Shown here: positions 1 through 64,000 of the stretch, piece by piece | Numbering within the stretch: position 1 is the first letter of the stretch | Layout of the letters: each line of letters begins with the position of its first letter | Assembly (NCBI GenBank): GCA_028709545.1 | Contig: JAQVWT010000001.1 | Coordinates: forward strand, 658 to 64,657 | Reading direction: 5' to 3' | Length of the DNA stretch: 64,000 nucleotides | Source: Bacilli bacterium | Lineage (GTDB): Bacteria > Bacillota_I > Bacilli_A > RF39 > UBA660 | The notes under the pieces: model-generated | Databases searched by the model: none | The model's input: only the letters and a program-made list of their open reading frames with translations | What the model was told of the DNA's origin: nothing | Position numbers and translations under genes: made by a program

Positions 1-13
1 TGCAAATGAGTTA

Positions 14-319
14 ATGACTTTAATAAATACTATTACTAAATTAGAACTAGAAAATCAGGAAAAGGCCAGTAAAAACGCTAGTAATTTGCTTGATTTAGAA
101 AATACTGAAGAGGTAGATACATCAGGTGTATTAGAAAATTCTTTTTATACAGGAAACTTAGCAGTTTCTGAAAAAGATTATGAAGATTTTTCAGATATTC
201 AGCAAGATATTAAATCTAATTCAAATATAATTAAATTTTTGATCGTGATTTTCATTCTTATTCTAATATCAGTTATTATATTTATGTTAAATAAATACTT
301 AAATTGGGAGCTTTTTTAA
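14..319 (+). CDS. hypothetical protein with C-terminal TM helix
   Basis: ORF track; acidic N-region, hydrophobic C-terminus (FLIVIFILILISVIIFML); no recognisable family. Confidence 0.3.
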   Translation: MTLINTITKLELENQEKASKNASNLLDLENTEEVDTSGVLENSFYTGNLAVSEKDYEDFSDIQQDIKSNSNIIKFLIVIFILILISVIIFMLNKYLNWELF

Positions 320-351
320 TATAGCTCTTTTATTTTTCATATATATTTAAT

Positions 352-1068
352 ATGAGAAGATTAAAATATAAAAAAAGATGGCAATTTAAAGTTAATAGAA
401 TAATATTGATTTTAGTTATTTTGATAATTATGAATACTATATTTTTGTTTCTAATTTTTAGTAATAAATTAAGTGATTCCGTTATTGCTTCAACAAAAAA
501 AGAAATTGAAGAAATTACGATAAATATTGTTACAAAATATTTAACTAAAGAAAGATTAAAACAAATTGCTGCAGAAGATTTAATAATTATTATAAAAAAT
601 GATAAAGAAGAAATAACAGATGTTGATTTTAAGTTAGATAAAGTTTATGATGCGCTTATTGATATAAAAAGTGATATTGAAAAAGAGGTCTTAGATTTAA
701 AAAGAGGAATAATTCCTAGTAATACTATTTCTGTTGGGAATAACTTAATAATAAAAATCCCTTATTATGCTTATACTAATAATGCTCTTTTGATGAATTT
801 GGGGCCCAAAATGCATATTAAGATTAATTTACTTGAAAATATTATTGGTGATGTTTACACTAGAATCAGTAGTTATGGAATAAATACAGTTTTAATAAAT
901 TTATATATAAAATTTTATTTACTCGAAAGTTTTTTGTATCCATCAATTTCTGAAAAAATGGAATTTGAGTTTGAAGTATTAGTTGCAACAAAAGTTATCC
1001 AAGGAAAAATCCCTAGTTTTTATAATGGTGTTTTAGAAAGTAGTAGTTCATTATTTAATGTAAAGTAA
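352..1068 (+). CDS. hypothetical membrane-anchored protein
   Basis: ORF track; N-terminal TM (ILILVILIIMNTIFLFLIF); no motif recognised. Confidence 0.3.
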   Translation: MRRLKYKKRWQFKVNRIILILVILIIMNTIFLFLIFSNKLSDSVIASTKKEIEEITINIVTKYLTKERLKQIAAEDLIIIIKNDKEEITDVDFKLDKVYDALIDIKSDIEKEVLDLKRGIIPSNTISVGNNLIIKIPYYAYTNNALLMNLGPKMHIKINLLENIIGDVYTRISSYGINTVLINLYIKFYLLESFLYPSISEKMEFEFEVLVATKVIQGKIPSFYNGVLESSSSLFNVK

Positions 1069-1129
1069 TACATATTGAAAATAGCTAAAATAGATAACTT
1101 ATGCTACTATAATTAAAGAAAGGTATTTT

Positions 1130-1921
1130 ATGAGTAAATTTATTAATAACACTATAGAAAACGGTATAATTAATTATTTGAATTATATTAATAATAAACA
1201 AATAAACAAAATTTATTTATATGAATTTTATGTGGTTAAAATATTAATTAGAATTTATGGTGAAATAAATATAATTAATCCTTTTAAGCTTGGAAAAGAA
1301 AAGAGTTTTATAAATAATCTACAAATATATGGTATAAACGAAGAGCAAACCAGTTTATTTATAAAATACATGGAAGATTATGATATGTGGTTAAATAGTT
1401 CTATAGAGCTTCCTAAAAAGGAAATAACTGCTAAAATTAATAAAAGTTTAATTAATATGATAATTATGAAAAGCGTAGATCATAAAATCAGTTCTGAAGA
1501 TATGGAGATTTTTGATGACTTTTTTAATCCAAAAAATATAGAATTAATTAAGATATATGAATTAACGAATAATGATCAAGAATTAATACCAAATTTATGG
1601 GAAAGAAAAAAGGCTCAATTTAAGAAAGGCTTGATATTTGAAGAAATTCTACCTGATTTGTTATCTATTGATATATATAAAAAATATGGTTTATCTATTA
1701 ATGAGATAAAACAACTTTCTAATTTGAAAATTAAAGAAATTAATGATAAAATAATAATTGAAGAATCAGATAACTCAGGCGGAAGACATGAAAAATTTGA
1801 TCCTAAAAAACTAGTTTTAACTAGTGGTAGTGGCTTTGTTGATACAATAGTTCTGCTTAGTATTATGGTTACTGAAATTATGATTGGTTTATTAATTGCC
1901 TTCTGGTTCTTAAGGAGATAG
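1130..1921 (+). CDS. hypothetical protein, C-terminal TM
   Basis: ORF track; coding-like K/N/I-rich composition; C-terminal hydrophobic segment. Confidence 0.3.
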   Translation: MSKFINNTIENGIINYLNYINNKQINKIYLYEFYVVKILIRIYGEINIINPFKLGKEKSFINNLQIYGINEEQTSLFIKYMEDYDMWLNSSIELPKKEITAKINKSLINMIIMKSVDHKISSEDMEIFDDFFNPKNIELIKIYELTNNDQELIPNLWERKKAQFKKGLIFEEILPDLLSIDIYKKYGLSINEIKQLSNLKIKEINDKIIIEESDNSGGRHEKFDPKKLVLTSGSGFVDTIVLLSIMVTEIMIGLLIAFWFLRR

Positions 1922-1922
1922 C

Positions 1923-2201
1923 GTGGATATAGAAATAATATATGATGAAAAAAAATATGAAATTTTAAAAAATTATCGTGAAGCATATAATTTAGAGGAA
2001 ATTCAAAAAAGGTACACTGAATATTTTGAGCCTTTTGATTATATTGTGGGAGACTGGGCATATGGAAAATTAAGATTAAAGGGCTTCTATAAAGAGAATA
2101 ATAAAAATAGCCGAGACTTAAATAATTATAAATATGTTGATAATTATCTTAAGAATAATTGTTCAAATGATTGTCGTTATTTTGTTTTAGAAAAAAAGTG
2201 A
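1923..2201 (+). CDS. small conserved protein, possibly YutD/DUF1027-like
   Basis: GTG start immediately after the previous stop; motif FEPFDYIVGDWAYGKLRLKGF resembles the YutD family; uncertain. Confidence 0.3.
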   Translation: MDIEIIYDEKKYEILKNYREAYNLEEIQKRYTEYFEPFDYIVGDWAYGKLRLKGFYKENNKNSRDLNNYKYVDNYLKNNCSNDCRYFVLEKK

Positions 2202-2256
2202 TTGAATAAGCTTTTTTTTTATGATATGATTAATTAAGATAGCGAGGTCAAATAGA

Positions 2257-2550
2257 GTGGAATATATTGATATTAAATTACCAAGTGGAGAAGTTATAAA
2301 TGTTGAATTAATTAGTTATTTTAAAATTATAAGTACTGGTAAAAATTATTTGTTTTACACAAAAAACGAAGTAGTTGAAAACAATTTAATTAAGATGTAT
2401 GTTACAGAAATAATTCCGGCGGGGACAGTTTTTAATGTTTCAGATAAAATGTCCGATGAAGAATGGACAGGTTTAAAAAATATTATGAAATCAATATTAA
2501 CAGGTAGTAATAATGAAGACATAATCTATTTAGAGATAGGGGAGAGCTAA
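2257..2550 (+). CDS. DUF1292-like small protein
   Basis: N-terminus MEYIDIKLPSGEVINVELISYF matches the pattern of DUF1292 (YrzB-like) proteins of Firmicutes. Confidence 0.35.
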   Translation: MEYIDIKLPSGEVINVELISYFKIISTGKNYLFYTKNEVVENNLIKMYVTEIIPAGTVFNVSDKMSDEEWTGLKNIMKSILTGSNNEDIIYLEIGES

Positions 2551-2551
2551 A

Positions 2552-3079
2552 ATGAAGACACAGTTAATAAGTGGAGTACAAAATATAATTGCTATAGATT
2601 TAGTTAAAAAAGAAACGTTTCAAAAGAAGCGTCAAGAGAATTTAAAAAGTAAAAAAACATCTGTCTCTAATGAAATTATATTACCACAGGATACTCTTGA
2701 AATCAGTCCAGAAAGTATGCGTGCATATAAAGAATCCCAACAACCAAAACCTGATGTTGACCCTTTAACTAATGCTGAATTATTATCGCAAACCTTTGAA
2801 AAAAAAGAAATTCATACCGAAAACACATTAAATAGTGGAGAATATTTAGAAATAGTTAATGAAATTGCTAAAGCAATGGATATTTTAGATAATGTTAGTG
2901 CTAAAGTAGTAAAGTTAATGCCTACGAATGTGAAAAAAGAATCATCAATTCACCAAGATTTATTAACTCCGGTTAATAATGATTACCATGAATCGGTTCA
3001 GAACACTTCAAACCAAGAATTACAACCTTTTTCTCCAGAGAGAAATATATTTGATGTTTCCCAAGGACCAAACCTTTAA
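2552..3079 (+). CDS. hypothetical protein
   Basis: ORF track; start overlaps the previous stop (operon-like); no domain recognised. Confidence 0.3.
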   Translation: MKTQLISGVQNIIAIDLVKKETFQKKRQENLKSKKTSVSNEIILPQDTLEISPESMRAYKESQQPKPDVDPLTNAELLSQTFEKKEIHTENTLNSGEYLEIVNEIAKAMDILDNVSAKVVKLMPTNVKKESSIHQDLLTPVNNDYHESVQNTSNQELQPFSPERNIFDVSQGPNL

Positions 3080-3086
3080 CCAGTTA

Positions 3087-3116
3087 TATACCTGGTTTTT
3101 TTTCATATAATATAAT
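3087..3116 (+). terminator. rho-independent terminator
   Basis: aaccag-ttatatac-ctggtt hairpin followed by T8. Confidence 0.5.
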
Positions 3117-3992
3117 ATGGAAAATATAATTAATTATTATTATAATTTTTATCCTGAAACCATAAGTAGAATGTATGGTGGTTTTTACTTTGAGAATAAT
3201 AATTTAAAGTATCTTTTGGTTGAATTAATTACTGATTCAAAAAAAGCTCTAGAAATTTATGAACTTTTAATGGTAAATGGAATAAAAAACTATATAATTA
3301 TTTATAATAAAGATAATAATATTATCACCAATCATTATGATAAAAATTATATATTATTTATAATTAATTGTAAAATAAATGATATATTAAGATTTGATGA
3401 TCAGTTTTTGATTCCGGTTAATAAAAACATTAATTGGAGCGAAATGTGGAGTGAGAGAATAAATTATTATGAAATACAAATAAATGAACTTGCTCAAGAT
3501 AAAAAAATAGTCTTGCATAGTGTATATTATTATATAGGACTTGCTGAAAATGCTATTTATATAGCGGGAATTTATGAAGATAAAGTTAGTAGTGAGTGTG
3601 GGGTTCAACATTATCGAATGCATGTACCTATTACTAAAGGAGAATATTATAATCCAAATAATATGTTAGTAGATGTTTTGGTAAGAGATGTTGCTGAGTA
3701 CATAAAAAGTTCTTTCTTTTTAGAAAAAAGGGATAATAACTATTATATTGATTATATTAAAACCCTTTTATTGACAGATTTAACTGCTAATTTACTACTA
3801 GCACGTTTGTTATACCCCTCATACTATTTTGATATATTTGATGATATCATTTTAAACGATTATAGTGAAACTGAACTTTTATCGATTACTGATAGACAAA
3901 AAGATTATGAGATATTTTTAAATCATATATATTTGGAGTTATCGCGTAATTTTAAAATAGTCAATATAAATTGGTTAAAAAAAGGATTATAA
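3117..3992 (+). CDS. hypothetical protein
   Basis: ORF track, 291 aa, Y/N-rich; no motif recognised. Confidence 0.3.
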   Translation: MENIINYYYNFYPETISRMYGGFYFENNNLKYLLVELITDSKKALEIYELLMVNGIKNYIIIYNKDNNIITNHYDKNYILFIINCKINDILRFDDQFLIPVNKNINWSEMWSERINYYEIQINELAQDKKIVLHSVYYYIGLAENAIYIAGIYEDKVSSECGVQHYRMHVPITKGEYYNPNNMLVDVLVRDVAEYIKSSFFLEKRDNNYYIDYIKTLLLTDLTANLLLARLLYPSYYFDIFDDIILNDYSETELLSITDRQKDYEIFLNHIYLELSRNFKIVNINWLKKGL

Positions 3993-4220
3993 TTCAATGT
4001 TAATTACATCCTTAACTTCTGGTATTTCTGCTTGTAAAAACCTTAATATTCCGTCTTTGATTGTTTCGTTTCTGTATGGACATGATCCACAAGCTCCTAT
4101 GAGCTTTATAAAAACAATTCCGTCTTTAAATTTGATAAATTCTAAATCTCCGCCATCGCTATTTAAATATGGTCGAAATTGATCTAAAATTTCTTTTACT
4201 TTTTTTTCCAAAAATATCAC
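3987..4220 (-). CDS. NifU-like (Nfu) Fe-S cluster assembly domain protein
   Basis: GGDLEFI..IVFIKLIGACGSCP matches the Nfu/NifU C-terminal domain (CxxC). Confidence 0.6.
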   Translation of the reverse strand: MIFLEKKVKEILDQFRPYLNSDGGDLEFIKFKDGIVFIKLIGACGSCPYRNETIKDGILRFLQAEIPEVKDVINIEL

Positions 4221-4295
4221 CTACTTAAAATTATAGCTAATATTATAAATTTAGTAAAGGGTTATGATATAATTAGTCATGAGGTTGGTGGAATT

Positions 4296-4652
4296 ATGAA
4301 GTACCAAAAAGGAGAGATTGTTCAAGGTGTTGTGCTAGGAATTGAAGATTATGGCTTTTTCGTAAAAATTGATAAAGAATATAGTGGTCTAGTACATATT
4401 TCCGAAATTGTTCAAGGGTTTGTAACTAATATAAATGATTATGTTAATCTTGAGGAGAAAATCTATGTTCATATTTTAGATATTGATAAAGATAGTAAAC
4501 AAATGAAACTTTCTATTAAGAATATTAATTATCGTATTAATGATCCAAATAAAAAAGTTGCTGAATCGTTAAAAGGTTTTTTACCGTTAGAACAAAATTT
4601 AAATATTTGGACTAACAATACTTTAGAGGAATTAAATAAAAATGAAAAGTAA
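4296..4652 (+). CDS. S1 RNA-binding domain protein (general-stress-protein-13-like)
   Basis: GEIVQGVVLGIEDYGFFVKI...GLVHISEI is a typical S1 domain; RBS GAGG upstream. Confidence 0.6.
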   Translation: MKYQKGEIVQGVVLGIEDYGFFVKIDKEYSGLVHISEIVQGFVTNINDYVNLEEKIYVHILDIDKDSKQMKLSIKNINYRINDPNKKVAESLKGFLPLEQNLNIWTNNTLEELNKNEK

Positions 4653-4678
4653 AATTTGAGAAAAATGCTGAAAAACAC

Positions 4679-4707
4679 TTGATAAAGCTTAAAAAATGGG
4701 TTATACT
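4679..4707 (+). promoter_or_regulatory. sigma70-like promoter of the tRNA array
   Basis: TTGATA-N17-TATACT, about 35 bp upstream of tRNA-Leu. Confidence 0.5.
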
Positions 4708-4742
4708 CTAATAGTCTTAAATATTTTAAGACAAAAGTGCCT

Positions 4743-4831
4743 GCCCGAGTGGCGGAACAGGTAGACGCACAGGACTTAAAATCCTGCGAGATTTAAACCT
4801 CGTGCCGGTTCAAGTCCGGCCTCGGGCACCA
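4743..4831 (+). tRNA. tRNA-Leu(TAA)
   Basis: Cloverleaf folded by eye: acceptor gcccgag/ctcgggc, anticodon loop ctTAAaa, long variable arm, encoded CCA. Confidence 0.85.
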
Positions 4832-4846
4832 AGTTTATATTATGTC

Positions 4847-4923
4847 GGGCGATTAGCTCAGTTGGTTAGAGCACCTGCCTTACAAGCAGGGGGTCGTAGG
4901 TTCGAGTCCTACATCGCCCACCA
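4847..4923 (+). tRNA. tRNA-Val(TAC)
   Basis: gggcgattagctcagttggttagagc...; anticodon loop ctTACaa; CCA encoded. Confidence 0.85.
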
Positions 4924-4928
4924 TTTAT

Positions 4929-5004
4929 GCCGACATAGCGTAACTGGCAGCGCAACTGACTTGTAATCAGTAGGTTGGGGGTTCGACTCCCTCTGTCGGC
5001 ACCA
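4929..5004 (+). tRNA. tRNA-Thr(TGT)
   Basis: Acceptor gccgaca/tgtcggc; anticodon loop ctTGTaa; CCA. Confidence 0.85.
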
Positions 5005-5013
5005 TTATGTATG

Positions 5014-5096
5014 GAGGGATAGCGAAGTGGTCAAACGCGGCAGACTGTAAATCTGTTCTTTCGGGTTCCATGGTTCAAATCCATGTCCCTCCACCA
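5014..5096 (+). tRNA. tRNA-Tyr(GTA)
   Basis: Acceptor ggaggga/tccctcc; anticodon loop ctGTAaa; long variable arm; CCA. Confidence 0.85.
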
Positions 5097-5102
5097 CGTT
5101 AT

Positions 5103-5178
5103 TGCCCCGTAGCCAAGCGGTAAGGCATCAGACTTTGACTCTGACATCTCGGCGGTTCGAATCCTCCCGGGGCAACCA
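5103..5178 (+). tRNA. tRNA-Gln(TTG)
   Basis: tgccccgtagccaagcggtaaggc...; anticodon loop ctTTGac; CCA. Confidence 0.8.
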
Positions 5179-5188
5179 TTTATATTAC

Positions 5189-5264
5189 GTCCTGTTAGCT
5201 CAGTAGGTAGAGCATTTGACTTTTAATCAAAGGGTCGCGCGTTCGAGTCGCGCACAGGACACCA
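5189..5264 (+). tRNA. tRNA-Lys(TTT); its 3' 50 nt form the prophage attL core
   Basis: Acceptor gtcctgt/acaggac; anticodon loop ctTTTaa; CCA; 3' part repeated at 35973..36026. Confidence 0.85.
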
Positions 5265-5268
5265 TTTA
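5215..5268 (+). repeat. attL core (54 bp, inside tRNA-Lys)
   Basis: Identical to 35973..36026. Confidence 0.85.
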
Positions 5269-5277
5269 AAAACAATC

Positions 5278-5305
5278 AAAAGCCCTTATAAATAGGGCTT
5301 TTGTT
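5278..5305 (+). terminator. intrinsic terminator just inside the prophage left end
   Basis: aaagccct-tataaat-agggcttt hairpin followed by a T-rich tract; would stop tRNA-array read-through into the prophage. Confidence 0.5.
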
Positions 5306-5365
5306 ATGATTTATTTTATTATACAAATAAATTGATAAAGTTCAAAATTGGTTTAAATTTGTTTA

Positions 5366-5397
5366 AATTCTTGTGCGTAGACAACAAGTAGACAACA
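5366..5397 (+). repeat. 32-bp arm-type direct repeat (left copy), contains tandem GTAGACAACA
   Basis: aattcttgtgcgtagacaacaagtagacaaca, identical to 35906..35937. Confidence 0.7.
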
Positions 5398-5403
5398 AAA
5401 AAA

Positions 5404-6456
5404 TCAATCTAATAAATCTATTGTTGCTATTAATTGTTCTTTCGTTTTACTATTATAAATACCATCTGTAATATCTCCACTAACAGAGTGCCCTAATATT
5501 AATTTGCGCGCAAGTCTATTAGCTCCCTTAGAATCCAAATCGGTGCTACAAGTGTGGCGACCGTCATGTGGAGTATGATCTAAATCTAGTTTAATCATTA
5601 ACTCTTTATATTTATCTAAATAATATCTATAATTCATTGCTCTTTTTGAATCATTCCATATTAGATATTCAGATTTGTTATCTTCACTAATTGTAATCCT
5701 ATTTTCAATTAAAGGTATTATTCTTTTATGTATAGGAATTATTCTATTAATACCAGCTTTTGTTTTTGATCCTGCTATTAAATATCTTTTATTTAAATTT
5801 ATTTTATCCAATTTGACATTTAATAATTCGCTAGGCCTTAATCCTGTATATATTAATATTATAACAGTATCCACATAATCCTGCTTTAAATTTTTCCATA
5901 ATATTTCTTTTTCCAATTTGCTGAAAGGCTTATGTTTTGATGATAACTCTTTTTTGCCTAATATCACAAATTCGGCATAATTCATTTTTATTGGTAATTC
6001 TTTTTGTTTAGCAATCTCAAATAATTGATTAAACATAATTTTAACATAGTTCTTAGACGTATAACTCTTATTAATCATATTATCTATTATATCTTGTATA
6101 TCAGATGTTCTGATATCAATAAAACGTTTATTATGCAATTTACTTGATTCATTATAAGCAGCATTATAATTTCCTATGCTAACAATATCTTCTCTTAATT
6201 TCATTTTTTTAAAATGATCGAAAACTCCGGTCAAAGTAATATCTAAGTTATTAAAATCATAAGGATCATTGAGATACATAATTAATGCTCTTTCGGCTAA
6301 CTGTCTTGTTTCCCAATACTTTCTTCCGTCCCATTCAATTATTTCCTTTTTTTGCTTTCCCTGATCATCCCAGTTGTTAGTTATAAAAGCAAAGAACGGG
6401 TTTCTTCTTTTACCAGATAATTTTGATGTTCCTCCAGCTCCGTTTGCTCTTTTCAT
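5404..6456 (-). CDS. int: phage integrase (tyrosine recombinase)
   Basis: TGLRPSEL (R), HDGRHTCST (HxxR), LGHS (H), TDGIY (Y): tyrosine-recombinase catalytic residues; sits next to attL. Confidence 0.85.
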   Translation of the reverse strand: MKRANGAGGTSKLSGKRRNPFFAFITNNWDDQGKQKKEIIEWDGRKYWETRQLAERALIMYLNDPYDFNNLDITLTGVFDHFKKMKLREDIVSIGNYNAAYNESSKLHNKRFIDIRTSDIQDIIDNMINKSYTSKNYVKIMFNQLFEIAKQKELPIKMNYAEFVILGKKELSSKHKPFSKLEKEILWKNLKQDYVDTVIILIYTGLRPSELLNVKLDKINLNKRYLIAGSKTKAGINRIIPIHKRIIPLIENRITISEDNKSEYLIWNDSKRAMNYRYYLDKYKELMIKLDLDHTPHDGRHTCSTDLDSKGANRLARKLILGHSVSGDITDGIYNSKTKEQLIATIDLLD

Positions 6457-6547
6457 GCTTTAAATCACTTCCTTTTTTTATAATTTTATGCTATAATTTT
6501 ATTAGAAAAACTCCTATAATTCTAGCTTGACGGTTATTTTTATATTT

Positions 6548-6586
6548 GTTTTTCTATTTTGATTGCCATTGCAGTGGCGGTCTTTT
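6548..6586 (+). terminator. hairpin plus T10 (plus-strand terminator between int and the HIRAN gene)
   Basis: gccattgcagtggc hairpin then tttttttttt. Confidence 0.35.
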
Positions 6587-6589
6587 TTT

Positions 6590-7204
6590 TTATTTCTTTT
6601 TAATTGCTAAGGTTATGTTACAGCCTCTTGTGGGTTTGTCGTACGTTCCCCCAGTTACTTCGTACTGAAGCGCTCTTATTGATGATGTTTCTTCTTTCTC
6701 AATATATCCTTTTTGATAAAATTCATTAGCAAGTTGTTCTGATAAATATCCTATCTTATAATGTCTTTCTGATGACTCATCATATTTATTATATGTTGTT
6801 AATATTGCTATTACCTCTATTGCATTATCAGAATATTTATTGTTTAAATCAGGACGTATTAAAATATTTGCTTCGTATGAATGTTCCAGTTTAAGTAAAT
6901 ATTCTTGTATTTTACCTTGAGTAACACCAACTATTTTAGTTTCAATTATTTTATGTTCATCTAAAAATTTTTGCTCTTTAATTTTATTTTCTTCTTCTTT
7001 TAAAATAATCTGTTTTTGTCTTTCTTTTAATTTTTCCTCTTCCTCAATTTTTAATTGATTGCTTTTAATTTCTTCAGAATGTATTTTCTTTTTTTTACAA
7101 CGGAAATATATTATTAACCATATTCCTAAAGTAAAATATGTCAATATAATATGACACCAAACACTTCTTTTTTTTAATATTATTTTTTCAAATTCTTGCT
7201 TCAT
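6590..7204 (-). CDS. membrane-anchored HIRAN-domain protein (repressor-operon accessory)
   Basis: N-terminal TM (WCHIILTYFTLGIWLIIYF); coiled-coil linker; C-terminal KIVGVTQ...LIRPDLNNKYSDNAIEV...KIGYLSEQLA resembles the HIRAN signature (GV..Y...L.REP.N.YD.NAI.V...IGY); start overlaps the repressor stop. Confidence 0.45.
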   Translation of the reverse strand: MKQEFEKIILKKRSVWCHIILTYFTLGIWLIIYFRCKKKKIHSEEIKSNQLKIEEEEKLKERQKQIILKEEENKIKEQKFLDEHKIIETKIVGVTQGKIQEYLLKLEHSYEANILIRPDLNNKYSDNAIEVIAILTTYNKYDESSERHYKIGYLSEQLANEFYQKGYIEKEETSSIRALQYEVTGGTYDKPTRGCNITLAIKKK

Positions 7205-7638
7205 AATTTCTCCGTATCATTTTTTTCTTTTTCTTTATCCTCATAATCAAGTATATTTATTAATTTAATTAATTTTTTAATGTCATTGTCATTTAATTTT
7301 TCTAATAAATGTAATACCTTTAATAAATTTTGATTTTCATTACTACGTTCTATTAAATTGATTATTTTTTGATCTGTAGTTAATACAGGATCAATATTAC
7401 CAAAAGTAAATTCTTGATCACTATCTAATACATTCACTAAATCTTGAATTTCTTTTCCCATAGCTTTACTTAACTGTTTAAGAACTTCATACGTAGGAGC
7501 GATGGGTTTATTTGTTCTAGGATCTACTTTTTCTAGTGCGGATATATAAGAATGGCTTAAATTAGCTTTTTCAGCAAATGCTCTTAACGACAAATTATTA
7601 TCTTTTCTGTATTGTTTTATAATTTCATTGATAGTCAT
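7201..7638 (-). CDS. CI-like phage repressor (XRE-family HTH)
   Basis: N-terminal HTH LSLRAFAEKANLSHSYISALEK; divergent to the cro-like gene across an operator-rich region. Confidence 0.75.
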   Translation of the reverse strand: MTINEIIKQYRKDNNLSLRAFAEKANLSHSYISALEKVDPRTNKPIAPTYEVLKQLSKAMGKEIQDLVNVLDSDQEFTFGNIDPVLTTDQKIINLIERSNENQNLLKVLHLLEKLNDNDIKKLIKLINILDYEDKEKEKNDTEKL

Positions 7639-7811
7639 AGAAAACCTCCATAATTATTGTACAATATATTTTACGCAAAAACAAGAAAAATATGTACAAC
7701 ATAGTTGACAAAGTTAAAAACATATGCTAAATTGTATGTACGATATGTTGTACAAAAGAACCGAACGAAAGATTATTAGGTAAAACATATCGCACAGAAG
7801 GTGGTGATAAT
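7639..7811. promoter_or_regulatory. lysis/lysogeny switch region with TTGTACAA palindromic operators
   Basis: Perfect 8-bp palindrome TTGTACAA at 7657..7664 and 7748..7755, near-copies at 7692..7700 and 7733..7743; rightward TTGACA(7705)-N17-TAAATT. Confidence 0.55.
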
Positions 7812-8015
7812 ATGAACAATGTAAAACATTATAGAGAATTAGCCGCAATGACTCAAGAAGCTTTAGCTGTAAAAGCTAGAGTCTCAAGAACTACTATTTC
7901 AAATTTAGAAAACAATATAAAAACGACTATTACTAATGAAACAATGAATAAAATAGCAAACGCGTTGAATAAAACAGTGTTTGAAATTTTTTATGAGGAA
8001 AAACCGTCAAGCTAG
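7812..8015 (+). CDS. Cro-like XRE-family HTH regulator
   Basis: MTQEALAVKARVSRTTISNLEN HTH motif; RBS GAAGGTGGTG. Confidence 0.7.
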   Translation: MNNVKHYRELAAMTQEALAVKARVSRTTISNLENNIKTTITNETMNKIANALNKTVFEIFYEEKPSS

Positions 8016-8028
8016 AAAGGAATTAATA

Positions 8029-8259
8029 ATGAAAGAATTAAAAAAATATAAAAATGTATCAGTTAAAAAAACATCAGAATTAATGGGGGTTAGTGAGCAA
8101 TACGTCAGAATTGGATTGCAAAAAGAAAGATTACCTTTTGGTACGGCTGTTCAGATAAGTGAAAAACAATGGACTTATCATATCAGCCCTGGGTTATTAG
8201 CAATTTACTTAACTGGGAAGGAAGGTGAAAACAATGAAAAACAACAAATATTTAACTAA
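8029..8259 (+). CDS. HTH DNA-binding protein (excisionase/HTH_17-like)
   Basis: KKTSELMGVSEQYVRIGLQKERLPF resembles the excisionase-type winged helix; I chose the internal ATG at 8029 over the track start 7981. Confidence 0.4.
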   Translation: MKELKKYKNVSVKKTSELMGVSEQYVRIGLQKERLPFGTAVQISEKQWTYHISPGLLAIYLTGKEGENNEKQQIFN

Positions 8260-8461
8260 CTTTAAATTTGAAAATGTAATATTTGGACTATTAGCAATAA
8301 CTTATATCTATGCAGCATCAATGCGTGCTGGCGGATTAAATAATTTTATAACTGTAATAATTCAATTAGTTTTAAGTTTTGCACTAAAACTGTTATTAGA
8401 ATACATAAGAAAAAATCCTAAAGAGTTCGCAAATTCAATACTGGAACTTTTTCAGGATTAG
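8225..8461 (+). CDS. small hydrophobic protein
   Basis: ORF track; two predicted TM segments. Confidence 0.3.
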   Translation: MKTMKNNKYLTNFKFENVIFGLLAITYIYAASMRAGGLNNFITVIIQLVLSFALKLLLEYIRKNPKEFANSILELFQD

Positions 8462-8535
8462 ATCAAGCACTTAATATAATTAAGTACTTAAATTATACCA
8501 TATTTAACAAAAAAATAGAAAGGAAAAATGAATGA

Positions 8536-9243
8536 ATGAATAAAGATCCAGCTTTTCTATTCTATAGCTCTGATTTTTTATCAGGGGTTGCAAGTTTGAC
8601 ATTCGAGGAACGAGGACAGTACATTACACTTATGTGTTTACAGCATCAGCACGGAAGATTATCCAAAAAGATAATAGATCTAAATGTACCAAATATTTCA
8701 TCTGATGTTTTATCTAAATTTTCAGTCGATAAAAACGGTTGTTTTTATAATAAAAGGTTAGAAAAAGTAATAGAAAAAAGAACTGAGTTTTCTAAAAAGC
8801 AACGAGAAAAAGCTTTAAAAAGGTGGAAAAAACAAGATACCGAAACTATGCCACAGCATAAGCCGGAGTTATACCAAACAGATGCCAAAATTATGCCTTT
8901 TTTAGAAGATGAAGATGATAATGAAAATATAAATATAAATAAAGATATAGATATAGATAATATAGTTGTATCTGTTGAAAGTAATTTTGGTAGACCTTTA
9001 GCACCTTTAGAAATTGAAGAAATTAATTCTTGGGATGATAATGATTTAACTCGATTTGCAATTAAAGTAGCAGTTGTTAATAGTGCTAAAAAAATTAGTT
9101 ATATAACTAAAACTTTATACGATTGGCAAAAAGCAGGAATTAAAACTGTAACCGAAGCACAAGAATATTTAAAAAAATTTAATAAATCAACTCAAAAAGA
9201 AGAAAAAAAGAAAAACGCTTTTGATCTTATTGATTCGTTGTAA
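8536..9243 (+). CDS. phage replisome organizer (DUF1376 N-domain + DnaD-like C-domain)
   Basis: N-terminus DPAFLFYSSDFLSGVASLTFEERGQYITLM fits the DUF1376/YdaU pattern; C-terminus ISYITKTLYDWQKAGIKT fits the DnaD/DnaB-2 YxxxIxxxW motif. Confidence 0.55.
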   Translation: MNKDPAFLFYSSDFLSGVASLTFEERGQYITLMCLQHQHGRLSKKIIDLNVPNISSDVLSKFSVDKNGCFYNKRLEKVIEKRTEFSKKQREKALKRWKKQDTETMPQHKPELYQTDAKIMPFLEDEDDNENININKDIDIDNIVVSVESNFGRPLAPLEIEEINSWDDNDLTRFAIKVAVVNSAKKISYITKTLYDWQKAGIKTVTEAQEYLKKFNKSTQKEEKKKNAFDLIDSL

Positions 9244-9249
9244 AAAAAC

Positions 9250-9789
9250 ATGAATAGAGAAGAAATAAAAACTTTATTTAAAAGAATTAAGGCAAATTAT
9301 GATATCTTTTCAGTTTCTAAAGAAAAGCTAGATGAATGGGAAAAAATCTTAAAAGGTTATACAACTTGGGGAGTTAACAGAAATTTAGACGAATACCTAC
9401 GCGAAGGAAAAGATACCCCGCCTATTGCTATTAACTTAATAAATGAATTTATTAAAGTTCCCAATCCAAACGTTAATTATAAAACCTCATGTAAAATATG
9501 TGGAAGAATAATAGACTTAGAATATACCACACACGAAAATAGATGTCGATCAATTGATTATATAACAAAAAAAACAACAAAGTATTTTCTAGATAAATTA
9601 CCAGATTTAAACGCTCAACTAAAAGAGCTGTATGATATGTCTGAAAATGCTTTTGATTTATTTTACAAAAAATTTATGAAACAACTTTTGAATCAAGACA
9701 TCGATTTAGAAGAAAAAAATCTTATAAAAAAAATATTATCAGATACGGAAAATATAAACATAGATGATGTGATAAAAGGAATATTATGA
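9250..9789 (+). CDS. hypothetical; possible helicase-loader (G39P-like) with Cys/His cluster
   Basis: N-terminus EIKTLFKRIKANYDIFSV...WEKIL resembles SPP1 G39P-type loaders; CKICGR...HENRC. Confidence 0.25.
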   Translation: MNREEIKTLFKRIKANYDIFSVSKEKLDEWEKILKGYTTWGVNRNLDEYLREGKDTPPIAINLINEFIKVPNPNVNYKTSCKICGRIIDLEYTTHENRCRSIDYITKKTTKYFLDKLPDLNAQLKELYDMSENAFDLFYKKFMKQLLNQDIDLEEKNLIKKILSDTENINIDDVIKGIL

Positions 9790-10019
9790 TAAAAATTAAA
9801 TTGATTATAGAAGCTATAGAAGTAAACTTAACCACAATTAAATATTTATGTATGATATCACTTTTAATAGTCTGTTGTCTTAATTTTAAAAAAAGAATTA
9901 AACATGATCCAGATGACGAAACAGCAAAAACATTTAGACAACAAGACTGGAAAGTTAACAGATTTAATGCAAAACACATTGTAGAAAAAAATAAGAAAAA
10001 GAAAGGAAGGAAAAAATGA
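9786..10019 (+). CDS. small membrane protein
   Basis: ORF track; central TM; start overlaps the upstream stop. Confidence 0.25.
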   Translation: MIKIKLIIEAIEVNLTTIKYLCMISLLIVCCLNFKKRIKHDPDDETAKTFRQQDWKVNRFNAKHIVEKNKKKKGRKK

Positions 10020-10510
10020 TCTTATTTAAAAAAATAATAATAATGAAATTATCTGATTATGAAACAGATAATTTATCTAAAATGAATAAAGAACTTAATT
10101 TGGTTAAACAAGTCAATACATTTAGTCAAATAAACAGTGATTTGTTGCAAAAAAACAAGGAACTAGAAAAAAAACAGAATAAAACCCAATTTGATTTAAT
10201 CCAATCAAATGAGATGAAAGCATATTATCAAGATGAATTAATAATTACAGAAAAAAGGAGACGTTCTATAGCAGCAGCAAAAGGTGGATTAATTAAATAT
10301 AACAATTCTTTAAAAAAATTAAATCAAGAATTAAACAATGTAATTAAAAGTTTAAAAAAAGATATTACAGAATTAAAAAGTGATCGCTATTTAGTTATTA
10401 AAGAACGACCGGTAAATCCACCTAAACAAGTTATGACTATCAAATCACGCAAAAAAAACATTCAAACAGAAAAGATGTTAGAGGAAAGGCGGAAAAATCG
10501 TGAAAAATAA
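10016..10510 (+). CDS. coiled-coil hypothetical protein
   Basis: ORF track; K/E/Q-rich heptad-like sequence. Confidence 0.3.
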   Translation: MILFKKIIIMKLSDYETDNLSKMNKELNLVKQVNTFSQINSDLLQKNKELEKKQNKTQFDLIQSNEMKAYYQDELIITEKRRRSIAAAKGGLIKYNNSLKKLNQELNNVIKSLKKDITELKSDRYLVIKERPVNPPKQVMTIKSRKKNIQTEKMLEERRKNREK

Positions 10511-10751
10511 ACTATCAGATGTCAATGATTATTTGTTTGAACAATTAGAGAGATTGAATGACGATGAAACCTTAGATGAGGCAAATAATTTTGAAAAAGA
10601 AATTAAGAGAGCTAGAGCAATTACTGGCGTAACTAGTCAAATTGTTCAAAATGCTAAAGTAGCATTGGATGCTAAAAAATATCTAGATGAGGCAGGGAGT
10701 GAATCTTTACCTAATATGTTTTTATTAGATAATAAAGACAACACGAAATAG
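10500..10751 (+). CDS. hypothetical protein
   Basis: ORF track; overlapping start. Confidence 0.3.
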   Translation: MKNKLSDVNDYLFEQLERLNDDETLDEANNFEKEIKRARAITGVTSQIVQNAKVALDAKKYLDEAGSESLPNMFLLDNKDNTK

Positions 10752-10755
10752 GATC

Positions 10756-11574
10756 ATGAAAGCGACATACACTTTCGAAATAAAGCAATTCATAAATCTA
10801 AATTACAAAAACATTAGTACATTAGAATTAACAAATCTAATTAATACCAAATTTAATAGTGAATTTTCAGCCTCACAAATAAAATCATATAAAAGTAACC
10901 ACAAATTAAAAAGCAATTTTAAAGATGTTAAAAACTATAATAAACTTTTTTATGATTATCACATCGACTTTATAAAAAAGCACGCAAAAGGTACTTCAAA
11001 TCAAGATTTAACCAATCTTTTTAACAACTATTTTAAATCTAGATTTACTGTTCAACAAATTAAAGCAGTAAAGCTAAGAAACAAAATAAAGAGTGGTCTA
11101 ACAGGTCACTATCAAAAAGGGAATATACCACTTAATAAAGGTAAAAAATGGGATGAATTTATGTCAAAAGAAGGGCAAGCTAATTCAAGGAAAACTACTT
11201 TTAAAAAAGGTGACAAACCGTTCAATACTGCAAAAATAATGGCAGAAGTAGAACGAGAAGATGGTTATTTATATCGAAAAATTAAAGATACAAACTATCC
11301 AGGATTAAGTAGATACAATTGGAAAGCTGTTCACCATATAATTTATGAAGAAAAACATGGAAAAATCCCCGAAAGTCACAAAATTGTTTTTGCAGATGGT
11401 AATAAAAAAAATTTTGATATCAACAATTTAATTTTAGTTTCTGATAGTCAGTTATTAATTTTAAATAAAAAAGGCTTAATTACTAGTGATCCAGAAATAA
11501 CAAAAATAGGGGTTAATACAGCTAAAGTAATAGATAAAATCAACAATTTAAATAAAAGAAAAAATAAGAGGTGA
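10756..11574 (+). CDS. HNH (HNH_3-type) homing-endonuclease-like protein with duplicated N-terminal motif
   Basis: NWKAVHHIIYEEKHGKIPESHKIVFADGNKKNFDINNLILV matches HNH_3; N-terminal repeats LTNLINTKFNSEFSASQIKSYK and LTNLFNNYFKSRFTVQQIKAVK. Confidence 0.5.
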   Translation: MKATYTFEIKQFINLNYKNISTLELTNLINTKFNSEFSASQIKSYKSNHKLKSNFKDVKNYNKLFYDYHIDFIKKHAKGTSNQDLTNLFNNYFKSRFTVQQIKAVKLRNKIKSGLTGHYQKGNIPLNKGKKWDEFMSKEGQANSRKTTFKKGDKPFNTAKIMAEVEREDGYLYRKIKDTNYPGLSRYNWKAVHHIIYEEKHGKIPESHKIVFADGNKKNFDINNLILVSDSQLLILNKKGLITSDPEITKIGVNTAKVIDKINNLNKRKNKR

Positions 11575-11578
11575 TAGA

Positions 11579-11782
11579 ATGACTAGATTTAGAGTAATCC
11601 AAGAATATGAAAAATTTTATTTTTGTGAACATATTGAAAAAGGCTACAAGGAATGTTTTGAAAAAACATTATATAAACCGCAGAATGGAATTATAACCAA
11701 GAAAAGAGATTATAACTATACAGATGAATTAGAATTGCCACTAAAAAAAGTAAATAAATCAGAAAGAGGTAGAAAATCATGA
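11579..11782 (+). CDS. hypothetical protein
   Basis: ORF track. Confidence 0.3.
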   Translation: MTRFRVIQEYEKFYFCEHIEKGYKECFEKTLYKPQNGIITKKRDYNYTDELELPLKKVNKSERGRKS

Positions 11783-11952
11783 CTAAAGAAGAACAGTTAA
11801 AAGAATTAGGATTTAGTTGTACATTTCCAGATGATCTATATTGTAATTATGAAATAGTAAATGATTATACAACAACAACATTATTCTTTATAAATAACAA
11901 TGGATCAATAAATCATAATAAAATTATAACATTAAACCATATAAAAAAATAA
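11779..11952 (+). CDS. small hypothetical ORF (~57 aa, not in the track)
   Basis: ATG overlapping the upstream TGA (ATGA); MTKEEQLKELGFSCTFPDDLYCNYEIVNDY...; end coordinate approximate. Confidence 0.2.
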   Translation: MTKEEQLKELGFSCTFPDDLYCNYEIVNDYTTTTLFFINNNGSINHNKIITLNHIKK

Positions 11953-12071
11953 CAAAAGTATTTTTGATAAAAAACATAGTTTGAAACCTTATGTTTACTG
12001 ACTTAATTAATGATTAATATAAGGCAATATTATATGTAGCGAAGATTACCAAGAAATAGAGAGGATAATGA

Positions 12072-12929
12072 ATGGAAACAAAGATTTTAATTGATAATTT
12101 AGAAGAATATATTTTAGAATTACAGGACAATGAGCTTGCTAAAAAAAGTTATTCTAAGTACAAATATGATATTAGTAAATTCATTAAATTTTTAGGAGAT
12201 AAACCTAGATTTATAAAAAATGATTATCTTGAATATATTGGTTCACTAATAAAAAAAGAGTATAAAATTAGTTCGGTCAATTCTTATATTGTTTCCATTA
12301 ATAAATATCTAATTTATTTAAAATATGAAAATTTAAAAATTAAAACTAAAAAAGTTCAAAGGAAACAATCAGTTGAAAATGTTATATCAATAATCGATTA
12401 TAAAAGATTATTAAGAATATCTAAAAAGAATGAATATCTCGATACTTATTGGATATTAAGGTTAATAGCGGGAACTGGAATTAGAGTGTCCGAAGTACAA
12501 TATTTCACAATTGAATCATTATCAGCAGCCAAAGACAAAGATAATGTAGTTATGGTTAATAATAAAGGAAAATGGCGCGAAGTCAGCATATCTACCGAAT
12601 TAATTAGAAACTTGCTTAAACACGGTCAGTCAAATGGAATAAAAAGTGGATATCTATTTTTAAAAAGAAATGATCCTACGAAACCAATAACGCCAAATGC
12701 AATTTGGAAAAGGATACAAAAAATAGCAGGTATAGCCAAAATTAATAAAAAATATGCACACCCACATTCGCTAAGGCATTTATTCGCTAAGACATATTTA
12801 TCGGTTAATCCCGGAGAGTATATGGCACTAGCTGATTTACTTGGTCATGAAGATGTTAGAACAACTGCAATCTATACGCAGGAGTCAAGAAAAGAAAAAA
12901 AAGCTAAAGTGACAGAATTAAAATTATAA
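12072..12929 (+). CDS. second tyrosine recombinase (XerC/XerD-like)
   Basis: AGTGIRVSEV (R), HPHSLRHLFA (HxxR), LLGHED (H), TAIYTQ (Y); 285 aa, Xer-sized. Confidence 0.7.
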   Translation: METKILIDNLEEYILELQDNELAKKSYSKYKYDISKFIKFLGDKPRFIKNDYLEYIGSLIKKEYKISSVNSYIVSINKYLIYLKYENLKIKTKKVQRKQSVENVISIIDYKRLLRISKKNEYLDTYWILRLIAGTGIRVSEVQYFTIESLSAAKDKDNVVMVNNKGKWREVSISTELIRNLLKHGQSNGIKSGYLFLKRNDPTKPITPNAIWKRIQKIAGIAKINKKYAHPHSLRHLFAKTYLSVNPGEYMALADLLGHEDVRTTAIYTQESRKEKKAKVTELKL

Positions 12930-12942
12930 GAAAGTAGGAAAT

Positions 12943-13530
12943 ATGGAAAAAGAAACATTAATGCAATTAAAAGAAGAATATATAGAATTATTAAAATCAA
13001 CGAAAAGAGAAGGAATAGATAACTTAATTAAATATTTAGAGAATACGGATTTTTTTACAGCGCCTGCAAGCACTAGATATCACAATAGTTTTGAAGGTGG
13101 TTTAGTTGATCATAGTATCAATGTTTACAATCAATTATTAAACAAAGTAAACTATGAATTTGAAGATAGTCAAAAATATCAACAATCTTTAATAATAGTT
13201 TCCTTGCTGCATGACATATGCAAAGCTAATTTTTATACAGTAGGAACTAAAAACGTTAAAGTCGATGGTAAATGGAAGCAAGAAGCTTATTATCAAGTTA
13301 ATGATCACTTACCATTAGGACATGGCGAAAAATCTGCGATGATTGTTTCTAAGTTTATTAATTTAAACACTGAAGAAATGATGGCGATTAGGTGGCATAT
13401 GGGATTCTCTGAACCGAAAGAAAATTATTACACTATTGGCAATGTTTTTAATAAATATAAATTAGCAGTAGCACTTCATGTTGCTGATTTAGAGGCTACA
13501 TATTATGTCGAAAATAACAATAATAAATGA
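12943..13530 (+). CDS. HD-domain phosphohydrolase
   Basis: YHNSFEGGLVDHS ... VSLLHDICK ... D (H..HD..D metal-binding motif). Confidence 0.6.
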   Translation: MEKETLMQLKEEYIELLKSTKREGIDNLIKYLENTDFFTAPASTRYHNSFEGGLVDHSINVYNQLLNKVNYEFEDSQKYQQSLIIVSLLHDICKANFYTVGTKNVKVDGKWKQEAYYQVNDHLPLGHGEKSAMIVSKFINLNTEEMMAIRWHMGFSEPKENYYTIGNVFNKYKLAVALHVADLEATYYVENNNNK

Positions 13531-13948
13531 AACTAATTTAAGTTATAAAGTTATCGGCGAAGCAATTGATTTATATCTTAAATGGTACAAATCGGAAACG
13601 TATAGTCCTGGTAAAACAGTTATAACAGAATTTAGAGAGTTAAAAACTTTTTATATACTGAAAATAAAATACTTAAAAGAAAATATTACTTTTTATATAA
13701 AAGAAAAGGAGAGCCAAATGGAAACAACAATCAATTTTGTTAAATTAGAATTAAAGCACTTAACTAAAAATATCATTGGCAAATATATAAAAGATAGCAA
13801 TGAGAATGAAATTGTTAAAGTTATAGATTATTATGATCATCCAGTAGACCCATTTAATTGTGTGCAATTAGCACAGGACTATAAAAATTATGGTAGAGAA
13901 ATTGATGATTATTTATTATTAAGAGACTTTGAAATACAGGACGAATAA
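13505..13948 (+). CDS. hypothetical protein
   Basis: ORF track. Confidence 0.3.
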   Translation: MSKITIINETNLSYKVIGEAIDLYLKWYKSETYSPGKTVITEFRELKTFYILKIKYLKENITFYIKEKESQMETTINFVKLELKHLTKNIIGKYIKDSNENEIVKVIDYYDHPVDPFNCVQLAQDYKNYGREIDDYLLLRDFEIQDE

Positions 13949-14199
13949 TGAAATATACAGATTTAACTCTTGAAGAAGCATTAGATATAAGTTTATTATT
14001 TGATCTTATATGTGATGGTAATAAAAAAGAAATTCAGATAGAACCAACAGAGCAATTTGATAAAGTAATTGAAGAGATAGAGAGTGTTATCACATCGGCT
14101 ATCGATGTATTAGCCAAAGTTTTTATAGGGCTAGGAAACACGCTAAAAGCAGCTAGTGAAACACTAAAAATTAAAGGAGATAAATATGAATCTAAATGA
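13948..14199 (+). CDS. hypothetical acidic protein
   Basis: ORF track. Confidence 0.3.
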   Translation: MKYTDLTLEEALDISLLFDLICDGNKKEIQIEPTEQFDKVIEEIESVITSAIDVLAKVFIGLGNTLKAASETLKIKGDKYESK

Positions 14200-14455
14200 A
14201 TTAATAAAGAAGTATGAAGATAAAATAAAAGAGTATGGACTAAAACCTATGTACAACTATCAAACAGGTTTGCAATGTGAAATTTATCACGAAATACTAT
14301 CTGATTTAGAACAGTTGAAAGAAAAACTTGATAAAAAAGAACTAGAGTATCATCATCAATTAAAAGATGAGGAAACTAATAATATATTAGTTAAAATAGA
14401 TAACGCTTTTGTAGACGGCAAAAGATTTGCAATAAAAGAAATAATAGGAGAGTGA
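14186..14455 (+). CDS. hypothetical protein
   Basis: ORF track. Confidence 0.3.
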   Translation: MNLNELIKKYEDKIKEYGLKPMYNYQTGLQCEIYHEILSDLEQLKEKLDKKELEYHHQLKDEETNNILVKIDNAFVDGKRFAIKEIIGE

Positions 14456-14459
14456 AAAA

Positions 14460-14906
14460 ATGGTGGAGACTGACGAATTAACAATAGCAACAGCATATGA
14501 TAAATTACTCGCAACTAATAACAAAATAGAATTATTAGAAAGATTACGACAAATTAATTCCGAGCCGCTAAAAGCAGCTAAACTAAAAGAAATATTAACT
14601 AATGGTAGTAGGAATAATAATGAACAACTGTTTTATAAAATATTAAGAGAAGATAAAAACTCAATAGAGCTAAGAGAATTGTATCAAAAAAAAGCCTCTG
14701 ATGAAGCTTACATCTTAGAAGAGATTAATAGAATGAGTTTATCCGCTCCAACTATAGCTATTGTTTTCTTAAAAGACATCCAAAAGTTTAGTTGGAAAGA
14801 AATCGCAAAAAAGCTATATGATTATTATAGCGAAAGGCAAATAAGAAATTTTTATTACGAATACAAAGAAAAGTTAAAATTAACTAATAAAATATACGGT
14901 AAATAA
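14460..14906 (+). CDS. ArpU/RinA-like late transcriptional activator (sigma region-4-like HTH)
   Basis: C-terminal FSWKEIAKKLYDYYSERQIRNFY HTH; sits just upstream of the packaging module, as ArpU-family activators do. Confidence 0.45.
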   Translation: MVETDELTIATAYDKLLATNNKIELLERLRQINSEPLKAAKLKEILTNGSRNNNEQLFYKILREDKNSIELRELYQKKASDEAYILEEINRMSLSAPTIAIVFLKDIQKFSWKEIAKKLYDYYSERQIRNFYYEYKEKLKLTNKIYGK

Positions 14907-14931
14907 TAAAAAAATCAACAGTCAAGCAAAG

Positions 14932-14960
14932 TTGCCAGTTTTTGCCAGTTTAGCTATGCT
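14932..14960 (+). promoter_or_regulatory. candidate sigma70 promoter (TTGCCA-N17-TATGCT) at the start of the GC-rich non-coding segment
   Basis: Hexamers and spacing read directly from the sequence. Confidence 0.3.
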
Positions 14961-15428
14961 ACAATAACTATGATGAGATACTTATACATAGATCGATATA
15001 AGATTTCATTACCCAAAACAATTGGACATAAATTAAATCTTTCTTAGGAACAGTTTATTCCATCAAGTAGTGACTGATAGACTACTTGATATACTAGGTT
15101 CAAAAACCGTACTGTCTAATATGAGCATATAGAATAATCCTATATCAGGTAGAATTCAGGCGAATATGATTAAATGCTGAAAAACAGCCTATGTTTTATG
15201 AGTGGTGGTGTATGGGAAACACGGTTAAAGATAACTGATAAGCAAGGATATCCATTGAGCTTATCCCAAAGGTGTAAGCCCTTATCTACTCAAACAAAAA
15301 AATATGCTCACAGAGGTTCTGGCCGAGTAAATCCGCTAGCGAGCAATCAATTACGCAACCTCAATAATAGGCATGATGAGTGGAGCTAGCCGTCCACCAA
15401 CTTAAAACTCTTTAATTAGAGTTTTTTT
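14961..15428 (+). ncRNA. candidate structured non-coding RNA of unknown class (~470 nt)
   Basis: 533-bp gap between tightly packed genes; GC content visibly above the ~28% background; the only ORF (15174..15389) is R/S/G-rich and atypical for this genome; promoter upstream and strong terminator at the 3' end; many local inverted repeats. Confidence 0.35.
15404..15428 (+). terminator. rho-independent terminator
   Basis: aaaactct-ttaatt-agagtttt hairpin followed by T7; the HNH gene RBS follows immediately. Confidence 0.6.
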
Positions 15429-15439
15429 CATGAGGTAAT

Positions 15440-15769
15440 ATGGGGAATAAAAATAAAATAATTAGATTACAACTTATTCAAATTTATGGAGAAATTTGTA
15501 TGCTCGGAGAACCACTATCTATTGAAAATTATATTACTTTACACCATTTAATAAAAAAAGAACACAAAGGAGCTACCAGCATTAAGAATGGTGCTCTGTT
15601 AAGCAAAATTATGCATGAATATTTACATTACATAGAATGTTGGTATATTGGCCATTATCACTATATTAATGATTATTTAAGATATTACAAAGAAACCGAA
15701 GATCCCAGTGAAAAAGATAAAATGAATTGTTATATCAAGAAATTAAACAAAATAAATAGAAAGGTTTGA
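15440..15769 (+). CDS. HNH endonuclease (packaging-associated type)
   Basis: CMLGEP...TLHHLIKKEHKGATSIKNGALLSKIMHEYLH is an HNH motif. Confidence 0.55.
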   Translation: MGNKNKIIRLQLIQIYGEICMLGEPLSIENYITLHHLIKKEHKGATSIKNGALLSKIMHEYLHYIECWYIGHYHYINDYLRYYKETEDPSEKDKMNCYIKKLNKINRKV

Positions 15770-15773
15770 TCGA

Positions 15774-16694
15774 ATGAAACATATATGTTTTTATTATTAT
15801 CATATTAACATTATTGGCGGCGTTGAAATAGCGATACTGAATCTAATAAAATTATTAAGTAAAGAGTATAAAATAACTATAGCTTATACCAAGCAAGACA
15901 GTAGCTTAGACATGTTGTTAAGATTAAATAAATATGCTGATATAGTAAATGTCAAATATCAAAAAATCGCATGTGATACAGCTGTTTTCTGCTCTATTTA
16001 TTGTGAAACTCCAAAAAATATAAAAGCTAATAAATATGTTAGATGGTTGCATGGCAATCTTAAAGAAATAGGTTATAATTTAACTAAAGAAGATTTTATA
16101 AATGACTACGTAACGGTAGGTAAGGAATGCCAAAAACAATTAAAAGAAGTTACAGAAGTGGAATCGAATTTAATATATAATGAACTTGATCCTGAAATAC
16201 ATAAAAAAGCTAAAGAAACAATAAATATAATAAAAAAACCTTTAACATTAGTCACAGTATCAAGAATTTCCATAGAAAAAGGTTTTGAAAGAATGTTAAA
16301 ACTCGCCAGATTATTAAAAGAAAAAAAAATAGATTATATTTGGTATATAATCGGATGCAGTTATGACAAGGCTTATGAGGCAAAAATTAAAGATACTAGT
16401 CCGAAAGAATTTATCTATTTAGGAAAATTGGATAATCCGTTCCCATATATGAAAGAATCGGATTTTTTAGTGCAATTAAGCAGTTATGAAAGCCAAGGGT
16501 TATCGGTAGTCGAATCGTTAGTTTTAGGAACACCAGTAATAGTAACTAAATGGAAAGCAGTTAATGAAGTCGTTACAGATAAAGTAAATGGCTATATATT
16601 AGATATGGATTTTAATGATATTCCTGAACTTCAAAAATTAGTGTTCAGATATGAATATAAAAGTAATTATGAAAGGTGGAAAGAAATATTATGA
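15774..16694 (+). CDS. GT-B fold glycosyltransferase (family 1/4-like)
   Basis: N-terminal IIGGVEIAILNL; C-terminal E-x7-E motif ESQGLSVVESLVLGTPVI typical of retaining GT4 enzymes. Confidence 0.6.
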   Translation: MKHICFYYYHINIIGGVEIAILNLIKLLSKEYKITIAYTKQDSSLDMLLRLNKYADIVNVKYQKIACDTAVFCSIYCETPKNIKANKYVRWLHGNLKEIGYNLTKEDFINDYVTVGKECQKQLKEVTEVESNLIYNELDPEIHKKAKETINIIKKPLTLVTVSRISIEKGFERMLKLARLLKEKKIDYIWYIIGCSYDKAYEAKIKDTSPKEFIYLGKLDNPFPYMKESDFLVQLSSYESQGLSVVESLVLGTPVIVTKWKAVNEVVTDKVNGYILDMDFNDIPELQKLVFRYEYKSNYERWKEIL

Positions 16695-16942
16695 AAGAAG
16701 TATTAATTAGATCGGTAAGTAATTATCATGATATTGAATTATCAAAAGAAAAGAAGTCAAAAACAAAAGTGCTTAGAAATGGTAAAGAGATAGAAACATA
16801 TGAAATACAACCAAATGATGAGTATTTAGTATCAAGAGCTAGAGCAGAAGTAATAGTTGGAAAAAACAAAGCCATAATTATTGATATGCCTAAGCAAGAA
16901 GAAACTAAAACAAAATTAATAAAGAAAGTAGTGAAGAAATAA
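16676..16942 (+). CDS. hypothetical protein
   Basis: ORF track; overlaps the GT stop. Confidence 0.3.
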   Translation: MERNIMKEVLIRSVSNYHDIELSKEKKSKTKVLRNGKEIETYEIQPNDEYLVSRARAEVIVGKNKAIIIDMPKQEETKTKLIKKVVKK

Positions 16943-17018
16943 TGCAAGGAATAATAACCACTTTAATAATAGTTTTTGGTTTATGTTATATATCAACAAT
17001 ATCTAATAGTAAAAGAAA

Positions 17019-17336
17019 ATGACACTAGAAAGAATTAAACAACTTATTAGAGAAGATAAAATTATTTTATTTTATAAAAGTAAAGCTTGGCGTATTAAAA
17101 AAAATGAAATAAGAAAAAGAGACGGATACGAATGCCAAGAATGTAAGAAACAAGGAGGGTTAACAACTATACAACAAGCTAAACTAGATGTGCATCATGT
17201 TAAAGGACTAAAGGATTATCCGGAACTAGCGTTTGTTAATAGTAATTTAGTAACTGTATGTGTTAATCATCACAATATATTAGATGGAAGAATTAAACCA
17301 AAGAAAAATAAATTTATTAATGAGGAAAGATGGTAA
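17019..17336 (+). CDS. HNH endonuclease
   Basis: CQECKK...HHVKGLKDYPELAFVNSNLVTVCVNHHNILDG: CxxC plus HH and N...H. Confidence 0.6.
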   Translation: MTLERIKQLIREDKIILFYKSKAWRIKKNEIRKRDGYECQECKKQGGLTTIQQAKLDVHHVKGLKDYPELAFVNSNLVTVCVNHHNILDGRIKPKKNKFINEERW

Positions 17337-17545
17337 ATATGAAATTAAAAAAATATCAGTTAGTTAGTATATTAGAACAATGTAAATTGAGAGGATTAAC
17401 AACCATAGATGAGATACTAAATGAATTAAAAGTATTTAAAGATATGGATGTTATAGTCGAATCATCGAAAGATAAAGAAATTAAAAGATATAAAAAATCA
17501 GGCGTTATTGATTCTCCAAACATAAGAAGAATTCTTAATAAATGA
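17330..17545 (+). CDS. hypothetical protein
   Basis: ORF track. Confidence 0.3.
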   Translation: MVNMKLKKYQLVSILEQCKLRGLTTIDEILNELKVFKDMDVIVESSKDKEIKRYKKSGVIDSPNIRRILNK

Positions 17546-17548
17546 TAT

Positions 17549-17601
17549 AGCCCCCATTCAAAAATTTTGACGATTTTTAGAAAAGTCAGGAAACGGGGGC
17601 T
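17549..17601 (+). promoter_or_regulatory. GC-rich long-range hairpin upstream of terS (possible cos/pac or late-promoter element)
   Basis: agccccc ... gggggct inverted repeat enclosing about 40 nt, unusual in this AT-rich context. Confidence 0.25.
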
Positions 17602-17654
17602 GGGTAATAAAAACGAGTAAATAAAATAATAATCACATAAGGGTGGTGGTATAA

Positions 17655-18008
17655 ATGGCTAAAAAGAAAAGGTTATATCCTAAAAAATTATATGATCAAA
17701 TTAAAACCGATCTATTAAATCAATTAGAGTTAAATGGGGTGGCCGGCAAACATTATGAAAATATGATTGAAGATTATATGCAGTTTTGGCACACCAAAAT
17801 GTTGTTGCAAGAAGATATTAAATTACGAGGAGTAAATGTCGAATACAATAATGGCGGTGGTCAAAGCGGCTTTAAAAGAAATGATAGTGTTACCGATTTA
17901 GTTAAAGTTAATTCCCAAATGTTAAAAATATTATCAGAGTTAAATTTAAAACCATCTAAGGAAGGTGGTAAGGATGACCCCAAACCAACCGAAGACGATT
18001 ATTATTAA
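17655..18008 (+). CDS. terS: terminase small subunit (P27-family-like)
   Basis: ~117 aa, immediately upstream of terL; MAKKKRLYPKKLYD...NNGGGQSGFKRNDSV pattern. Confidence 0.5.
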   Translation: MAKKKRLYPKKLYDQIKTDLLNQLELNGVAGKHYENMIEDYMQFWHTKMLLQEDIKLRGVNVEYNNGGGQSGFKRNDSVTDLVKVNSQMLKILSELNLKPSKEGGKDDPKPTEDDYY

Positions 18009-19671
18009 AGAAGTAGAAGAATACTTAAATTGGTGTTATGAAAATCCAAATAAAATAAATAAAAAAAGATGGTTGCTGATAAAAAATATAGTTGAACCTA
18101 CATTAAGGAGAGCTGATATTTTTTTTGATGAAGAAAAATATTATAAATGTATTGATTATTGTGAAAAATGGTATTATCCATTATTTCCGTATCAAAAATT
18201 TATATATGCTTTTGTTTTTATGTTTAAAAATAAAAATTTTTCTTTTGAAAATAAGATCCCATTATTTCATAAATTTATAATTGAAATGGGTCGAGGAAAT
18301 GGTAAAGATGGATTTATCGCTCCTTTATGTAATTTTTTGCAAACTCCGATGTACGGAATTAAAAATTATAATATTGATATAGTAGCAACTAGTGAAAGTC
18401 AATCTAAAGACACTTTTTTGGTAGTTCATGATATGATGACTTCTAATATTAAAAAAATGAAAAAACTATTCTATATAAGTTTAGAGTTGATAATGAACTT
18501 GTTTACAAAATCGAGATTAAGATACAATACTTCAAACGCAAAAACTAAGGACGGCAAAAAAGTTGGTGCTATAGTATTTAACGAATATCACGCTTATGAA
18601 AATTACGAACAAATATCAGTTTTTGAAAGTGCGGGAGGTAAAGTGCCTCATTTTAGGATATTTATAATAACTACTCAAGGTAACGTTCGAGAAGGTCCGT
18701 TAGATGATGAATTAGAATATTGTGCCTCTATATTAAACGGTGAAGATAACAATCTTGGGGTTTTTCCTTTTTTGTGCGAATTAGATGATCTTAAAGAAGT
18801 TGATAACCATGAGATGTGGGTAAAGGCTAACCCTAGTATAGAATATATGCCTAATTTACTTGAAGTTATTAAACAACAATATCAAGAGCAAAAAGAAAGG
18901 CCGCAAAAAAGATTTGAGTTTTTGACAAAAAGAATGAATGTTCCGTCAAGAGATGAAACTACTTGTGTAGCAAGTTGGGAAAATATTCTTGCCACCAACC
19001 AAGAAATTCCTGATTTAAAAGGAATGAGTTGTTTAGGGGGAATTGACTATGCAAGTATGAATGATTTTTGTGCTGTTGGTTTATTATTTAAGCAAAACGG
19101 CAAACGTTACTGGATGCATCATTCTTTCATTTGCAGCAACAGTATTCATTTAAAAATGGTAAATAAAAAATTAAAAATTGATTTAGCTGTTGAAAAAGGC
19201 TTAGCAACAATGGTCAATACAAATAGTATTAACCCAGAAGTAGTTGTTAGTTGGTTTGTTCAGCAATCCAAAAAATATAATATTTTAAAAATTGCTTGCG
19301 ATGATTACCGATTTGCATTATTAAAAGAAGCTTTTGAAAAAGAAGGATTTTATGAAAAATGTAAAAAATACCCTAATGGAAGAATAATAGTTGTTAGGAG
19401 TGGACCTATTACTCATAATCGAGTAGCTACTATTATTGATGATATGTTTTATAATCAAACTTTAGTTTATGGTGATGATATGTTGATGCGCTGGTACACA
19501 AATAATACTGCTGTTAAAGTTGACGGTAAGGGAAATAAAACATATGAAAAAATAGAATATCAAACAAGAAAAAATGATGGTTTCATGGCATTAGTTCATG
19601 TTATGAGTATAGATAAAGAATTACCAACTATAAAAAGTAGTGGGAAATTAATGAGGCCTATAATAGGCTAG
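17974..19671 (+). CDS. terL: terminase large subunit
   Basis: ~565 aa; ATPase N-domain then nuclease domain; position between terS and portal; start set at the ATG with RBS GAAGGTGG (track GTG at 17965). Confidence 0.75.
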   Translation: MTPNQPKTIIIKEVEEYLNWCYENPNKINKKRWLLIKNIVEPTLRRADIFFDEEKYYKCIDYCEKWYYPLFPYQKFIYAFVFMFKNKNFSFENKIPLFHKFIIEMGRGNGKDGFIAPLCNFLQTPMYGIKNYNIDIVATSESQSKDTFLVVHDMMTSNIKKMKKLFYISLELIMNLFTKSRLRYNTSNAKTKDGKKVGAIVFNEYHAYENYEQISVFESAGGKVPHFRIFIITTQGNVREGPLDDELEYCASILNGEDNNLGVFPFLCELDDLKEVDNHEMWVKANPSIEYMPNLLEVIKQQYQEQKERPQKRFEFLTKRMNVPSRDETTCVASWENILATNQEIPDLKGMSCLGGIDYASMNDFCAVGLLFKQNGKRYWMHHSFICSNSIHLKMVNKKLKIDLAVEKGLATMVNTNSINPEVVVSWFVQQSKKYNILKIACDDYRFALLKEAFEKEGFYEKCKKYPNGRIIVVRSGPITHNRVATIIDDMFYNQTLVYGDDMLMRWYTNNTAVKVDGKGNKTYEKIEYQTRKNDGFMALVHVMSIDKELPTIKSSGKLMRPIIG

Positions 19672-19681
19672 AAAGGATAAA

Positions 19682-20839
19682 ATGAATATAATAGATTGGA
19701 TAAAATGGGCTTTTGGAAAAAAGGATTCCATAACATTAAATAGTTGTGGTTTTGGGGAGATAGCAACAGAAATAGCTTATAAAGAAGTTGCACTGAATAA
19801 AGTTGTTAATATGATTGCCAATTCTTTATGTAATTGTGAATTCAAAACATTTAAAGAAAACAATACAATAAAAGAAAATAATTATTACTCTTTTAATATC
19901 GAACCAAACCCAAATCAAAACGCTAGTGAGTTCAGACAAAAGCTAATATATCAGTTAATTACAGAAAATGAATGTTTAATAATTCAAGATAATGAAAATT
20001 TTTATGTAGCAGATAGCTTTGAAAAAGATATTAAGACACTTAAAAAAAGTGCCTTTTATAATGTGAAAATTGATGATTTAATAATGAAAAAAAGTTATTC
20101 ATCAAGCGATGTTCTTTATTTGACATTAAATAATAAGGCTATGAGTGAATACGTGACTAATTTGTATAGCTCTTATGGAGCACTCATTAGTAAAGGTGTA
20201 GATGATTATAAGAAAAAAAATGGAACAAAAGGGAAGTTAGATATTTCTTCAATTTTTAGTCAAAATTTTAATGATGAAGATGGAGAATCTGACCAAGAAA
20301 AAATGCAAAAATATATATCAAAAACATTTAAGACTTATTTCACAGCAGTTAATGCTGTTTTACCATTAGAGGAGGGTTTAGATTTCACTCAATTTGAAAA
20401 TAAAATTGATATTACAATTGATGAAATTAATAAAGGAATTGACAGTGCGTTCAATTATATAGCAAGTGCTTTCGGACTTCCAGAAGGATTTTTTAGAGGG
20501 AACTTGGCGGAAATAACTGAACAACGCAACGACTTTTTAAGTTTCGTTGTAAAACCAATTGCAAAACTTATTGAGAGAGAGATAAACAGAAAGTTATACG
20601 GTAAAGAATTATATTTAAAAGGCTCATTTTTGAAAGTAGATACTAACAGAATTAAGCAAGTTAATATATTTGATGATGCTGGAAGCTTAGACGTATTAAC
20701 TAGGATAGGTTATTCTCATAACGATTTACAAGAATTATTAGAAGAACCGATAGTTAATGCAGCATGGGCTAACAAGCATTACATTACCAAAAACTATATG
20801 GACACTCAGGAAGGTGGTGATAATAATGGTAAAAAATAA
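19682..20839 (+). CDS. portal protein (HK97-family-like)
   Basis: 385 aa directly after terL and before the ClpP-like protease. Confidence 0.7.
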   Translation: MNIIDWIKWAFGKKDSITLNSCGFGEIATEIAYKEVALNKVVNMIANSLCNCEFKTFKENNTIKENNYYSFNIEPNPNQNASEFRQKLIYQLITENECLIIQDNENFYVADSFEKDIKTLKKSAFYNVKIDDLIMKKSYSSSDVLYLTLNNKAMSEYVTNLYSSYGALISKGVDDYKKKNGTKGKLDISSIFSQNFNDEDGESDQEKMQKYISKTFKTYFTAVNAVLPLEEGLDFTQFENKIDITIDEINKGIDSAFNYIASAFGLPEGFFRGNLAEITEQRNDFLSFVVKPIAKLIEREINRKLYGKELYLKGSFLKVDTNRIKQVNIFDDAGSLDVLTRIGYSHNDLQELLEEPIVNAAWANKHYITKNYMDTQEGGDNNGKK

Positions 20840-21647
20840 GTTTATGCAACTTTTGAATCAAGATGAACAGAGCATTGATTTATATATCTATGGCGATATT
20901 GTAAGTTACGCTTGGTGGGAAGATGATGTTGATGCAAATACAATTAAAAACCAAATCAAAGATTTAGAAGTTGAATCAATTAATGTACACATTAATAGTT
21001 ATGGCGGAGATGTTTTTACTGGAATTGCTATATATAATATGTTGCGATCTCATAAAGCAAAAATAAATGTATATATTGATTCTTGTGCTTGCTCAATAGC
21101 AAGTGTTATTGCAATGGCTGGGGATAAAATCTATATGCCAAAAAACACTCTAATGATGATTCATAATTGTTGGACTTGGGCGGTAGGTAATTCAAAAGAA
21201 TTAAGAAAAACAGCCGATGATATGGACACAATAATGAACGCAAGCATTGAGAGTTATTTAGCTAAAGTAAACATTGATCGTGAAAAATTAGTTGAACTAT
21301 TAGACACTGAAACTTGGCTTACTGCTGAAGAGTGTGTTGAAATGGGTTTTGCTGATGAAGTAATATCATTAAAAGAAGAAGAAGGTATCAATCAAAGAGC
21401 GATACTTTTTAATTTAGTTCAGAAAACTAAAAAACCTGTTAATGAAAAATCAACAGAAGAAATAGTAGAAGAATTAAAACTTCTAATTAAGCAAGAAACT
21501 GCAAAAAATGAAATAAGTGAAGTTTCAGAAGATGAAGAAGTCGAAGAAGAAACAAACAATGAAGAAGTTGAAAATGATTCAACTCAAAAAACGGAAGAAA
21601 GCCTTATAGGGGCTTTTTTAAATTACATCAGAAAAGGAGAGATATAA
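20826..21647 (+). CDS. ClpP-family prohead protease
   Basis: YIYGDIV...INSYGGDVFTGIAIYNML...DSCACSIASVIAMAGDK...MMIHNCW is the ClpP/S14 pattern; acidic C-tail; start at the ATG with RBS AAGGTGGTGA. Confidence 0.75.
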   Translation: MVKNKFMQLLNQDEQSIDLYIYGDIVSYAWWEDDVDANTIKNQIKDLEVESINVHINSYGGDVFTGIAIYNMLRSHKAKINVYIDSCACSIASVIAMAGDKIYMPKNTLMMIHNCWTWAVGNSKELRKTADDMDTIMNASIESYLAKVNIDREKLVELLDTETWLTAEECVEMGFADEVISLKEEEGINQRAILFNLVQKTKKPVNEKSTEEIVEELKLLIKQETAKNEISEVSEDEEVEEETNNEEVENDSTQKTEESLIGAFLNYIRKGEI

Positions 21648-21648
21648 T

Positions 21649-22755
21649 ATGAAAAATTTAGATGTAAACTTAAAAGAAAAAGCATTAGAAGCTATTAAAA
21701 GTGGAAATGCAGAGGAACAAGCGGAAGTAATTAACCAATACTTCGAAACGATAGCTAAAGAAATCGATGCAAAATTCGAGGGGTTAGAAAATGAAACAGA
21801 TTCAAAAATATTAGAAAGTAGAGGGTTTAGAACTTTAACTAAAGTAGAAAATAGTTATTATGAAAAACTTTCAAATGCAATTAAAACTCAACAAGCACTA
21901 TCAGATGTTGAAAATGTAATGCCTAGAACAGTAATTAATTCAGTATTTGAAGATTTAGAAAATAATCATCCTTTACTAAGCGAAATTGATTTTGTAAACG
22001 TAACTGGAATGACTGAATTCCTAGTTCGTAATGGCGATGTGGCAGCAGCATGGTGGGGATCATTATGTGGAGAAATAGAAAAAGAATTAGCAACAGCATT
22101 TAAGAAAGAAACAGTTAATACTTATAAACTAAGTGCGTTTTTACCAGTATGTAAAGCACATTTAGATTTAGGTCCAGTGTGGCTAGATGCGTTTGTCAGA
22201 AGATTTTTATCAGAAGCAATCGCTCAAGGATTAGAAAAAGCAATTATAACTGGGACAGGCTCTGACCAACCAATTGGTATGGATAGAAATTTAGCTGGTT
22301 CAGTAGTGGAAGGAGTATATCCTCAAAAAACTGCTGTTGAAATAGAAGATTTTAAACCTACAACTGTAGGAAATCTAATTGCTAATTTAACAAACAATGG
22401 TAAAAGAACTATTACTAATGTAATTATGGTAGTTAATCCAGTTGATTATTTTGCTAGAATTATGCCAAATGTGCTATATCAAAATGCAAATGGAGTATAT
22501 GTAACTAGCTTACCATTCCCAATTAAATTTATCCAAAGCGCTGAAATCGCACAGGGTGAAGCTATTTTCGGATTAGGAAAAAGATATTTCTTAGGATTAG
22601 GTTCAACTCAAAAAATAGAAAAATCAGACGAATATCATTTTTTAGAAGATGAAAGAGTTTATCTAGGGAAACTTTACGGAACTGGTAAAGCAAAAGATAA
22701 CAGTTCATTCTTACGTTTAGATATAACTAAACTAGGTGAGATAGAATCAATCTAA
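21649..22755 (+). CDS. major capsid protein (HK97-fold)
   Basis: 368 aa immediately after the prohead protease. Confidence 0.65.
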   Translation: MKNLDVNLKEKALEAIKSGNAEEQAEVINQYFETIAKEIDAKFEGLENETDSKILESRGFRTLTKVENSYYEKLSNAIKTQQALSDVENVMPRTVINSVFEDLENNHPLLSEIDFVNVTGMTEFLVRNGDVAAAWWGSLCGEIEKELATAFKKETVNTYKLSAFLPVCKAHLDLGPVWLDAFVRRFLSEAIAQGLEKAIITGTGSDQPIGMDRNLAGSVVEGVYPQKTAVEIEDFKPTTVGNLIANLTNNGKRTITNVIMVVNPVDYFARIMPNVLYQNANGVYVTSLPFPIKFIQSAEIAQGEAIFGLGKRYFLGLGSTQKIEKSDEYHFLEDERVYLGKLYGTGKAKDNSSFLRLDITKLGEIESI

Positions 22756-22774
22756 TTGAAAGGAGTGATTTATA

Positions 22775-23062
22775 ATGCTAGAAGAAGTTAAACAATACCT
22801 AGCTATCACTTGGGACGAAGAAGTTACTGATTTCAATGTCCAAAATTCAATAGAAGAAGGGAAGAGCTACCTGGAAGAAATTGTAGGTAGTTCTATCAAC
22901 TTCGAAATTGATAAGTCTGCTAGAGGCTTACTAAAAGATTATTGTAGATATGTCCGAAATCATTCTTTAGAATATTTTGAAACGAATTTTAGAAGTAATT
23001 TGATAAGGTTTCAATTAAAATATGTTAATGAAAAAAGAAAAACTGAAACACCCAGTATATAA
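22775..23062 (+). CDS. head-tail connector (gp6-like)
   Basis: ~95 aa, first gene after the capsid gene. Confidence 0.45.
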   Translation: MLEEVKQYLAITWDEEVTDFNVQNSIEEGKSYLEEIVGSSINFEIDKSARGLLKDYCRYVRNHSLEYFETNFRSNLIRFQLKYVNEKRKTETPSI

Positions 23063-23357
23063 CGATGGAGTGTTAGAAGTCGGACAGATAACACCTAAGT
23101 ACGATAAAACCAATAAAAAAATAGGCGAGGACTTTATTAAAGAAGAAATTTTAATGTTTAGTGAGCTATCAAAAAGAGATGAAGATTATAACTTAGCTAA
23201 TTCTTTAGGTTATGTTTTAGATGTAAAACTAAAAGTACCTCGTAGGAAAATATCTAGCAAAAATAAAATAAAAATTAAAGATACAATATACGATATTTAT
23301 AAAATTGATAATGATAATTTTAATACTTATTTATATTTACAGGTGGTGGAAAAATGA
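23022..23357 (+). CDS. head closure / head-tail adaptor
   Basis: Synteny. Confidence 0.4.
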   Translation: MLMKKEKLKHPVYNDGVLEVGQITPKYDKTNKKIGEDFIKEEILMFSELSKRDEDYNLANSLGYVLDVKLKVPRRKISSKNKIKIKDTIYDIYKIDNDNFNTYLYLQVVEK

Positions 23358-23713
23358 TAACCAACGAAAAAATAAAACTTGCATTAGAAGAATTGGGGAA
23401 ACCCGTTTTTTACGGCATAGTATTTGAAGATGAAGTAAATGACTTTAATTATTTTTTATATGGAGAAGCATCAATAAAAAAAATAGATTGTAAATATTAT
23501 CAAGATATTGAAATTATTTATGTTTCTGAAAACATTTCTAATTTAAATTTTTATGAAATTGATATTATCGAAAAAATGGAATCAATAGGATTAAAATTTA
23601 AAGGAGATGGAGCATACGATCGCATCCAAAAATCAAAAACGAATGCGTGGGTAGATACTTTAACTTTAACTTTTTCTAGACCGATAAGGAAAAATAATGA
23701 AAGCAGTATTTAA
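23354..23713 (+). CDS. tail-completion / neck protein
   Basis: Synteny; overlapping starts. Confidence 0.35.
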   Translation: MITNEKIKLALEELGKPVFYGIVFEDEVNDFNYFLYGEASIKKIDCKYYQDIEIIYVSENISNLNFYEIDIIEKMESIGLKFKGDGAYDRIQKSKTNAWVDTLTLTFSRPIRKNNESSI

Positions 23714-24116
23714 ACTAGAGGGGTTAGATAACTATATAAAATTAGAACAACAAATAAAAAAATTGCCTAATGTCGCAGAAAATGTAATAAATGATTATAT
23801 GCATAATACTGCTATGCCTAAAGCTATATCTAGCATTAAGGAAGAATTGCCAGTTAGTAATAGGAAACATTCTAAAGGTTTACCTAAAACAAAAGCAAAA
23901 TATGGCGATAGTATAAAAGGAACTGGTAATAATTTAGGTTTCATGGTTATGTCGACAAGAAAATATCAATATTTAACGTTCCCAGCTTTAGGAGTTGGAA
24001 CATCGAGAAAAGACAAGCCTAATGATTTTATGAATCGGGGCTTAAATAAAATTGTATCAAAAACAATAATGGACTTAGAAGAAAAACTATCAAAGAAAAT
24101 GGAGGAGATATTATGA
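23697..24116 (+). CDS. tail terminator-like protein
   Basis: Synteny. Confidence 0.35.
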   Translation: MKAVFKLEGLDNYIKLEQQIKKLPNVAENVINDYMHNTAMPKAISSIKEELPVSNRKHSKGLPKTKAKYGDSIKGTGNNLGFMVMSTRKYQYLTFPALGVGTSRKDKPNDFMNRGLNKIVSKTIMDLEEKLSKKMEEIL

Positions 24117-24697
24117 TAGAACAATTTGAAGATTTTAACATTGAAGAAGCATCAGTTCAAGAACTTGATTCTAATAATGAAACAACAGGAACTGGTGAAG
24201 AATTTGGTTGTGTTGGAACATTGTCAATTGAACCAGAATTGCAACAAGTAGTTAAAAATTGTGGAATTACTCAATTAAAATCTGTAACAAAAACAGCATA
24301 TTTAAATGTTACTATAGCAGGTCATATTAATAGAAGTGTAGCTAATCAGCTATTTGGTTTAACCAGTGATGGTTTAATCACCGGAGTTAAAGCATTAGAT
24401 AAAAATGCAGTATCAAAAGCTATGTGTTTTACAGCTAAAGTATATAACATGGACCGCTCAGAATTTAAATATATAGCTTTACCAATAATACAAAATATTA
24501 GTGGTTTTGTAAAAGAAATAGACAATGCTGCCACTGAAGTTGCTTATGTCGAATTAGAATTTAATGCATTATTTGATAAAAATAATAAAGCATATTATGA
24601 AGCGATAGATACTGAATTAACAGATGAAGTTGCAAAATCGAAGTGGATGAAAGAATTTAAACCTGATTTAGTTAAAATAGGTGGAGAATCTGTATAA
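24113..24697 (+). CDS. major tail protein
   Basis: 194 aa immediately upstream of the chaperone/TMP pair; followed by a terminator. Confidence 0.5.
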   Translation: MIEQFEDFNIEEASVQELDSNNETTGTGEEFGCVGTLSIEPELQQVVKNCGITQLKSVTKTAYLNVTIAGHINRSVANQLFGLTSDGLITGVKALDKNAVSKAMCFTAKVYNMDRSEFKYIALPIIQNISGFVKEIDNAATEVAYVELEFNALFDKNNKAYYEAIDTELTDEVAKSKWMKEFKPDLVKIGGESV

Positions 24698-24703
24698 ATA
24701 AAA

Positions 24704-24732
24704 AGCCGATGAAATATTCGGCTTTTTATTTT
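24704..24732 (+). terminator. rho-independent terminator (partial, after the major tail gene)
   Basis: aagccgat-gaaatat-tcggctt hairpin followed by T-run. Confidence 0.55.
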
Positions 24733-24764
24733 ATATAAAAAAATATTTTAAGGAGAAATTTTAA

Positions 24765-25085
24765 ATGGAAAAATTAAAATTAAAAAATGGAAAAGAAGTC
24801 AAATTAGAAATCACTTATGGCAATCTTTTTAAATTTAATCGTGAAAGAAGCGATGTCGCTAGAAGTGACTTAGTTGCTTTAATAACGGAAAAAGAATTAC
24901 AAAGAAAAACTGCGACAATTGAACAAGAAAGCATTCTTCAATTAATATATGTTGCGTATTTGGGCGGGAAAAATGAAGATCCTATAATGTCGCTAGAAGA
25001 ATTTTATGATTCAATCTCTTTTGATTTTAAAAGAGACATGAAATTGTTTGCAAAACTAACAGATAATAAAAACGAAAAAAACTAG
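24765..25085 (+). CDS. tail assembly chaperone (gpG-like)
   Basis: ~106 aa directly upstream of the tape measure gene; ends in slippery A_AAA_AAC. Confidence 0.6.
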   Translation: MEKLKLKNGKEVKLEITYGNLFKFNRERSDVARSDLVALITEKELQRKTATIEQESILQLIYVAYLGGKNEDPIMSLEEFYDSISFDFKRDMKLFAKLTDNKNEKN

Positions 25086-25308
25086 CTTTCCAAAAATCGT
25101 TAAGTCTAGCTACGAAAAAAAGTACAAAAAGAAAGTATAAAAGAGCTAATTATCAAATAAAAACATTAGCTGATGTTTTTACTCTTTATGTTTTAGTTGC
25201 TGGTATCCCAGAGCAAACTTTTTGGAATACGGATGTCAGATTTTTGGAACTATTATATATAAACAAATTAAGCTGGGATGCTTATATTAAAAATCCTAGA
25301 GAGGGGTA
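25076..25308 (+). CDS. -1 frameshift extension of the chaperone (gpGT-like fusion, ~75 extra aa)
   Basis: Heptamer A AAA AAC at 25076..25082 in the chaperone zero frame; the -1 frame is open from 25082 to the TAG at 25306..25308, 5 nt before the TMP start. Confidence 0.55.
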
Positions 25309-25312
25309 GATT

Positions 25313-27466
25313 ATGGCAAAGAAAAAGGGAATAGATTTAAGTTTTTCGATTGCTGAAAGTGAAGCTTTAACTTCAATAAGAAATTTAACATCGCAAGTCA
25401 CAACTATGAATAAAGAACTTAATTTAACCAATACTGTGCTAAGGAGTGATAGTGCTTCAATTGATACTTATAAAAACAAATTAGATGTTCTATCAAGAGA
25501 AAAAGAAGTGTTAAGTAATAGAGTTAGAGTTGCAAACGACACTTTAGAAAAAGCTAAATCTACTTATGGAGAAAACTCTACAGAAGTTCAAAAATGGCAA
25601 AATCGTTTACTTGATGCCCAAATTGCACAACAAAAAGTTGAAAATCAGATTGAAGATACAACTAAAGCAATTGATGAGTATGGGAAGGAAACTGTAGAAG
25701 CTTCTGAAAAAACATCAATATTTGGAGATGTTTTAAAAGCTAATTTAGCAAGTGATTTAATAATGAGCGGTGTTAAATCAATAGTTAATGGGGTTAAAGC
25801 TATTGGAAAAGTGGTTGGCGATGTTATTGGTGATAGCATAAAAGCGTATGCAGATTATGAACAATTAATTGGTGGCGTTGAAACTTTATTTAAAGATAGT
25901 GCTGATATAGTAAGCGCTAATGCTCAGCAAGCGTATAGAACAGCCGGAGTGTCTGCTAATAAGTATATGGAACAAGCAACAAGTTTTAGTGCTACATTAC
26001 TTCAAGGATTAGATGGTGATACTGCTCAAGCAGCTAAATATGCTGATTTAGCAATAACAGATATGGCAGATAATGCTAATAAAATGGGAACAGATATCTC
26101 TTCAATCCAAAATGCTTATCAAGGCTTTGCTAAAGACAACTATACAATGCTAGATAACCTTAAGCTTGGATATGGGGGAACTGCTGGGGAAATGGCTCGA
26201 CTGATTAATGATAGTGGAGTAATGGGCGATAGTTTTAAAGCTACAGCGCAAAATGTTAAAGAGATCCCTTTTAATAAAATGATTCAAGCAATTCATGATA
26301 CACAAGTTGAAATGGATATTACTGGAACAACAGCTAAAGAGGCAAGCGAAACAATTAGTGGAAGCCTTAATTCAGTTAAAGCTTCTTGGGAAAACGTTTT
26401 ATCTGCGTTAGCTAGTGGGAACGATGAGATGTTAACTGATTCCATTGACGGAATTTTAGAAGGAATAGGGAATTTGGTAACAAATGTGGTAGCAATATTG
26501 CCTAATATTATAGAAGGTTTAGGGAAACTTGTTGAGGGAGTAATTTCACAATTACCGTCATTAATTAAAAAAATATTACCTACATTATTAAATACTGTAA
26601 AATCATTGATTAACACTTTAATAACAATTCTTCCAGAACTGATACCAGTGGTAATTGAAATGATGAATTATCTAGTGAAAATAATACTTGAAAATTTACC
26701 ATTAATTCTCGAAGCTGGTATTCAGATTTTGTTATCTTTAATTGAAGGAATAGCAGATGCATTACCCGATTTAATACCCGCAATAGTAGAGGCTATATTA
26801 CTAATCGTGGATACATTGCTTAATAATATAGATTTAATAATAACAGCCGGAGTTGACATTTTAGTCGGATTAATAACAGGGATTATCTATGCAATTCCTA
26901 AACTAATTCAGTATGTTCCTCAAATCATAATTAAACTGGTTTCTGTTTTGATCAGTCAAGTACCTAGACTTTTAACGGTAGGGGTAGAAATAATTGCTAA
27001 AGTAATAGCTGGAATTGTTGGGAATATAGGAAAAATGTGGACAATTGGGAAAGATATGGTTGCAGGAATATGGGAAGGAATATCTAACTCATTCACTTGG
27101 ATTAAAAATAAAATTAGTGGTTGGATAGGAAATGTTACTAGTTTTATTAAAAAATTATTTGGAATAAAATCCCCATCTACTTTAATGAAAAATGAAGTTG
27201 GGCTAAACCTCGGATTAGGAGTAGCAGAAGGAATAACTGATTCAGTTGGGGCAGTTAATTCAGCTATGAGTGGACTGCAAGATTCTGTTATATCACAAGT
27301 TGAACCTTCAATTAATATTGGTGATGCAACTGCAGATGGTATTGAATTAGGAGTTGGCCGTCCGCTATACATTCAAATTGCGGAATTTAACAATAACAGA
27401 GAACAAGATATTGAAACCTTAGCTGAAGAACTCGCTTATTATTTAAATCAAAAGGAGTTGTCTTAA
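25313..27466 (+). CDS. tail tape measure protein
   Basis: 717 aa; coiled-coil N-part and long hydrophobic/Gly-rich repeats. Confidence 0.8.
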   Translation: MAKKKGIDLSFSIAESEALTSIRNLTSQVTTMNKELNLTNTVLRSDSASIDTYKNKLDVLSREKEVLSNRVRVANDTLEKAKSTYGENSTEVQKWQNRLLDAQIAQQKVENQIEDTTKAIDEYGKETVEASEKTSIFGDVLKANLASDLIMSGVKSIVNGVKAIGKVVGDVIGDSIKAYADYEQLIGGVETLFKDSADIVSANAQQAYRTAGVSANKYMEQATSFSATLLQGLDGDTAQAAKYADLAITDMADNANKMGTDISSIQNAYQGFAKDNYTMLDNLKLGYGGTAGEMARLINDSGVMGDSFKATAQNVKEIPFNKMIQAIHDTQVEMDITGTTAKEASETISGSLNSVKASWENVLSALASGNDEMLTDSIDGILEGIGNLVTNVVAILPNIIEGLGKLVEGVISQLPSLIKKILPTLLNTVKSLINTLITILPELIPVVIEMMNYLVKIILENLPLILEAGIQILLSLIEGIADALPDLIPAIVEAILLIVDTLLNNIDLIITAGVDILVGLITGIIYAIPKLIQYVPQIIIKLVSVLISQVPRLLTVGVEIIAKVIAGIVGNIGKMWTIGKDMVAGIWEGISNSFTWIKNKISGWIGNVTSFIKKLFGIKSPSTLMKNEVGLNLGLGVAEGITDSVGAVNSAMSGLQDSVISQVEPSINIGDATADGIELGVGRPLYIQIAEFNNNREQDIETLAEELAYYLNQKELS

Positions 27467-28161
27467 TGGAAAATTATTTTTATATAAACGATGTAGATAG
27501 TAGAACAGTAGGGGTGAAATGTGGAACATTTCCTCCTATTATTTTCCCGAAAAAGAGAATTGAAACAATTATTATTGAAGGAAGAGATGGAACTTTACAT
27601 CAAACTGATAATTGTTATGATAGCTATGTTTGGTCTATAGAGTGTTACTCGGAAGATATAGATATTGAAAAAATAGAGTTGTTTTTAAGAAATGCTAAAA
27701 CTTTAAGATTAAGCAGTAATCCTGAAAAAGTCTACGATATTACGATTAAAAATCAAATTGATTTAAATATTATCGCAGAATATTGGAGAAATTTTATTAT
27801 TACTTTTGAAATTCAGCCGATAGTCAAAAGTTTAACAGAGCAAATAGTTGATATAGAAGAGACATCAATTGAAATAGTAGTAGGTGGAACATTTGAAACC
27901 AAACCAACAATAGAATTAACGGGCTCAGGAGATTTTACAATATCAATAAACAGTAATAACATTATAATTGGAAATTTAAACGAAGAAACAATCGTAATAG
28001 ATACTGATTTAAGGCTAGCAGTAATTGATAATGTCAATGCTATGAATAAAATTAATGCTAATTTTAATAATATAAAATTAAAGGTTGGCATAAATACAAT
28101 AGCTATAGTTGGAGAATACGAAAATTTTAAAATTAAATATAAGAGGTGTTATTTATGTTAA
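27466..28161 (+). CDS. distal tail protein (Dit)
   Basis: 231 aa immediately after TMP. Confidence 0.5.
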   Translation: MENYFYINDVDSRTVGVKCGTFPPIIFPKKRIETIIIEGRDGTLHQTDNCYDSYVWSIECYSEDIDIEKIELFLRNAKTLRLSSNPEKVYDITIKNQIDLNIIAEYWRNFIITFEIQPIVKSLTEQIVDIEETSIEIVVGGTFETKPTIELTGSGDFTISINSNNIIIGNLNEETIVIDTDLRLAVIDNVNAMNKINANFNNIKLKVGINTIAIVGEYENFKIKYKRCYLC

Positions 28162-30218
28162 TTTTTGACAAAGATACACCTCTTAATTTAAATGAGTTTC
28201 AAAATAACGGTTTAGGATTTTTAAGTGATTTTATTACTTCTCCATTAATAACAGAAGAATTGAATAGTAAAGGATTATTCACAGGAATATATAAATTAGA
28301 ATTTAGTTATTCTAAAGATGGTAAAAACGCAGAATTTTTAAAAGAATTAAATTTTATAAAAGTTCCTATTGATTCAACTTTTCAAATTTTTTTTATTGAG
28401 AGTATAAAAATAACTTTAAAAAGAATTGATGTATATGCTAAACATATATTTTTTATTACAAAAAATGGATTTTTAGAAGATTCTCGGCCAACAAACGAAA
28501 ATGCAACAACAGCATTAACTAATATATTAGAAGATACACAATTTGCTAATACTTTTAGCGCATATTCTGATAGTGGTGTTGAGTCGACAGCTTATTATAT
28601 TAGAAAAAATTTAATAGAAGCTATAATCACAGGAGATAATTCTATTCTAAAAAATTGGAATTGTGATTTAGAGTTAGATAATTTTACAATTAAATTGCTA
28701 TCTAATAGAGGTTCTAATACAAACTTTGAAATCGAATATGGAAAAAATCTTGTTGGGATAGAATATTCTGTTGATTTTAGTGATGTGGCAACAAGAATAT
28801 ATCCTCAAGGTGCAAATGAGTTGTTAATTGCAGAAAAGTATATTGAAAGTGAGTTAATAGATAATTATCCTTTTATTTTTATTAAACACATCGTTTTTGA
28901 TGATGTAGAAGTAAATGAAGAAGTGTCTCAAGAACAAGCTGAACTTATTTTAAGAAGTAAAGTTCATGAATTATATTATAACGGAATTGATAAACCCAAA
29001 ATTAATATAAAAATTAATTGGCTAGATCTATCAAAAACAAAAGAATTTGAAGAATACTCACACTTTGAAGAAGTCAAATTAGGGGATATAATTAATGTAA
29101 GATTTCAGAATATGCTCATAACTGCTAGAATAATTAAAACGGTCTATGATTATAATCAACAAAAATTTATTGCTTTTGAATTAGGGAGCATCAAAGCTGA
29201 TTTATTAAAAAATCAACAACAAATTATTCGCCAAGAAATAAGAAGCACCGTCAATATTGAAAGTGTATTAAAAAAAGCGCAAGCAAACGCTACAAGTTTA
29301 ATAACAAATGCTCTTGGAGGTTTTGTTTTAAAAACAGAAAACGAATTATTTATAATGGATACAGATGATCCTAATACAGCAACAAGAGTATGGAGATGGA
29401 ATTTAAATGGCCTTGGCTATTCTTCCGATGGCATAAACGGTAATTATGAATTAGCTATGACTATGGACGGTCAAATAGTAGCTAATTTTGTAAATGCTGG
29501 AGTATTAGAAGGAGCATTAATTAAGGCGGGTTCTGTTACTGTAGACAAATTTGCGAGCAATGTTTTAACTTATGGTGGAACAAATCTCATTAAAAATTCA
29601 GTCGGACACTCCAAAGCCAACTGGGAAAATAAGCACGACGGCTTTACTAATACAGATATTCAAAACAATACCGTATCAGGTCATTGTTTTTTTATTGGTA
29701 ACAAATCAAGTAATCAAGTTATTCAGGTGCAAAATGGTACTTATACTATCGGGTTTAAATATAAAAAACTGCTTGAACTAGCAGAAGTAAAAATCAAAGT
29801 AAACGACCATGAAATTGAACTTACTGAAACGGACTGGACTACAGGAAATTACACGTTTGAAGTGTTATCAAATACTATTACAGTTGAGTTAATCGGGGAT
29901 AACGATAACTCCTGCTATGTATCAGACTTAATGGGCAATCAAGGAATAGTAGCTCATGTATGGTCATCAGCGAGTGGCGAATCTATTAACGGTGGGGTCA
30001 AAATTGGCTCATCGATTGAGATAGAATCATCTGTAAGTAATATTAAGCAGATAATGGATAACGACGGAAATAGAATAAAAAATATCTCAACAGATGAAAC
30101 AGTAGCAGAGTTTACCGATAAGGGTATGAACTCTAAAGAAATAAAAAGTGATAAAGCCGAGATAGCTAGAGTCGTAATACAAAATGTAGGCAACTCAACA
30201 TGGCTGACGAGGATATAG
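28146..30218 (+). CDS. tail-associated lysin / baseplate hub (Tal)
   Basis: 690 aa after Dit; N-terminal region typical of Tal-type prophage tail proteins. Confidence 0.55.
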   Translation: MLFMLIFDKDTPLNLNEFQNNGLGFLSDFITSPLITEELNSKGLFTGIYKLEFSYSKDGKNAEFLKELNFIKVPIDSTFQIFFIESIKITLKRIDVYAKHIFFITKNGFLEDSRPTNENATTALTNILEDTQFANTFSAYSDSGVESTAYYIRKNLIEAIITGDNSILKNWNCDLELDNFTIKLLSNRGSNTNFEIEYGKNLVGIEYSVDFSDVATRIYPQGANELLIAEKYIESELIDNYPFIFIKHIVFDDVEVNEEVSQEQAELILRSKVHELYYNGIDKPKINIKINWLDLSKTKEFEEYSHFEEVKLGDIINVRFQNMLITARIIKTVYDYNQQKFIAFELGSIKADLLKNQQQIIRQEIRSTVNIESVLKKAQANATSLITNALGGFVLKTENELFIMDTDDPNTATRVWRWNLNGLGYSSDGINGNYELAMTMDGQIVANFVNAGVLEGALIKAGSVTVDKFASNVLTYGGTNLIKNSVGHSKANWENKHDGFTNTDIQNNTVSGHCFFIGNKSSNQVIQVQNGTYTIGFKYKKLLELAEVKIKVNDHEIELTETDWTTGNYTFEVLSNTITVELIGDNDNSCYVSDLMGNQGIVAHVWSSASGESINGGVKIGSSIEIESSVSNIKQIMDNDGNRIKNISTDETVAEFTDKGMNSKEIKSDKAEIARVVIQNVGNSTWLTRI

Positions 30219-30230
30219 GAGGTGGAATAA

Positions 30231-32183
30231 ATGCATTTAGTATCTTGGGACAGTTATTATTTAACAAGTGGGAGTGCAACGCCGCATAGCGATGGAGATA
30301 TAAAAGGCGAAATAAGAGTTTATCTTATTAGCCAAAGCACGGCTAATAATACATCTTATTTAAGATTAGATCATTATATACATTTAGGAAATTATAATCA
30401 CCCAGGGGCGTCTTACCACGATGTTGTGTCAAGATATCGTGCTTGTGGTACATCCTGCACAACATATCAAAGTAAATCAATCGCACTACCTGATAAAGTT
30501 ACTGGGTGGGTATTCTTGGGGAGTACATATCACACAGTCGGACACGACTCGTCTGGCGGTGGGAGTTTTACTGTTAATGGCACAATTGCATGTAAGAGAT
30601 CTCGATACAACACAGAAAATATATCGAGAGCAACAAATTTTTATGTTCCAATTCCTACAATACCTAGATATACATCTATCACGACGTACACCAGAACGAA
30701 TATTACTTTAAACTCGTTTAGAGTTAACTGGGCTAGTGCTAATACAGTCGATAGAGTTGAGTACAGAATTAATAGCGGTGCATGGACATTAGGACAGTCT
30801 GGAGATAGAACGAGCGGTAATTTTACAATTACAGGAAGAAATCCCGGAACGACTTATAATATCCAAATTAGAGTACGTAGAAAAGATAGTCAGTTATGGA
30901 CAGAAAGTGCTAACCCATCTGTAACAACGCTAAATATTGCAACATTAAATTCAGTACCTAATAACATTGACTTTGAAAAACCTTTTACAGTTACTTTCAC
31001 AAGAAATGGTGCTAGTAATACTAGTTTTGGTATATTTAACACAGCTGGCAGTATAGATTTTGCTCCATATAGAATAGTAACAGGAACATCTTACACTGTT
31101 GAATTAACTGAAGAGGAAATAAACGCATTATTTAATGATATGAGTACTGTCAACAGTAAAACTTATAGGATTTACCTAAATACTAACGATAATAATTATA
31201 GAGTATTTGCAAACAGAACATTTAATGTTGTTAATGCAAACCCAATATTCAGCAACTTTGAATATGAAGATATAAACCCATTAACTTTAGATTTAACTGG
31301 AAATAATCAAACTATTATAAAAGGTTACTCTAACCTAAAAGCGACTATAACATCGGCAAATAAAATGGAAGCTATAAAAGGTGCGAATCCTAAAGAGTAT
31401 CAATTAGTAGTTGGATCTAAACAAATAAAAAAGAATTATCACGCAAGCAACAATGTAGATTTAACATTAAATGCTATTGATAATAACGTGTTTATTGTTT
31501 ACGCAATCGACAGCCGTGGGAACTCAACCCAAAAACAGATAAGTCCAGCTAATTATATTAATTATATTAAACCGACAATTAATGAACTAATCGTAAATCG
31601 GCAAAATAACATAAGTACTCTAACTAATTTAAGTTTTAGTGGTACTTTTTTTAATGCGAGTTTTGGAGCGGCGGCAAACACTTTGACGGCGACCTACGAA
31701 TACCGCAACACCAAAGATAGTAATTGGACAGTTGGAGCAACAGCCTTACCATTAACTATAAATGGCAATAACTTTAACTTTAGTGGGCTTGTAGCCGGTA
31801 ATTTAAACGCAGAAGGATTTATTATCAAAGATAGCTTTGAGGTCAGAGTTAAAATTAACGATAAATTAGTGCAAGAAACAAGAGCAGAAATATTGCTTAG
31901 TGCTAAGCCAAATCTAGACTTACATAAAGACGGAACATCGATTAATAATCCGTTTGATGAGACTCTAGGAAATGGCGTGCAGTTTAACGGCGATGGAATT
32001 TGGTATAACGGAATAAAGCTTTTTGGTTGGTCCGGAGCTATGCCGATGAGTATGCAAAGTGAGACTGAAGAACTAAAAGAAATTGAAACGACTGAAACTG
32101 AAGAACTAGAAGAAGTTGTGGAATTAAAAGAAAGTGAGGAAAAAGAAGATGAAAGTATTGACATCAATACAGAAAATTTTTAA
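30231..32183 (+). CDS. tail fibre / receptor-binding protein with FN3-like domain and acidic C-terminal tail
   Basis: RVNWASANTVDRVEYRINSGAWT...TTYNIQIRVRRKD is FN3-like; N/T-rich β-repeat body; C-terminal ETEELKEIETTETEELEE. Confidence 0.5.
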   Translation: MHLVSWDSYYLTSGSATPHSDGDIKGEIRVYLISQSTANNTSYLRLDHYIHLGNYNHPGASYHDVVSRYRACGTSCTTYQSKSIALPDKVTGWVFLGSTYHTVGHDSSGGGSFTVNGTIACKRSRYNTENISRATNFYVPIPTIPRYTSITTYTRTNITLNSFRVNWASANTVDRVEYRINSGAWTLGQSGDRTSGNFTITGRNPGTTYNIQIRVRRKDSQLWTESANPSVTTLNIATLNSVPNNIDFEKPFTVTFTRNGASNTSFGIFNTAGSIDFAPYRIVTGTSYTVELTEEEINALFNDMSTVNSKTYRIYLNTNDNNYRVFANRTFNVVNANPIFSNFEYEDINPLTLDLTGNNQTIIKGYSNLKATITSANKMEAIKGANPKEYQLVVGSKQIKKNYHASNNVDLTLNAIDNNVFIVYAIDSRGNSTQKQISPANYINYIKPTINELIVNRQNNISTLTNLSFSGTFFNASFGAAANTLTATYEYRNTKDSNWTVGATALPLTINGNNFNFSGLVAGNLNAEGFIIKDSFEVRVKINDKLVQETRAEILLSAKPNLDLHKDGTSINNPFDETLGNGVQFNGDGIWYNGIKLFGWSGAMPMSMQSETEELKEIETTETEELEEVVELKESEEKEDESIDINTENF

Positions 32184-32186
32184 TCT

Positions 32187-32258
<72 letters not shown>

Positions 32259-32329
32259 GGAAGGGGGCAGTTATTTACTAATTGCTCCCTTAGAGGAGAG
32301 GGGGATAGGTATTTAATATCTATTCCCAG

Positions 32330-32707
32330 ATGTTTATGCTAGAACTTGGTGAAGAATTTAAAGATTTTTTAAAAAGCGAAATATTAGGCAGTTCAATAAA
32401 ATCAATAACTGAAAAAGGATTGTCTATTGGTTCGAACGGTTCGTATCAAATCCCTAGTTTCCCTAATATGAATAAAATTTTATATATGGAATTATTTCTA
32501 TACACTGAAGGTCATCCGACAACAGGTTCAGGTAATTTTATATATCCTGGGTCTGGATATAATTATTTAGTGGCGTCTAGTAATCTTACTGGAACTTTTA
32601 AAGGAATATATGCACAAGTAAGTTCAGAAGGTTTGATATTTGTGTCAAATTACAGACACGGTGGTGTTAATGTAATTGGATATAGAATTGTATATTTAGA
32701 TTTATAA
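32330..32707 (+). CDS. small tail-fibre-associated protein (paralog of 33166..33612)
   Basis: N-termini MLELGEEFKDFLKSEI and MLKIGEEFKEIIEKII are alike. Confidence 0.35.
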   Translation: MFMLELGEEFKDFLKSEILGSSIKSITEKGLSIGSNGSYQIPSFPNMNKILYMELFLYTEGHPTTGSGNFIYPGSGYNYLVASSNLTGTFKGIYAQVSSEGLIFVSNYRHGGVNVIGYRIVYLDL

Positions 32708-32746
32708 AAAAAGCATAAACAAAAATAGATATTAATACCGAATTAT

Positions 32747-33151
32747 ATGTTAAAACCAAGTGCAAGATTATTTCCGATAGGATATATAATTTCAGTAGAC
32801 GCACCTAATTTTGACCCTCACGATTTTTATTTAGATGGGAATTGGGAACGAGTGAAAGGTAGAGTTATTGTTGGAGTTGATGAAGGACAAACTGAGTTTA
32901 ATACGACAGGTAAAACTGGTGGTAGTAAGTATTTTCAAAAACATAGTCATAATCTAAATTTCAGATATGGTACTGACCCAGCTAGTTCAAATTGGGAAAC
33001 TGCATATTATGGTAATGTTTTAACTGGTTCGGCACAATCTCCTCGTGGAGACACGCCAAATTCAATATTAGAAACTGGAATCGGCGATAGCGGGAACTTA
33101 CCACCTTATCACACAGCCTATGTTTGGAAATTAATATCATATAGCAATTAG
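32747..33151 (+). CDS. putative tail-collar-type fibre protein (HxH motif)
   Basis: TGKTGGSKYFQKHSHNL resembles the phage tail-collar metal-binding HxH segment; preceded by aattatATGttaaaa, as is the 33166 gene. Confidence 0.3.
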   Translation: MLKPSARLFPIGYIISVDAPNFDPHDFYLDGNWERVKGRVIVGVDEGQTEFNTTGKTGGSKYFQKHSHNLNFRYGTDPASSNWETAYYGNVLTGSAQSPRGDTPNSILETGIGDSGNLPPYHTAYVWKLISYSN

Positions 33152-33165
33152 TAAATAGCAATTAT

Positions 33166-33612
33166 ATGTTAAAAATAGGAGAAGAATTTAAAGAAATAAT
33201 AGAAAAAATAATTGATACTTCCGCTATTATGGTTAAGTTAGGTGCTAATACTACAATAAACATTACAACTGCGTGGGACCAATATTCCATTCCGTTTGAT
33301 ACTATTATGTCTAATCTAGGAGATAAATTTACACTAAACAGCGATGGTAGTATTAGTTATAGTGGGAATAAAAACTTAAAGGTTGAGGTTAATATTTTGG
33401 TAGGTGATTTTGGAAATCATTCACAAGTATATCCAACTAGTAGTTTTAATACATATTATCAAGACTATGCTAATTCAAGTCGCCAAGTAGCAAAACATTC
33501 ATGTATAGGTAAATCCAATTTAATTAGAGGAATCATTCGAACTAATGGAACTGGCAATTTAATGTTATACGGCGGCAATACTTATTGCTACATGATTGTG
33601 GAAGAGATTTAA
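33166..33612 (+). CDS. small tail-fibre-associated protein (paralog of 32330..32707)
   Basis: See the 32330 entry. Confidence 0.35.
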   Translation: MLKIGEEFKEIIEKIIDTSAIMVKLGANTTINITTAWDQYSIPFDTIMSNLGDKFTLNSDGSISYSGNKNLKVEVNILVGDFGNHSQVYPTSSFNTYYQDYANSSRQVAKHSCIGKSNLIRGIIRTNGTGNLMLYGGNTYCYMIVEEI

Positions 33613-33640
33613 GGAAAAAGAAATAGAAAGGATAAACTAG

Positions 33641-33940
33641 ATGATAGAAATATATAAATGGGCGATACCAGTTATCATGACAGCGATGACTGGTTTTATT
33701 ATTAAACAATTTAGTGATAGTAGGGCAATTAAAAATGCAATGATAGCATTGTTGCGAAGTCAAATAGTATCAATGTGCGAAATGTATCAAAGCATTGGAA
33801 CACTACCGGACCATGCTAGATATACATTAACAGAGTTAAGTAATAACTATACAACTCTAGGGGCTAATCATGGGATCGAATTATTGGTAAAAGCTACTTT
33901 GAGCTTGCCTATTGAATGTAAAAATAGAAAGGAAAATTGA
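33641..33940 (+). CDS. holin-associated membrane protein (BhlA/XhlA-like?)
   Basis: Single N-terminal TM (WAIPVIMTAMTGFII); immediately upstream of the holin and endolysin. Confidence 0.3.
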   Translation: MIEIYKWAIPVIMTAMTGFIIKQFSDSRAIKNAMIALLRSQIVSMCEMYQSIGTLPDHARYTLTELSNNYTTLGANHGIELLVKATLSLPIECKNRKEN

Positions 33941-34149
33941 AAATGAAAGATAAAACAAAAGACATTATTGTAAGAGCATTAAAAACCTTTATACAAGGCT
34001 TTTTAGGAGCTTTAGCAATAACACTACCTAATACTGATTACAGCGACTTAAACATAGTTAAATCGTTATTAATCGGTGCGGTTGCAGGTGGTATTAGTGC
34101 AGTTATGAATTTAGCAATTAATTATTTAAATAAAAAGAAAGAGGTGTAA
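33937..34149 (+). CDS. holin
   Basis: 70 aa, two TM helices, charged C-terminus KKKEV; start overlaps the previous stop; followed directly by the endolysin. Confidence 0.5.
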   Translation: MKMKDKTKDIIVRALKTFIQGFLGALAITLPNTDYSDLNIVKSLLIGAVAGGISAVMNLAINYLNKKKEV

Positions 34150-34151
34150 GA

Positions 34152-34859
34152 ATGATTAAAACATATTCACTAAAAAAAGACGGAAATATTAGTTTGTCGG
34201 CACACTTTAAAATAAGGGAATTTGCTTGTAAAGATGGATCAGATAAAATACTTATAGACACTGATTTAATTCCTATGATCGAGAAATTAAGACAAAAATT
34301 AGGAGCTAGTGCCTTTATAATTTATAGCGGTTATCGTACTCCGGCTCATGATAAAAAAGTTGGTGGAGGAGGATCTGGACCACATACGCAAGGTTATGCT
34401 GTAGACTGTTATCTTTTAGATAAAAAGAAAAAGAAAATAGATGCCCAAAAAATATGCGCAGTAGCAGGAGACTTGGGTTTTAAAGGGATTGGTTATATTA
34501 ATAAGGTAAATCTACATTTGGACACCAAACCTCGTCATTGGTGGGGTGATGAGACTGTAACCACTTCATACGGCATAGAAAAGATAAATGGTAGTAAAGA
34601 TTTTTATGAATATTTTAATATTAAAAAAGAATCAGATCCTATAGACGCTAAAAAATATATCCAAATTAAAGCAAAAGGTGGCGTATGGGCTTGGAGCGGT
34701 ATCGGTTTTAAGACTAAAAAACAAATGGTAATACCTAATGGATCTAAATGTGAATTAATTACTAAAAATGTTGGTAAAGCAAATGGATATAATTGGGATA
34801 AGATTATATATAAAAATAAAACCTTATATCTTGCAAATAATTGGAATAAATACTTATAA
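34152..34859 (+). CDS. endolysin, peptidase M15 (VanY / L-Ala-D-Glu peptidase-like)
   Basis: HFKIREFACKDG...SGYRTPAHDKKVGGGGSGPHTQGYAVD...LHLD: Zn-binding H..D...H pattern of M15 peptidases. Confidence 0.6.
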   Translation: MIKTYSLKKDGNISLSAHFKIREFACKDGSDKILIDTDLIPMIEKLRQKLGASAFIIYSGYRTPAHDKKVGGGGSGPHTQGYAVDCYLLDKKKKKIDAQKICAVAGDLGFKGIGYINKVNLHLDTKPRHWWGDETVTTSYGIEKINGSKDFYEYFNIKKESDPIDAKKYIQIKAKGGVWAWSGIGFKTKKQMVIPNGSKCELITKNVGKANGYNWDKIIYKNKTLYLANNWNKYL

Positions 34860-34949
34860 GTAATAGCGACTAACCTTAACTGGTTAGTTCTTTTTTTGTG
34901 TAAGAAATGTTATTACATACATAATATATTAAAGGAGGATAATACAAAA

Positions 34950-35465
34950 TTGATAAATAAGTTTGCAAAAAGTATTAAACATGTTTATAATATAATCAAT
35001 AGAGGTTGTGATAAAAAAATGAAAGCTATAGATATTGCAAATTGGTTTTTAAGTATGAATAATTATATGCAAAATATAACTGATACTGAATATATAACTA
35101 ATATGAAACTACAAAAATTATTATATTATGCTCAAGGATTACATTTATCTAAGTATAGTAAACCATTATTTAAAGAAAAAATATTGGCATGGGAACATGG
35201 ACCAGTAGTTAGAGAAGTATATGATATATTTAAGTCATATGGCGGTGATGGTATTACATACACTGGAACGCAAGTTGAGTTGTCGCAAGACACAGAATTT
35301 CTTTTAGAAAAAGTCTATGAACTATATGGACAATATTCTGCATGGAAATTAAGAAATATGACTCATTCAGAAAAACCTTGGCAAACCACACCAAGAAATG
35401 TTGAAATAAAAAAAGAATTAATAAAAGATTATTTTAATGAAACAAAACTGTGCGAATTGCAATAA
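34950..35465 (+). CDS. Panacea-domain (DUF4065, SocA/PanA-like) protein, putative antitoxin
   Basis: MKLQKLLYYAQGLHLSKYSKPLFKEKILAWEHGPVVREVYDIFKSYG fits the DUF4065 core; start moved to the TTG 11 nt after RBS AAAGGAGG (track start 34896). Confidence 0.5.
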   Translation: MINKFAKSIKHVYNIINRGCDKKMKAIDIANWFLSMNNYMQNITDTEYITNMKLQKLLYYAQGLHLSKYSKPLFKEKILAWEHGPVVREVYDIFKSYGGDGITYTGTQVELSQDTEFLLEKVYELYGQYSAWKLRNMTHSEKPWQTTPRNVEIKKELIKDYFNETKLCELQ

Positions 35466-35868
35466 AAACAATTTATCAAGTATTAATTCTCAACTAGGAA
35501 TTAGATATGATTCTCCGATTTTTTCTTTTCAACATTTAGTATCAAATAATAAATATAATTTTAGTGGGCTACCTTCGAATGAGTTCCAAAATTTCTGTCG
35601 ACTACTTATTGAAAAAATATATAGTTTAGAAAAAAATTATACAATTAAAAGTTTATTTAATTTGAGAAAGCCAAATTTTTTTGAAAGTTTTCCTATTGAT
35701 AGATTATATTTTAAACCTAAAACGTTAATTTATTCTAAAGATACTAAAGTTTATGTTTTTAGAGTTACATCCAGTTATAGGATGATATGTATGTACTCTG
35801 ATGTTGCACCAATATTCCATGTGATAGGATTTGATTTTGGATTTAATGCTTATGACCATGGAGATTAG
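35437..35868 (+). CDS. putative RelE/YoeB-fold toxin partner
   Basis: C-terminal KVYVFRVTSSYRMICMYSDVAPIFHVIGFD resembles the YoeB/RelE segment (R.T..YR.VY ... H); overlaps the Panacea gene by 29 nt. Confidence 0.35.
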   Translation: MKQNCANCNKNNLSSINSQLGIRYDSPIFSFQHLVSNNKYNFSGLPSNEFQNFCRLLIEKIYSLEKNYTIKSLFNLRKPNFFESFPIDRLYFKPKTLIYSKDTKVYVFRVTSSYRMICMYSDVAPIFHVIGFDFGFNAYDHGD

Positions 35869-35905
35869 ATAAAATCATAAAATATAATTGTTGTTAAATG
35901 CTTTG

Positions 35906-35937
35906 AATTCTTGTGCGTAGACAACAAGTAGACAACA
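35906..35937 (+). repeat. 32-bp arm-type direct repeat (right copy)
   Basis: Identical to 5366..5397. Confidence 0.7.
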
Positions 35938-35972
35938 CAGCCCAGTTATATTCATAATCGAGGCTTATTATT

Positions 35973-36026
35973 TTTGACTTTTAATCAAAGGGTCGCGCGT
36001 TCGAGTCGCGCACAGGACACCATTTA
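35973..36026 (+). repeat. attR core (partial tRNA-Lys 3' copy)
   Basis: Identical to 5215..5268; no tRNA 5' half upstream. Confidence 0.85.
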
Positions 36027-36072
36027 TTAATTAAGGAGCTTTGCTCTTTTTTTCTAAAAACAGTCTAAAGTG

Positions 36073-36102
36073 TTGACTATAAAAGAAAATTCATGTTATA
36101 AT
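36073..36102 (+). promoter_or_regulatory. promoter of the downstream tRNA cluster (TTGACT-N18-TGtTATAAT)
   Basis: Consensus hexamers with extended -10 TG, read directly. Confidence 0.5.
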
Positions 36103-36127
36103 CTATTTGTTCCCAAAGGGAACATAT

Positions 36128-36220
36128 GGAGGAATACCCAAGTCTGGTTGAAGGGATCGGTCTTGAAAACCGACAGGTCGGGCAACCGGCGCAGGGGTTC
36201 GAATCCCTTTTCCTCCGCCA
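36128..36220 (+). tRNA. tRNA-Ser(TGA)
   Basis: Acceptor ggaggaa/ttcctcc; anticodon loop ctTGAaa; long variable arm; CCA. Confidence 0.85.
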
Positions 36221-36230
36221 AAATTTTTAT

Positions 36231-36307
<77 letters not shown>

Positions 36308-36312
36308 TTTTT

Positions 36313-36389
36313 GGTCCGTTAGTCTAGAGGCCTATGATGCCTGCCTGTCACGCAGGAGATCACGAGTTCGAATCTCGTACGGACCGCCA
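36313..36389 (+). tRNA. tRNA-Asp(GTC)
   Basis: Acceptor ggtccgt/acggacc; anticodon loop ctGTCac; CCA. Confidence 0.85.
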
Positions 36390-36392
36390 AAT

Positions 36393-36468
<76 letters not shown>

Positions 36469-36507
36469 TTTGATAATTATACAATAAATTTGTAAAGGTG
36501 TAGTATA

Positions 36508-36774
36508 ATGAAAAAAATAACTCACTCTTTTATGGAAAGAGTTCAAAGTCCTCATTTGGAATTAATTAATTTTAGTCTTTTAGACTCAAATAAATTTTTA
36601 TACACAACAATGATTACTGAAAAGTTTTGGTTAGATAGTTCTTTCCGACTAGATGTAAAGAGAAAAATTAAAAATGATGTTATTTTTAGGAAAAAATTCA
36701 TTGAATATTTTCCGGAATTATATCAAGAGATATCAAATAATCTAGAAACAAAACAAAATCACTTAAGCAAATAA
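36508..36774 (+). CDS. hypothetical protein
   Basis: ORF track. Confidence 0.3.
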   Translation: MKKITHSFMERVQSPHLELINFSLLDSNKFLYTTMITEKFWLDSSFRLDVKRKIKNDVIFRKKFIEYFPELYQEISNNLETKQNHLSK

Positions 36775-37188
36775 GTGATTTTTATATTTTAATTTATACG
36801 GAGTTATTAATAAGCATAATTCATCTTCTAATATAAAAGATTGATTATATGTATTGTTTTTATCTTTTTTAAAAGGATCAATATCAGATGCTATATTAAA
36901 AACTATTTCTTTTTGGTTAGAAGTATTTAATATTACTTTTGAAATGTCTTTTTTATTAAAAATTTTATTAATTATATTCTGATTATATACCTCATTTATG
37001 GTTTTTTTAACTTTTAAAGTAAAAAAATTAGCATATAATATATTAGTATCAAATAATTTTTCATAGGGAATTTCATTAGCAAAATTATTGATATTTGATA
37101 TATAGAAGTTAGTAAAAAATGATTCTTCTAAGACTATATTTTCCCCGTCATCAAATATTAGATTAATTTCCTTAATTTCGCAATTCAT
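36763..37188 (-). CDS. hypothetical protein
   Basis: ORF track. Confidence 0.3.
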   Translation of the reverse strand: MNCEIKEINLIFDDGENIVLEESFFTNFYISNINNFANEIPYEKLFDTNILYANFFTLKVKKTINEVYNQNIINKIFNKKDISKVILNTSNQKEIVFNIASDIDPFKKDKNNTYNQSFILEDELCLLITPYKLKYKNHLFA

Positions 37189-37311
37189 ATTTTCACCTTA
37201 AAGTTAGTATAACATGAAAAAGAAATTTTGTAAAAAAGAGGGTTAGGGCTTTATTTCTATAAAAAATGTGTTATACTATATTAGTAATTTCGTTATAAAT
37301 GCGATTTTTGA

Positions 37312-37388
37312 GCGCCCATAGCTCAATTGGATAGAGCGTTAGACTACGGATCTAAAGGTTGGGGGTTCGACTCCCTCTGGGCGTACCA
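37312..37388 (+). tRNA. tRNA-Arg(ACG)
   Basis: Anticodon loop ctACGga; T-arm ggttcgactcc; CCA. Confidence 0.8.
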
Positions 37389-37394
37389 TTTTAT

Positions 37395-37471
37395 CGAGAA
37401 GTAGCACAATTTGGCAGTGCACTTGGTTTGGGACCAAGGGGTTGCAGGTTCAAATCCTGTCTTCTCGACCA
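37395..37471 (+). tRNA. tRNA-Pro(TGG)
   Basis: Acceptor cgagaag/cttctcg; anticodon loop ttTGGga; CCA. Confidence 0.8.
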
Positions 37472-37480
37472 TTGACTATT

Positions 37481-37506
37481 AACCCTTTTAAGTAAAGGGT
37501 TTTTAT
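37481..37506 (+). terminator. rho-independent terminator after the tRNA-Arg/Pro pair
   Basis: aacccttt-taagt-aaagggtt hairpin followed by TTTT. Confidence 0.55.
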
Positions 37507-37511
37507 ATATC

Positions 37512-38069
37512 TTACACTTCAGACTTAAGAAAATCTATACAAACAGCTGTAATAATAATCTGCTTAGATTTATCTTCTTGATCACAAGTAGTTAAAATTA
37601 AAATATTATTAAAAACATTTTTATTAATACTTATTTCCCCTGTCTTATTTTGTCTTTCTATATTAATAATTTTATAATTAAAAATATAGTTATTATAATT
37701 TATATATATTAAATCATCTTTTTCTAATAAATATAAATCTTTAAAAAAAGATACTTTACTATTACCCGAATGTGCTGCTAATATTAATAAACCTTTTTCT
37801 TGATTTGGCATTATAGATGGGTATAATATCTCAATTGATTTATTAACGTTATTATCTAGGCTATCATAAGTAGATAAACTTTTATCTAATGAAATTTTTG
37901 GGATTTTAATTTTAGCATAAAAAGTTTTGGTTTTAATTATTTGAGTATTTATTATTTCTTGGTGCTTATAAGTAAAAGCTTGTTTATTTTTAGCGATGTT
38001 GCTAGAAGTATTTAATAATAGTAAAAAAAAGATAATAAATATTTTATACTTTTCTTTTTTTCTTGTCAT
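37512..38069 (-). CDS. sortase-family transpeptidase
   Basis: N-terminal TM; LILAAHSG (His) and ILILTTCDQ (TLxTC catalytic Cys motif). Confidence 0.55.
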   Translation of the reverse strand: MTRKKEKYKIFIIFFLLLLNTSSNIAKNKQAFTYKHQEIINTQIIKTKTFYAKIKIPKISLDKSLSTYDSLDNNVNKSIEILYPSIMPNQEKGLLILAAHSGNSKVSFFKDLYLLEKDDLIYINYNNYIFNYKIINIERQNKTGEISINKNVFNNILILTTCDQEDKSKQIIITAVCIDFLKSEV

Positions 38070-39273
38070 AATAAATTATCTTCGGGATATCATATTCTTT
38101 AACCATATATTTAAAATCAAATACTTTACTATATGTTACTGGGACTTTAACTTGAATTAAATTATTATTTAAATCTTGATCAATAGTTATATCATTATCA
38201 TATTCCGTTATATCATTATCAATAGGTTGAATTACTTCTTTTTCATCTTTTATTATAAAATGATGGTTTAAATTATCTTGATTGATTTCAAAAAAAAGTT
38301 TATTTTGCGTGTTATCAAGAATATAATATTGTCCATAGTTAAGTGGCACACTATTTTCGCCAAAATTATCGTTCATAATAATTTCGTCAACTAAATTATT
38401 ATTATTATCAAAAATTAGATAACTAAGACTTTCATCATTATTAAAACCTTCAACTGTTATTTTTCCACCAGGTACGATGATATCTATTGTTTTTTCGTTA
38501 TTAGATAATTTACCTGGCGACATTGTATCTAAATATTCACTGACATATATAAGCGGATCCTGAGAATAAAGTTCATATTTTTTATATAATTTAACTTTAT
38601 AATTTCCTGGCCTGTTTGCAGTTATTATTAATTTGTTATCTTTAATCAGTAAGTCTAAACCCTCTGTTTTGGCAACTTCAAACTGATTAATAACATTATT
38701 TTTATCATCACTTTCTAAAGTTTCACCTATCTTTATTTCGTTTAAATCTTTTTCAAAGCTGGGAATCAAAAAATGATTATCAATAAGTGTTTCTAATTCC
38801 CTTAGTTCATTTTCATACTTAATAACTCTGTTTCCATTGTAAATATCAGTAAAATAGATATCCCAATCTAGGCGCAAGTGTCTCCAAATAAGAAGCTGAG
38901 TTATTATATACCACTTAATATCTGAGTGATCCTGTTCTTCGGCTTGATAATTGTATCCATAATAAGCATATAGTTTTACTTTTTCCCATTGTTCATTTGT
39001 AATTACTGTGGTTTGAGAAACATCATTTGTTCCAGCAGCTGGTTTATTATCAAGCTTCATACCCGGTTCTATGCTATAAACCCAGTGGTTATCGCTATTT
39101 CTTCTTAAAACATCACCATAAAAATGCCATTTTAAAACCCAAGGTGTTTGTTTTCGAAAATAGATACCGTCAATCCTTTCTTTAACTACTATAAGATCTT
39201 GGGTATTATTTGCATGGCCCACCTTAGGAATAAACAATATTCCAATAATTAATATAATTAATATTTTTTTCAT
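38044..39273 (-). CDS. secreted protein (signal peptide) upstream of and overlapping the sortase; TED-like Q motif
   Basis: Signal peptide MKKILIILIIGILFIPKVGHA; no Cys in the mature protein; ITQLLIW resembles the ΦQxΦΦW thioester-domain motif; no LPXTG. Confidence 0.35.
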   Translation of the reverse strand: MKKILIILIIGILFIPKVGHANNTQDLIVVKERIDGIYFRKQTPWVLKWHFYGDVLRRNSDNHWVYSIEPGMKLDNKPAAGTNDVSQTTVITNEQWEKVKLYAYYGYNYQAEEQDHSDIKWYIITQLLIWRHLRLDWDIYFTDIYNGNRVIKYENELRELETLIDNHFLIPSFEKDLNEIKIGETLESDDKNNVINQFEVAKTEGLDLLIKDNKLIITANRPGNYKVKLYKKYELYSQDPLIYVSEYLDTMSPGKLSNNEKTIDIIVPGGKITVEGFNNDESLSYLIFDNNNNLVDEIIMNDNFGENSVPLNYGQYYILDNTQNKLFFEINQDNLNHHFIIKDEKEVIQPIDNDITEYDNDITIDQDLNNNLIQVKVPVTYSKVFDFKYMVKEYDIPKIIYYDKKKRKV

Positions 39274-39477
39274 ATAACCTCCTATTACTATACATTGTAA
39301 TAAGATGTCTCTTTTCCTTTTTTTAAAGATAAAGTATCTATATCATCCTAACGGGATATCCAAATGAAAATTTATACCAAAAATGATGTTAACATGCTAC
39401 TTGACATCATATTTAAAATAATATTTTAAAACAATTTTTATTTGCTATAATGTGGTTAAATATAAGGAGTAAAAGAA

Positions 39478-40464
39478 ATGGAAGAAAGAGAATATGAAAT
39501 AACTAATGAAATTTATGAAGAGGTTAAAGCAAAACCAATAGAATTAAGAACAGATTCCTATTTTGATGGAAAATTTATAGAATATTTAGGATATAAATTA
39601 CTTGCTTTTTTAATAACTGTTGCAACTTTGACAATTGCGAAGCCTTGGGCAGATAAACTAATTTTAGACTATAAAATTAACCATACTGTTTATAACGGTA
39701 AGAGATTAAAGTTTGAAGGAAAAGGAACTAGTTTATTTATCCAGAGATTTAAATGGATATTATTAACTATTGTTACTTTAGGGATTTACTCATTCTGGAT
39801 ACCAATTAAACAAAAACAATGGATTGTTTCAAATATTCATTTTGAAGATGAAGAATTTAATGAAAATGTAAGTATATTTGACGGTAAATTGATTCAATTA
39901 ATTGGTATAAATCTATTTACCTATTTACTTACCATAGTGTCATTTGGATTGTTATTTCCTTTTACAATTTGCTACAAACTAAAATGGGAAGCAAAACACA
40001 CAATAATTAATAGGAAGAAAATAGTATTTAATGGAAAAACAATGAGTCTAATTGGTCATTATTTATTATGGTGGTTTTTATCAATTATTACTTTTGGTAT
40101 ATACGGACTGTGGCTACCTATGAAAGTATATGGATGGCAAGTAAAAAACACTCATATTAAATTAAAAGATGAAGAAGAAGAAAAATCCTCTATGGTTCCA
40201 GCAGTAATTGGGGTTGTTCTATTTATCGTAATTATCTTTATCTTGGGGTCAATAATTCAAAAAACAGATTGGGATTTAAAAATACCAAACATTTTTAATA
40301 GCAATCGAGAAGAAGCAAATAGATGTCGCTGGGGTGGTGTATATCAAGGCGATGGAAGTTGTTATAATTACAAAGAAATGAGTGAAAGCCTTTGTGATAT
40401 GTTTAGCGGAGAATATCATTATGTTGATGGTATAGGTATGTGCGAATATTATCATGATCCTTAA
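39478..40464 (+). CDS. DUF898 (YjgN-like) repeat membrane protein with Cys-rich C-terminus
   Basis: Two copies of LLT..TLGIYSFW.P...WIV....F-type repeats; C-terminal CRWGG..C...C..C. Confidence 0.45.
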   Translation: MEEREYEITNEIYEEVKAKPIELRTDSYFDGKFIEYLGYKLLAFLITVATLTIAKPWADKLILDYKINHTVYNGKRLKFEGKGTSLFIQRFKWILLTIVTLGIYSFWIPIKQKQWIVSNIHFEDEEFNENVSIFDGKLIQLIGINLFTYLLTIVSFGLLFPFTICYKLKWEAKHTIINRKKIVFNGKTMSLIGHYLLWWFLSIITFGIYGLWLPMKVYGWQVKNTHIKLKDEEEEKSSMVPAVIGVVLFIVIIFILGSIIQKTDWDLKIPNIFNSNREEANRCRWGGVYQGDGSCYNYKEMSESLCDMFSGEYHYVDGIGMCEYYHDP

Positions 40465-40577
40465 GAAATTAATATTTTCAAAAGAGAGAAAAGTTAAAAA
40501 TATAATTTTAATCTTTTATATTTTTATACTGTTTTTTTAAAAAAATGATATACTTGACATATAAGGATGGTGTTTTT

Positions 40578-42806
40578 ATGCTGAGACTCAAAGATGTTTC
40601 AAAATTTTATTATAATAAAGGAATTATTTCAAGTGGTTTTACTAAAGTTAATGCTGAGTTTAACCTAGGAGAATTTGTTGTGATTACCGGAGAATCTGGT
40701 TCTGGTAAATCAACTTTACTTAATGTCCTATCAGGAATTGATTCATATGAAGAAGGGGAGATGTACATAAATGGTGAGGAGACAAGTCACTATTTAGAAG
40801 CTCAATTTGAAAATTATCGTAAGAAATATATTGGTAATATATTTCAAAATTTTAATTTAGTTAATAGTTATACTGTTTACCAGAATATTGAGTTGGTACT
40901 ACTAATTAATGGTTATAAAAAAACTGATATTAAAGATAAAGTATTAAGGATTTTAAAAGAAGTTGATTTGTACCGTTTTAGAAAAACTAAAGTATCAAAG
41001 TTATCTGGTGGTCAGAAACAAAGAGTTGCAATTGCTAGAGCGCTTGCAAAAGAGTCACCAATTATAATTGCTGATGAACCAACTGGTAATTTAGACAGCC
41101 GATCAGCAGCAAGTATTTTAGAAATTCTTCATAGAATATCTAAAGATAAATTAGTAATAATTGTTACTCATAATTATGATAGTATCGAAAAATATGTAAC
41201 CAGAAAAATAAAAATGCATGATGGAAAGATAGTTGAAGATAAAGTTATTAATAAAAATAAAGAAGATATTTCACTAGTTGCAAGTCAATATAAAAATATG
41301 TCTTTGTTATATAAATTAAAACTTGGGCTAAGAAATACTTTTAATATTATTCCTAAATTTTTATTAATCTCTTTAGTATTTTTATTTATGGCATCAGTAC
41401 TTCTTGTTGAGTATTCTGGTTTTAAAAAATTAGATTATGAAGAAAGCAAAATGGGCTATAACAATTATTTTAGAAACACTGATGATAAACGAATTATTAT
41501 TCAAAAAAAGGATCTGGGAGTAATAACTGAAGAAGATTACGAAAAGATAAATAATCTTTCTAATATAGATTATCTAATTGAAGATGATTTAGTTTTAGAT
41601 AATGAAGTGATGTTTGTACATGATGCATCAAACTTATATTTATATGGAACAATTAAAGAATTATCTAAATTTGACGGTGATGTAGACTTAGGGAGACTGC
41701 CAGAGGCGGATAATGAACTGATTTTTATTGGTTCTAAAGATGGGTATTATATTTCTGAGCAAAGCAAAGAAATCTTAGATGCTAAGTTTGAAATAGAAAA
41801 TCCATACAGTTATGGCGCAAGAGTAGGTTCTTATAAAATAGTTGGGATAAAATATAGTGAAGAATATAGTGGGGATGGACAATATGTGTTTTATTCACCG
41901 GATTCAATATTTGCAACAGTTAAGAAATTCTCTGATGAGCGTTATAGTTCATTTGAGCTGTTATTATCAGATAAAATTTATAAACCAGAATATTGGAATT
42001 CTTATATGAAAATAGAAGCAAATGATAAAGTTCCTGTAGGATCAGCCTATACTAGTGCAGATATGAATTATGAGTGCTCGGGAGGAACATGCCTGCGGAA
42101 AACTTTAAATATAACTAATAATAATATTTACTATGAAAAAAATATTGATATTAAGATTACTAAAAATTATACTAAAAATACATTTACCTCTTTAACTGGA
42201 TTAAAAGAATATAAAGAAAATAATGGTAAAATTTATATAAATCCCGATGATTATGAATCACTTTTTAATCGTAGTAATTTTCAAAGTTCAGTTTTTGTTA
42301 AAAATATTAAAGAAATTGACAAAACCAATGCGGAAATCGAAAATTTAGGTTTTAAAACTCTGATGGTTAAAGATACTTTGGTTAACTGGAGTGAGGGGAC
42401 TAGCCAAGCATTAAGAATAATCCAGTTAGTTGTTACAATTGTTTTAATAATTGTCATGTTCTTTATTTCTTACTTTATAATTAAGATAATATTAAAATCA
42501 AGAAATATTTATTTTACAACTATTAGAATTTTAGGTGCATCTAAAAAAGAGAGTAAACAGCTTTTAGATATTGAACTTTTAACAATTACTAATTTAACTT
42601 ATTTTCTCTTAATTGGATTTTTGTTACTAGTATATTATAATATTATAAAATTTAGCTATATTAAAGATTTAATGACTTATATTAGGATTATTGATTATGT
42701 CATTGTTTATCTAATTTTAATTATAATGACTCAGCTTATTTCAAGTAAGTTTGCCAAGAGCTTATTTAAAAAATCAGCAATGAAGACATTTAATGAGGTG
42801 GTTTAA
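40578..42806 (+). CDS. MacB-type fused ABC transporter (ATPase + FtsX-like permease)
   Basis: Walker A GESGSGKST, signature LSGGQKQR, Walker B IIADEPT; C-terminal multi-TM FtsX-like region; start at ATG after RBS AAGGATGG (track 40545). Confidence 0.7.
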   Translation: MLRLKDVSKFYYNKGIISSGFTKVNAEFNLGEFVVITGESGSGKSTLLNVLSGIDSYEEGEMYINGEETSHYLEAQFENYRKKYIGNIFQNFNLVNSYTVYQNIELVLLINGYKKTDIKDKVLRILKEVDLYRFRKTKVSKLSGGQKQRVAIARALAKESPIIIADEPTGNLDSRSAASILEILHRISKDKLVIIVTHNYDSIEKYVTRKIKMHDGKIVEDKVINKNKEDISLVASQYKNMSLLYKLKLGLRNTFNIIPKFLLISLVFLFMASVLLVEYSGFKKLDYEESKMGYNNYFRNTDDKRIIIQKKDLGVITEEDYEKINNLSNIDYLIEDDLVLDNEVMFVHDASNLYLYGTIKELSKFDGDVDLGRLPEADNELIFIGSKDGYYISEQSKEILDAKFEIENPYSYGARVGSYKIVGIKYSEEYSGDGQYVFYSPDSIFATVKKFSDERYSSFELLLSDKIYKPEYWNSYMKIEANDKVPVGSAYTSADMNYECSGGTCLRKTLNITNNNIYYEKNIDIKITKNYTKNTFTSLTGLKEYKENNGKIYINPDDYESLFNRSNFQSSVFVKNIKEIDKTNAEIENLGFKTLMVKDTLVNWSEGTSQALRIIQLVVTIVLIIVMFFISYFIIKIILKSRNIYFTTIRILGASKKESKQLLDIELLTITNLTYFLLIGFLLLVYYNIIKFSYIKDLMTYIRIIDYVIVYLILIIMTQLISSKFAKSLFKKSAMKTFNEVV

Positions 42807-45278
42807 ATGATAAAAATAGAAAATGTTAATAAATACTTTAATAGACGCAAAAAAAATGAAATTCATGTTATTAATAATACAACCTTAAGTTTTGATAAAA
42901 CAGGATTAGTTGCCCTTCTTGGACCATCAGGATGTGGTAAAACAACACTTTTAAATGTAATTGGCGGACTTGATAAAGTTAATAAAGGTAAAATCTATAT
43001 TAATGGCGAAAGAATAACTAAAAGAAGAGTTAATAAAATTGATAAAATTAGAAATTTAAATATTGGTTATATATTTCAAGATTATAAATTAGTTGAAGAT
43101 ATGTCGGTTTTTGATAATATTGCACTTGTTTTAAAAATGGTCGGTATTAAAGATAAAAAAGAAATAAAAACAAGGGTAGATTATGTTCTTGAGACACTTA
43201 ATATCTACCGCTATCGTAATCGCCCAGCTAGCATGTTATCTGGTGGTGAAAGGCAAAGGGTTGGTATTGCCAGAGCAATCGTCAAAGATCCTGATATTAT
43301 AATAGCTGATGAACCAACTGGTAATTTAGATTCTAAAAACACTTTAGAGATAATGAATATTATCAAATCAATATCTAAAAACAGATTAGTAATTTTAGTT
43401 ACTCATGAAAGAAATTTAGCCGAATTTTATGCATCAAGAATTATTGAAATTAAAGATGGTAAAATTGATTTAGATTATATTAATAATAATGAAAGAGATC
43501 TTGACTATACAATTGAAAACAATATTTATTTAAAAGATTTCAAAAATAAAGAGGCAATGACTAAAGAGAATATTAATATTGATTTTTATTCAGATGCAAA
43601 AGAAAAAATTGATTTAGATATTGTTATTAAAAATGGAAATTTTTATATTAGAAGTAATACATCTGATAAGATTCAAATTATTGATGATGCATCAGGTATT
43701 GAACTTCTTGATGAACATTATAAAAAAATTGATAAAAGTGTTTATCAAAAATATGAATTTAACTTCTCAGAAATTATTAATAAAAATATTAAAAAGCGTT
43801 ATAGTTCAATTTTAAATTTATTTACACTTGTAATAAATGGTTTTAAAAAGATTGTTGATTATAGTTTAGTTAGAAAACTTCTACTACTCGGTTTCCTTGC
43901 ATCAAGTATGTTTATTATGTTTTCATTATCGAGAATATTTGGAGTTTTAAATATTCAAGATGAAGACTTTGTTTCTTATAATAAGAATTATTTACAAATT
44001 GTAATGCCTAAAATAGATGTTGATGATTATTTAAAGTATGAAGAAGAGGATATAGTAGAATACTTGCTACCAGGAAATTCAATGGTTGGGTTTAATATGA
44101 ATTTTAATGATTATTATCAAACAGTTGATGCAACAGGAAGTTTAAGTGGTTCACTGTCAAGCACCCAGATGATTACCAAAGAAGATTTAGTTTATGGTAA
44201 TCTTCCAGAAAGTGAATATGAAGTTGTTGTTGACAAGATAGTAATAACCAACATGTTTAATAGTAAAAATCCTCAACAGGCCGGAATTTTAAAAGACGAA
44301 GATTTACTTAATCGGGAAATTACTATTCCAAATATGAAACCTTTTAAAATAGTTGGTATAACAGATCTTCAAAGCCCATCTATTTATGCAAACCCGAACC
44401 AACTTCTTAATATTATTGCAAATTCTGTAGGGGCGAAAGAGAACTCTTATAGTTATTTTGGGGCGATGACAACTGAAGTTTATTATGTAGATGTTCAAGA
44501 TGAAAACGCTCTAAATTTACTAGATTATAATTTATTAAAAGATGAAATAAAATTAAAAAGAGGTAAGTGGCCAGAAAATGATTATGAGATAGTAGTAAAT
44601 TATGATTATCGCTACCAAATGCCACTTAATAAAACCATTGATGCAAAAATAAATAGTCAAAAGTTAAAAGTAGTAGGGTATTATGAATCAAAAGAAAACT
44701 ATAATTATTATTTAATTAGTCCATCTACTTTAAAATATAGTTTAATTAATACTTTAGACAATATTACGGTATACGCTAAAGATAAAGAGGTAGGTCTTCA
44801 AACATTTAGAGATAAAACTTTAAATATTAGTGATACTTATGATATTGCTAAAAATTTATATAAAGAAGAGACTAAAGATTCAGTATTAAGTACGCTTGTA
44901 GTTTCAGGGATAATATTATTAATTTCTTTAATTGAAATATTCTTAATGATTCGTTCTTCATTCTTATCAAGGATTAAAGAAATAGGTATTTTTAGAGCAA
45001 TAGGTGTTAAAAAAAGCGATATTTATAAGATGTTTACTGGAGAGATTATTGCAATTACTAGTCTAGCTTGTATTAGTGGATCTGTTTTAATGGCTTATAT
45101 AATAAAAGTTTTAACAGAAGTGAATTTTATGAAAAAACTCTTTGTAATTAATCCATATATTGTCGGTTTATCACTGCTAATTTGTTTTGTCTTTAACTTA
45201 GTCGTTGGTATTATTCCGGTTTATAATACAATTAGAAAAACACCAGCACAGATACTTGCACGCCATGATTTAGATTAA
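42807..45278 (+). CDS. MacB-type fused ABC transporter (ATPase + FtsX-like permease), second copy
   Basis: GPSGCGKTT, LSGGERQR, IIADEPT; large extracytoplasmic segment; C-terminal FtsX-like TMs; start abuts the previous stop. Confidence 0.7.
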   Translation: MIKIENVNKYFNRRKKNEIHVINNTTLSFDKTGLVALLGPSGCGKTTLLNVIGGLDKVNKGKIYINGERITKRRVNKIDKIRNLNIGYIFQDYKLVEDMSVFDNIALVLKMVGIKDKKEIKTRVDYVLETLNIYRYRNRPASMLSGGERQRVGIARAIVKDPDIIIADEPTGNLDSKNTLEIMNIIKSISKNRLVILVTHERNLAEFYASRIIEIKDGKIDLDYINNNERDLDYTIENNIYLKDFKNKEAMTKENINIDFYSDAKEKIDLDIVIKNGNFYIRSNTSDKIQIIDDASGIELLDEHYKKIDKSVYQKYEFNFSEIINKNIKKRYSSILNLFTLVINGFKKIVDYSLVRKLLLLGFLASSMFIMFSLSRIFGVLNIQDEDFVSYNKNYLQIVMPKIDVDDYLKYEEEDIVEYLLPGNSMVGFNMNFNDYYQTVDATGSLSGSLSSTQMITKEDLVYGNLPESEYEVVVDKIVITNMFNSKNPQQAGILKDEDLLNREITIPNMKPFKIVGITDLQSPSIYANPNQLLNIIANSVGAKENSYSYFGAMTTEVYYVDVQDENALNLLDYNLLKDEIKLKRGKWPENDYEIVVNYDYRYQMPLNKTIDAKINSQKLKVVGYYESKENYNYYLISPSTLKYSLINTLDNITVYAKDKEVGLQTFRDKTLNISDTYDIAKNLYKEETKDSVLSTLVVSGIILLISLIEIFLMIRSSFLSRIKEIGIFRAIGVKKSDIYKMFTGEIIAITSLACISGSVLMAYIIKVLTEVNFMKKLFVINPYIVGLSLLICFVFNLVVGIIPVYNTIRKTPAQILARHDLD

Positions 45279-45348
45279 TATATATCAAATACTAAATCAA
45301 TTAGAACAAACTTTAAATAAGTGTTATACTACTTAATGGTGATACAAT

Positions 45349-46224
45349 ATGAAATTAAAAAAACTAGGTGATAAAACATATATTATCGATTCGCATAATA
45401 AAGTTGGTATTTATTTAATAAATAAAACAGATGTTGCGATTATTGATACAGGTTTAAGTGATTCAGTAGGCAAAGAAATAATGGAAATCTGTAATAGTCA
45501 AAACTGGCAAATAAAGATGATCCTAAATACTCATTCTCATCCAGATCATATCGGGGGCAATCATATAATTCAAGAACAATTAAAGGTTAAGATTTATGCA
45601 CCTAAAACAGAGAAAATATTTATTGAGAATCCAGAGCTAACTAGTATTATTAGCTACGGAGGAAATCCTCACAAATATTTAAATAATCCTTATTTAGTAC
45701 CAAAAGCAAGTGTAGTTAATGAACTATCTAAAGCAATATTACCAGAGGGTTTAGAATATTTTAATCTTCCAGGTCATAACAGTGAGATGGTTGGTTTTAA
45801 AACTAGTGATGATATTTATTTTTTAGCGGATGCTGTTGCCGGAGAAGATATTATAAAAAAACATGAATTACAGTTTATTTATGATATTCAAAAATATTTT
45901 GAAACTCTCGATTTTATTAAAAGTTTGGATGGTAAACTATTTGTTCCAAGCCATGGTGAAAATTTTATAGATAATAAATTTATAGTTAAATTAAATTATG
46001 ATAATACTATTAATATTATTAATTATATAAAAAAAATTTGTTTTAAAAAAGCAACCTTTGAAACGATCTTAAAAAACATTTTTGAAACATATAATTTAAA
46101 AATGGATTTTATTCAGTATTCTTTTATAAGTCTAACTATTAAAGGGTATTTAACTTATATGCTAAATAATGATATGTTAAAAGTCCAGTTTACGGAAAAT
46201 GAACAATTTTGGATAACTTTGTAG
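45349..46224 (+). CDS. MBL-fold metallo-hydrolase
   Basis: HSHPDHIGG (HxHxDH motif). Confidence 0.65.
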   Translation: MKLKKLGDKTYIIDSHNKVGIYLINKTDVAIIDTGLSDSVGKEIMEICNSQNWQIKMILNTHSHPDHIGGNHIIQEQLKVKIYAPKTEKIFIENPELTSIISYGGNPHKYLNNPYLVPKASVVNELSKAILPEGLEYFNLPGHNSEMVGFKTSDDIYFLADAVAGEDIIKKHELQFIYDIQKYFETLDFIKSLDGKLFVPSHGENFIDNKFIVKLNYDNTINIINYIKKICFKKATFETILKNIFETYNLKMDFIQYSFISLTIKGYLTYMLNNDMLKVQFTENEQFWITL

Positions 46225-46284
46225 TTATCCTTTTTTAATTACTAAATTTCGTGTATAATTAAGATAATAAAGAGGTGGATAAAA

Positions 46285-48609
46285 GTGAAAACAGAATTAG
46301 AAAAGATTGATGAATATTTTCGGGTTTTAAATTATTTATCATGTGCTCAAATATATTTAAAAGATAACCCTTTGTTAAAAAGACCGTTAATAAAAGAAGA
46401 TATTAAAACCAAATTAATAGGTCACTGGGGAAGTGCTCCCGGACAAAATTTTATATATTTGCATTTAAATAGGGTTATAAATAAATATGATTTAAACATG
46501 TTTTATATATCAGGGCCTGGGCATAGTGGACAAGTTGTATTTGGGGCATCTTACATAGAAGGAACATATTCTGAAGTATATCCAGAGATTACTCAAAATG
46601 AAGAGGGATTAAAAAAATTATGTAAATATTTTAGCTTTCCAGGTGGGACATCAAGTCATGCATCACCCGAAGTTCCTGGCTCAATAAATGAGGGCGGAGA
46701 ACTTGGCTATAGTCTTTCGCATGCCTTTGGCGCAGTCCTAGATAACCCAGATTTAATAGCAGCTTGTGTTGTCGGTGATGGTGAGGCAGAAACTGGGCCA
46801 CTTGCTGCTTCTTGGCATGCTAATAAACTCCTTGATCCGGTTGAAGATGGAGTAGTACTTCCTATTTTACATTTAAATGGATATAAAATAGCAAATCCAA
46901 CAATTTTAGCAAGGATACCAGAAGAAGAATTAATTAAGTATTTTGAAGGAATGGGTTATCATCCCTATCTAGTAGAAGGCGATGAGCCACTAGTGATGCA
47001 TCAAAAAATGATGAGAGTAATGGATGAAGTCGTTTTAGAAATAAAAAACATTAAGAATAGAGCTAAAATTACGGGAGATAAAGCAAGACCGACGTGGCCG
47101 ATGATTATATTAAAAACTCCAAAAGGATGGCTTGGACTTGATAGTTATGAAGGAAAACAAATTTCAGGTACATTTAGAGCACATCAAGTACCGATTCCGG
47201 GTGGGGGAACAGAAGAAAATATAAAACTTCTAGAAGAGTGGTTAAAAAGTTATCAAGTAGACAATCTTTTTGATGAAAATGGGAAATTAGTTAGTTATTT
47301 AAGAGACCTTGCTCCAAAAGGAAATAAAAGAATGAGTGCAAGTCCTCATACTAATGGTGGTTTATTATTAAAAGAATTAGATATTCCTGATTATACTCCA
47401 TTTGCTTTAAACTTAAATAGCCATGGGAGTGTGGATGCAAGTGATATGAGCGTTCTTGGGTCTTACATAAGAGAAGTAGTAAGAAAAAATTCTAATTTTA
47501 AAATATTTGGACCAGATGAGGCTCTTTCTAATAAACTTGGTCCTGTATTTGAAGTTACAAACCGAAAATTTAATGCAGAAACTTATGAATATGATGAATT
47601 TTTAGCAAGTGATGGAGCAGTAATAGATAGTATTTTATCAGAACATCTTTGTCAAGGGATGTTAGAGGGATATATTTTAACGGGAAGACATGGATTTTTT
47701 CATAGTTATGAGGCATTTATTAGAATAGTAGACTCTATGGCATCTCAACATGCAAAATGGCTTAAAATGTGTAGCGAGATTCCTTGGCGAGCACCTATTT
47801 CGTCTCTTAATTATATATTAACTAGTCATTGCTGGCAGCAAGATCATAACGGTTTTACTCACCAAGATCCAGGTTTTCTTAACCATTTAGTGACTAAGAA
47901 ACCAAGTATAACAAGGATATATTTACCATGCGATGCAAATACACTTCTTTCATGTTTTCACCATATAATTGGAACTAAAAATTATATAAATGTTATAGTT
48001 GCTTCCAAACACGATCGACCTCAGTGGCTTAATATTGAAGAGGCAAAAATACACTGTGCTAAGGGTGCTGATATATTCCCATGGGCAAGTGATGATGAAC
48101 CAGATGTAGTTTTAGGATGCGCTGGAGATACGCCGACACTGGAAGTAATAGCTGCAAAACAAATACTAAAAGAAAATATTCCTGAACTAAAAGTTAGAGT
48201 AGTTAATGTGGTTGATTTAATGAAACTTGTTTCAAATTATCATCATCCTCATGGTTTAACAGATGATGAATACAATAATTTATTTACTGTCGATAAACCA
48301 ATTATTTTTGCTTTTCATGGGTACCCAGATTTAATTCATCAACTAACATACAAAAGAGATAATCAAAATTTACATGTTCACGGATATATAGAAGAAGGAA
48401 CAATTACAACTCCATTTGATATGCGCGTAAAAAACAAAATTGACCGCTACCACTTAGTACTTGATGTTTTAAAATATGTTAAATTAGATGAAGAAAAAAT
48501 CAAAAAATTAACTCAAAAATGTGAAGAAACATTAAAATATCATGAAGAGTATATTAAAGAACATGGAACTGATATTCCAGAAGTAATTAACTTTAAATGG
48601 AGGGACTAA
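46285..48609 (+). CDS. xfp: phosphoketolase (xylulose-5-P/fructose-6-P)
   Basis: GHWGSAPGQNFIYLHLNR and downstream conserved phosphoketolase blocks; ~774 aa; GTG start with RBS AAGAGGTGG. Confidence 0.8.
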   Translation: MKTELEKIDEYFRVLNYLSCAQIYLKDNPLLKRPLIKEDIKTKLIGHWGSAPGQNFIYLHLNRVINKYDLNMFYISGPGHSGQVVFGASYIEGTYSEVYPEITQNEEGLKKLCKYFSFPGGTSSHASPEVPGSINEGGELGYSLSHAFGAVLDNPDLIAACVVGDGEAETGPLAASWHANKLLDPVEDGVVLPILHLNGYKIANPTILARIPEEELIKYFEGMGYHPYLVEGDEPLVMHQKMMRVMDEVVLEIKNIKNRAKITGDKARPTWPMIILKTPKGWLGLDSYEGKQISGTFRAHQVPIPGGGTEENIKLLEEWLKSYQVDNLFDENGKLVSYLRDLAPKGNKRMSASPHTNGGLLLKELDIPDYTPFALNLNSHGSVDASDMSVLGSYIREVVRKNSNFKIFGPDEALSNKLGPVFEVTNRKFNAETYEYDEFLASDGAVIDSILSEHLCQGMLEGYILTGRHGFFHSYEAFIRIVDSMASQHAKWLKMCSEIPWRAPISSLNYILTSHCWQQDHNGFTHQDPGFLNHLVTKKPSITRIYLPCDANTLLSCFHHIIGTKNYINVIVASKHDRPQWLNIEEAKIHCAKGADIFPWASDDEPDVVLGCAGDTPTLEVIAAKQILKENIPELKVRVVNVVDLMKLVSNYHHPHGLTDDEYNNLFTVDKPIIFAFHGYPDLIHQLTYKRDNQNLHVHGYIEEGTITTPFDMRVKNKIDRYHLVLDVLKYVKLDEEKIKKLTQKCEETLKYHEEYIKEHGTDIPEVINFKWRD

Positions 48610-48644
48610 GTCCTTCTTTTTTTCAAAAAAAAACAACATAGTTG

Positions 48645-49178
48645 TTAATTTAACTTAAATAAGTCGTTGATTGTTCCTTCATAAACTAATTTTAAATTCT
48701 CAAGTTCAACAAGGTCTTTTGGTTTAATTAAAGAATAATCTTTATCAAAATCAGTTATTCCTGAATCTATTAAAACTTTTGCACAAAACTGACTACAAAC
48801 ATAATGATATTTTCTTTGATATCTTAGATTAAAATTAATCATTGGAAGTCCTTTAATATTATATTTATATTTACTTGCATTGTTAATGAATTTTTCTTTT
48901 AAAATTAGTTTTAATGTTTCATGTTGCTTAGCAGTCACTTCTAGTTCATATATTTTAGTGACTGAATTAGTGTAAACAGTTGAAATTAATTTTAGATTTT
49001 CTTCAATAAATCCCGCCGGTAAAATTCTCCGAGGATTTTTTCTTCCAAAAGAATACACTTTTTTAAATTCTTTATCAAGAGATAAACTAATATGCACATA
49101 TTTTTCTTCTGAGAATAAAGTTAAGAATCTTGAAAAAATTGTCCCAGTATATGATGCCATAATATATATTTTTTTCAT
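48645..49178 (-). CDS. hypothetical; possible permuted papain-like (YiiX / NlpC-P60 superfamily)
   Basis: KYHYVCSQFCAKVL motif after an N-terminal His-containing block; weak. Confidence 0.25.
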   Translation of the reverse strand: MKKIYIMASYTGTIFSRFLTLFSEEKYVHISLSLDKEFKKVYSFGRKNPRRILPAGFIEENLKLISTVYTNSVTKIYELEVTAKQHETLKLILKEKFINNASKYKYNIKGLPMINFNLRYQRKYHYVCSQFCAKVLIDSGITDFDKDYSLIKPKDLVELENLKLVYEGTINDLFKLN

Positions 49179-49194
49179 AATACTCCTTTAAAAT

Positions 49195-50064
49195 TTAAAT
49201 ATTTATTTTTGTGCTTGCGCTTTCTTCTAGTAATTCTGGATTTAATAAAATATGTTCAAATAATTTTAATGATTTTGCAAAGTAAAAACCATCAGCAATT
49301 CTCTCATCAATATTAGCACCAAACTCACACATTTTTCTTATTTCTACTTTTCCATTTATAACAACTGCTTCTTCTTTTATTTCACCTATTGTAATTAAGA
49401 TTGAGTTAGTACCAAAATCAGTTAAATTGTGATAAATTGCTCCACAGCCAATACTTCCTAAGTTAGAAACTATTACTGAAGAATGATAAATTGAATCTCC
49501 AGTTAAAGAAGCCGGTATAAGATCATGATTATCAGCAAACCTTACAAGAGAAATAATAATGTTTTTTATAAATTTGGGTAATCTGCCAATTTTATTCATA
49601 AACTCATCAGCATTATTTAATTTGCTAGAACGAATGCTTTTTACTTGACCGGATATTTTTTCTCTTAGTGAAAAAATATTATCTTTAGAATCAACAGTAA
49701 TTACTGAAAAATTTTCTTCAGCATCGTCAGTGAGTTCTCGCTTTGCAACAAAAGAAATGGTTACATCATGTCTATCATAATATTTTTTATTAATAACAAA
49801 TCTATTTAATAGGGGTCTATTAAAGACTGTTTTTCCTAGTGCCGTAAAAAACAAATGAAAATATGTTGTCTTCATGCTTTTATCACTTTTATTTATTTCT
49901 TCATAATACTGAACTAATTCTGTAACATCTATTTTAAGGTTAATATAAACATCTGAATCAGCTCTTAATGGTTTGACATGAACCATTAGTCCATGCATTC
50001 CGTCAATATCTTTAACTCTTTTAGCGTCTTTTCTACCTGCCATAAAACATTCTTTCCTTTTCAT
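49195..50064 (-). CDS. 2-oxoacid dehydrogenase E2-type acyltransferase catalytic-domain protein (stand-alone)
   Basis: C-terminal NIDERIADGFYFA resembles the DHRxxDG catalytic motif; true start may be the internal MAGRKD. Confidence 0.4.
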   Translation of the reverse strand: MKRKECFMAGRKDAKRVKDIDGMHGLMVHVKPLRADSDVYINLKIDVTELVQYYEEINKSDKSMKTTYFHLFFTALGKTVFNRPLLNRFVINKKYYDRHDVTISFVAKRELTDDAEENFSVITVDSKDNIFSLREKISGQVKSIRSSKLNNADEFMNKIGRLPKFIKNIIISLVRFADNHDLIPASLTGDSIYHSSVIVSNLGSIGCGAIYHNLTDFGTNSILITIGEIKEEAVVINGKVEIRKMCEFGANIDERIADGFYFAKSLKLFEHILLNPELLEESASTKINI

Positions 50065-50248
50065 CGCTTTGTTTTTGTTTAATATAATTTTTTAATGTTT
50101 GTACAGTTTCTTGTGTTGGATTTTCATATTCATCCATGCTAATACCAATTTTGTGTATTTCATATTCATCTAAACCGTTCAATTCTATTATCAAATCTTC
50201 TATCTCACTTAATAATTTAATTTTTGTTCTATTATCCATACTTACCAC
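50033..50248 (-). CDS. small hypothetical protein
   Basis: ORF track; overlaps the start of the downstream gene. Confidence 0.25.
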   Translation of the reverse strand: MVSMDNRTKIKLLSEIEDLIIELNGLDEYEIHKIGISMDEYENPTQETVQTLKNYIKQKQSDEKERMFYGR

Positions 50249-50389
50249 CTAGAATTAATTATATCATATGTTTTATGTTATTGACACAAATAAATTAGCG
50301 TGATATATTAGTTTCGGATTTATTCTATAATTTATATACCTTTGTGGCTTTTTAAATTTATAATTAAATCAAATAAAGGAGGTATATAA

Positions 50390-50554
50390 ATGGAAGACAA
50401 AGAACTTACTTGTGAACAATGTGGATCTAAATTTGATTTTACTGCTGGTGAACAAGAATTTTACAATGAAAAAGGTTTTCAAGAACCAAAAAAATGCAAA
50501 ACTTGTCGTGATGCAGCAAAAGCAGAAAAAAGAAATAAACGCTTTCAAAATTAA
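50390..50554 (+). CDS. small zinc-ribbon protein (54 aa, not in the track)
   Basis: Strong RBS AAAGGAGG 8 nt upstream; CEQCGSKFDFTAGEQEFYNEKGFQEPKKCKTCR: two CxxC pairs. Confidence 0.5.
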   Translation: MEDKELTCEQCGSKFDFTAGEQEFYNEKGFQEPKKCKTCRDAAKAEKRNKRFQN

Positions 50555-51756
50555 CTAAATGTTAATTTTTTTTGTTTAAAATAGATTATTAATATAATAA
50601 CTAACCCAATAAAAATATATTTATAATAAATAACAAATCTTATTACAGAAAAATTTATTTTATTTTCTAAATAAAGATCACCTGTAAAAATCTTATCATC
50701 TTGGTATTTAACAACTAAGCTTGCAACTGATTTTTCAGCACGAGTGTTAAAAGTTAAATTATCATGAATATCAATTTCAAATTCAATTTCATTTTTATCA
50801 TAATCTTTTGGCAAAAAATATTTAAAATCAAAACCTTTATATATCAAATTTACTTCTTTTTCTTTACTATATTTAGTTTGAACACTTGTTAATACTTGGT
50901 TATTATTAAGTAAGGTAAAATAACTGTAATTATTAAAATAGTAGTTATAAATATTAAGTGCGTCTGTTACATTATAAGGAAAGTGCTGTTCATTAACGGG
51001 GGCATTTGTAGTTATTAATACTAATTCCATATTATCAAAGTCAGCATAACTAAGAAGGCATAAGCCAGCCAAATTCGTAAAGCCTGTTTTACTACCTTTA
51101 ATAATTTTTGTATCTAAACTATAAACTCTTTCATAATAAGATAAAGTGCTTTTTAAATCAAGCCTGCCATTATAAGTAGTATAGCTAGATGAATTAAATA
51201 TTTCCATAAATTTGTCATTTTTAAAAGCATATAAAAAGATAGTTAATAAATCATTTAAAGTAGCTTTTTGACCGTCTTCATCAAGTCCACTTGTATTAGT
51301 AAAATAAGTGTTTTTAATATTTAATTTAATCATTAAATTATTCATTTCTTGAACAAACTTTCTTTCATTTCCAAAAAGATTGATTGCTAGAGCGATTGAT
51401 GCATCGGCACCACTTGGTAGTAAAGTTCCATAAAGTAAATCTTCATAAGTGACAATTTCTCCAACTTTAAAGCCAGCAACCGACGCATCAGCTTCTATAA
51501 GTCCTTCAAAAACCTCTTCAGTTAAAACAATTTTTTCATTAATATCTTCAATATTTTCAAGAGCAACTAAAACAGTAACTATTTTGGTAAGCGATGCTAT
51601 CTTAGTATTTTCATCACTATTTTTTTGATAAATAACCTTTTCATCTTTTAAATTATACAACAAAATATTTTCTGACTCTGTTTCAATTTCTAAGGCAAAT
51701 ACAGAGGTTTTAAATAATAATAAAATAGTTATAACTATAAAAAAATATTTCTTCAT
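50551..51756 (-). CDS. D-alanyl-D-alanine carboxypeptidase (peptidase S11, PBP5-like)
   Basis: SxxK ASLTK, SGN-like LPSGADA, KTGFT (KTG); signal peptide MKKYFFIVITILLLF (start set there; track start 51813). Confidence 0.65.
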   Translation of the reverse strand: MKKYFFIVITILLLFKTSVFALEIETESENILLYNLKDEKVIYQKNSDENTKIASLTKIVTVLVALENIEDINEKIVLTEEVFEGLIEADASVAGFKVGEIVTYEDLLYGTLLPSGADASIALAINLFGNERKFVQEMNNLMIKLNIKNTYFTNTSGLDEDGQKATLNDLLTIFLYAFKNDKFMEIFNSSSYTTYNGRLDLKSTLSYYERVYSLDTKIIKGSKTGFTNLAGLCLLSYADFDNMELVLITTNAPVNEQHFPYNVTDALNIYNYYFNNYSYFTLLNNNQVLTSVQTKYSKEKEVNLIYKGFDFKYFLPKDYDKNEIEFEIDIHDNLTFNTRAEKSVASLVVKYQDDKIFTGDLYLENKINFSVIRFVIYYKYIFIGLVIILIIYFKQKKLTFS

Positions 51757-51889
51757 CAAATCATATCCATATCTTGATATAATTATAGCATGAAAACAAT
51801 AAACTTTAATCAAATAGGATTACTTTTTTTTGATAATATGTGATAAAAAAGTAACTAGTAAACTTAACATAAAAAATTAACTAAAAAGT

Positions 51890-53035
51890 TTGAAGAAACA
51901 GTATTTAATTGGTATAATCATTTTAGTGATAAATATGAAAAAAATGATACAAGTTGCTTTTATTTTATTAATGTTATTTTATATTGCTTACATATCTTTA
52001 GGAAGTAAATTTGATTTTGACGAAATAAAAGTACCTTTTATAGAAACAAAGACAATAAGTATTGAAGTTCCTCAAGAAAAAATATATTTAGCGATTAACG
52101 AAAAGTATGAGTTATCTGCAACCGTTACAACATCAACAAATAAAGACATGTCTTTAACTTGGATTAGCGAAGATCCAGAAATAGTCTTGCTAGAGGATGA
52201 TATTATAACTGGAGTAAATTCCGGAAGGACAACAGTAGCGGTTCAAACAGAAGATAATAAAACAAAAGACATAGAAGTTATAGTTAGTGATTTAATAACT
52301 TTACCAGTTGTTAATTCGAATAAGTCTTTTTTACCATGTAATAAATATTCAAAAGAAGAAGCTGACCTTCTTGATGAAATATTATTTAATAGAATAGATG
52401 AAGCAGGATATAAAACTAGAGCAGGTGTAGTAGCTGCAGCTAGATTTTTGCTTTTAGAGTTTCCATATACCGTAAAATATTTTAATGAAAACGGAAGATT
52501 AAATAATCATTCTGGATCACCTCAGGTAGATGGGGAAGGTAGATATTATCATCGGGGACTGTATTTACATAGTAGTAAATTTGAATCAATAACTATAAGT
52601 ATGCATGGCCCAGCCACTTGGGGATGTAATATATGGGATAATTTTATTAGTAGATATGCGCCTAATGGGCTTACCTGTAGTGGCTTTGTAACCTGGACAT
52701 TAATAAATGGTGGATTTGATGTCGGTGATTCTGGAGCTGGGGATACTTATCGTGATGATGACGTGGGTGATTTAGGCGAAAATTTAAAGATTACTAAAGA
52801 ATTAATGCAAAGTGGTAAAGTTAAAGTCGGAGATATAATTGGTAGAGATGGTCATGTAGCGGTTATAATCGGCTTAGATGAAACCAATATTTATATAGCT
52901 GAATCACTTCCTACAACAGTGAGAGTCGTTACTTTAACAAAATATGATGGTTTATTAAAATCAACTAATTTCACTTATATTATATTAATGGATCATGTAT
53001 ATAAATCAGATGGTAATTACACAGAAATGTGGTAA
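51890..53035 (+). CDS. cell-wall hydrolase with Big_2 domain and C-terminal NlpC/P60-CHAP-like domain
   Basis: Big_2-like SATVTTS...LTWISEDPEIV...GVNSGRTTVAV; C-terminal GLTCSGFVTWTLINGG (Cys) and GHVAVIIG (His). Confidence 0.45.
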   Translation: MKKQYLIGIIILVINMKKMIQVAFILLMLFYIAYISLGSKFDFDEIKVPFIETKTISIEVPQEKIYLAINEKYELSATVTTSTNKDMSLTWISEDPEIVLLEDDIITGVNSGRTTVAVQTEDNKTKDIEVIVSDLITLPVVNSNKSFLPCNKYSKEEADLLDEILFNRIDEAGYKTRAGVVAAARFLLLEFPYTVKYFNENGRLNNHSGSPQVDGEGRYYHRGLYLHSSKFESITISMHGPATWGCNIWDNFISRYAPNGLTCSGFVTWTLINGGFDVGDSGAGDTYRDDDVGDLGENLKITKELMQSGKVKVGDIIGRDGHVAVIIGLDETNIYIAESLPTTVRVVTLTKYDGLLKSTNFTYIILMDHVYKSDGNYTEMW

Positions 53036-53093
53036 GCATAAATCTAAATATAAAGATAACAAAAAAGAAGATTTAAAACCTTAAATCTTCTTT

Positions 53094-53909
53094 TTAACTT
53101 AACCAATTACAAGTTTCTTTAATTATCCAGCCACTATTTTTATAACGAGCTTTATAACATTTTCCTATGGCACCTAAACTTTCTTTATAACGTCCAATTT
53201 CGAGAGTAATATTATTATTTGCTTTTTTAAAATAATTAATACTAATCAAATACCCTTTTAAGTTTAATCCCCCCTCATCAGCGTAGCCATTATCTTTTAA
53301 TTCCTGATAATTAGCTTTAACAATAGTTTTATTATATTTTTCAGTATATTTCAGTAATAAATCTTGGTAATATTGGTCTAGTAATTCAAAGGTGTCTAAA
53401 TCAAGAGCTATATATTCAGGTTTTGAATAACTTTTAGCACTTAGTATATTGTCAATTAATTTTAGATATAAAGGATAAATATCGGAACTATTGATACAAG
53501 TTGTATTTATCTCTAAATTATAAAATCCCATGTTACTAGAATTATCTCCAATTAGGTTATGACATTTTATAACTTTATATCCTAAACCAAAGTATTCTTT
53601 ACTACCACCATCTTTATATCTAGTTACAAGTATTGCAAAAATTGGACTTTTACCACTTCTGCTTCGATAATAATCGATTGTTCCAAATAATATACTTAAT
53701 AAAAATAATGTGGCAAAACTTATAAGTAATATTTTATTAATTCTTTTATTTTTTTTACTTAACAAGAAGAATATTATTGTTAAAAAATAGCCAATTAAAC
53801 CAAATTCTATTAAAAATATGCCAGAGGTTTTTAATAAGTAGCTTATTAATAAACTAATAGAAGTTAAAACAAATATGATAATAGATATTATTTTATAATT
53901 ATTTTTCAT
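53094..53909 (-). CDS. hypothetical membrane protein
   Basis: Three N-terminal TM segments. Confidence 0.3.
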   Translation of the reverse strand: MKNNYKIISIIIFVLTSISLLISYLLKTSGIFLIEFGLIGYFLTIIFFLLSKKNKRINKILLISFATLFLLSILFGTIDYYRSRSGKSPIFAILVTRYKDGGSKEYFGLGYKVIKCHNLIGDNSSNMGFYNLEINTTCINSSDIYPLYLKLIDNILSAKSYSKPEYIALDLDTFELLDQYYQDLLLKYTEKYNKTIVKANYQELKDNGYADEGGLNLKGYLISINYFKKANNNITLEIGRYKESLGAIGKCYKARYKNSGWIIKETCNWLS

Positions 53910-54047
53910 AATATTCCTTTACTTTCTACTAAATTATATCACTTAAATAAAGTTTTTTAAAGACAAACCAAATTTTATTAATTTATTTATTATACTAATA
54001 AGAATTAATGATATAATTAATATAGTTAGATACAAGGAGATTTAATA

Positions 54048-54944
54048 ATGAGTAAGTCAATTATAAAAATAAAAAATTTAACAAAAGATTATGGAAATAA
54101 TAAGGGGGTCTTTGATATAAGTTTTGAAATTCCAAAAGGAGAAGTTTTTGGGTTTTTAGGACCCAATGGGGCAGGAAAGACAACTACTATCAGACATTTG
54201 ATGGGATTTATAAAACCTGATTATGGGGAATGTTATATCAATAATTGCGATTGCTTTACTTCATCAGATAAAATTCAAGAAACACTTGGGTATATTCCAG
54301 GAGAAGGGGCATTTATAAATGATATGACCGGAACAGAATTTATTGATTTTATGGCTAAATATAGAGGTTTGAAAAATTTAAATAAGGCTGATGAATTAAT
54401 TAAACGATTTGAATTAGATTCAAATACTAAAATTAAAAAAATGTCAAAAGGAATGAAACAAAAATTAGGAATAATTGTTGCTTTTATGCATGACCCAGAT
54501 ATATTGATTTTAGATGAACCTACTAGCGGGCTTGATCCATTGATGCAAAATATCTTTATTAAGATGATTAATGAAGAAAAGAAAAAAGGTAAAACTATTT
54601 TAATATCTTCCCATATTTTTGAAGAAATAGAAAGAACTGCTGACAAAGTTGCAATAATAAAGAACGGTAGAATTGTTGCAATAAACTCAATAAAAAATTT
54701 AAAAAAGAATCAATCTAGAAAGTTTACAATCACTTTTAATAATCAAAAAGATATAGAGAATATTCAAAAAGCAAAGATTGAAATAACAGATATCATTGAT
54801 AACAAAGTAACTTTTCTGATAAGAAATAATATAAAAGAATTTATAAAGATTTTAAATAAATATGACATTATTGATATTGATGAAGAAAAGCAAAGTTTAG
54901 AGGATATTTTCATGAACTTTTATGGAGGTGAAAATAATGATTAA
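54048..54944 (+). CDS. ABC transporter ATP-binding protein
   Basis: GPNGAGKTT, MSKGMKQKLGI, LILDEPTSGLD. Confidence 0.7.
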   Translation: MSKSIIKIKNLTKDYGNNKGVFDISFEIPKGEVFGFLGPNGAGKTTTIRHLMGFIKPDYGECYINNCDCFTSSDKIQETLGYIPGEGAFINDMTGTEFIDFMAKYRGLKNLNKADELIKRFELDSNTKIKKMSKGMKQKLGIIVAFMHDPDILILDEPTSGLDPLMQNIFIKMINEEKKKGKTILISSHIFEEIERTADKVAIIKNGRIVAINSIKNLKKNQSRKFTITFNNQKDIENIQKAKIEITDIIDNKVTFLIRNNIKEFIKILNKYDIIDIDEEKQSLEDIFMNFYGGENND

Positions 54945-55737
54945 CTTACCACTATTTAAACAAAGTATAAAATCAAATTATAAGCTTGTCTTGATATTTT
55001 TAGCCGTATTAACACTGTATATAGCAATTATAGTTAGTATGTATGAGCCAGAAGCACTAAAAATGATGGAAAGTTTTGCAGAAACAATGCCAGAATTAAT
55101 GGCTATGTTTGGAATGAATATGGAAGTGGCAACATTAACGGGATTCTTAATTACTTATTTATATGGTTTTTTATTTTTAATAATGCCATTAATAGTTACT
55201 ATAATTGTTGCAAATAGATTAATAGCAGCACATGTTGATAAAGGATCAATGGCATGTTTATTATCATCACCTAATAAAAGAAAAACAATTATTTTGACCC
55301 AAATGCAAGTTTTAAACTTAATAATTTTTGCTATTATTGCTTACAGCACAATAATTACAATAATTTCATCGGAAATAGTATTTCCTGGTGAAATAGAAAT
55401 CGTTAAACTAATGTTAATAAATTTAAGTTTATTAACATTCCATATTTTTCTAGGAAGCATTTGCTTTATTGCATCCACTATAGCTAATGAAACAAAATAT
55501 TCTTTAATGTTTGGTGCTGGAATTCCTTTGTTATCTTTTCTAATCCAAATGCTAGCTAATATGGAAGGAAAATTAGATATTTTAAAATATTTTACTTTAT
55601 TTTCATTTTTTAGGCCTCTTGCAATTTTAAGTGGAGAAAAATATCCTTATATATTATTAATAATAATGATAGTTATTACGATAATTATATATACTGTATC
55701 AATTAAAATTTTTAAAAATAAAGATTTATCTATTTAA
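54922..55737 (+). CDS. ABC-2 type permease
   Basis: Six TM segments; overlaps the ATPase stop. Confidence 0.55.
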   Translation: MEVKIMINLPLFKQSIKSNYKLVLIFLAVLTLYIAIIVSMYEPEALKMMESFAETMPELMAMFGMNMEVATLTGFLITYLYGFLFLIMPLIVTIIVANRLIAAHVDKGSMACLLSSPNKRKTIILTQMQVLNLIIFAIIAYSTIITIISSEIVFPGEIEIVKLMLINLSLLTFHIFLGSICFIASTIANETKYSLMFGAGIPLLSFLIQMLANMEGKLDILKYFTLFSFFRPLAILSGEKYPYILLIIMIVITIIIYTVSIKIFKNKDLSI

Positions 55738-55789
55738 AATTTAGAATATTATAAATATTATTGTTATAATTAAGAATGTCGGAGGATAT

Positions 55790-56728
55790 ATGAAAAATGT
55801 AATAGAAGTAAAAAAATTAAATAAGAAATATAAAAATTTACAAGCAGTTCAAGATTTAAGTTTTGAAGTAAAAGAAAAAGAAATTTTAGGTTTATTAGGA
55901 CCAAATGGAAGTGGAAAAACGACAACTATTAACTGTCTGTTATCTTTACTTAATTTTGATAGTGGTAGTATAAACATTTTAGGTAAAGAAATGACCCCTG
56001 ATGCTTATGATATCAAATCCAAAATAGGAGTAGTGTTTCAAGATGTCGCAGTTTTTGAAGAATTAACAGTAATAGAAAATATCACTTATTTTTGTGGTTT
56101 ATATATTAAAGATAAAAAAATTAGAAATAGATATGTTGAAGAAGCTATCGATTTAGTAGGGTTAAATGATTTTAAAGATTTTTATCCCAAAAAATTAAGT
56201 GGTGGGCTTTTAAGAAGATTAAACATTGCCTGTGGTATAGCTCATAAACCATCCATCATTTTTTTAGATGAACCTACAGTAGCAGTAGATCCTCAAAGTC
56301 GTAATAATATTCTTGAAGGGATAAAAAAATTAAATAAAGAAGGCGCAACAATTATTTATACAACACATTATATGGAAGAGGTAGAAATATTATGCGACCG
56401 AATTATTATATTAGATAAAGGCATAATCATTGCTAGCGGAACTTCAAAAGAGTTAAAAGAATTAACCAGTATTGAAGAAAAAGTAACTATTGAAATCGAT
56501 GATTTAAAGCAAGAAATCATTGAAGAATTTAAAAAACTTAAGAATGTAGAAAATGTTTCATATGACAGTAAATTATTATATATTACTTATAAAAAAGGAA
56601 AAGACAATTTAATTAATTTAATTGAGTTTATGAAAACAAAAAAAATAAAATATAATAAATTCTTTTCTGAGTTGCCAACATTAAATGACGTGTTTCTAGA
56701 ACTAACTGGTAAAGAATTGAGGGATTAG
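55790..56728 (+). CDS. ABC transporter ATP-binding protein
   Basis: GPNGSGKTT, LSGGLLRRLNIA, IFLDEPTVAVD. Confidence 0.7.
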   Translation: MKNVIEVKKLNKKYKNLQAVQDLSFEVKEKEILGLLGPNGSGKTTTINCLLSLLNFDSGSINILGKEMTPDAYDIKSKIGVVFQDVAVFEELTVIENITYFCGLYIKDKKIRNRYVEEAIDLVGLNDFKDFYPKKLSGGLLRRLNIACGIAHKPSIIFLDEPTVAVDPQSRNNILEGIKKLNKEGATIIYTTHYMEEVEILCDRIIILDKGIIIASGTSKELKELTSIEEKVTIEIDDLKQEIIEEFKKLKNVENVSYDSKLLYITYKKGKDNLINLIEFMKTKKIKYNKFFSELPTLNDVFLELTGKELRD

Positions 56729-56730
56729 AA

Positions 56731-57852
56731 ATGTTTTTTCATATATTTATTAATAAACTAAAAATACTTTTAAAAAATAAATCGATGATTTTTTGGACAT
56801 TATTTTTTCCTTTAGCACTTGCAACTTTTTTTTATTTAGCTTTTTCTAATATTGATTCTAACGAAAAATTTACAGAAATTGATATTGCGATAGTCGATAA
56901 TGAACAGTTCCAAAATAATGTTGATTTCAAGCATCTAATGGCAAGTTTATCAAATGAAGAAAATATATTTAATACCGATTATGTTAATATAGATGTAGCA
57001 AAAAAATTACTGGAAGATAATAGAATTAAGGGTTATATATTAGTAGAAGATGAAATAAATGTATATATCAAAGAAAATGGAATATCTCAAACAATAATTA
57101 AAAGTGTAATTGACAACTTTTATCAAATTAACAGTGCTGTTAACCATATATTTATAGAAAAACAAGAAATTACAAATATAATTTTAGCGGATTTAAATCA
57201 GAATTATTTTAATGATATAAGTAACGACAAAATAAGTTCTACGGTTACCTATTTTTATACTTTAATAGGAATGGTTTGTTTATATGGGGGATTCTTTGGA
57301 GTTAATGCCTTAAACGAAAGTGAATCTAATTTAAGCAAAAGGGCGGCTCGATTAAATGTTTCACCAATTCATAAATTGAAATTTTTACTTATTTCTTTAT
57401 TAGTTGCATTTATAATTCAGTATATGGAAACATTAATTTTACTAAGCTATGTGGTATATATTTTAAAAGTTGATTTTGGTAATCAAATTTTGCCAATTAT
57501 CATTTTAACGGCAAACGGAACAATAGCTGGTATAAGTTTCGGAGCTATAGTTGGATTATCTAATAAAGGAAGTGAAAATACTAAAACAGGAATTTTAGTA
57601 TCAGTAACTATGTTATTATCATTTTTAGCAGGAATGATGATTGGCGATATTAAATATTTAATTGAAAAAAATATTCCTTTATTGGCTAAAATTAATCCGG
57701 TAAACATGATTACTGATGCTCTTTATTCTTTATATTATTATAATAATTTAGACAAATATTTTTCCAACTTATTTAGTTTGATAATTTTTTCCTTCATAAT
57801 GATAACTGTTTCTTATATTATTTTAAGGAGGAAAAAGTATGATAGTATTTAG
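56731..57852 (+). CDS. ABC-2 family permease
   Basis: N-terminal TM, large loop, five C-terminal TMs. Confidence 0.5.
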   Translation: MFFHIFINKLKILLKNKSMIFWTLFFPLALATFFYLAFSNIDSNEKFTEIDIAIVDNEQFQNNVDFKHLMASLSNEENIFNTDYVNIDVAKKLLEDNRIKGYILVEDEINVYIKENGISQTIIKSVIDNFYQINSAVNHIFIEKQEITNIILADLNQNYFNDISNDKISSTVTYFYTLIGMVCLYGGFFGVNALNESESNLSKRAARLNVSPIHKLKFLLISLLVAFIIQYMETLILLSYVVYILKVDFGNQILPIIILTANGTIAGISFGAIVGLSNKGSENTKTGILVSVTMLLSFLAGMMIGDIKYLIEKNIPLLAKINPVNMITDALYSLYYYNNLDKYFSNLFSLIIFSFIMITVSYIILRRKKYDSI

Positions 57853-58978
57853 TAATTATCTTAAAATTTTAAAACAATACACTGCTTTTGTTGTTTTGTA
57901 TGTAGTGATTTTTACGATATTTTCAATTATTTTTACGATATACAGTAATGATAATCCCACATTTGCAGTCCAAAAACCAAATATTGCGATTATAAATAAT
58001 GAAGATACTAAGTTAGTCAAATCGTTTCTAGATTATATAAAAACCACTTCAAATATAGTGGAAATGGATAGTGAAGATTTAAAAGATGCTTTATTTTATC
58101 GTAAAGTTGATTTAATTTTAACTTTTCCACCTAATTTTACTAATGACTTTCTAAATAATGATAATCCAGAAATTAATATTCAAAGAGTTCCAGATTCTTC
58201 AAGATCTATTTATGCAATTATGTATTTAAATCGCTATTTAAACATTGCAAGTTTATATAACTCAAATAATGTTACTATGGATAAGTTAATAGAATATATA
58301 GAATTAGATTTAAAGCTTGAGACAAATATTGTATTTAATAATAAAAATACAACTTTGTTATCAAGTGCTAATTATTTTTATAATTTTTCTAGTTATTCTA
58401 TTTTAGCAATATCAGTATCGGTTATAGGTATGATGATGAGTTCATTTAAACTTAAAACTATTCAAAGAAGAAATATGATTAGTCCAATGTCTTATAGTAA
58501 ACAAAATAATAGTCTGTTTTTAGGGAATTTATTAGTAACAATGGGTGTGTGGTTATTATTTACGATTTTAGGTATATGCTTTTTTAGGCAAGCTATATTC
58601 AGTGCAAATGGAGTTTTATTCATGATTAATTCATTAGTCTTTAGTATAACTGCTTCATCTATGGGATTTTTTATTGGAAATGTTATTAACAATAAAGAAG
58701 CAATAAGTTCAATAGTAAATGTAGTAGCTTTGGGATCCAGTTTTATCTGTGGGGCTTTTGTACCACAAGAAATATTAGGAGAATCAGTATTAAAGATTGC
58801 TAAATTTTTTCCAACTTACTGGTTTGTTAAAGGAAATAATGAAATTGTAATTTTAAGTAAACTAAGTTTAGATAAAATGGAACCAATATGTATCAATATT
58901 ATAATGACGTTATTATTTGCCTTATTATTTTTTATGCTAAATAAAATAATTTTAAAATTTAGATTAAAAGAAAATTAA
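57839..58978 (+). CDS. ABC-2 family permease (second)
   Basis: Same architecture; start overlaps the previous stop. Confidence 0.5.
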   Translation: MIVFSNYLKILKQYTAFVVLYVVIFTIFSIIFTIYSNDNPTFAVQKPNIAIINNEDTKLVKSFLDYIKTTSNIVEMDSEDLKDALFYRKVDLILTFPPNFTNDFLNNDNPEINIQRVPDSSRSIYAIMYLNRYLNIASLYNSNNVTMDKLIEYIELDLKLETNIVFNNKNTTLLSSANYFYNFSSYSILAISVSVIGMMMSSFKLKTIQRRNMISPMSYSKQNNSLFLGNLLVTMGVWLLFTILGICFFRQAIFSANGVLFMINSLVFSITASSMGFFIGNVINNKEAISSIVNVVALGSSFICGAFVPQEILGESVLKIAKFFPTYWFVKGNNEIVILSKLSLDKMEPICINIIMTLLFALLFFMLNKIILKFRLKEN

Positions 58979-59037
58979 AAAAGATAAAAAATTGTGTTTT
59001 TTATCTTTTTGTTTTGCTTTTTTTGTAGAATTTTTAT

Positions 59038-59877
59038 TTATGTAAGACGGATTACAGTTAAAGTTGCACCTGCGCCACCTTGAAGAACGGCTGTACCAAT
59101 TACACCAAAAAGTTGTAGACTAAGCTCATCGCCAGCATCAAGAGTAGTTATCGTAGTTGCTGTAAAGCCTGTTACACTAGCTATAGGTGAGAACACAGAA
59201 CCAGCAAGTGTTGAACCATTAAGTGTGACCCGAGAAGATAATAATAAAGCAAGCGTTATATTGATTTGATAAGTTACTAAATATGTTCCATCTTCGGGAA
59301 CAGTGAACACTGTATTTCCTCCACTTGCGGTAAAACCATCAAGACTTTGATTGTCGGATAGTGCTATATCGGTACCACCTACTACTACAAGAATGGTGTC
59401 TTCATCAGTATTTTGCGCATTCATTGAGTTTTCAGTAACAACTAACCCATCAGCTCCAGTAGCTCCAGTTGGTCCAGTTGGCCCAATTTCACCATCAGCT
59501 CCAGTAGCTCCGGTAGGTCCAGTTGGCCCAATTTCACCGTCAGCTCCAGTAGGTCCAGTCGGTCCGGTAGGTCCAGTCGGTCCAATTTCACCATCAGCTC
59601 CAGTAGCCCCGGTAGGTCCAGTTGGCCCAATTTCACCGTCAGCTCCAGTAGGTCCAGTCGGTCCGGTAGGTCCAGTCGGTCCAATTTCACCATCAGCTCC
59701 AGTAGCCCCGGTAGGTCCAGTTGGTCCAGTCGGTCCGGTAGGTCCAGTCGGTCCAGTTGGTCCGGTAGGTCCAGTCGCGCCCGTCGGTCCAGTTACACAA
59801 CAGACATATGTAATTGGAAAAGGTTTTTTAAGTGGATTATCTTTGATATAATCAAAATTATTTTGACATGTTTTCAT
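59038..59877 (-). CDS. collagen-like (GPT)n repeat protein with BclA-type C-terminal β-domain
   Basis: Long G-P-T / G-A-T / G-E-I triplet run; C-terminus ...[11 protein letters not shown] resembles the BclA C-terminal domain; start set at MKTCQNN with RBS AAGGAG (track start 59940). Confidence 0.5.
59440..59790. repeat. GC-rich tandem nonamer/27-mer DNA repeats encoding (GPT)n
   Basis: Repeated ggtccagttggcccaatttcaccatcagctccagtagc units; explains spurious antisense ORFs 59351..59851 and 59442..59693. Confidence 0.8.
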
Positions 59878-59958
59878 GTTTTCACACTCCTTTCTTAATA
59901 TTTTATGATTTATATTTATAAAACAGTAGTTGAAAACCACTAATTTTCATACTTTAGC

Positions 59959-60574
59959 TTGTTAAATTTACTAAAATGTCATAAAATAACTTTTGTGAGC
60001 GGTGATATATTGAATAATTTAGATAAAGCTAAAATAGAATCATCAAAATTTATTGATAACCGACATTTATATGTTGGAAATATTATTAAACGAGTTTTTA
60101 AACCAGAAGAATATAATTATTTATGTGAAGTCGGAGCAGGAGAAATGCAGCTAGCTAAATTTTTAGCAGAATCATATGAAAAAATAGATGCTTACGAGGT
60201 TTATCCTCAAAAAAATGAGCAAGTAAATAATTTAAATATATATGGCAGGTTTTCAAAATTAGTTAAAGTTGATAAATATAACTTATTACTTTCGATATGT
60301 CCTTATTATTATGATTATTATGATTATGATGAGTTAGATCCTGAAGATGAGACCGTAAATTTGCTTTATGATATTATTAATATATGTAATAGAAGGAAAT
60401 ATTGATTTATTCTTAGTATTATCTAATACCGATGGAGTGTTGCGCTTCTTTAAGGATATTTATAATAATCCGAAGTATAAGGATTTTCTTTATGATGAGA
60501 TTGTTTTATATTATTTAAATATTTGTGGAAAAAAAGTATCAAGTAGTCATAATTTAATATTAAAAAAGAAATAA
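59959..60574 (+). pseudogene. SAM-dependent methyltransferase-like gene split over two overlapping frames
   Basis: LCEVGAGEMQLAKFLAESYEKIDAYE is a class I SAM MTase motif I; two overlapping ORFs (59959..60405 and 60368..60574) suggest a frameshift or error. Confidence 0.3.
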
Positions 60575-60581
60575 TATATAT

Positions 60582-61537
60582 TTAAAATAATTTTCCTAAA
60601 GAAATAATCTTATTAGAGTTGTTGTCAAATATATTTTTTTTCTTTATCTCAGGATTTAAATAAGTACTATAATAATATTCCCCTGTAGTTAAGTTTGTAA
60701 AGACGGTATATTTTGTATAGTCAAATGTATTGTTTTTAGTAATTACAACACCTTTTGGAATAGAAACTGAGTTCATCGCATTAAAACAAGTAACTATTGT
60801 TTCAGTATTTGATTTTGGAAGCTCAATAAAACTTTTTATATAAGATAGCCTAATAAATCTAGACGGAGGAGTATAATCCCCTGGTAGACCAAAAGTTCCC
60901 GATCCTTGGCCAAAAGGAGTCAAAACAAGATTGCCCCAAATATTTTTTTCTAGTTGCTTAGGAGATAATTGATAATAGTTTCTAAGATTCGTAAGATGCC
61001 ACGGAAAATTAGGGCTATTTGCTAAAACACCAATTGGATTATTATATATTTTTACGCCAGCTTTAGTACTCTCAACAACAATGCAGTTTAGGTGTTTATC
61101 ATTAATTATCCAGTGAAGAGGTGCAACTGAGTTAGTTATAGGATCAGTTATTCCAAATAAATGGATAGAGTTAAAAGCTTTAATTACTTCATTAACAGAT
61201 TTGCAATTACCTAAAAGGTAAGAGACTAATTCAATATGAGCAATAGATATCTTATCTATTTTTATTTGCTCATCAAAATAAGCGTATTCAGAAAAATATA
61301 ATGCTGCAACACCTAAACCCTTTTTATTTACGCCATCGGCAAATAAAATGTTTTTAGTATTTTGACCAGTTCCAATAAATTGATATTTATTTTTGATTTT
61401 TAAATCAGATTTAAACTAATCCACTCATAACCTGCCGGAACAATATATACCTCAGGTGATATTTCATAAGAAAAATCCATTGTTCTACCAAAAAACACTT
61501 CATTATTTTTAGATTGTAAAGTCATTGCTGTACACAT
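60582..61537 (-). pseudogene. choloylglycine (bile-salt) hydrolase / Ntn-hydrolase gene, frameshifted
   Basis: N-terminus MCTAMTLQSKNNEVFFGRTMDF...PAGYEW (Cys2 nucleophile) stops at TAA 61400..61402; the rest (KNKYQFIGTG...ADGVNKKGLGVAALYF...GLPGDYTPPSRFIR) runs in another frame from 61415 to 60582; break in agtttaaatctgattt. Confidence 0.6.
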
Positions 61538-61607
61538 AAAATCACTCCTATATAATTATATTTTATTTAGAAGTAATAATGACTTAAATAAAAAAATGAT
61601 AATTTTA

Positions 61608-61790
61608 TCATTTTATAAGTGTCTTATTTTCTTTCTTTATTACTTTATAGCCTTTTTCTAATATTTCAGTAAATTCTCTTGGTATCTTTTTTTGCACTTC
61701 TAAGATGTATTCTTCATTTATAACATATAATGCTTCTGCCATCGCTCCAACTATACATGCGTTAGTATCAGTGTCTCCACCATAACTCAA
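61608..61790 (-). pseudogene. C-terminal remnant of an ADP-ribosylglycohydrolase-family gene
   Basis: GGDTDTNACIVGAMAEA is the C-terminal signature of that family; only ~60 aa present, no upstream continuation. Confidence 0.4.
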
Positions 61791-61906
61791 AATTTTATAT
61801 AAACATTTATCAAAAGATTCTGAAGAAAATGTAATACAAACAATTATTTATAGTTTCATAACAAGTATAATTAAATTTAATAAAAGGTTTATATTCTATT
61901 TTATAT

Positions 61907-62383
61907 TTAACTTTTTTGATATTCATTATAGACATCAAAACTGTTATTAATTTGTTTTTTAATAGCATTTTTAAAACTATCTTCTGCTGATTTTCCAAAT
62001 CCACTAAAAGTTTCTTCACCAATTATAGTAAATGGAACTCCGGTAACTTGTTTTCCCATAATTTCCGCAAAATCAATTAATATATCAGCGTTATCTTGAT
62101 TATACCAAACCTCTAATGAATAAATGTTAATATCTTTACTATATTCCTCACTAAGATTTTCTAAAAAAACAAATTCATCTTCACAATGGGGACAACCATT
62201 TCCATAAAAGAAGTAAATATTTACTTTGTCGTCCATTAATTTAATATCAGATAATTTAGAGTCTCTATTAATTATATTTTGGTCTGTTTTAGAATTATTA
62301 TTATTTTTAACTACTGATACTACAACAACAAATATAATTAATAAGATTGTTAGTACAACAAAGTACTTTTTTTTATTTTTCAT
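61907..62383 (-). CDS. membrane-anchored thioredoxin-like protein (CPHC)
   Basis: N-terminal TM; FYGNGCPHCEDEF CxxC motif; TGVPFTIIG thioredoxin-fold cis-Pro region. Confidence 0.55.
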   Translation of the reverse strand: MKNKKKYFVVLTILLIIFVVVVSVVKNNNNSKTDQNIINRDSKLSDIKLMDDKVNIYFFYGNGCPHCEDEFVFLENLSEEYSKDINIYSLEVWYNQDNADILIDFAEIMGKQVTGVPFTIIGEETFSGFGKSAEDSFKNAIKKQINNSFDVYNEYQKS

Positions 62384-62402
62384 TATTACTCCTTTAGTTA
62401 AA

Positions 62403-62843
62403 TTATTTTAGCAAAACATATTGAGTCAGCCAATCGTCAAAACCCTCTACTGATTCATAATAGGGGATATCTTCATTTTTATTAGGATCTAAATGGGTAA
62501 TAATTTTACCTTTTTGATAAATAGCTACAGTGGGAAAATATTTAATGTGTTTTGCTAGATTAGTATCATCTATATTCCCAAATGTAATTTTATATAAACC
62601 TATTTCATTTGTGTTTACGTAGTCAGTTAAAACTTCATTAAAATCATATGATGTAGTACATAGGGGTTGATAAATAAAAATTATAAATGAAGATTCATTT
62701 TTTTCTAAATCCTTTAATTTGTCATTATCTATTTCTGTTAATGAATCATTTTCATAATATTCATCATCTAAATAAAAAGTTTTGACTTTATCGCATCCTA
62801 AAATAAGTAAGCAAGTAATTATAATTAATATAACTTTTTTCAT
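62403..62843 (-). CDS. thioredoxin-fold lipoprotein (CxxS)
   Basis: Lipobox LILGC; QPLCTTS (single Cys); YFPTVAIYQKGK thioredoxin-like. Confidence 0.4.
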   Translation of the reverse strand: MKKVILIIITCLLILGCDKVKTFYLDDEYYENDSLTEIDNDKLKDLEKNESSFIIFIYQPLCTTSYDFNEVLTDYVNTNEIGLYKITFGNIDDTNLAKHIKYFPTVAIYQKGKIITHLDPNKNEDIPYYESVEGFDDWLTQYVLLK

Positions 62844-63547
62844 TAATTTACCTTATTTAAAAGATTAAAATCAATATCGTGATAAGTTACTTTCCAAAAA
62901 TCATAATTAACATTATTATTTTTACTATTCTTAATTATGATGTTATTATTACCTTTATAAAACCAATATCCACCAGTGTTGTATATTTTATCTTTATCCC
63001 AACCTAGAGCAATTAGCATTGATTTCATCATCCCAGAATAGCCGCCACCACCACACATTAGAAAAATATTTTTATTTTTAGGAAAATGGTATTCCAAATA
63101 TTCCATAGATTCTTCATAATTAGGAGTGTACATACCATCTTCGGTTAAAGTAAACAGTGTTGTACCTTGATAAGTATCACCAACTTCTTCTGGCAAGCCA
63201 GAAACATTTACTACTAGTGGGAAAGGAACAGCTTCAAATCCTTTAATTATCCCAGACAAATAAGAATCTCCACCGATACTTTCATAATCACCTTCATCAA
63301 TTAGCATTCTCATATCACGATAAACACTATCAGCTCGTCCTAAATAATTATCGATAGTTTCCTCATTAATGTTTTTATCGATACCAAAATTAGTTCCTCT
63401 AATGCCTTCTGTAATTTCTGGTTTTGGTAATTTTTCTAGTTTGATATCATTATTTTTAAAAGCTAGGTATGAGAAAGTACCACCAATTAAAAACGCTAGT
63501 ATAACCATAAAGATTATTGTTTTATTTTTCATAATTTTTTCCTCCAT
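62843..63547 (-). CDS. membrane-anchored protein with rhodanese-like Cys loop
   Basis: N-terminal TM; FLMCGGGGYSG resembles a rhodanese active-site loop; weak. Confidence 0.3.
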   Translation of the reverse strand: MEEKIMKNKTIIFMVILAFLIGGTFSYLAFKNNDIKLEKLPKPEITEGIRGTNFGIDKNINEETIDNYLGRADSVYRDMRMLIDEGDYESIGGDSYLSGIIKGFEAVPFPLVVNVSGLPEEVGDTYQGTTLFTLTEDGMYTPNYEESMEYLEYHFPKNKNIFLMCGGGGYSGMMKSMLIALGWDKDKIYNTGGYWFYKGNNNIIIKNSKNNNVNYDFWKVTYHDIDFNLLNKVN

Positions 63548-63622
63548 TCTTTTTAAGTATAACTAATTAAATAATAAGTTTAAATAACTCTAAAGTTGAA
63601 TTTTCTCAACTTTAGGTTGAAT

Positions 63623-63988
63623 TTAAAAATTAAACATTAACCATTCTGGTTTTAGGGCCATTAATAAACCGAGAATTAACATAATAATTCCCCCAATTAA
63701 ATGGGAATATTTAGTATATTTATTAGATATTCCTTTTATATTTAATGTCTTCATTGCAATAAAGAAAATTAAAATATCATCAATTAGAAAAAATAAAATA
63801 TAAATAAAAATATAAATAGCATATTGAAAGGTAGTTAAATTGTTAATTGCTAGAACTTGAGTAAAAATAACAGGCAAGCCTAAAGAACATAATAGTTCTA
63901 AAATATTCACCGAGACCGCTAAAATTATTATACCCAAAAGTGATAAAATAAACTTTTTTTCAGTTATAATCTTTTTAATTCTTTCCAT
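63623..63988 (-). CDS. small multi-TM membrane protein
   Basis: Four hydrophobic segments; adjacent to the thioredoxin-like genes. Confidence 0.3.
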   Translation of the reverse strand: MERIKKIITEKKFILSLLGIIILAVSVNILELLCSLGLPVIFTQVLAINNLTTFQYAIYIFIYILFFLIDDILIFFIAMKTLNIKGISNKYTKYSHLIGGIIMLILGLLMALKPEWLMFNF

Positions 63989-64000
63989 AATTTTATTTCT

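Follow-up and report, generated by a model that had tools for sequence, protein, structure and literature searches.

A ThaL-like HIRAN-domain protein with a predicted membrane anchor, encoded beside the repressor of a Bacilli prophage, as a candidate for lysogen-expressed defense

Superinfection exclusion genes of the Sie2009/Ltp type are located between those of the integrase and the repressor, are expressed in the lysogen, and encode small membrane-associated proteins. Ltp itself is a lipoprotein exposed on the cell surface, where it blocks injection from the outside, and the Ltp-type genes with their lysogeny modules are reportedly the topic of one published study. AbiP and PdpSau combine an N-terminal transmembrane (TM) segment with a cytoplasmic OB-like nucleic-acid-binding domain and cause abortive infection, with membrane depolarization by PdpSau upon infection (PMC10127798). 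The nuclease SNIPE is bound to the membrane and cleaves phage DNA while it is being injected (PMC13190303). The ligands of HIRAN domains are 3' ends; in the HIRAN domain of HLTF, the two terminal bases stack against Y72 and Y93, and the 3'-OH is contacted by D94 (PMC5773155). HIRAN domains are also known from toxin-antitoxin modules with a HipA kinase (Gerdes preprint; PMC11706625; PMC13245101), and the PADLOC defense candidate PDC-M03 consists of HipA and HIRAN (PMC11706625, PMC13245101). The gene type thaL was named in a study (PMC12637031) of the arms race of prophages with transformation, the sole naming paper found in the literature. By its description, ThaL has a TM segment and a HIRAN domain in one polypeptide, as does the protein studied here, and is encoded in a prophage lysogeny module with a C1-type regulator, as our gene adjoins that of a CI-like repressor. 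On the shared domain and this description, we regard the protein as ThaL-like. The original prediction knew of no description of this architecture, but a TM and HIRAN protein already has a name; genes of this type are found in many prophages, are usually annotated as hypothetical, and have been named once.

The window, which is the whole 64,000-nucleotide stretch of DNA analyzed, contains an intact-looking prophage of ~30.76 kb inserted in a tRNA-Lys gene (5189-5264). A repeat search placed the attL core, the 3' part of the tRNA-Lys gene, at 5215..5268 (plus strand) and the attR core, the second copy of this 54-nt exact direct repeat, at 35973..36026 (plus strand), with terminase, portal, major head, tape measure, tail, and endolysin genes between them. 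The HIRAN-bearing segment of the prophage was also present in an independent sample (L001). The thaL-like gene occupies 6590..7204 on the minus strand (ATG start; stop codon at 6590-6592) and encodes a 204-aa protein identical to MDD4794949.1, which is listed at NCBI as "hypothetical protein [Bacilli bacterium]." As originally predicted, it lies between the repressor and integrase genes, and all three are on the minus strand. The integrase is a tyrosine integrase of 350 aa (5404..6456; PF00589, E 1.3e-19; phrog_1, E 1.1e-37) separated from the HIRAN gene by a 133-nt gap, and the CI-like repressor is a 145-aa protein (7201..7638) with an HTH_3 domain (Pfam E 1.4e-10) and a helical C-terminal part. 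The predicted ATGA overlap was borne out by the open reading frame coordinates, in which the ATG of the HIRAN gene (7204-7202) overlaps the TGA of the repressor gene (7203-7201). A Shine-Dalgarno sequence, GGAG (7210..7213, minus strand), was read 5 nt before this ATG, within the end of the repressor gene. Because the two genes overlap by 4 nt and have no intergenic gap, the HIRAN gene is probably translationally coupled to the repressor gene on the same transcript. No convincing intrinsic terminator was found 3' of the HIRAN gene on the minus strand. Divergent from this operon is the gene of a 67-aa Cro-like HTH protein (7812..8015, plus strand; Pfam HTH_3, E 6.2e-14), and the repressor/cro intergenic region contains three 17-nt operator-like repeats (7658-7674, 7693-7709, and 7737-7753; repeat search) and a promoter-like TTGACA-17-TAAATT sequence (7705-7733, plus strand; sequence scan).

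A word-indexed homologue search returned a single match, a 99%-identical copy, and the family was therefore collected by an exhaustive HMMER scan of a 1.84-billion-protein library, in which 29 proteins matched at E ≤ 1e-3. From the family, 26 homologues were searched for domains, 89 members were aligned, and at least 113 profile matches were obtained. Searches of the GTDB representatives and IMG/VR with the single protein gave no relative. For a locus search, an alignment of 23 family sequences gave no usable conserved stretch, and with an alignment of 6 sequences no more than 2 and 4 loci, all weak, were obtained. Among 50,697 phage records, tblastn with the 204-aa protein or with the homologue P0039 found nothing, tblastn with P0040 found a match through its TM2 domain only, and tblastn with the family consensus gave matches; no streptococcal match was obtained with the 204-aa protein and family members. 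The PADLOC models gave no match for the protein, and NCBIfam and PHROGs gave no informative one. An ImmA/IrrE protease (Peptidase_M78) was rejected as an identity for it, as there was no M78 match at E ≤ 1 and no HExxH motif in the 204 aa.

The C-terminal half had been proposed to carry HIRAN-like motifs, and these were located at residues 91-96 (IVGVTQ), 115-131 (LIRPDLNNKYSDNAIEV), and 150-154 (KIGYL). With the Pfam HIRAN model PF08797, the single sequence reached a borderline 19.1 bits (E 1.2e-3), under the gathering score of 24.7, with an alignment that covered residues 110-163 and profile positions 22-63 of 96. The family profile, in contrast, gave a positive result. PF08797 matched 15 of the 26 distant homologues (best E 5.2e-14), the majority of the 113 family-profile matches have a precomputed PF08797 assignment, and hhalign gave a probability of 94.6%. 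Against the PDB, the family profile matched the HLTF HIRAN chains (E 5e-5) and 3k2y (E 1e-4), and the family consensus matched HLTF with an E value of 1.6e-5. A weak family-profile match to the arbitrium antirepressor Sar (9rgl_F; E 0.069) was rejected, as Sar is described as an intertwined, DNA-mimicking dimer for which no HIRAN relation is claimed. The modeled domain agrees in fold with solved HIRAN domains, a six-stranded beta-barrel with two helices, and the original prediction of a HIRAN domain holds at the fold level. Foldseek of the full-length model against the PDB returned nothing significant, which may be attributable to the 83-residue helix. The homologue PF08797 matches, the family-profile match to HLTF, and the fold-level match of the model together make the predicted HIRAN identity firm.

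The AlphaFold model of the 204-aa protein had a mean pLDDT of 92.4; in a single-sequence model, the C-terminal half fell below 50 and was not usable. Residues 2-83 form one continuous helix in the AlphaFold models (pLDDT >90). Its N-terminal part contains the sole predicted TM segment, as the original prediction had stated, with residues ~17-35 (7100..7156, minus strand) hydrophobic and a Kyte-Doolittle value of 1.82 for residues 14-32. A DUF4234-like module (residues 13-43; 7076-7168, minus strand) encloses this segment and matched Pfam DUF4234 with an E value of 2.9e-4 at 21.3 bits, under the 25.3 cut-off. DUF4234 was also matched by 4 of the 26 homologues (best E 1.3e-6), and the homologue alignment showed the conserved motif LKKRSxW(F/C)HIIxTYFTxGIWxIIYF. 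The anchor is followed by a charged, K/E-rich helical stalk of 48 residues (36-83; 6956..7099, minus strand), which would be roughly 7 nm long in the model and varies in length and sequence among homologues. The HIRAN-fold domain follows (residues 84-202; 6599..6955, minus strand), with modeled strands at 84-90, 112-118, 129-138, 144-153, 176-185, and 193-202, helices at 99-107 and 156-165, and a clade-specific loop, T184-G-G-T-x-D-K-P-T-x-G194-C-N-I.

TM segments were predicted in 47 of the 89 aligned members and are of unrelated types, namely, DUF4234-like, TM2, DUF4236-associated, plain N-terminal, and C-terminal tail anchors. Because such unrelated anchors recur, membrane tethering appears to be selected for. 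In plain N-terminal anchors, the N-tip is uncharged or acidic and the C-flank is basic, and tail-anchored members have no signal peptide. The TM flanks of the 204-aa protein carry a net charge of +3 on both sides and leave its own topology ambiguous. We infer that the HIRAN domain lies at the membrane and faces the cytoplasm.

The 3'-end pocket was mapped by sequence alignment of the 89 family members with HLTF. HLTF Y93 is retained (Y124), as are N90/N91 (N121/N122). HLTF Y72 is replaced by Q96 (family: F 51, H 15, K 8, Y 7), D94 by S125 (family: D 42, S 25, P 15), R71 by T95, and F142 by P191, and the family-conserved R99 is I99 in the 204-aa protein. Among the three canonical residues (Y72, Y93, and D94), the aligned sequence thus keeps only Y93, and binding of DNA 3' ends may be altered or lost in this protein. 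The free 3'-OH recognition that the original prediction took over from HIRAN domains is not simply transferable, given Q96, S125, and I99 and the only partly conserved canonical pocket.

These substitutions also bear on a possible role against transformation. When single-stranded DNA (ssDNA) enters Gram-positive cells, its 3' end leads. A HIRAN domain tethered on the cytoplasmic face, where we place it, could catch such an end in the competence channel, so that transformation would be reduced and the prophage spared deletion by homologous recombination; conjugative DNA might be caught likewise. Such a role would suit the binding of 3' ends by HIRAN domains (PMC5773155) and the subject of the only paper naming thaL (PMC12637031). 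However, that paper ties no transformation phenotype to thaL, the 3'-OH pocket residues are partly replaced here, and the neighboring cargo of homologues is of the phage defense type (Abi_alpha, REase-like) rather than competence related. We therefore consider a role in blocking transformation very unlikely.

Next, we examined the neighborhoods of the homologues. Among the 12 members whose neighborhoods were read, 5 lie directly downstream of a phage repressor gene, and in one of these five a 3'-5' exonuclease is inserted. P0037 lies in the order HTH repressor, TM-HIRAN, and integrase; P0039 in the order S24-type CI, TM-HIRAN, DUF3644/EC042_2821, and integrase; and P0040 in the order HTH_3 repressor, TM2-HIRAN, and Abi_alpha. 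In P0006, an S24-type CI is followed by a protein that joins the same TM module to an RNase_T 3'-5' exonuclease and HIRAN, and then by DUF3644/EC042_2821. Thus, Abi_alpha or DUF3644/EC042_2821 genes share the repressor slot in three homologue loci. In Terrisporobacter phage TPELB_ph1, a DUF4236-like/TM/HIRAN protein adjoins the integrase, and in the phiSa2 phages of S. aureus, a LexA-family CI is followed by a soluble HIRAN protein. The neighborhoods of three other members resemble defense islands: HicB, PemK, a protein kinase that P0029 follows, and Shedu SduA around P0029; HicB, a caspase-like peptidase, and DUF3800 around P0064; and putAbiC and a transposase around P0047. The same-slot homologues, the Abi_alpha or DUF3644/EC042_2821 neighbors, and these defense-island-like loci fit the originally raised idea of superinfection exclusion or defense. 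As evidence for a specific mechanism, the association with a prophage accessory slot is weak.

Three members were found outside defense-suggestive contexts, one in a tail module, one after a large terminase subunit gene, and one after an ECF sigma factor gene. The first two are in lytic-cycle modules, as would be expected if the protein served the phage's own DNA transactions, for example, the handling of genome ends at the membrane during entry, circularization, replication, or packaging, with no role in immunity; HIRAN-domain genes have also been noted in bacterial mobile elements and defense contexts in the literature. Against this stands the coupling of the gene to the repressor, on the repressor strand, here and in four other prophages, from which expression would be expected in the lysogen and not in the lytic cycle. 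In addition, HIRAN genes are patchy within phage groups, a pattern typical of accessory cargo, and a role limited to the phage's own DNA seems quite unlikely.

The third context, P0098 (HIRAN with a C-terminal TM segment), directly after an ECF-type sigma factor gene, corresponds to the position of an anti-sigma factor and is relevant to a role in induction. The HIRAN protein might act as a partner of the co-translated repressor that senses ssDNA or ends arising from damage and inactivates or sequesters the repressor at the membrane, standing in for a missing ImmA protease or S24 domain. The repressor matched PHROG transcriptional regulator/repressor families and had no Peptidase_S24 domain in the Pfam search, no M78/ImmA gene is present, and the coupling of the two genes would suit such a partnership. 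The repressor also resembles CapH-type regulators (PADLOC HTH_VI/capH-like; capH E 6.5e-7), and the partner protease of CapH reportedly responds to DNA damage. However, same-slot homologues pair with nonhomologous repressors that have nothing in common beyond the HTH, including HTH+S24 CI proteins, which are self-cleaving and therefore need no extra sensor. Many family members adjoin no regulator, and the membrane is an odd place to sense chromosomal damage. The pairing with unrelated repressors weakens the induction-sensor alternative of the original prediction, which is less likely than a lysogen-expressed defense and, overall, unlikely.

Taken together, the sequence evidence and the analogy to known systems point, with a probability of about 0.5, to a prophage-encoded defense that is expressed in the lysogen and directed at DNA ends on the inner side of the membrane. 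The protein would be made in the lysogen from the repressor transcript by translational coupling, and its cytoplasmic HIRAN domain would engage nucleic acid ends where the genome enters or close by. Its target would be incoming foreign DNA, mainly that of superinfecting phages. It could interfere directly with the incoming genome, by superinfection exclusion or a SNIPE-like logic, or it could respond to nucleic acid with membrane damage that leads to abortive infection, as for AbiP/PdpSau. A more specific version, which we consider doubtful, is a nonenzymatic, membrane-tethered DNA-end sensor that would tell self from nonself by place and not by sequence. It would capture the leading end of any DNA that crosses the membrane. 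This could be a phage genome during injection or transforming ssDNA, caught by its 3' end, and in the latter case the prophage would be protected from "chromosomal curing." The exonuclease-bearing P0006 would be a degradative version. A lysogen's acceptance of phages, and perhaps of foreign DNA, is shaped by the genes that are coexpressed with prophage repressors, and members of this family occupy the repressor slot in several unrelated prophages among the loci read, mostly on metagenome contigs. If DNA ends are indeed intercepted at the membrane, this would be a second case, after SNIPE, of immunity based on the entry site and not on sequence, and the ancient HIRAN fold would gain a defined prokaryotic role.

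The domain shares the core N-N-x-Y-x-x-N-A-I-x-V ... G-(Y/H)-L with the HIRAN domains of HLTF/Rad5 (PF08797; PDB 4xzg, 4s0n, and 6l8o) and with lp_0118 (PDB 3k2y), a bacterial stand-alone HIRAN protein. Compared with HLTF, it has the extra helix 99-107, with the clade motif (R)Q, after strand 1 and the clade-specific loop TGGTxDKPTxGCNI before the last strand, and it is predicted to be tethered to the membrane, whereas the HLTF/Rad5 domain is within a SNF2/RING remodeler. The HipN/HipL modules and PDC-M03 also place bacterial HIRAN domains in a conflict-system context, and P0029 likewise follows a protein kinase. Unlike the HipN/HipL modules, the 204-aa protein appears membrane anchored and repressor coupled, and unlike PDC-M03/HipIN, its locus has no HipA-like kinase or HipS-like domain but a repressor and an integrase as neighbors. 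AbiP of Lactococcus and PdpSau of the S. aureus Sa2 prophages are single-gene antiphage proteins borne on prophages or plasmids. The likeness to them is in architecture only, with a HIRAN domain here as the binding domain; no sequence relationship was detected (no PADLOC match and no PHROG of known function), and pdpSau is linked to the lysis module, whereas our gene is linked to the repressor. The likeness to SNIPE would be that of a membrane-resident defense against entering phage DNA. P0006, with its TM module, DEDD exonuclease, and HIRAN domain, has the matching parts, whereas the 204-aa protein has no nuclease domain and no homology to DUF4041/SNIPE. Sie2009/Ltp genes of lactic acid bacterial prophages showed no sequence similarity in the PHROG search; they share the slot of our gene, whose product most likely exposes its nucleic-acid-binding fold to the cytoplasm. 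Compared with ThaL, by the description of ThaL only, the 204-aa protein is distinguished by its DUF4234-like anchor, the 48-residue charged stalk, and the substituted pocket. The gene in the window is a compact single-gene version, of which the exonuclease fusion, the TM2 anchor, and the tail anchor are natural variants.

The window protein (204 aa) is encoded at 6590..7204 on the minus strand, between an HTH_3 repressor gene (145 aa, 7201..7638, minus strand; Pfam E 1.4e-10, with matches to PHROG repressor/regulator families) and a tyrosine integrase gene (5404..6456, minus strand; PF00589 E 1.3e-19, phrog_1 E 1e-37), the three lying in a row. The start codon of the 204-aa gene (ATG, 7204-7202) overlaps the repressor TGA (7203-7201), and a GGAG stands 5 nt upstream of this ATG within the repressor gene. 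Because of the overlap and the internal GGAG, the two genes are predicted to be a translationally coupled pair. The ATGA overlap and the slot between repressor and integrase, both claimed in the original prediction, were thus seen in the ORF coordinates and the sequence. A Cro-like HTH gene (67 aa, 7812..8015, plus strand) diverges from the repressor/HIRAN pair, and the 173-nt repressor/cro spacer contains three 17-nt operator-like repeats with partial dyad symmetry (TGTACAAYATA...TAC, 7658-7753), putative operators in the classic three-operator switch layout. We infer that the window protein is expressed in the lysogen. In addition, a hairpin followed by T9 at 6561-6592 resembles an intrinsic terminator of the plus strand, and so is oriented opposite to the integrase, HIRAN and repressor genes. 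It overlaps the HIRAN stop codon and might block antisense transcription into the immunity operon. No canonical terminator was found on the minus strand downstream of the HIRAN gene.

The surrounding element is 30.76 kb in size and is bounded by exact 54-nt repeats of the 3' part of tRNA-Lys (5215-5268 and 35973-36026). Because of these ends and the encoded terminase, portal, major head, tape measure, tail and endolysin proteins, it is classed from its gene content as an intact-looking siphovirus-type prophage. The same prophage segment was also present in an independent sequencing run (locus L001). The contig is a MAG labelled "Bacilli bacterium", and the window protein is recorded at NCBI as a "hypothetical protein" (MDD4794949.1). 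Just within both prophage ends lies a 52-nt direct repeat (5346-5397 and 35886-35937, 87% identity), each copy terminating in two tandem copies of GTAGACAACAA; these repeats would flank the tRNA-Lys core in a circular attP and are possible arm-type sites for integrase binding. Besides the attL-proximal integrase, the prophage encodes a second tyrosine recombinase among its early genes (285 aa, 12072-12929, plus strand; phrog_1 E 8e-35). The prophage also carries a glycosyltransferase-like moron (15774-16694, plus strand; phrog_2170 E 8e-13), which could modify a surface receptor and thus be a second candidate exclusion function. An intergenic, perfect (AAGC) x 17.8 microsatellite at 32188-32258, between a 650-aa tail-region ORF of unassigned function (stop at 32183) and the ORF at 32330-32707, resembles a tract for slipped-strand phase variation, an unusual feature for a prophage.

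The C-terminal half had been predicted to be a HIRAN domain. As a single sequence, the window protein scored below the PF08797 threshold (E 1.2e-3; 19.1 bits versus a cut-off of 24.7), and a word-indexed homologue search returned only a 99% copy. An exhaustive HMMER scan over 1.84 billion representatives matched 29 proteins at E <= 1e-3, and PF08797 was matched by 15 of 26 aligned homologues (best E 5.2e-14). A profile of the C-terminal domain retrieved 113 proteins, most of them with a precomputed PF08797 assignment, and matched the solved HIRAN domains of HLTF (E 5e-5) and the Lactobacillus protein lp_0118 (3k2y; E 1e-4); hhalign against HLTF gave a probability of 94.6%. An AlphaFold model built from a 73-sequence alignment was confident (mean pLDDT 92.4); in it, residues 2-83 form a single helix and residues 84-202 run strand-helix-strand-strand-strand-helix-strand-strand. 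Because of these homologue, profile, hhalign and model results, the predicted HIRAN assignment is sound at the level of family and fold, despite the sub-threshold Pfam score of the single sequence.

In HLTF, the 3'-OH is contacted by D94 and the last two bases are pinched by Y72 and Y93 (PMC5773155). A sequence alignment of 89 family members with HLTF showed that Y93 (window Y124), N90/N91 (N121/N122), N96/A97 (N127/A128) and G109 (G152) are kept. Y72 corresponds to Q96 in the window protein and mostly to F, H or Y in the family; D94 corresponds to S125, with D in 42, S in 25 and P in 15 members. Q100 is invariant throughout the clade, position 99, without an HLTF equivalent, is R in 83/89 and I in the window protein, and a nearly invariant TGGTxDKPTxG(C/V)NI loop replaces the F142-bearing loop of HLTF. 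Nucleic-acid binding by the window protein is a reasonable expectation because of the modelled fold; the specific 3'-OH recognition of HLTF should not simply be carried over to it.

Residues 13-43 gave a sub-threshold match to the first DUF4234 helix (21.3 versus 25.3 bits). The window protein shares the motif LKKRSxWFHIIxTYFTxGIWAIIYF with eight homologues (P0003, P0006, P0009, P0010, P0013, P0014, P0018 and P0039), four of which passed the DUF4234 threshold (E down to 1.3e-6). Because P0009 and P0014 join this module, in the alignment, to C-terminal parts without the clade HIRAN motifs, the DUF4234-like anchor is considered portable. The stalk that follows (residues 36-83) is rich in K and E and shows no conservation across homologues. 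Transmembrane segments were predicted in 47/89 family proteins. They fall into unrelated types, namely DUF4234-like, TM2 (PF05154) and DUF4236-associated segments, plain anchors at the N-terminus and tail anchors at the C-terminus. Since anchors seem to have been acquired repeatedly and independently, this distribution speaks for membrane tethering as part of the family's function. In the plain N-terminal anchors the tip is acidic or neutral and the C-flank basic, and the tail-anchored members have no signal peptide, which together point to a HIRAN domain on the cytoplasmic side. The flank charges of the window protein tie at +3/+3, and its HIRAN domain is therefore predicted to be cytoplasmic from the family pattern.

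Next, 12 distinct neighbourhoods of family members were inspected. In five of them, including that of the window, the family gene immediately follows a prophage repressor gene of the same strand. Gene orders were HTH, TM-HIRAN, integrase for P0037; HTH+S24 CI, TM-HIRAN, a DUF3644/EC042_2821 REase-like gene, integrase for P0039; and HTH_3, TM2-HIRAN, Abi_alpha for P0040. In P0006 (400 aa, 996-2198 of locus L025), which stands between an HTH+S24, LexA-like CI and DUF3644/EC042_2821, an RNase_T (DEDD) 3'-5' exonuclease is inserted between the N-terminal TM module, of the same type as in the window protein, and the HIRAN domain. S. aureus phiSa2-type genomes encode, 11 nt after a LexA-family CI, a 284-aa "HIRAN domain-containing protein" that lacks a TM segment (in phiSa2-NARSA676, 3407-4261 of L031); it is annotated as a restriction endonuclease in one record and a nucleic-acid-binding protein in another, and the literature found made no mention of its function. 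A 499-aa DUF4236-like/TM/HIRAN/TPR protein adjoins the integrase in Terrisporobacter phage TPELB_ph1. As a separate observation, the TM2 anchor of P0040 matches a "putative restriction endonuclease" gene of Roseburia phage Jekyll (LR596902.1 42437-42586), which might encode a further phage-derived nuclease with a membrane anchor.

Other members sit amid toxin-antitoxin genes, a kinase and Shedu; beside a caspase-like peptidase, HicB and DUF3800; or near putAbiC and transposases. One member lies within a tail module and another after the large terminase subunit, positions in line with a role in handling the phage's own DNA, which we consider unlikely for the window protein beside the repressor-linked cases. 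P0098 (5001-5621 of L029/L030), whose HIRAN domain is N-terminal and whose TM segment is C-terminal, is chromosomal and non-phage, directly 3' of an ECF-type sigma factor gene, a place usual for an anti-sigma factor. The window protein might likewise be a repressor partner or induction sensor, coupled as it is to a repressor gene; this reading is weakened by the neighbouring repressors, which are unrelated save for the HTH, several being self-cleaving types, S24 repressors among them, and is rather improbable.

The architecture had been thought undescribed. This did not quite hold, as a gene type with a TM segment and a HIRAN domain was already noticed and named thaL, without functional work (PMC12637031). 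No second paper using that description was found in the literature searched, and the window protein matched no PADLOC, PHROG-with-function or NCBIfam model. HIRAN genes in prophages were reportedly also noted by Iyer and colleagues in 2006. In bacteria, HIRAN domains are found in HipN/HipL kinase modules and the PADLOC candidate PDC-M03 (Gerdes preprint; PMC11706625/PMC13245101), and PMC11706625 refers to Iyer et al. 2006 for a predicted binding of HIRAN domains to damaged DNA. The window protein is a divergent new member of a known gene type and not categorically new. The type is real and recurrent in prophages, a defence role is plausible, and it is amenable to experiment. Altogether, the original observation was confirmed and its interpretation supported in part.

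The repressor-coupled combination of membrane anchor and HIRAN domain occupies the same slot in unrelated prophages, a slot shared with Abi-type cargo. The most economical reading, to which we give about even odds, is a prophage-encoded defence against incoming DNA at the membrane. Incoming DNA could also be that of transformation, and a membrane-tethered binder would suit an anti-transformation role; this appears very unlikely. Defence against phage DNA might take two forms. The entering genome could be intercepted at the membrane, and P0006 with its exonuclease would have exactly the parts for gripping, then degrading, a 3' end. Alternatively, nucleic acid could trigger membrane damage and abortive infection. 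Both have precedents: SNIPE attacks DNA at the membrane during injection (PMC13190303), and AbiP and PdpSau, which cause abortive infection through nucleic-acid-triggered membrane damage, have a layout like that of the window protein, with an N-terminal TM segment and a cytoplasmic OB-like binding domain (PMC10127798).

Follow-up and report, generated by a model that had tools for sequence, protein, structure and literature searches.

An accessory Xer-type tyrosine recombinase and its half-decayed candidate core site in a tRNA-Lys prophage of a Bacilli bacterium

The window analysed here, meaning the whole stretch of 64,000 nucleotides from contig JAQVWT010000001.1 of a Bacilli bacterium, contains a prophage of 30.7 kb sitting in a tRNA-Lys gene. 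A repeat search identified a 54-nt exact direct repeat, one copy of which (5215..5268, plus strand) is the 3' half of tRNA-Lys(ttt) and represents the attL core, while the second copy (35973..36026, plus strand) represents the attR core. The primary tyrosine integrase of the prophage is coded on the minus strand at 5404..6456 and adjoins attL. The repeat and this integrase bear out the prophage setting described in an earlier note on this DNA, and a second recombinase besides the integrase, also described there, is present as a separate gene at 12072..12929 on the plus strand, 6.8 kb inward from the prophage end. The preceding ORF stops at 11952, which leaves a gap of 119 bp before the recombinase gene; an HD-domain gene follows at 12943..13530 on the same strand.

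The product of the second recombinase gene is an accessory Xer-type tyrosine recombinase of 285 aa. Pfam Phage_integrase (PF00589) is a 2e-22 match, and the N-terminal SAM-like domain is matched weakly in Pfam. Full-length alignments were obtained with Pyrococcus XerA (4a8e, E 7e-23), the closest relative of solved structure, and with E. coli XerD; at E<=1e-5, Cre was not among the matches to solved structures. Residues R138, K167, H232, R235, H259, and Y268 correspond in the alignment to R148, K172, H244, R247, H270, and Y279 of XerD. The six residues align to XerD and XerA alike, so that the earlier description of a XerC/D-like protein with intact catalytic residues is correct, as are its coordinates. 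The complete catalytic R-K-H-R-H/W-Y set together with a C-terminal domain of the Phage_integrase type places the protein in the tyrosine recombinase superfamily. It is predicted to be a recombinase of the simple Xer/Cre type, with core-binding and catalytic domains and without an arm-binding domain.

None of the named subfamilies is matched at its own cut-off. The XerA model NF040815 scores best, with 121.9 bits against a cut-off of 220, followed by the NCBIfam equivalogs for XerD (95.7 bits against 329.6) and XerC (89 bits against 335); moreover, only one gene is present, within a prophage, and not a pair of the XerC/XerD type. The XerS model NF003462 gives 53 bits against 267, and XerS proteins, at about 356 aa, are longer than the 285 aa found here. 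The integron integrase model TIGR02249 gives 56 bits against 265 and covers a C-terminal stretch only, and there is no cassette array. A lambda-type integrase is not indicated either, as the 285-aa protein has nothing more than a SAM-like domain at its N-terminus and its gene is not at att. The same length, a non-palindromic spacer (TATGTAGC) in the candidate site described below, and a prophage that is integrated and not linear speak against a protelomerase such as TelN or TelK.

Homologues of the gene are found at the matching internal position in phages that also bear a tyrosine or large serine integrase. Of the 34 family loci whose upstream flank extends for 8 kb or more, 27 have such a separate integrase. 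Across 120 homologues, with identities down to 35%, R138, K167, H232, R235, and Y268 never vary, and H259 is kept in 119, the one exception being a Q. By these comparisons, the recombinase is a member of a conserved and widespread accessory family in temperate Firmicutes siphophages. Close relatives were absent from 50,697 phage records (partial matches with less than 39% identity) and from the plasmids searched, and the literature searched assigns no function to recombinase genes of this accessory kind.

The 195-aa product of the HD gene is a stand-alone HD-domain protein of the YhaM type. PHROG 28876 ('metal-dependent phosphohydrolase') is a 1e-42 match, the Pfam HD match is below cut-off, and a confident structure model (pLDDT 89.8) is matched best in Foldseek by the YhaM HD domain, 9h3f (prob 1.00, TM 0.60); the HD phosphohydrolase noted earlier behind the recombinase is in its place. 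The fold carries the H...HD...H...D metal ligands of YhaM-type phosphohydrolases, with H47, H57, H90-D91, H127, H152, and D182 invariant in 37 homologues, but the OB-fold domain of YhaM is missing. The HD protein has more than 8000 homologues at 55–65% identity, and its gene is absent beside every recombinase homologue examined, so a functional link between the two genes did not hold up. The 147-aa ORF downstream is likewise not the neighbour seen in relatives. The HD gene is more properly regarded, on this distribution, as an unlinked and independent passenger or cargo. A patch of strain-to-strain SNPs (12985..13443) lies within it. Movement of the HD gene as a cassette by the recombinase was considered and rejected, as homologous loci reveal no linkage and the SNP patch is intragenic and unbounded by sites.

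In relatives, a family-linked lox/dif-like dyad, GCAATATAA-N8-TTATATTGC, lies within a conserved control region of about 110 nt heading an operon. The 119-bp intergenic region of the window (11953..12071, plus strand) is a partly degenerate version of this composite element, with its parts in the same order as in 24 other dyad-anchored sites. A conserved upstream box, AAAAGTATTTTT (11954..11965, plus strand; family consensus AAAAA[C/G]TATTT), stands about 70 nt ahead of the dyad; 24 of 25 diverse sites have the box at this distance, and the window's copy is the only intergenic one in the prophage. At the position where relatives have a covarying GC hairpin, the window has a weak hairpin, AAACATA-N11-TATGTTT (11972..11996), which is no more stable than shuffles (z = +0.8). 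The candidate core site, GCAATATTA-TATGTAGC-GAAGATTAC, was located at 12024..12049 on the plus strand. Its left arm agrees with the family in 8 of 9 positions, its right arm in 5 of 9, and the spacer is kept. Left arm and spacer together (12024..12039) match the relatives' motif GCAAYATWATATGTAG exactly at the homologous position, with 0 such matches expected by chance. The full-dyad PWM score is 8.1 bits, which is not above shuffles. A complete core site would have inverted arms on either side of an asymmetric 6–8-bp spacer; the window shows only the left arm and the spacer. The earlier proposal that the gap could hold a recombination site is therefore upheld for the left arm and spacer and weakened by the degenerate right arm. 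Promoter and terminator consensus scans of the gap gave no match, and Rfam returned no family for the gap, for the element of relatives, or for the non-coding stretch 14907..15439.

In a sister strain, the candidate site is shortened by a 2-bp deletion, which, with the degenerate right arm, suggests relaxed constraint on the site in this prophage. The module might thus be decaying in the window's phage, with the enzyme intact, the site lost, and no function here. The 5/9 right arm, the unstable hairpin, and the indel fit this explanation, and so does comparable right-arm decay in two other loci (L012 and L172), with the left arm better kept in all three. It is nevertheless improbable, as the recombinase ORF is full length, none of its catalytic residues is lost, and a good RBS and the conserved upstream box are both in place. 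In XerS/difSL and in dif, a weak arm does not keep asymmetric sites from functioning.

No partner of the site was found when direct and inverted repeats were searched over 4500..37500, and the relatives' site patterns and PWM run on the prophage, as well as blastn-short with the whole gap, returned only the candidate site itself. Three other assemblies of the prophage are collinear. Inversion, other switching, or a nested element, all raised in the earlier note together with a search for partner repeats, lost their basis with these results. One half-match, TCGACATAA-TATGTAGC on the minus strand at 13495..13511, shares the 8-nt spacer, and one NCBI contig ends 58 nt past it; a recombinase acting as an invertase, or as the integrase of a nested element of recombinase and HD genes, could then be imagined to flip or excise the segment from the gap to this point. 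The half-match was rejected as a chance occurrence: about 0.5 such matches are expected per window, it falls in codons of the EATY motif conserved at the C-terminus of HD proteins, it has no right arm, and relatives have no counterpart, that is, no second inverted site. With the assemblies collinear, no credible inverted repeat pair as used by the tyrosine invertases and shufflon recombinases (FimB/E, Rci, PsrA/CreX), the HD polymorphism patch not bounded by candidate sites, and the HD gene linked to the recombinase in no other locus examined, the movement of this segment is largely refuted and very improbable. Genomes of the window's clade have one dyad site each, so that neither inversion nor deletion of phage DNA can result from recombination in them.

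In many diverse loci the dyad stands beside or near the recombinase gene; in about half of the family members it is more than 260 nt away or missing. In an unbiased scan of IMG/VR, an Xer-like gene adjoined 19 of 39 dyad matches. The remaining 20 matches are accounted for by a short tyrosine recombinase of 216 aa downstream, found in 19 loci, and in one phage lineage this non-orthologous protein takes the place of the family's recombinase behind an identical dyad. The catalytic domains of the two recombinase types share only 27% identity, and a shared dyad would be unexpected if each of them must recognise it. The dyad region could for this reason be considered a promoter/terminator module for host RNA polymerase or another factor, with the recombinase simply coming first behind it and targeting other DNA such as a host site or another resident element. 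Consistent with such a module are also the lack of an adjacent dyad in half of the family, the degenerate and polymorphic dyad of the window next to an intact protein, and the promoter-like layout in several parts, with the covarying GC hairpin of relatives followed on the minus strand by a T-run as in a terminator.

Against it stands the close association of the dyad with tyrosine recombinases. Dyad arms with random spacers occurred in 596 Gb of genomes at background frequency and without a recombinase nearby, whereas every testable match with a characteristic spacer of the TAT..GG type has an adjacent tyrosine recombinase. The same genome scan did not find the dyad as a host-genome motif outside prophages. 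When proteins were clustered by BLAST, the tyrosine recombinase was the sole protein that the dyad-bearing loci have in common (present in 68 of 69), and among 140 neighbour proteins from 14 diverse loci no shared regulator besides the recombinase appeared, with no Pfam family in more than three members. The geometry of arm, spacer, and arm is, in addition, that of a tyrosine-recombinase core site. A promoter/terminator module that the recombinase does not use is thus rather unlikely. The dyad as an RNA hairpin was rejected, as arm position 5 varies without compensation in several lineages. The dyad sequence was found in no paper of the literature searched.

The position of the dyad is also compatible with a regulatory role. 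It is always co-oriented, about 10 nt upstream of the RBS, with TATAAT in its left arm. Some relatives have two dyads per genome with differing spacers, in the same orientation and heading two operons, and the second copies head a block of small genes, HNH, TerS, and TerL. In pneumophage IPP63, the short recombinase comes first behind a 55-nt element, and the element is repeated before the HNH-terminase genes. Two dyads in the same orientation ahead of RBSs look more like a promoter/operator than a pure crossover site, judging from this arrangement. The recombinase could then be mainly a sequence-specific regulator of its own operon and sometimes of the timing of the packaging/late operon, with catalysis secondary or serving as a synapsis-dependent switch; in agreement with this, the -10-bearing left arm is better retained than its right counterpart in the window, L012, and L172. 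A pure DNA binder, however, would not need the near-complete conservation of six catalytic residues in 120 homologues. Dyads whose spacer begins with C read TATAAC, a poor -10, and no conserved -35 element was found in the control region. To our knowledge, a tyrosine recombinase that regulates late phage genes is without precedent, and none was found in the literature searched. A mainly regulatory protein is rather unlikely.

The explanation preferred here, tentatively and at somewhat less than an even chance, is that the recombinase is an active single-site system of the Cre/Xer kind, which acts between phage genome copies and regulates its own expression. Its putative cognate DNA would be a lox/dif-like site of 26–28 bp with inverted arms of 9–11 bp (GCAATATAA and TTATATTGC) around an asymmetric centre of 6–8 bp, in a control region directly before an operon, usually the recombinase's own. 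A recombinase dimer on the site would cover the -10-like TATAAT and probably limit its own transcription. Two phage genome copies may be synapsed at their identical sites and exchange strands there, and such an exchange would interconvert monomeric and multimeric circles or produce cointegrates. In the window's prophage, the decayed right arm may make this activity weak or dependent on cooperative binding. No recombination products were seen in any data examined. Of the roles named in the earlier note, dimer resolution is the one that is retained, a single-site role of this kind being still the best guess.

Several known systems resemble the proposed one. Cre/loxP of P1 has a single site per genome and acts between copies in cyclisation and dimer resolution. 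Like Cre, and like Dre/rox and VCre, the recombinase is phage-encoded and of the simple type, with inverted arms and an asymmetric 8-bp spacer nearby; Cre arms are 13 bp long against 9–11 bp here, and P1 is a plasmid prophage, whereas the phage here integrates by means of its own integrase. Archaeal XerA is likewise a two-domain protein of this size that needs no partner, but its function is chromosomal and its dif site has an 11-6-11 arrangement. The cer and psi sites consist of a XerCD core with about 180 bp of accessory DNA on one side, the Pcer/Rcd promoter lies within cer, and host XerCD and host accessory proteins are used. The conserved DNA of about 100 nt on one side only and the promoter-like element over the site recall them in architecture only. 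In XerS/difSL and XerH/difH, a dif-like site lies directly beside the recombinase gene (PMC2731167). These systems of streptococci and lactococci, and of epsilon-proteobacteria, respectively, share with the present family a lone Xer-like recombinase and a gene-linked asymmetric site in which one arm is the stronger, but XerS and XerH are chromosomal and at the replication terminus, while the present family has a phage setting, another site sequence, and two copies of the site in some relatives.

Among phage genes, the short 'site-specific recombinases' (LambdaSa2-type, IPP*, Javan*) of streptococcal, clostridial, and other prophages have intact catalytic residues and the same genomic slot, between replication and packaging genes, and share the dyad in the one lineage, but they have no N-terminal domain, besides the low catalytic-domain identity given above. 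The Tyroviruses, temperate Bacillus phages, have additional Xer-like recombinases as well (gp19, gp50, and gp175), one of them with an adjacent inverted-repeat site of 11-6-11 type (PMC9703825). Their genomes are of 160–170 kb, the recombinases are located elsewhere in the genome, and no close sequence relation to the recombinase described here was found.

A more far-reaching proposal is that dyad regions are heterospecific lox-like sites at boundaries of operons or modules, common to many temperate phages that are otherwise unrelated. Either type of recombinase might swap whole modules between co-resident phage genomes, as a natural recombinase-mediated cassette exchange, or a synapse of two sites might activate the embedded promoters only after genome replication, similarly to cer/Rcd. 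This is a speculative and quite improbable idea; if true, module exchange or a synapsis switch would link recombination with the early-to-late transition.

Taken on its own, the recombinase of the window is an ordinary member of its family with a half-decayed candidate site, and neither an invertase nor part of a nested element. Extra tyrosine recombinases in the lytic modules of temperate phages have been noted repeatedly and left unexplained, as in the Tyroviruses (PMC9703825) and with the 'site-specific recombinase' of streptococcal prophages. One such gene is now available as a testable system, a defined family with a candidate site of 26–28 bp in a conserved region of about 110 nt, and the two unrelated recombinases in one slot are a natural experiment. 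Clear predictions are offered for assays of binding, recombination, and transcription. If the site is functional, the recombinase and its target would be a new compact pair of the Cre/lox type.

The Xer-like recombinase is encoded by a prophage within a window of low G+C content, about 27%. The 30.7-kb insert splits a tRNA array and has a 54-nt exact direct repeat as attL (5215..5268) and attR (35973..36026), with copies of tRNA-Lys(ttt) at 5189..5264 and 35945..36022. The prophage is also present in GCA_028680795.1; one of the sources is named 'MAG: Bacilli bacterium'. A tyrosine integrase of 350 aa (5404..6456, minus strand) adjoins attL and is followed by a cI-like HTH gene (minus strand), a cro-like gene (plus strand), a DnaD-like initiator, a helicase loader, an early-region HNH_3 endonuclease of homing type (10756..11574), two small ORFs, a gap of 119 bp (11953..12071), and the recombinase ORF (12072..12929, plus strand). 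Downstream of it are the HD ORF (12943..13530, plus strand), several small ORFs, a 530-nt non-coding stretch, a group-1 glycosyltransferase (15774..16694) between early and packaging genes, HNH, TerS (Terminase_4), TerL, portal, and the remaining structural genes. Just inside both prophage ends is a 52-nt direct repeat (87% identical, 5346..5397 and 35886..35937), which includes TTCTTGTGCGTAGACAACAAGTAGACAACA and probably represents arm-type binding sites of the primary integrase. The ORF-free 530-nt stretch (14907..15439), located between small early ORFs and an HNH-like ORF with the glycosyltransferase, is GC-richer than its surroundings, has a predicted fold somewhat stabler than shuffles (z = -2.3) and no Rfam family match, and may be a structured RNA of a new type. 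A perfect (AAGC) tetranucleotide tract of 17.8 units (32188..32258) starts directly after the end of the 650-aa tail-region ORF 30231..32183 and lies before ORF 32330..32707. It could change its length by slippage and alter the expression of a host-range gene.

The recombinase (285 aa) matches Phage_integrase (2e-22), with a weak match of the N-terminal SAM-like domain, and can be aligned over its whole length to Pyrococcus XerA (4a8e, 7e-23) and E. coli XerD. Catalytic positions of these alignments are occupied by R138, K167, H232, R235, H259, and Y268. The earlier note, whose coordinates were all right, had thus correctly described a second recombinase with its catalytic residues, separate from the att-adjacent integrase. 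The curated models gave scores of 122 for XerA (cut-off 220), 96 for XerD (330), 89 for XerC (335), and 53 for XerS (267), and the protein is below every curated Xer, integron-integrase, and invertase threshold; on these scores it is classified as Xer-like in build but outside all named Xer families.

In a large protein collection, 290 relatives were recognized at E<=1e-10, the nearest being 50% identical, and 260 loci in IMG/VR encode relatives. The 50,697 deposited phage genomes searched gave only partial matches of at most 39% identity, and plasmid matches are distant hsdS-type invertases. Among 120 homologues, five catalytic residues never vary and the sixth, H259, has one H-to-Q change; judged by sequence, the enzyme is intact and conserved, so catalysis in the family is taken to be under selection. 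The gene is typically internal to the phage, on the lytic-gene strand, near replication genes, and some kb before terminase. In phages carrying it, a further gene beside att encodes an integrase, of tyrosine type in L009 and L170 and a large serine recombinase in L007, and a second integrase is on the opposite strand in 27 of the 34 loci whose upstream flank is 8 kb or longer. Thus, the Xer-like protein is not the integrase of these phages, and is accessory and additional to it. Two different Xer-like genes about 37 kb apart were found on one viral contig in L017/L077 (IMGVR_UViG_3300009120_000072) and likewise in L062/L070 (IMGVR_UViG_3300033565_000087), for which two prophages in tandem or a concatemer made by the assembly could account.

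Upstream gaps of the nearest relatives have a dyad in common, about 40 nt before the start codon. It reads GCAACATAA-TATGTAGG-TTATGTTGC in L007 and GCAATATAA-TATGTAGT-TAATGTTGC in L004, and the consensus over loci is (T)GCAATATAA-[T/C]AT-NNN-GG-TTATATTGC(A). With inverted arms of 9-11 bp and an asymmetric centre with a freely varying middle, the dyad is built like the core sites of tyrosine recombinases, for example loxP (13-8-13) and dif (11-6-11). Arm position 5 varies uncompensated in several lineages, which favours a DNA site bound by protein over an RNA stem. The sequence was not found in the literature searched.

Three tests tie the dyad to recombinases. When IMG/VR was scanned for perfect dyads, blind to proteins, 19 of 39 matches adjoined an Xer-like gene; behind the dyad of the other 20 comes a different short tyrosine recombinase (216 aa), present in 19 loci, which keeps its own intact R..K..HxxR..H..Y. 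When the arms were searched for in 596 Gb of genomes, whatever the spacer, 44 matches resulted, about 36 of which have random spacers, come from unrelated taxa, have no recombinase, and are chance background; the testable matches with TAT..GG-type spacers have an Xer-like gene adjacent. One of the two recombinases is encoded by 68 of 69 dyad-bearing loci, with no other protein cluster near that count. No Pfam family was seen more than three times in a set of 140 neighbouring proteins (14 diverse loci). The association is specific and statistically supported. The two recombinases are only 27% identical in the catalytic domain, and in sister phages they are exchanged exactly between the dyad end and the next ORF start. 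Short tyrosine recombinases (180-216 aa) are in the slot of the Xer-like gene in L092-L123 (e.g., L105 7918..8565) and in Streptococcus phage IPP63 (L125 5986..6528), and matches to the short recombinase are present in 218 deposited phage genomes, among them those of Streptococcus, C. difficile, Bacillus, Thermus, and Listeria phages.

The dyad is just after the recombinase gene in six loci, and about half of the more distant, GC-richer family members have no dyad within 260 nt of the gene. One of two main rival explanations, that the promoter module is unrelated to the true target of the enzyme, can be set beside these members; with the specific association on the other side, it is considered unlikely. 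In L170, no dyad is upstream of the recombinase gene, and a 422-aa ParB_N-domain protein (4746..6014) overlaps its start.

When 25 diverse sites anchored on the dyad were compared, a constant layout was revealed. It begins with an A/T inverted or direct repeat (GAAAAAT...ATTTTT), and about 70 nt before the dyad 24 of the sites have a box AAAAA[C/G]TATTT. Next come an A-run and a GC-containing hairpin; read on the minus strand, the hairpin has a T-run behind it. The hairpin sequence differs among phages, with pairing kept (CTCTAATCC/GGATTAGAG and CTCTAATTC/GAATTAGAG in the two copies of L025). A spacer sequence of 15-25 nt lies between hairpin and dyad, TATAAT is within the left arm of the dyad, and the RBS follows after about 10 nt, then the start codon. 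The whole element occurs twice in several lineages, as co-oriented copies whose spacers differ (TATATAGG and CATCTTGG in L025, TATTATGG and CATTCTGG in L054, CATTTTGG and TGTATAGG in L072). Copy 1 of L029 heads an operon with the recombinase first and DnaD/DnaC-like replication genes within, and copy 2 heads the block of small genes, HNH, TerS, and TerL. Pneumophage IPP63 is a parallel, with its short recombinase behind a 55-nt element that is repeated before the HNH-terminase genes. This element (L125 5808..5860 and 6884..6935) has a GAGAC..GTCTC hairpin and then ..TATTATGATAGCAT. No Rfam family matches the element of the relatives. By its layout and the placement of its two copies at operon heads, the element looks like a promoter/operator region with a recombinase site built in. 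The other main rival, a mainly regulatory role of the recombinase at dyad promoters, is in keeping with this layout and has the near-invariant catalytic residues to account for; it is given the same low probability as the first.

The earlier note had suggested that the gap 11953..12071 may hold the recombination site, and a candidate core site is indeed there (12024..12049, GCAATATTA-TATGTAGC-GAAGATTAC), together with the conserved box (11954..11965) and a weak AT hairpin (11972..11996) that is no stabler than shuffles (z = +0.8). The left arm and spacer match the pattern of the relatives exactly (0 matches in 100 shuffles). The right arm has only 5 of 9 matches, and at 8.1 bits the PWM score of the full dyad is inside the shuffle range. 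Local decay of the module in the phage of the window would fit this arm; similar decay is found in L012 and L172, and this explanation is held to be even less probable than the two main rivals. Three other assemblies with the same prophage are all collinear with the window. In one of the four assemblies (L002), a 2-bp TA deletion at 12032..12033 is inside the candidate site and leaves the TATTAT hexamer intact.

Dimer resolution, inversion, and a nested element had been proposed as roles. No part of the element was found a second time in the prophage, the recombinase and HD genes are not flanked by long repeats, inverted or direct, and the nearest relatives have one site each; the clade of the window has a single site per genome. 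The only other near-match, 13495..13511 (minus strand), is best explained by chance, with about 0.5 such matches expected per window. It has no right arm, it falls where HD proteins encode their conserved C-terminal EATY motif, and its counterpart is absent from the relatives. A single-site role is thus favoured among those proposed, and an invertase or nested element, with no partner repeats and single-site relatives, is very improbable.

The HD hydrolase downstream of the recombinase was recognized rightly. The protein (195 aa) belongs to a very large, well-conserved family (more than 8000 matches at 55-65% identity) with invariant H47, H57, H90-D91, H127, H152, and D182, and its confident predicted model (pLDDT 89.8) matches YhaM, a 3'-5' exoribonuclease (9h3f, prob 1.00, TM 0.60), in the HD domain only, the OB domain being absent. 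None of the recombinase homologues examined has an HD gene beside it. Between otherwise near-identical prophage copies, the HD gene of L001 has 60 SNPs at 12985..13443 (458 nt), and that of L002 is partly a mosaic of two alleles. As the 8 kb upstream of this dense patch are almost identical between strains, the patch indicates allelic replacement by homologous recombination within the gene and not site-specific movement; the pattern resembles gene conversion with other HD genes. The HD gene is incidental to the recombinase. The observation was real and its interpretation partly right.

The preferred reading of the sequences, tentative and a little short of an even chance, is one mechanism in which the recombinase would bind the dyad, limit its own promoter, and act between genome copies. 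Strand exchange between identical sites on two copies would result in monomer-multimer interconversion or cointegration, and copies with different spacers would not cross-react. The gene in the window is an ordinary, somewhat degenerate member of a widespread, unstudied phage recombinase/site module.

Follow-up and report, generated by a model that had tools for sequence, protein, structure and literature searches.

The region studied here is a gap of 533 bp (14907-15439) in a prophage of ~30.8 kb, which lies within the window, the whole stretch of 64,000 nucleotides that was analysed. The prophage is integrated in tRNA-Lys, and its ends are an exact 50-nt repeat of the tRNA-Lys 3′ part (5215-5264 and 35973-36022). 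The gap separates a 148-aa ORF (14460-14906), a putative late transcriptional regulator gene, from a 109-aa HNH-like ORF (15440-15769), and the glycosyltransferase, packaging-type HNH, terS and terL genes follow downstream (Table 1). The TerL proteins of the nearest isolated phages are less than 48% identical to that of the prophage.

The gap is the widest between rightward ORFs of at least 50 aa in the prophage. The original prediction had described the genes elsewhere as overlapping or separated by under 120 bp; the gap is indeed the largest, but the bound does not hold, as a second gap of 227 bp lies at 25086-25312. It had also described the whole segment as GC-rich, which is correct for only part of it. 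The first 236 bp (14907-15142) have a GC content of 30.5%, near the prophage background of 29%, and the enrichment is limited to the 3′ half (15143-15400, 41%), rising to 44% in 15200-15400 and 50% in 15305-15400.

Table 1. Coordinates of the features in and around the gap
Feature	Position	Strand	Details
Integrase gene	5404-6456		
Putative late transcriptional regulator gene (Ltr-like)	14460-14906	+	148 aa, basic (pI 9.05), C-terminal HTH; adjoins the repeats and precedes the packaging module
Exact tandem direct repeat, 2 x TTGCCAGTTT, putative regulator-binding site	14932-14951	+	read from sequence; position kept in relatives
Extended -10, TGcTACAAT	14957-14965	+	TG at 14957-58, TACAAT at 14960-14965; comparison of nine loci
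5′-terminal leader hairpin (hairpin 1)	14971-15011	+	-10.2 kcal/mol, z = -3.55
Conserved leader motif CCCAAAacaaTTGGACATAAATTAAATCTTTCTT, pyrimidine tract at its end	15012-15045	+	common to L025
Leader hairpin 3: ATCAAGTAGT, 9-nt loop, ACTACTTGAT	15062-15090	+	10 bp; in MFE and centroid folds
Lineage-specific insert in the cargo slot	15143-15400	+	258 nt, 41% GC, non-coding; L024 break; no Rfam match; fold z near 0
Intrinsic terminator: AAAACTCT, loop TTAATT, AGAGTTTT, then U7	15404-15428	+	8 bp, 6-nt loop, -7.0 kcal/mol
Shine-Dalgarno GAGGT and first late gene (HNH-like)	15432-15769	+	GAGGT at 15432-15436; 109-aa gene at 15440-15769
Glycosyltransferase gene	15774-16694		after the small HNH-like gene
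Canonical packaging-type HNH gene	17019-17336		
terS	17655-18008		
terL	17965-19671		

Promoter, leader and terminator in the window and its relatives

The gap was compared with related metagenomic loci on the contigs of ten members of the HNH-like family and of two homologs of the upstream regulator, which are given L numbers where they have to be told apart. Searches with the flanking proteins yielded no related locus in viral_contigs, two distant loci in genome_contigs and 11 distant loci in metagenome_contigs, and none of these distant loci had a tRNA or Rfam match. The architecture of the leader modules is common to the window and its relatives. In the relatives, the cassette runs in the order regulator, two repeats, extended -10, 5′ hairpin, pyrimidine tract, second hairpin, variable segment, a hairpin followed by T7-8, and the ribosome-binding site of the next gene.

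The 148-aa regulator of the window had no Pfam or PHROG match at E ≤ 0.001. Its positional counterparts across the relatives are roughly 140-160 aa long with a C-terminal HTH; one group of them matched phrog_36, annotated as 'transcriptional regulator', at 1.2e-11, and weak matches to sigma factor, late activator and Q models were also seen. The group to which the window regulator belongs and the other group showed a weak but co-linear similarity (hhalign E = 0.001, probability 21%). The regulator of one relative matched Pfam Phage_antitermQ at E = 0.0018 and a Q-like PHROG at 0.011, and these weak Q-family matches are the only hints at antitermination.

The first TTGCCAGTTT repeat begins 26 nt past the regulator stop codon. 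A pair of direct repeats, 10 nt in period, was found at the same position in all nine aligned loci, with a core specific to each phage (TTGCCAG, TGGCAC, TGACAC, TCTTAC, TTAGAC, TTACAC, TTGGAA and TTGCGAG were seen). The repeats are followed in the relatives by the consensus TATGnTAnAAT, of which TAnAAT aligns column for column in seven of the nine loci (L003 and L026 have AATAAT) and the TG extension is present in six. The original prediction had placed a TTGCCA-N17-TATGCT promoter at the start of the gap. A promoter is predicted here too, but that particular match is unremarkable, since a consensus promoter scan returned 19 such sites where chance alone predicts 14.4, and the boxes are assigned differently by the nine-locus comparison, which identifies the two TTGCCA motifs as parts of the tandem repeat and TACAAT at 14960-14965 as the -10.

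Transcription is predicted to start near 14971-14973. A hairpin lies within a few nucleotides of the predicted start in all nine loci, formed by unrelated sequences, with z values from -1.2 to -5.8; in eight of the nine, at most 4 of 200 shuffles folded as well. Downstream of it, the leader motif of the window recurs in L025 as CCCAAAcaTTGGGCATAAGTTTAAACCTCTTTTCT, the regulator of that locus being ~42-44% identical to that of the window, and other leaders carry pyrimidine tracts such as CACCUCC and CCCUCUUUC at the same position. Leader hairpin 3 likewise has a counterpart at the same place in the relatives (AGCAAGA...TCTTGCT). Alignment of six divergent leader sequences with MAFFT mis-registered the hairpin arms, and a leader covariance model was dropped.

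At the 3′ end of the gap, the terminator hairpin folded with z = -3.61, none of 200 shuffles being as stable. It is AT-rich with only two G-C pairs, and a generic terminator scan missed it because the scan demands at least three. A hairpin followed by T7-8 just 5′ of the ribosome-binding site of the next gene was present in L001-L004, L006, L007, L026 and L027, so that the position is kept in all eight loci whose leader was readable to the next gene. The intrinsic terminator of the original prediction was therefore correctly located and is conserved in position, but calling it strong overstated the case for a stem with two G-C pairs.

The terminator is followed by the HNH-like gene; in L001 alone, a short ORF lies between the two. 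An HNH endonuclease gene had been predicted directly downstream of the gap; a gene does start at 15440, but the match of its 109-aa product to Pfam HNH is sub-threshold (E = 0.0031, 18.1 bits, cutoff 21.4). Its family comprises 20 clusters among 5.8 billion proteins and conserves C..L..TLHH..NGALLS..H..LH, and the AlphaFold2 model of the protein has a pLDDT of 53. The claim that the gap holds a discrete non-coding transcription unit agrees with these features, which comprise a predicted promoter, ~455 nt of leader and the terminator.

The variable slot and the insert of the window

The segment between leader hairpin 3 and the terminator is a slot with different contents in different relatives. 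It holds tRNA-Thr in L002 and tRNA-Pro, tRNA-Met and tRNA-Trp in L003, whereas nothing is found in it in L006 and L007 and a short sequence without assignment in L004 and L026. In L001, the slot contains a truncated tRNA that matched Rfam with 35 bits over model positions 8-63 and has no acceptor stem. In L027, it is occupied by a full-length ROOL RNA (RF03087) at positions 1175-1724 of that locus (208.7 bits, E = 4.7e-46, model positions 1-574). The prophage setting that the original prediction had associated with ROOL and GOLLD is thus borne out by the relatives, with ROOL in the slot of one and tRNA genes in that of two others.

Two loci are close to the window itself. L005 carries a near-identical copy of the whole gap, the single difference being a 1-nt deletion at ~15246. 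In L024, the regulator is 95% identical and the sequence is identical to window 14839-15142 but unrelated after that, where a short hairpin-T run and another gene are found, indicating that 15143-15400 is a separable module. In blastn searches of phage and plasmid records no homolog of this insert was found, and exact patterns (three from the insert and two from the leader) found nothing in viral_contigs. Among the fetched loci, blastn and nhmmer recovered none but the near-identical L005 and L024. A reading as a template repeat or repeat element was rejected, as the insert is not repeated elsewhere in the window. Comparison with the L027 ROOL revealed no similarity. The insert and the L026 leader share an exact 13-nt match, CCTTATCTACTCA, a length reached by 3 of 300 shuffles, with eight comparisons made; the match hints at a conserved leader module within the insert.

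A search of the whole window with Rfam 15 at the gathering threshold gave no match in the gap region. When 14700-15600 (901 nt) and 15130-15432 (303 nt) were searched at E ≤ 10, only chance-level matches were returned, to snoRNAs, an S. pyogenes sRNA and IS128, with E values from 0.11 to 9.5. Membership in ROOL (RF03087) is set by a gathering score of 99.1 bits, which the L027 positive control exceeded at 208.7 bits, while the gap had no ROOL match either at the gathering score or at E ≤ 10. No Rfam 15 model of GOLLD, HEARO, OLE, group I or II introns, tmRNA or self-cleaving ribozymes matched, and ARAGORN found no tRNA or tmRNA in the gap at the standard or 80-85% thresholds, with or without introns. 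The original prediction had likewise found no hallmarks of group I introns, tmRNA or group II domain V. The Rfam search that it had proposed as a check, with models of ROOL, GOLLD, HEARO and introns, produced no match even at E ≤ 10, and a ribozyme, which it had named as an alternative, found no counterpart among known ribozyme models at the same cutoff. A hammerhead-like pattern noticed by eye at 15375-15402 (AUGAUGAG, a stem, then CCAAC) was discarded, as its core positions are wrong and it has no Rfam match.

The folding stability of the insert was indistinguishable from that of its shuffles, with z = +0.08 on the + strand and +0.19 on the - strand, and its sub-segments gave -1.26, +0.19 and +0.36. 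The predicted ensemble was also poorly defined, with an MFE of -55.9 compared to a centroid of -32.8 kcal/mol. As controls, the L027 ROOL gave z = -5.83, the L026 leader -4.81, the L004 slot -2.21 and the three-tRNA array of L003 -1.76. Folding z clearly separates the ornate RNAs from the insert, although a value near 0 does not prove that the insert is unstructured, and the value of only -1.76 for the three-tRNA array indicates that the test is insensitive to structure of tRNA size. The many short inverted repeats noted in the original prediction give the GC-rich part no excess folding stability. Its central proposal, a large structured RNA, was not supported, as the insert has no Rfam match, a z of +0.08 against -5.83 for ROOL, and no diverged homolog in the collections searched.

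Interpretation of the gap and its insert

Given these comparisons, we consider it reasonably probable that the gap comprises the control region and the 5′ leader of the prophage late operon and is not a ROOL- or GOLLD-type ornate RNA gene. The regulator would bind the TTGCCAGTTT repeats and activate the promoter late in infection, as the Ltr, RinA and ArpU proteins do, and RNA polymerase would then make a leader RNA of ~455 nt, about 14972-15428, whose 5′ hairpin probably shields it from 5′-end-dependent decay. This transcript could stop at the terminator, yielding an abundant short RNA that carries the slot content, or be extended by read-through into the HNH-like, glycosyltransferase, HNH, terS and terL genes. 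Read-through might reflect constitutive leakage or regulator-dependent antitermination, comparable to the action of lambda Q at PR'-tR', and in the sister phages an equivalent layout would direct the expression of tRNAs or ROOL. We infer the start site, the termination and the late timing of the leader RNA from sequence. The insert at 15143-15400 is most likely an orphan passenger or decayed cargo transcribed within the leader, and not an ornate RNA machine.

That the insert is specifically the decayed remnant of a slot cargo, either tRNA genes or another stable RNA that kept its GC content while losing structure and function, is rather unlikely. Decay of this kind is seen in the same slot of L001, whose tRNA match lacks the acceptor stem, and the lack of a fold signal in the insert fits it. 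By eye, tRNA-like snippets can be read in the insert, UGGCCGAGU and a terminal ...GUCCACCA, the latter preceding the terminator as the CCA ends of the tRNAs do in L002 and L003. However, no test supports a tRNA relic: there is no Rfam tRNA match even at E ≤ 10, and significant similarity was seen neither to the L027 ROOL nor to the 13 host tRNAs (z from -1.4 to +1.0). A 'tRNA-Leu' at 15199-15293, reported by ARAGORN at the 70% threshold only, was rejected, as 141 of 300 shuffles (47%) score at that threshold too.

We regard as improbable that the insert, about 15143-15400 with or without the shared leader, represents a new class of structured phage ncRNA, expressed late and filling the niche of ROOL, GOLLD and tRNAs. 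Consistent with such a class, the unit is non-coding and bounded by a predicted promoter and terminator, it is GC-enriched, as stable RNAs are in AT-rich genomes, and ROOL or tRNAs occupy the syntenic slot of relatives. In addition, the sole difference in L005 falls in a predicted hairpin loop, and the whole predicted 473-nt transcript folds with z = -2.3 on the + strand and -1.4 on the - strand. The value of -2.3, however, arises because the shared 5′ leader gives z = -2.2; the insert and its sub-segments show no comparable signal and an ill-defined ensemble. The insert also lacks an Rfam match at E ≤ 10 and a diverged homolog in the collections searched, and it is missing from the closely related L024. 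For a lineage-specific functional RNA, whether structured or base-pairing, we see only a small chance.

Coding by the gap was considered for its single ORF of more than 25 aa (15174-15389, 71 aa), which could be read as a small basic phage protein (moron), as an open frame of 71 codons is unusual for AT-rich DNA. This is very improbable, however, since the frame has no proper Shine-Dalgarno (the closest AGG lies at least 13 nt upstream), is shifted after codon 24 by the 1-nt deletion in L005, and has no Pfam or PHROG match and no credible homolog in an exhaustive HMMER search of 1.84 billion protein representatives. Two matches from that protein library were set aside, the first a repeat-inflated score in which a 34-aa, 38%-identical stretch of a repeat protein was counted eight times, and the second a PKD-repeat protein. 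Six-frame translations of the insert found nothing with Pfam, with PHROGs or with the profile of the HNH-like family. By these sequence searches, the gap is non-coding and the insert neither detectably coding nor pseudogenic. The original prediction of 533 bp without a credible ORF therefore stands, the single ORF of at least 50 aa being without a Pfam or PHROG match. The neutral-passenger reading leaves unexplained both the GC content of 41-50% in a phage of 29% GC and the open 71-codon frame.

A DNA-level packaging site (cos or pac), a further alternative named in the original prediction, can be largely set aside, for although the gap precedes the packaging module and has an HNH gene close by, the packaging HNH, terS and terL genes lie at least 1.6 kb downstream with a 109-bp gap of their own (17546-17654) directly 5′ of terS, and slot content is freely swapped among relatives. 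In the records of several of the nearest isolated phages (phiCD6356, PSA and LP-030-2), terL starts at about position 435-620, leaving room for terS alone before it, which suggests that cos is located just upstream of terS, in the window at 17546-17654.

Significance and comparison with known systems

For the window itself, the outcome is mostly deflationary: a late promoter, a leader, a terminator and an orphan insert without a measurable hallmark of an ornate RNA. The relatives place tRNA genes and ROOL, in a small group of uncultivated Firmicute phages, in a defined cassette that lies past a putatively regulator-dependent late promoter and a 5′ hairpin and is closed by a terminator ahead of the first late gene. 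Should the arrangement prove wider, ROOL, whose function is unknown, would gain a concrete transcription unit and a late timing, co-regulated with virion genes, and the relatives offer natural 'slot-swap' comparisons. Were the insert an ncRNA after all, it would be an abundant terminated late transcript in the slot that holds ROOL or tRNAs in sister phages, and would imply that the RNA cargos expressed late from Ltr-controlled leaders form a class of functional equivalents.

The HNH-like gene after the gap invites comparison with HEARO, the IscB omega-RNA, which lies directly upstream of a large IscB ORF (~400-500 aa) with RuvC and HNH domains. Here, in contrast, the ORF after the gap encodes only 109 aa with a sub-threshold HNH match. 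The late cassette of lambda comprises the Q gene, PR', a 194-nt '6S' leader RNA and tR', and late expression needs read-through. As in lambda, the regulator gene of the window adjoins the predicted promoter, and a short leader would end at a terminator before the late genes. The differences are that Q-family matches are weak and come from one relative (Pfam 0.0018, PHROG 0.011), that no pause or Q-binding element was identified, and that the phages infect Firmicutes and have a leader that carries exchangeable RNA genes.

ROOL and GOLLD occur in prophages beside tRNA islands (PMC5737381, PMC12286853). The window shares the prophage context of ROOL, and a bona fide ROOL sits in the syntenic slot of L027, although context alone gives no membership; in contrast to ROOL, of about 580 nt, the insert measures 258 nt (the whole leader ~455 nt), folds with z = +0.08 compared to -5.83, and has no model match at E ≤ 10. 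As for phage tRNA islands, neither Rfam nor ARAGORN at its usual thresholds detects a tRNA in the insert, but the insert lies between leader hairpin 3 and the terminator, as do the tRNA genes of L002 and L003, and ends in ...CCACCA a few nucleotides before the terminator.

In its regulator gene, repeats and extended -10, the cassette resembles the published layout of the Ltr late promoters of Gram-positive phages, in which the activator recognizes direct repeats located immediately past its own gene (Quiles-Puchalt et al. 2013, PMC3753634). In Ltr systems (RinA, ArpU, LtrA-C), as in the window, a small basic regulator gene (~130-150 aa) lies just 5′ of the packaging and morphogenesis genes, with regulator-specific short direct repeats right past its stop codon and the late operon next. 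Judged by Ltr-type criteria, the window has a basic 148-aa regulator upstream of terS and terL and direct repeats past the stop codon. It departs from these systems in that no model of RinA, ArpU or Ltr is matched by its regulator, its two repeats are 10 nt long whereas the ArpU phage analysed in that work has three of 7 nt (PMC3753634), and its first late gene is HNH-like, not terS. Its predicted promoter, moreover, leads into a leader that is long and structured, contains a cargo slot and has a terminator of its own ahead of the first late gene. What is new is not the insert itself but the cassette, a variant of the known Ltr late-promoter regions with exchangeable RNA cargo.

Prophage ends, second gap and host

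An exact 50-nt direct repeat, corresponding to the 3′ part of tRNA-Lys(UUU), is present at both prophage ends, and the two copies are attL and attR. In addition to the gap that carries the probable late leader, the prophage has a second non-coding gap upstream of a 717-aa open-reading frame that occupies the tape-measure position and gave no Pfam match. The highest GC content of the window, up to 61%, falls in the collagen-like GXY repeat of a gene for a BclA-type exosporium protein (Pfam BclA_C, 5.7e-42), which points to a spore-forming Firmicute as the host.

Coordinates of features in the window and in related metagenomic phage loci (L-numbers)
Feature	Locus	Position	Strand
50-nt direct repeats	window	5215-5264; 35973-36022	
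Prophage extent	window	~5265-36022	
Integrase gene	window	5404-6456	minus
HNH-like first late gene	window	15440-15769	
Second non-coding gap (227 bp)	window	25086-25312	
717-aa ORF	window	25313-27466	
GC peak	window	59351-59780, within the BclA-type gene at 59038-59940	minus
Pyrimidine tract	window	15037-15045	
Pyrimidine tract	L002	~2812-2821	
Pyrimidine tract	L003	~1206-1216	
Pyrimidine tract	L026, L027, L001, L006		
13-nt motif	window insert	15280-15292	
13-nt motif	L026 leader	~1495-1507	
Hairpin and T-run	L024	~858-887	
Counterpart of hairpin and T-run	window	15186-15197	
Truncated tRNA	slot of L001	4746-4801	
ROOL RNA	L027	1175-1724	

Leader and slot contents

Every leader contains a tract of pyrimidines, such as CAUCACCUCC, CACCUCUUUC, and CCCUCUUUC, that is similar to the 16S rRNA 3′ terminus. 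In L026, L027, and L001, this tract can pair with a purine run following hairpin 3 of the leader. Possibly, the tract would sequester the downstream ribosome-binding site or close a leader domain.

The content of the variable slot before the terminator was compared among the related loci. The 13-nt motif CCTTATCTACTCA is identical in the window insert and in the L026 leader, where it lies ~20 nt upstream of the terminator; this match is nominally unusual, being reached in 3 of 300 shuffles, with eight comparisons made. L024 carries a short hairpin followed by a T-run, GTAACGGTTAC TTATTTTTTT, and the window reads GCTGAAAAACAGC CTATGTTTTAT at the counterpart point. The window segment is perhaps the remnant of an earlier terminator; if so, this would suggest that the 200 nt downstream were added behind it. 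The tRNA in the L001 slot is truncated: its Rfam match scores 35.1 bits and covers only positions 8-63 of the model, the acceptor stem is lost, and the anticodon loop reads UGAACAC. It appears to be a decaying tRNA gene.

The HNH-like gene and a proposed ROOL transcription unit

The hypervariable slot is always next to the HNH-like gene, whose products form a very small family (P0001-P0020, 20 clusters among 5.8 billion proteins) with the conserved pattern C..L..TLHH..NGALLS..H..LH. An AlphaFold2 model of the protein was too poor for use (pLDDT 53). It is conceivable that the protein is a free-standing homing-type nuclease promoting cargo exchange.

L027 (JGI 3300002898, contig draft_10093020) contains a full-length ROOL RNA, scoring 208.7 bits, with an Ltr-type late promoter bearing two ATTGGAAA-type repeats upstream, its own terminator after it, and the HNH-like first late gene downstream. 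This arrangement would assign ROOL to a defined late transcription unit in the L027 phage.

Follow-up and report, generated by a model that had tools for sequence, protein, structure and literature searches.

A prophage of an uncultured Bacilli MAG carries, upstream of its terminase genes, a GT4-family glycosyltransferase (GT) together with a small partner protein, and this pair recurs in hundreds of phages from gut and rumen, within their packaging and head gene clusters. The small protein is a constant companion of the GT and is linked to it through gene fusion. HNH1 and HNH2, the two HNH genes found on either side of the pair here, are incidental neighbours. We tentatively favour, at slightly less than an even chance, a GT expressed late that, together with a targeting subunit, would glycosylate a component of the virion, by analogy with mycobacteriophage Che8.

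The prophage is about 30.8 kb long and is inserted at tRNA-Lys. Its limits in the window (the whole 64,000-nt stretch of DNA that was analysed) are marked by a 54-bp direct repeat at 5215-5268 and 35973-36026. The ORFs of its early region include a DnaD-like loader, a helicase loader, the HNH_3 protein, a XerC-like recombinase and an HD hydrolase, and several small ORFs there had no match in the scan. All ORFs are on the + strand at their stated positions, and the coordinates that the first-pass annotation gave for HNH1, the GT, HNH2 and HNH_3 were confirmed (Table 1). The 71-aa ORF in front of the small terminase gene has no family match in Pfam, PHROG or NCBIfam.

Table 1. Features of the packaging region and the early HNH_3 gene (positions in the window)
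Feature	Position	Strand	Evidence
Gap without coding, with GC-rich island (15200-15400) and hairpin/T-run (about 15405-15431)	14907..15439	+	
HNH1, divergent small HNH-domain protein, 109 aa	15440..15769	+	Pfam HNH 18.1 bits, family profile
GT4-family glycosyltransferase (GT), 306 aa	15774..16694	+	Pfam, AF2 model, invariant residues
Small partner protein, DUF7210/phrog_933-like family	16676..16942 (or from 16691)	+	Conserved, fusions
HNH2, canonical packaging-associated HNH endonuclease (HK97 gp74 type)	17019..17336	+	phrog_119 E=2e-19
71-aa ORF between HNH2 and TerS	17330..17545	+	Also called in near-identical contig L002
Terminase small subunit (TerS), P27/Terminase_4 type	17655..18008	+	PF05119 E=2.6e-8, phrog_5110 E=2e-33
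Terminase large subunit (TerL)	17965..19671	+	TerL_nuclease E=2e-19, TerL_ATPase E=1e-8, phrog_9 E=2e-123
HNH_3 protein, early region	10756-11574		PF13392 E=1e-13, phrog_1891 E=4e-65

The glycosyltransferase and its small partner

The GT matches PF00534 Glycos_transf_1 (E=5e-21, 75.3 bits, cut-off 26.4) and PF13692 Glyco_trans_1_4 (E=4e-16, 60.1 bits, cut-off 27). Its AF2 model, with a pLDDT of 95.8, has the two-Rossmann GT-B fold, and the top structural matches are retaining GT4 enzymes. The E-x7-E motif, E239...E247, is invariant among 58 homologs, and G15, G16, E18, H93, R164 and K169 are likewise invariant. The invariant positions thereby cover the catalytic and donor-binding residues: the E-x7-E, the R/K phosphate binders, the N-terminal GG-x-E and the His. 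The Pfam matches, the fold and the two invariant glutamates uphold the initial identification of a GT-B glycosyltransferase that has an E-x7-E motif and is encoded ahead of the terminase. Judged from the sequence and the model, the protein looks like a catalytically intact, retaining GT4/GT-B enzyme. Its N-terminal acceptor domain is short, about 145 aa, and it scores far under the cut-off of every NCBIfam equivalog model. A structure or HMM comparison with teichoic-acid or O-antigen GTs versus DNA glucosyltransferases had been proposed as a check. DNA glycosyltransferases do score below ordinary GT4 enzymes, but the modelled fold is silent on acceptor class: it cannot separate lipid-linked, protein, small-molecule or polymer acceptors.

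The small protein is 88 residues long from GTG 16676 and 83 residues long from ATG 16691. The likelier start is ATG 16691, which overlaps the GT stop codon (ATGA) and lies behind an AGGTGG Shine-Dalgarno. A programmed frameshift joining the two ORFs was considered and rejected. The overlap has no slippery heptamer, and with a good Shine-Dalgarno and ATG, ordinary translational coupling is the simpler explanation.

The protein consists of a compact beta/alpha core and a Lys/Thr-rich tail that is disordered. Small partners in relatives often have disordered T/S/K-rich tails, and the tail is absent in many of them, namely the 50-aa forms and the fused forms. The window protein itself matches neither the DUF7210 (PF23843) nor the phrog_933 model; of 20 aligned homologs, 10 match phrog_933 (best E=6.6e-9) and 2 match PF23843 (E=2.6e-5). 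It matches the HMM of the homologs with E=2e-18, a value to be read with the window protein itself among the sequences building that HMM. We found no literature on DUF7210. Sequence comparison with lambda gpFI, a DNA packaging chaperone whose C-terminal domain has the structure 2LSM, gave no significant homology (hhalign probability 0.15%, E=0.39).

Fusion ties the two proteins together. By HMM, the small domain makes up the last ~45 residues of the GT ORF at about 40 of 85 viral and metagenome loci, and it lies at the C-terminus of the GT ORF at about 30 of 70 genome loci. A separate small ORF stands immediately 3' of the GT at 33 of 85 loci, and three loci (L089, P0068 and P0069) have the domain fused to the N-terminus of the GT. 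When the GT and the small protein of the window are concatenated, they align colinearly with the natural fusions. Some relatives carry GT2+GT4+small triple fusions, which imply that the glycan comprises at least two sugars. In L097 and P0233 the small protein is present although the GT is missing, and it must thus have a role of its own. The small-domain profile also matched the 505-aa P0316; this match was discarded as false, P0316 being a TPR protein.

Recurrence of the pair in other phages and the flanking HNH genes

Relatives of the GT are encoded on 346 IMG/VR contigs. In 68 de-duplicated loci, head or packaging genes make up the majority of the neighbours with an annotation, and the first two large genes downstream of the GT encode mostly TerL, TerS, portal, head protease or major head protein. 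A GT in the packaging region is therefore not unusual, contrary to what had been thought from this one locus. Among the upstream genes are those for GT2 enzymes, a sugar epimerase and TerL, and DNA methyltransferases are frequent upstream neighbours. The per-locus maps reveal several arrangements: GT, small, TerS, TerL in about 25 loci; TerL, (GT2), GT4~small, portal in 8 loci; and portal, GT2, GT4~small in 4-5 loci. 'GT2' labels on small ORFs in these maps had overspread via fusion proteins and were disregarded. One very abundant lineage has the order major capsid protein, GT4, small, connectors, and at least four different terminase/head module types host the GT. Many mutually unrelated phages thus have the module within such operons, often beside additional GT2 enzymes. 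The 'GtrB-like' PHROG matches are soluble GT2 catalytic domains of ~205 aa, and the commonest neighbour families contain no flippase or membrane partner.

The hosts of the module belong to Firmicutes, Bacteroidota, Spirochaetota and Absconditabacterales, a span that argues against an acceptor tied to one kind of cell wall. The cultured Butyrivibrio phage Arawn carries a fused GT amid replication-type genes, outside the head operon, and Butyrivibrio phage Idris also carries a fused GT4~small protein. The Arawn paper does not discuss its GT. We found no literature on a GT upstream of the terminase as a module.

Within the lineage of the prophage the GT cassette is an accessory insertion. None of 75 phages with the same terminase type has the GT, and HNH1 is absent from them too; only one, L097, has the small protein, which lies at the same site without the GT or HNH1. 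The conserved position of the module may come in part from common descent within lineages, or from a site that tolerates insertions. The major capsid protein of the prophage is colinear with that of the GT-less L097, with 78% identity and no indels. A capsid tail serving as acceptor was rejected on this comparison, which reveals no dedicated extension.

The first-pass annotation placed the GT between two HNH genes of one packaging-associated type, and this holds for HNH2. HNH2 matches eleven other HNH PHROGs besides phrog_119 and reaches 20.8 bits against Pfam HNH (cut-off 21.4), and its sequence contains both CxxC pairs and the HH...N...H residues. Its homologs stand directly before TerS-TerL in nearly all TerL relatives with enough upstream sequence, also in relatives without any GT, so that HNH2 is part of the terminase module and outside the insertion. 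HNH1 is not clearly of this type. Alone it falls under the Pfam HNH cut-off of 21.4 bits, it has no PHROG match, and the zinc-binding cysteines are mostly lost. Its family of five members, all matched by Pfam HNH, keeps H35, H36, G44, N50, H59 and E66 invariant, and the family profile matches the HNH domains of IscB (E=5.9e-5), a group II intron maturase, Cas9 and McrA in the PDB. HNH1 is probably a divergent HNH in its own right, belonging to the region ahead of the terminase. With HNH1 recognised through its family profile, the earlier count of three HNH genes in one phage of ~31 kb stands.

HNH1 ends 4 nt 5' of the GT start. The HNH sandwich itself is restricted to the window phage and the near-identical contigs L002 and L172, and other lineages lack the flanking HNHs. 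The small ORF that had been listed beside the bracketed GT is real and conserved, and it, not the HNH genes, is the partner. It is very unlikely that homing HNHs moved the GT into its site and that the sandwich is a functional unit. HNH1 abuts the GT, and the absence of the GT and HNH1 from the 75 terminase-module relatives makes the block look like an insertion. In L010, L023, L068, L076 and L081, however, the HNH1 homologs are found 1-4 genes ahead of the GT, parted from it by RusA or other genes, and the unit of HNH1, GT and small protein is seen solely in near-identical contigs, with no independent occurrence. HNH2 beside TerS where the GT is absent, the pair without an HNH on either side elsewhere, and the small protein of L097 at the site without the GT or HNH1 argue against such a cassette as well.

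The gap upstream of HNH1 has a GC content of 39-48% against a background of about 27%, and may be a leader or terminator of the late operon or a cos-proximal region. A search for structured RNA in the gap with Rfam (gathering, E<=1) gave one spurious snoRNA match only, and the folding z-scores upstream of HNH1 are weak: -2.3 for 476 nt, -1.4, and -0.7 for 251 nt. DNA resembling the gap is absent from the fetched loci and from an exact IMG/VR search. The 148-aa ORF in front of it (14460-14906) was considered as a late activator and rejected, with no match in Pfam, PHROG, NCBIfam, PADLOC or PDB and no likeness to the Arawn sigma factor. No promoter or terminator for late co-transcription was established.

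Candidate acceptors of the sugar

The recurrence of the pair inside packaging and head gene clusters suggests that sugars are put on the virus particle. In our proposal the GT and the small protein would be one two-subunit enzyme, both subunits being made alongside the packaging and head proteins in lytic growth. We infer late expression, the virion as acceptor and the targeting role of the small domain; late co-transcription of the module is suggested by gene spacing and orientation. The GT4 subunit would be a retaining transferase that uses a nucleotide-sugar donor, as judged from its intact GT4 catalytic residues. The small subunit would be an accessory domain, separate or fused, which most likely directs the enzyme to an acceptor on the assembling virion, such as the procapsid, the capsid or the packaging complex. 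Alternatively, the small subunit itself may be the glycosylated, virion-associated product. The outcome would be a glycosylated phage particle as in Che8, and HNH2 would serve the terminase.

A wider form of the proposal is possible, though we hold it with more doubt than confidence: a small gpFI-like docking domain, separate or fused, would bring one or more phage glycosyltransferases (a GT4, often with a GT2) to the assembling head or packaging complex. Glycan-coated particles would result in many phages, temperate as well as lytic, that infect Firmicutes, Bacteroidota and even CPR bacteria of gut and rumen. If true, this would be a virion-glycosylation system apart from that of the actinobacteriophages, and it would be the first to have a module dedicated to targeting. 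Sugar-coated phages would then be common in gut and rumen viromes, not a peculiarity of mycobacteriophages, with bearing on the immune recognition and mucus binding of phages, on phage-therapy design and on the reading of 'auxiliary' GT genes in viromes. The fusion of GT and small domain offers a concrete, clonable handle, present in its fused form in the cultured phage Arawn.

Modification of the host surface is an unlikely alternative, by which the GT, acting in the cytoplasm, glycosylates an envelope polymer precursor (such as that of teichoic acid, capsule or S-layer glycan), and the altered receptor leads to superinfection exclusion or keeps progeny off debris. The endolysin of the prophage is a Peptidase_M15, which indicates that the host has peptidoglycan. 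The PHROGs category of the GT family is 'moron, auxiliary metabolic gene and host takeover', JGI labels some homologs 'glycosyltransferase involved in cell wall biosynthesis', and the cassette is accessory within the phage lineage. Conversion genes, however, usually lie near att or the integrase and have their own promoter. The GT runs in the same direction as the packaging genes and is packed closely against them, following HNH1 after 4 nt and overlapping the small ORF, and its relatives sit between TerL and portal or behind the capsid gene, where conversion genes are atypical. Its constant pairing or fusion with a small soluble domain, which is also found alone heading packaging operons, the wide differences between the envelopes of the host phyla, and the absence of flippases and membrane partners among the commonest neighbours argue in the same direction. 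Lysogenic conversion and receptor masking, both raised at first reading, are thus disfavoured, and the habit of labelling such genes 'cell wall biosynthesis' or 'moron' is corrected.

The other early suggestion was that the GT modifies phage DNA or proteins, and the context favours proteins. Glycosylation of phage DNA against restriction, as by the T4 alpha- and beta-glucosyltransferases and maybe with the enzyme tethered to the packaging motor, is highly improbable. The GT does adjoin the terminase and HNH genes, and relatives frequently have methyltransferases upstream. Against this, the early-region ORFs scanned include no dCMP/dUMP hydroxymethylase, thymidylate-synthase-like or base-hypermodification gene, the phage is temperate, its DNA being replicated as part of that of the host, structural genes and not nucleotide metabolism surround the GT in most relatives, and DNA glycosyltransferases score lower in structure. 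A different intracellular target has a small share of probability in our judgement. The sugar might go to the Lys/Thr/Ser-rich tail of the small protein, to the packaging machinery, or to a host protein or metabolite in defence or takeover, and the particle would have no glycan coat. The frequent T/S/K-rich disordered tails and the existence of the small protein independently of the GT are in keeping with such a target, as are the likeness of the window GT to PF20706 'GT4 in conflict systems' and the precomputed matches of three distant homologs. The window match is far below threshold (12.6 bits, E=0.065, cut-off 26 bits), many small partners have no tail, and PADLOC gave no match for the GT or the small protein, nor for HNH1. 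The extra GT2 enzymes suggest a built-up glycan over a single regulatory sugar.

Comparison with known systems

The GT shares the GT-B fold and the phage origin with the T4 alpha and beta DNA glucosyltransferases and the 5-hydroxycytosine GT of phage HY126. Unlike in those systems, the early-region ORFs scanned encode no enzyme for hydroxylated or hydroxymethylated bases. Compared with the bacterial GT4 enzymes PimA, BshA, PglH/WlaC, HepE, TarM and GtfA, the GT is shorter at 306 aa, is encoded in the packaging operon of a phage, and has a DUF7210-like domain either as a partner or as a fused part. Like the Gtr systems and TarP of S. aureus, it is carried by a prophage. Glycosyltransferases of the Gtr/TarP type belong to the GT-A or GT-C class, have membrane partners, and are expressed during lysogeny from genes usually close to the attachment site, whereas the GT is a soluble GT4 (GT-B) in a late/packaging cluster with no membrane partner among its commonest neighbours.

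HNH2 resembles the HNH endonucleases of the HK97 gp74 type, which have a role in packaging (PMC13595911), in its size of ~105 aa and its place right before the TerS/TerL of a P27/HK97-type module. HNH1 differs from this type and belongs to another, Cys-poor HNH family.

The closest functional parallel proposed here is with the mycobacteriophages. Their own glycosyltransferases glycosylate capsid and tail-tube proteins (PMC12363180), and those of cluster F1 phages lie near the 3' genome end, beside the terminase on a circular map (PMC11256854). Che8 gp110, Corndog gp38 and those of Myrna (Freeman et al. 2023, as summarised in PMC12363180 and PMC11256854) are, like the GT, phage-encoded cytoplasmic enzymes, sometimes several per phage. 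The proposed outcome is the same, glycans on virion proteins. The window phage has a single GT4, and the likeness is one of genomic analogy. To our knowledge, no small fused or paired targeting domain has been described for the mycobacteriophage enzymes. We found no literature on capsid glycosylation beyond actinobacteriophages and archaeal viruses. The hosts differ as well: Actinobacteria for the mycobacteriophage enzymes, and gut and rumen Firmicutes and Bacteroidota for those of the type described here.

The glycosyltransferase and its partner protein

All the ORFs named in the first-pass annotation are found where it placed them, and its assignment of the 306-aa protein as a GT-B glycosyltransferase (GT) of family GT4 with an E-x7-E motif holds (Glycos_transf_1, E=5e-21; AlphaFold model pLDDT 95.8). 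The GT is very probably an active enzyme, because an alignment of 58 homologs shows no variation at G15, G16, E18, H93, R164, K169 or either glutamate of the E239-x7-E247 pair. The family forms about 70 clusters at 45–64% identity, with lengths of about 300–315 aa throughout, and 346 IMG/VR contigs carry relatives. As an enzyme the GT adds one more member to a very well known family; the HNH proteins are ordinary.

Features in and around the prophage (window coordinates)
Feature	Position	Strand	Remarks
Prophage			about 30.8 kb, in tRNA-Lys(ttt); ends set by 54-bp exact direct repeat
attL / attR	5215–5268 and 35973–36026		54-bp exact direct repeat, 3′ part of tRNA-Lys(ttt)
Integrase	5404–6456	minus
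HNH_3	10756–11574		clear HNH
Second tyrosine recombinase	12072–12929		XerC-like, phrog_1 E=8e-35; early region
Gap	14907–15439		534 bp, non-coding, 5′ of HNH1
GC-rich island in gap	15200–15400		39–48% GC; background about 27%
HNH1	15440–15769
GT	15774–16694	plus	306 aa
Small protein	16676/16691–16942	plus	DUF7210/phrog_933-like
HNH2	17019–17336		clear HNH, phrog_119 E=2e-19
TerS	17655–18008		small terminase
TerL	17965–19671
SocA/Panacea-domain protein	34896–35465		antitoxin-like; directly past Peptidase_M15 endolysin, prophage right end
TED (thioester) domain host protein	38044–39273	minus	just beyond prophage

Every GT of the close clade has an ORF of 50–88 aa behind it whose start overlaps the GT end. 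The small proteins are homologs of one another and share an invariant D19 and R56. Searched with the small-protein HMM, about 40 of 85 viral or metagenome loci, and likewise about 30 of 70 from genomes, have the domain within the GT ORF, over its C-terminal ~45 residues; the domain is N-terminal in three cases and a separate ORF directly 3′ of the GT in 33 of the 85. When joined in silico, the window GT and small protein are colinear with the natural fusions, which only add a linker of 10–15 residues, and in some relatives GT2, GT4 and the small domain are all joined in a triple fusion. Given this Rosetta-stone relationship, the products of the two ORFs are very probably subunits of a single enzyme. 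The start codon of the small ORF (ATG, 16691) shares an ATGA overlap with the GT stop, and 10 nt 5′ of it the GT Arg-Trp codons supply AGGTGG; judged from the sequence, the overlap is ordinary translational coupling. A programmed frameshift was also considered here, and no slippery site was seen.

The three-domain proteins are 554–671 aa long, with GT2 (Glycos_transf_2), GT4 and a C-terminal small domain (loci L020, L078, L084, L034 and about 20 genome loci, such as L190, L208 and L225). Some lie in MAGs assigned to Bacteroidota, Spirochaetota and Absconditabacterales. At L038 and L084 a GT with a fused small domain is immediately followed by a second, separate small-domain ORF, so the domain may work in several copies or have several roles.

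Ten of 20 small-protein homologs match phrog_933 (function unassigned) and two match Pfam DUF7210, of which no mention was found in the literature. The window's own small protein is listed in NCBI as 'MAG: hypothetical protein [Bacilli bacterium]' (P0117), and a partial copy at 100% identity is present in 'Bacilli bacterium isolate STCSWMC_198' (L172). An exhaustive profile search returned 748 cluster representatives, and the best 150 of the 748 are almost all stand-alone proteins of 50–135 aa. P0233, a small-domain protein without a GT, is encoded 3′ of an HNH/P-loop gene. The closest relative of this packaging module (L097, IMGVR_UViG_3300012949_000009; TerL 78% identical) has no GT and carries at the same site, directly upstream of HNH2, an 87-aa stand-alone homolog with a Lys-rich tail (1687–1950). 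A TM2-like membrane protein and a metallophosphoesterase are encoded upstream of it.

The AF2 model of the small protein (mean pLDDT 73.6, core ~85) predicts a beta-beta-(hairpin)-beta-alpha-beta domain and a disordered Lys/Thr-rich tail. The gene for the lambda packaging chaperone gpFI lies 3′ of the major capsid gene, and the GT/small pair likewise lies 3′ of the major capsid protein (MCP) gene in an abundant lineage. Homology to gpFI has no support at the sequence level (hhalign probability 0.15%), and the likeness is a lead, not a classification.

HNH genes and the surrounding prophage

HNH1 scores 18.1 bits against Pfam, under the cut-off, and its PHROG search gave no match. Four homologs were found, in other GT-bearing loci. 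Because H35, H36, N50 and H59 are invariant in this family and its profile matches the HNH domains of IscB, a group II intron maturase, Cas9 and McrA, HNH1 is classed from its sequence as a probable, divergent HNH in which most of the zinc-binding cysteines are gone.

We compared 75 viral contigs with TerL 35–81% identical to that of this phage. The order HNH2-TerS-TerL is kept in nearly all with enough upstream sequence, and none carries the GT or HNH1 on the terminase strand. Since the order persists in relatives without the GT, HNH2 is assigned to the terminase module as its packaging HNH, of the HK97-gp74 type (role reviewed in PMC13595911). Within this phage lineage, the HNH1-GT-small block is an accessory element. 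The description of both genes as small packaging-associated HNHs fits HNH2, beside TerS-TerL in relatives, and is unsupported for HNH1. The supposed HNH sandwich around the GT is incidental: HNH2 goes with the terminase, GT homologs of other phage lineages have no HNH on their flanks, and HNH1 homologs, if present, lie 1–4 genes upstream of the GT, with RusA or other genes between. Among the models of known defence systems, none is matched by HNH1, the GT or its small partner.

The gap upstream of HNH1 terminates in a hairpin (AAAACTCT/AGAGTTTT) with a T-run, 9 nt ahead of the HNH1 start. An Rfam search of the gap gave no match, and folding yielded weak z-scores. Candidate roles are a leader of a late promoter together with its terminator (lambda PR'-tR'-like) and a cos-proximal region; the gap may also be what is left of a gene.

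The window has a low GC content (~27%), and its source is the MAG of an uncultured member of the class Bacilli. Arrays of tRNA genes flank the prophage on both sides. Its endolysin is a Peptidase_M15, so the host has peptidoglycan. TED domains, as in the neighboring host protein, are typical of Gram-positive surface adhesins. The XerC-like recombinase perhaps serves in dimer resolution or as an invertase, and the SocA/Panacea protein may be a toxin-antitoxin or defence moron.

Distribution of the module

The first two sizeable genes on each side were recorded at 68 de-duplicated loci. Downstream are mostly TerL, TerS, portal, head protease, head morphogenesis and major head protein families; the upstream genes include soluble GT2 enzymes, other GTs, nucleotide-sugar epimerase and TerL. 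Per-locus maps, drawn with limited seed sets, place part of the loci in four arrangements. GT, small protein, TerS and TerL follow one another at about 25 loci, where the small terminases are of P27, Sf6 and GP3 type and the head modules of at least four types. GT4 with the fused or paired small domain lies between TerL (then GT2 at some) and portal at 8 loci, and follows portal and GT2 at 4–5. The order MCP, GT4, small protein, connectors, tail tube marks an extremely prevalent lineage whose small proteins occur in hundreds of index blocks. The pair recurs as a modular element of head/packaging operons in phages, and the remark that it is unusual to find a GT in the packaging region was mistaken. 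No description of a GT4 (with or without GT2) and DUF7210-like module in such operons was found in the searchable literature. The MAG hosts are mostly gut and rumen Clostridia and Bacilli, with Muribaculaceae, Prevotella, Spirochaetota and Absconditabacterales as well, and binning of phage contigs can err.

Butyrivibrio phage Arawn, a cultured rumen phage and tractable experimental model, encodes a fused GT4-small protein (L001 5941–7020; MN882550 26427–27506; small domain at residues 315–354, E=6e-7). The gene adjoins SSB near a 'CMP glycosidase', and the original Arawn paper is silent on it.

Possible role in virion glycosylation

The best explanation, which we hold tentatively and at somewhat under even chances, is glycosylation of a virion component. 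The pair would be made late, together with the packaging and head proteins; GT4 would move a sugar off a nucleotide-sugar donor; and the small domain would bring the enzyme to a virion component, or itself serve as a virion-associated acceptor. The particles would then carry glycans. Against this reading, the capsid protein shows no additional acceptor segment when compared with that of the GT-less relative, no promoter or terminator was established, the fold comparison does not reveal the acceptor, and the Arawn gene sits among replication-type genes.

Modification of the host envelope is compatible with the GT4 family and the accessory status of the cassette, but the module is tightly embedded among structural genes, its partner domain is soluble, no membrane partners appear among the commonest neighbours and the host phyla are broad; we consider it unlikely. 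Another intracellular target, the small protein's own tail included, is about equally doubtful. That the block is an HNH-bounded mobile cassette is very improbable given the constant association of HNH2 with the terminase, and least credible is DNA glycosylation, as the required base-hydroxylating enzyme was not found among the early-region ORFs scanned in this temperate phage.

The genomic pattern is strong and testable: the data show an intact enzyme, the fusion link, the operon setting and the accessory status of the cassette. The function it suggests is putative, as are late expression, the acceptor and the targeting role. If virion glycosylation is correct, the process would be known beyond actinobacteriophages, in phages of gut and rumen, and would employ a dedicated targeting domain. 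PMC12363180 describes glycans on the capsid and tail tube of mycobacteriophages (Che8 gp110, Corndog gp38, Myrna), shielding them from antibodies, and PMC11256854 places cluster F1 mycobacteriophage GTs near the 3′ genome end. On the circular map that position adjoins the terminase. Mycobacteriophage virion glycosylation is a precedent for the particle glycosylation proposed here for the window GT.
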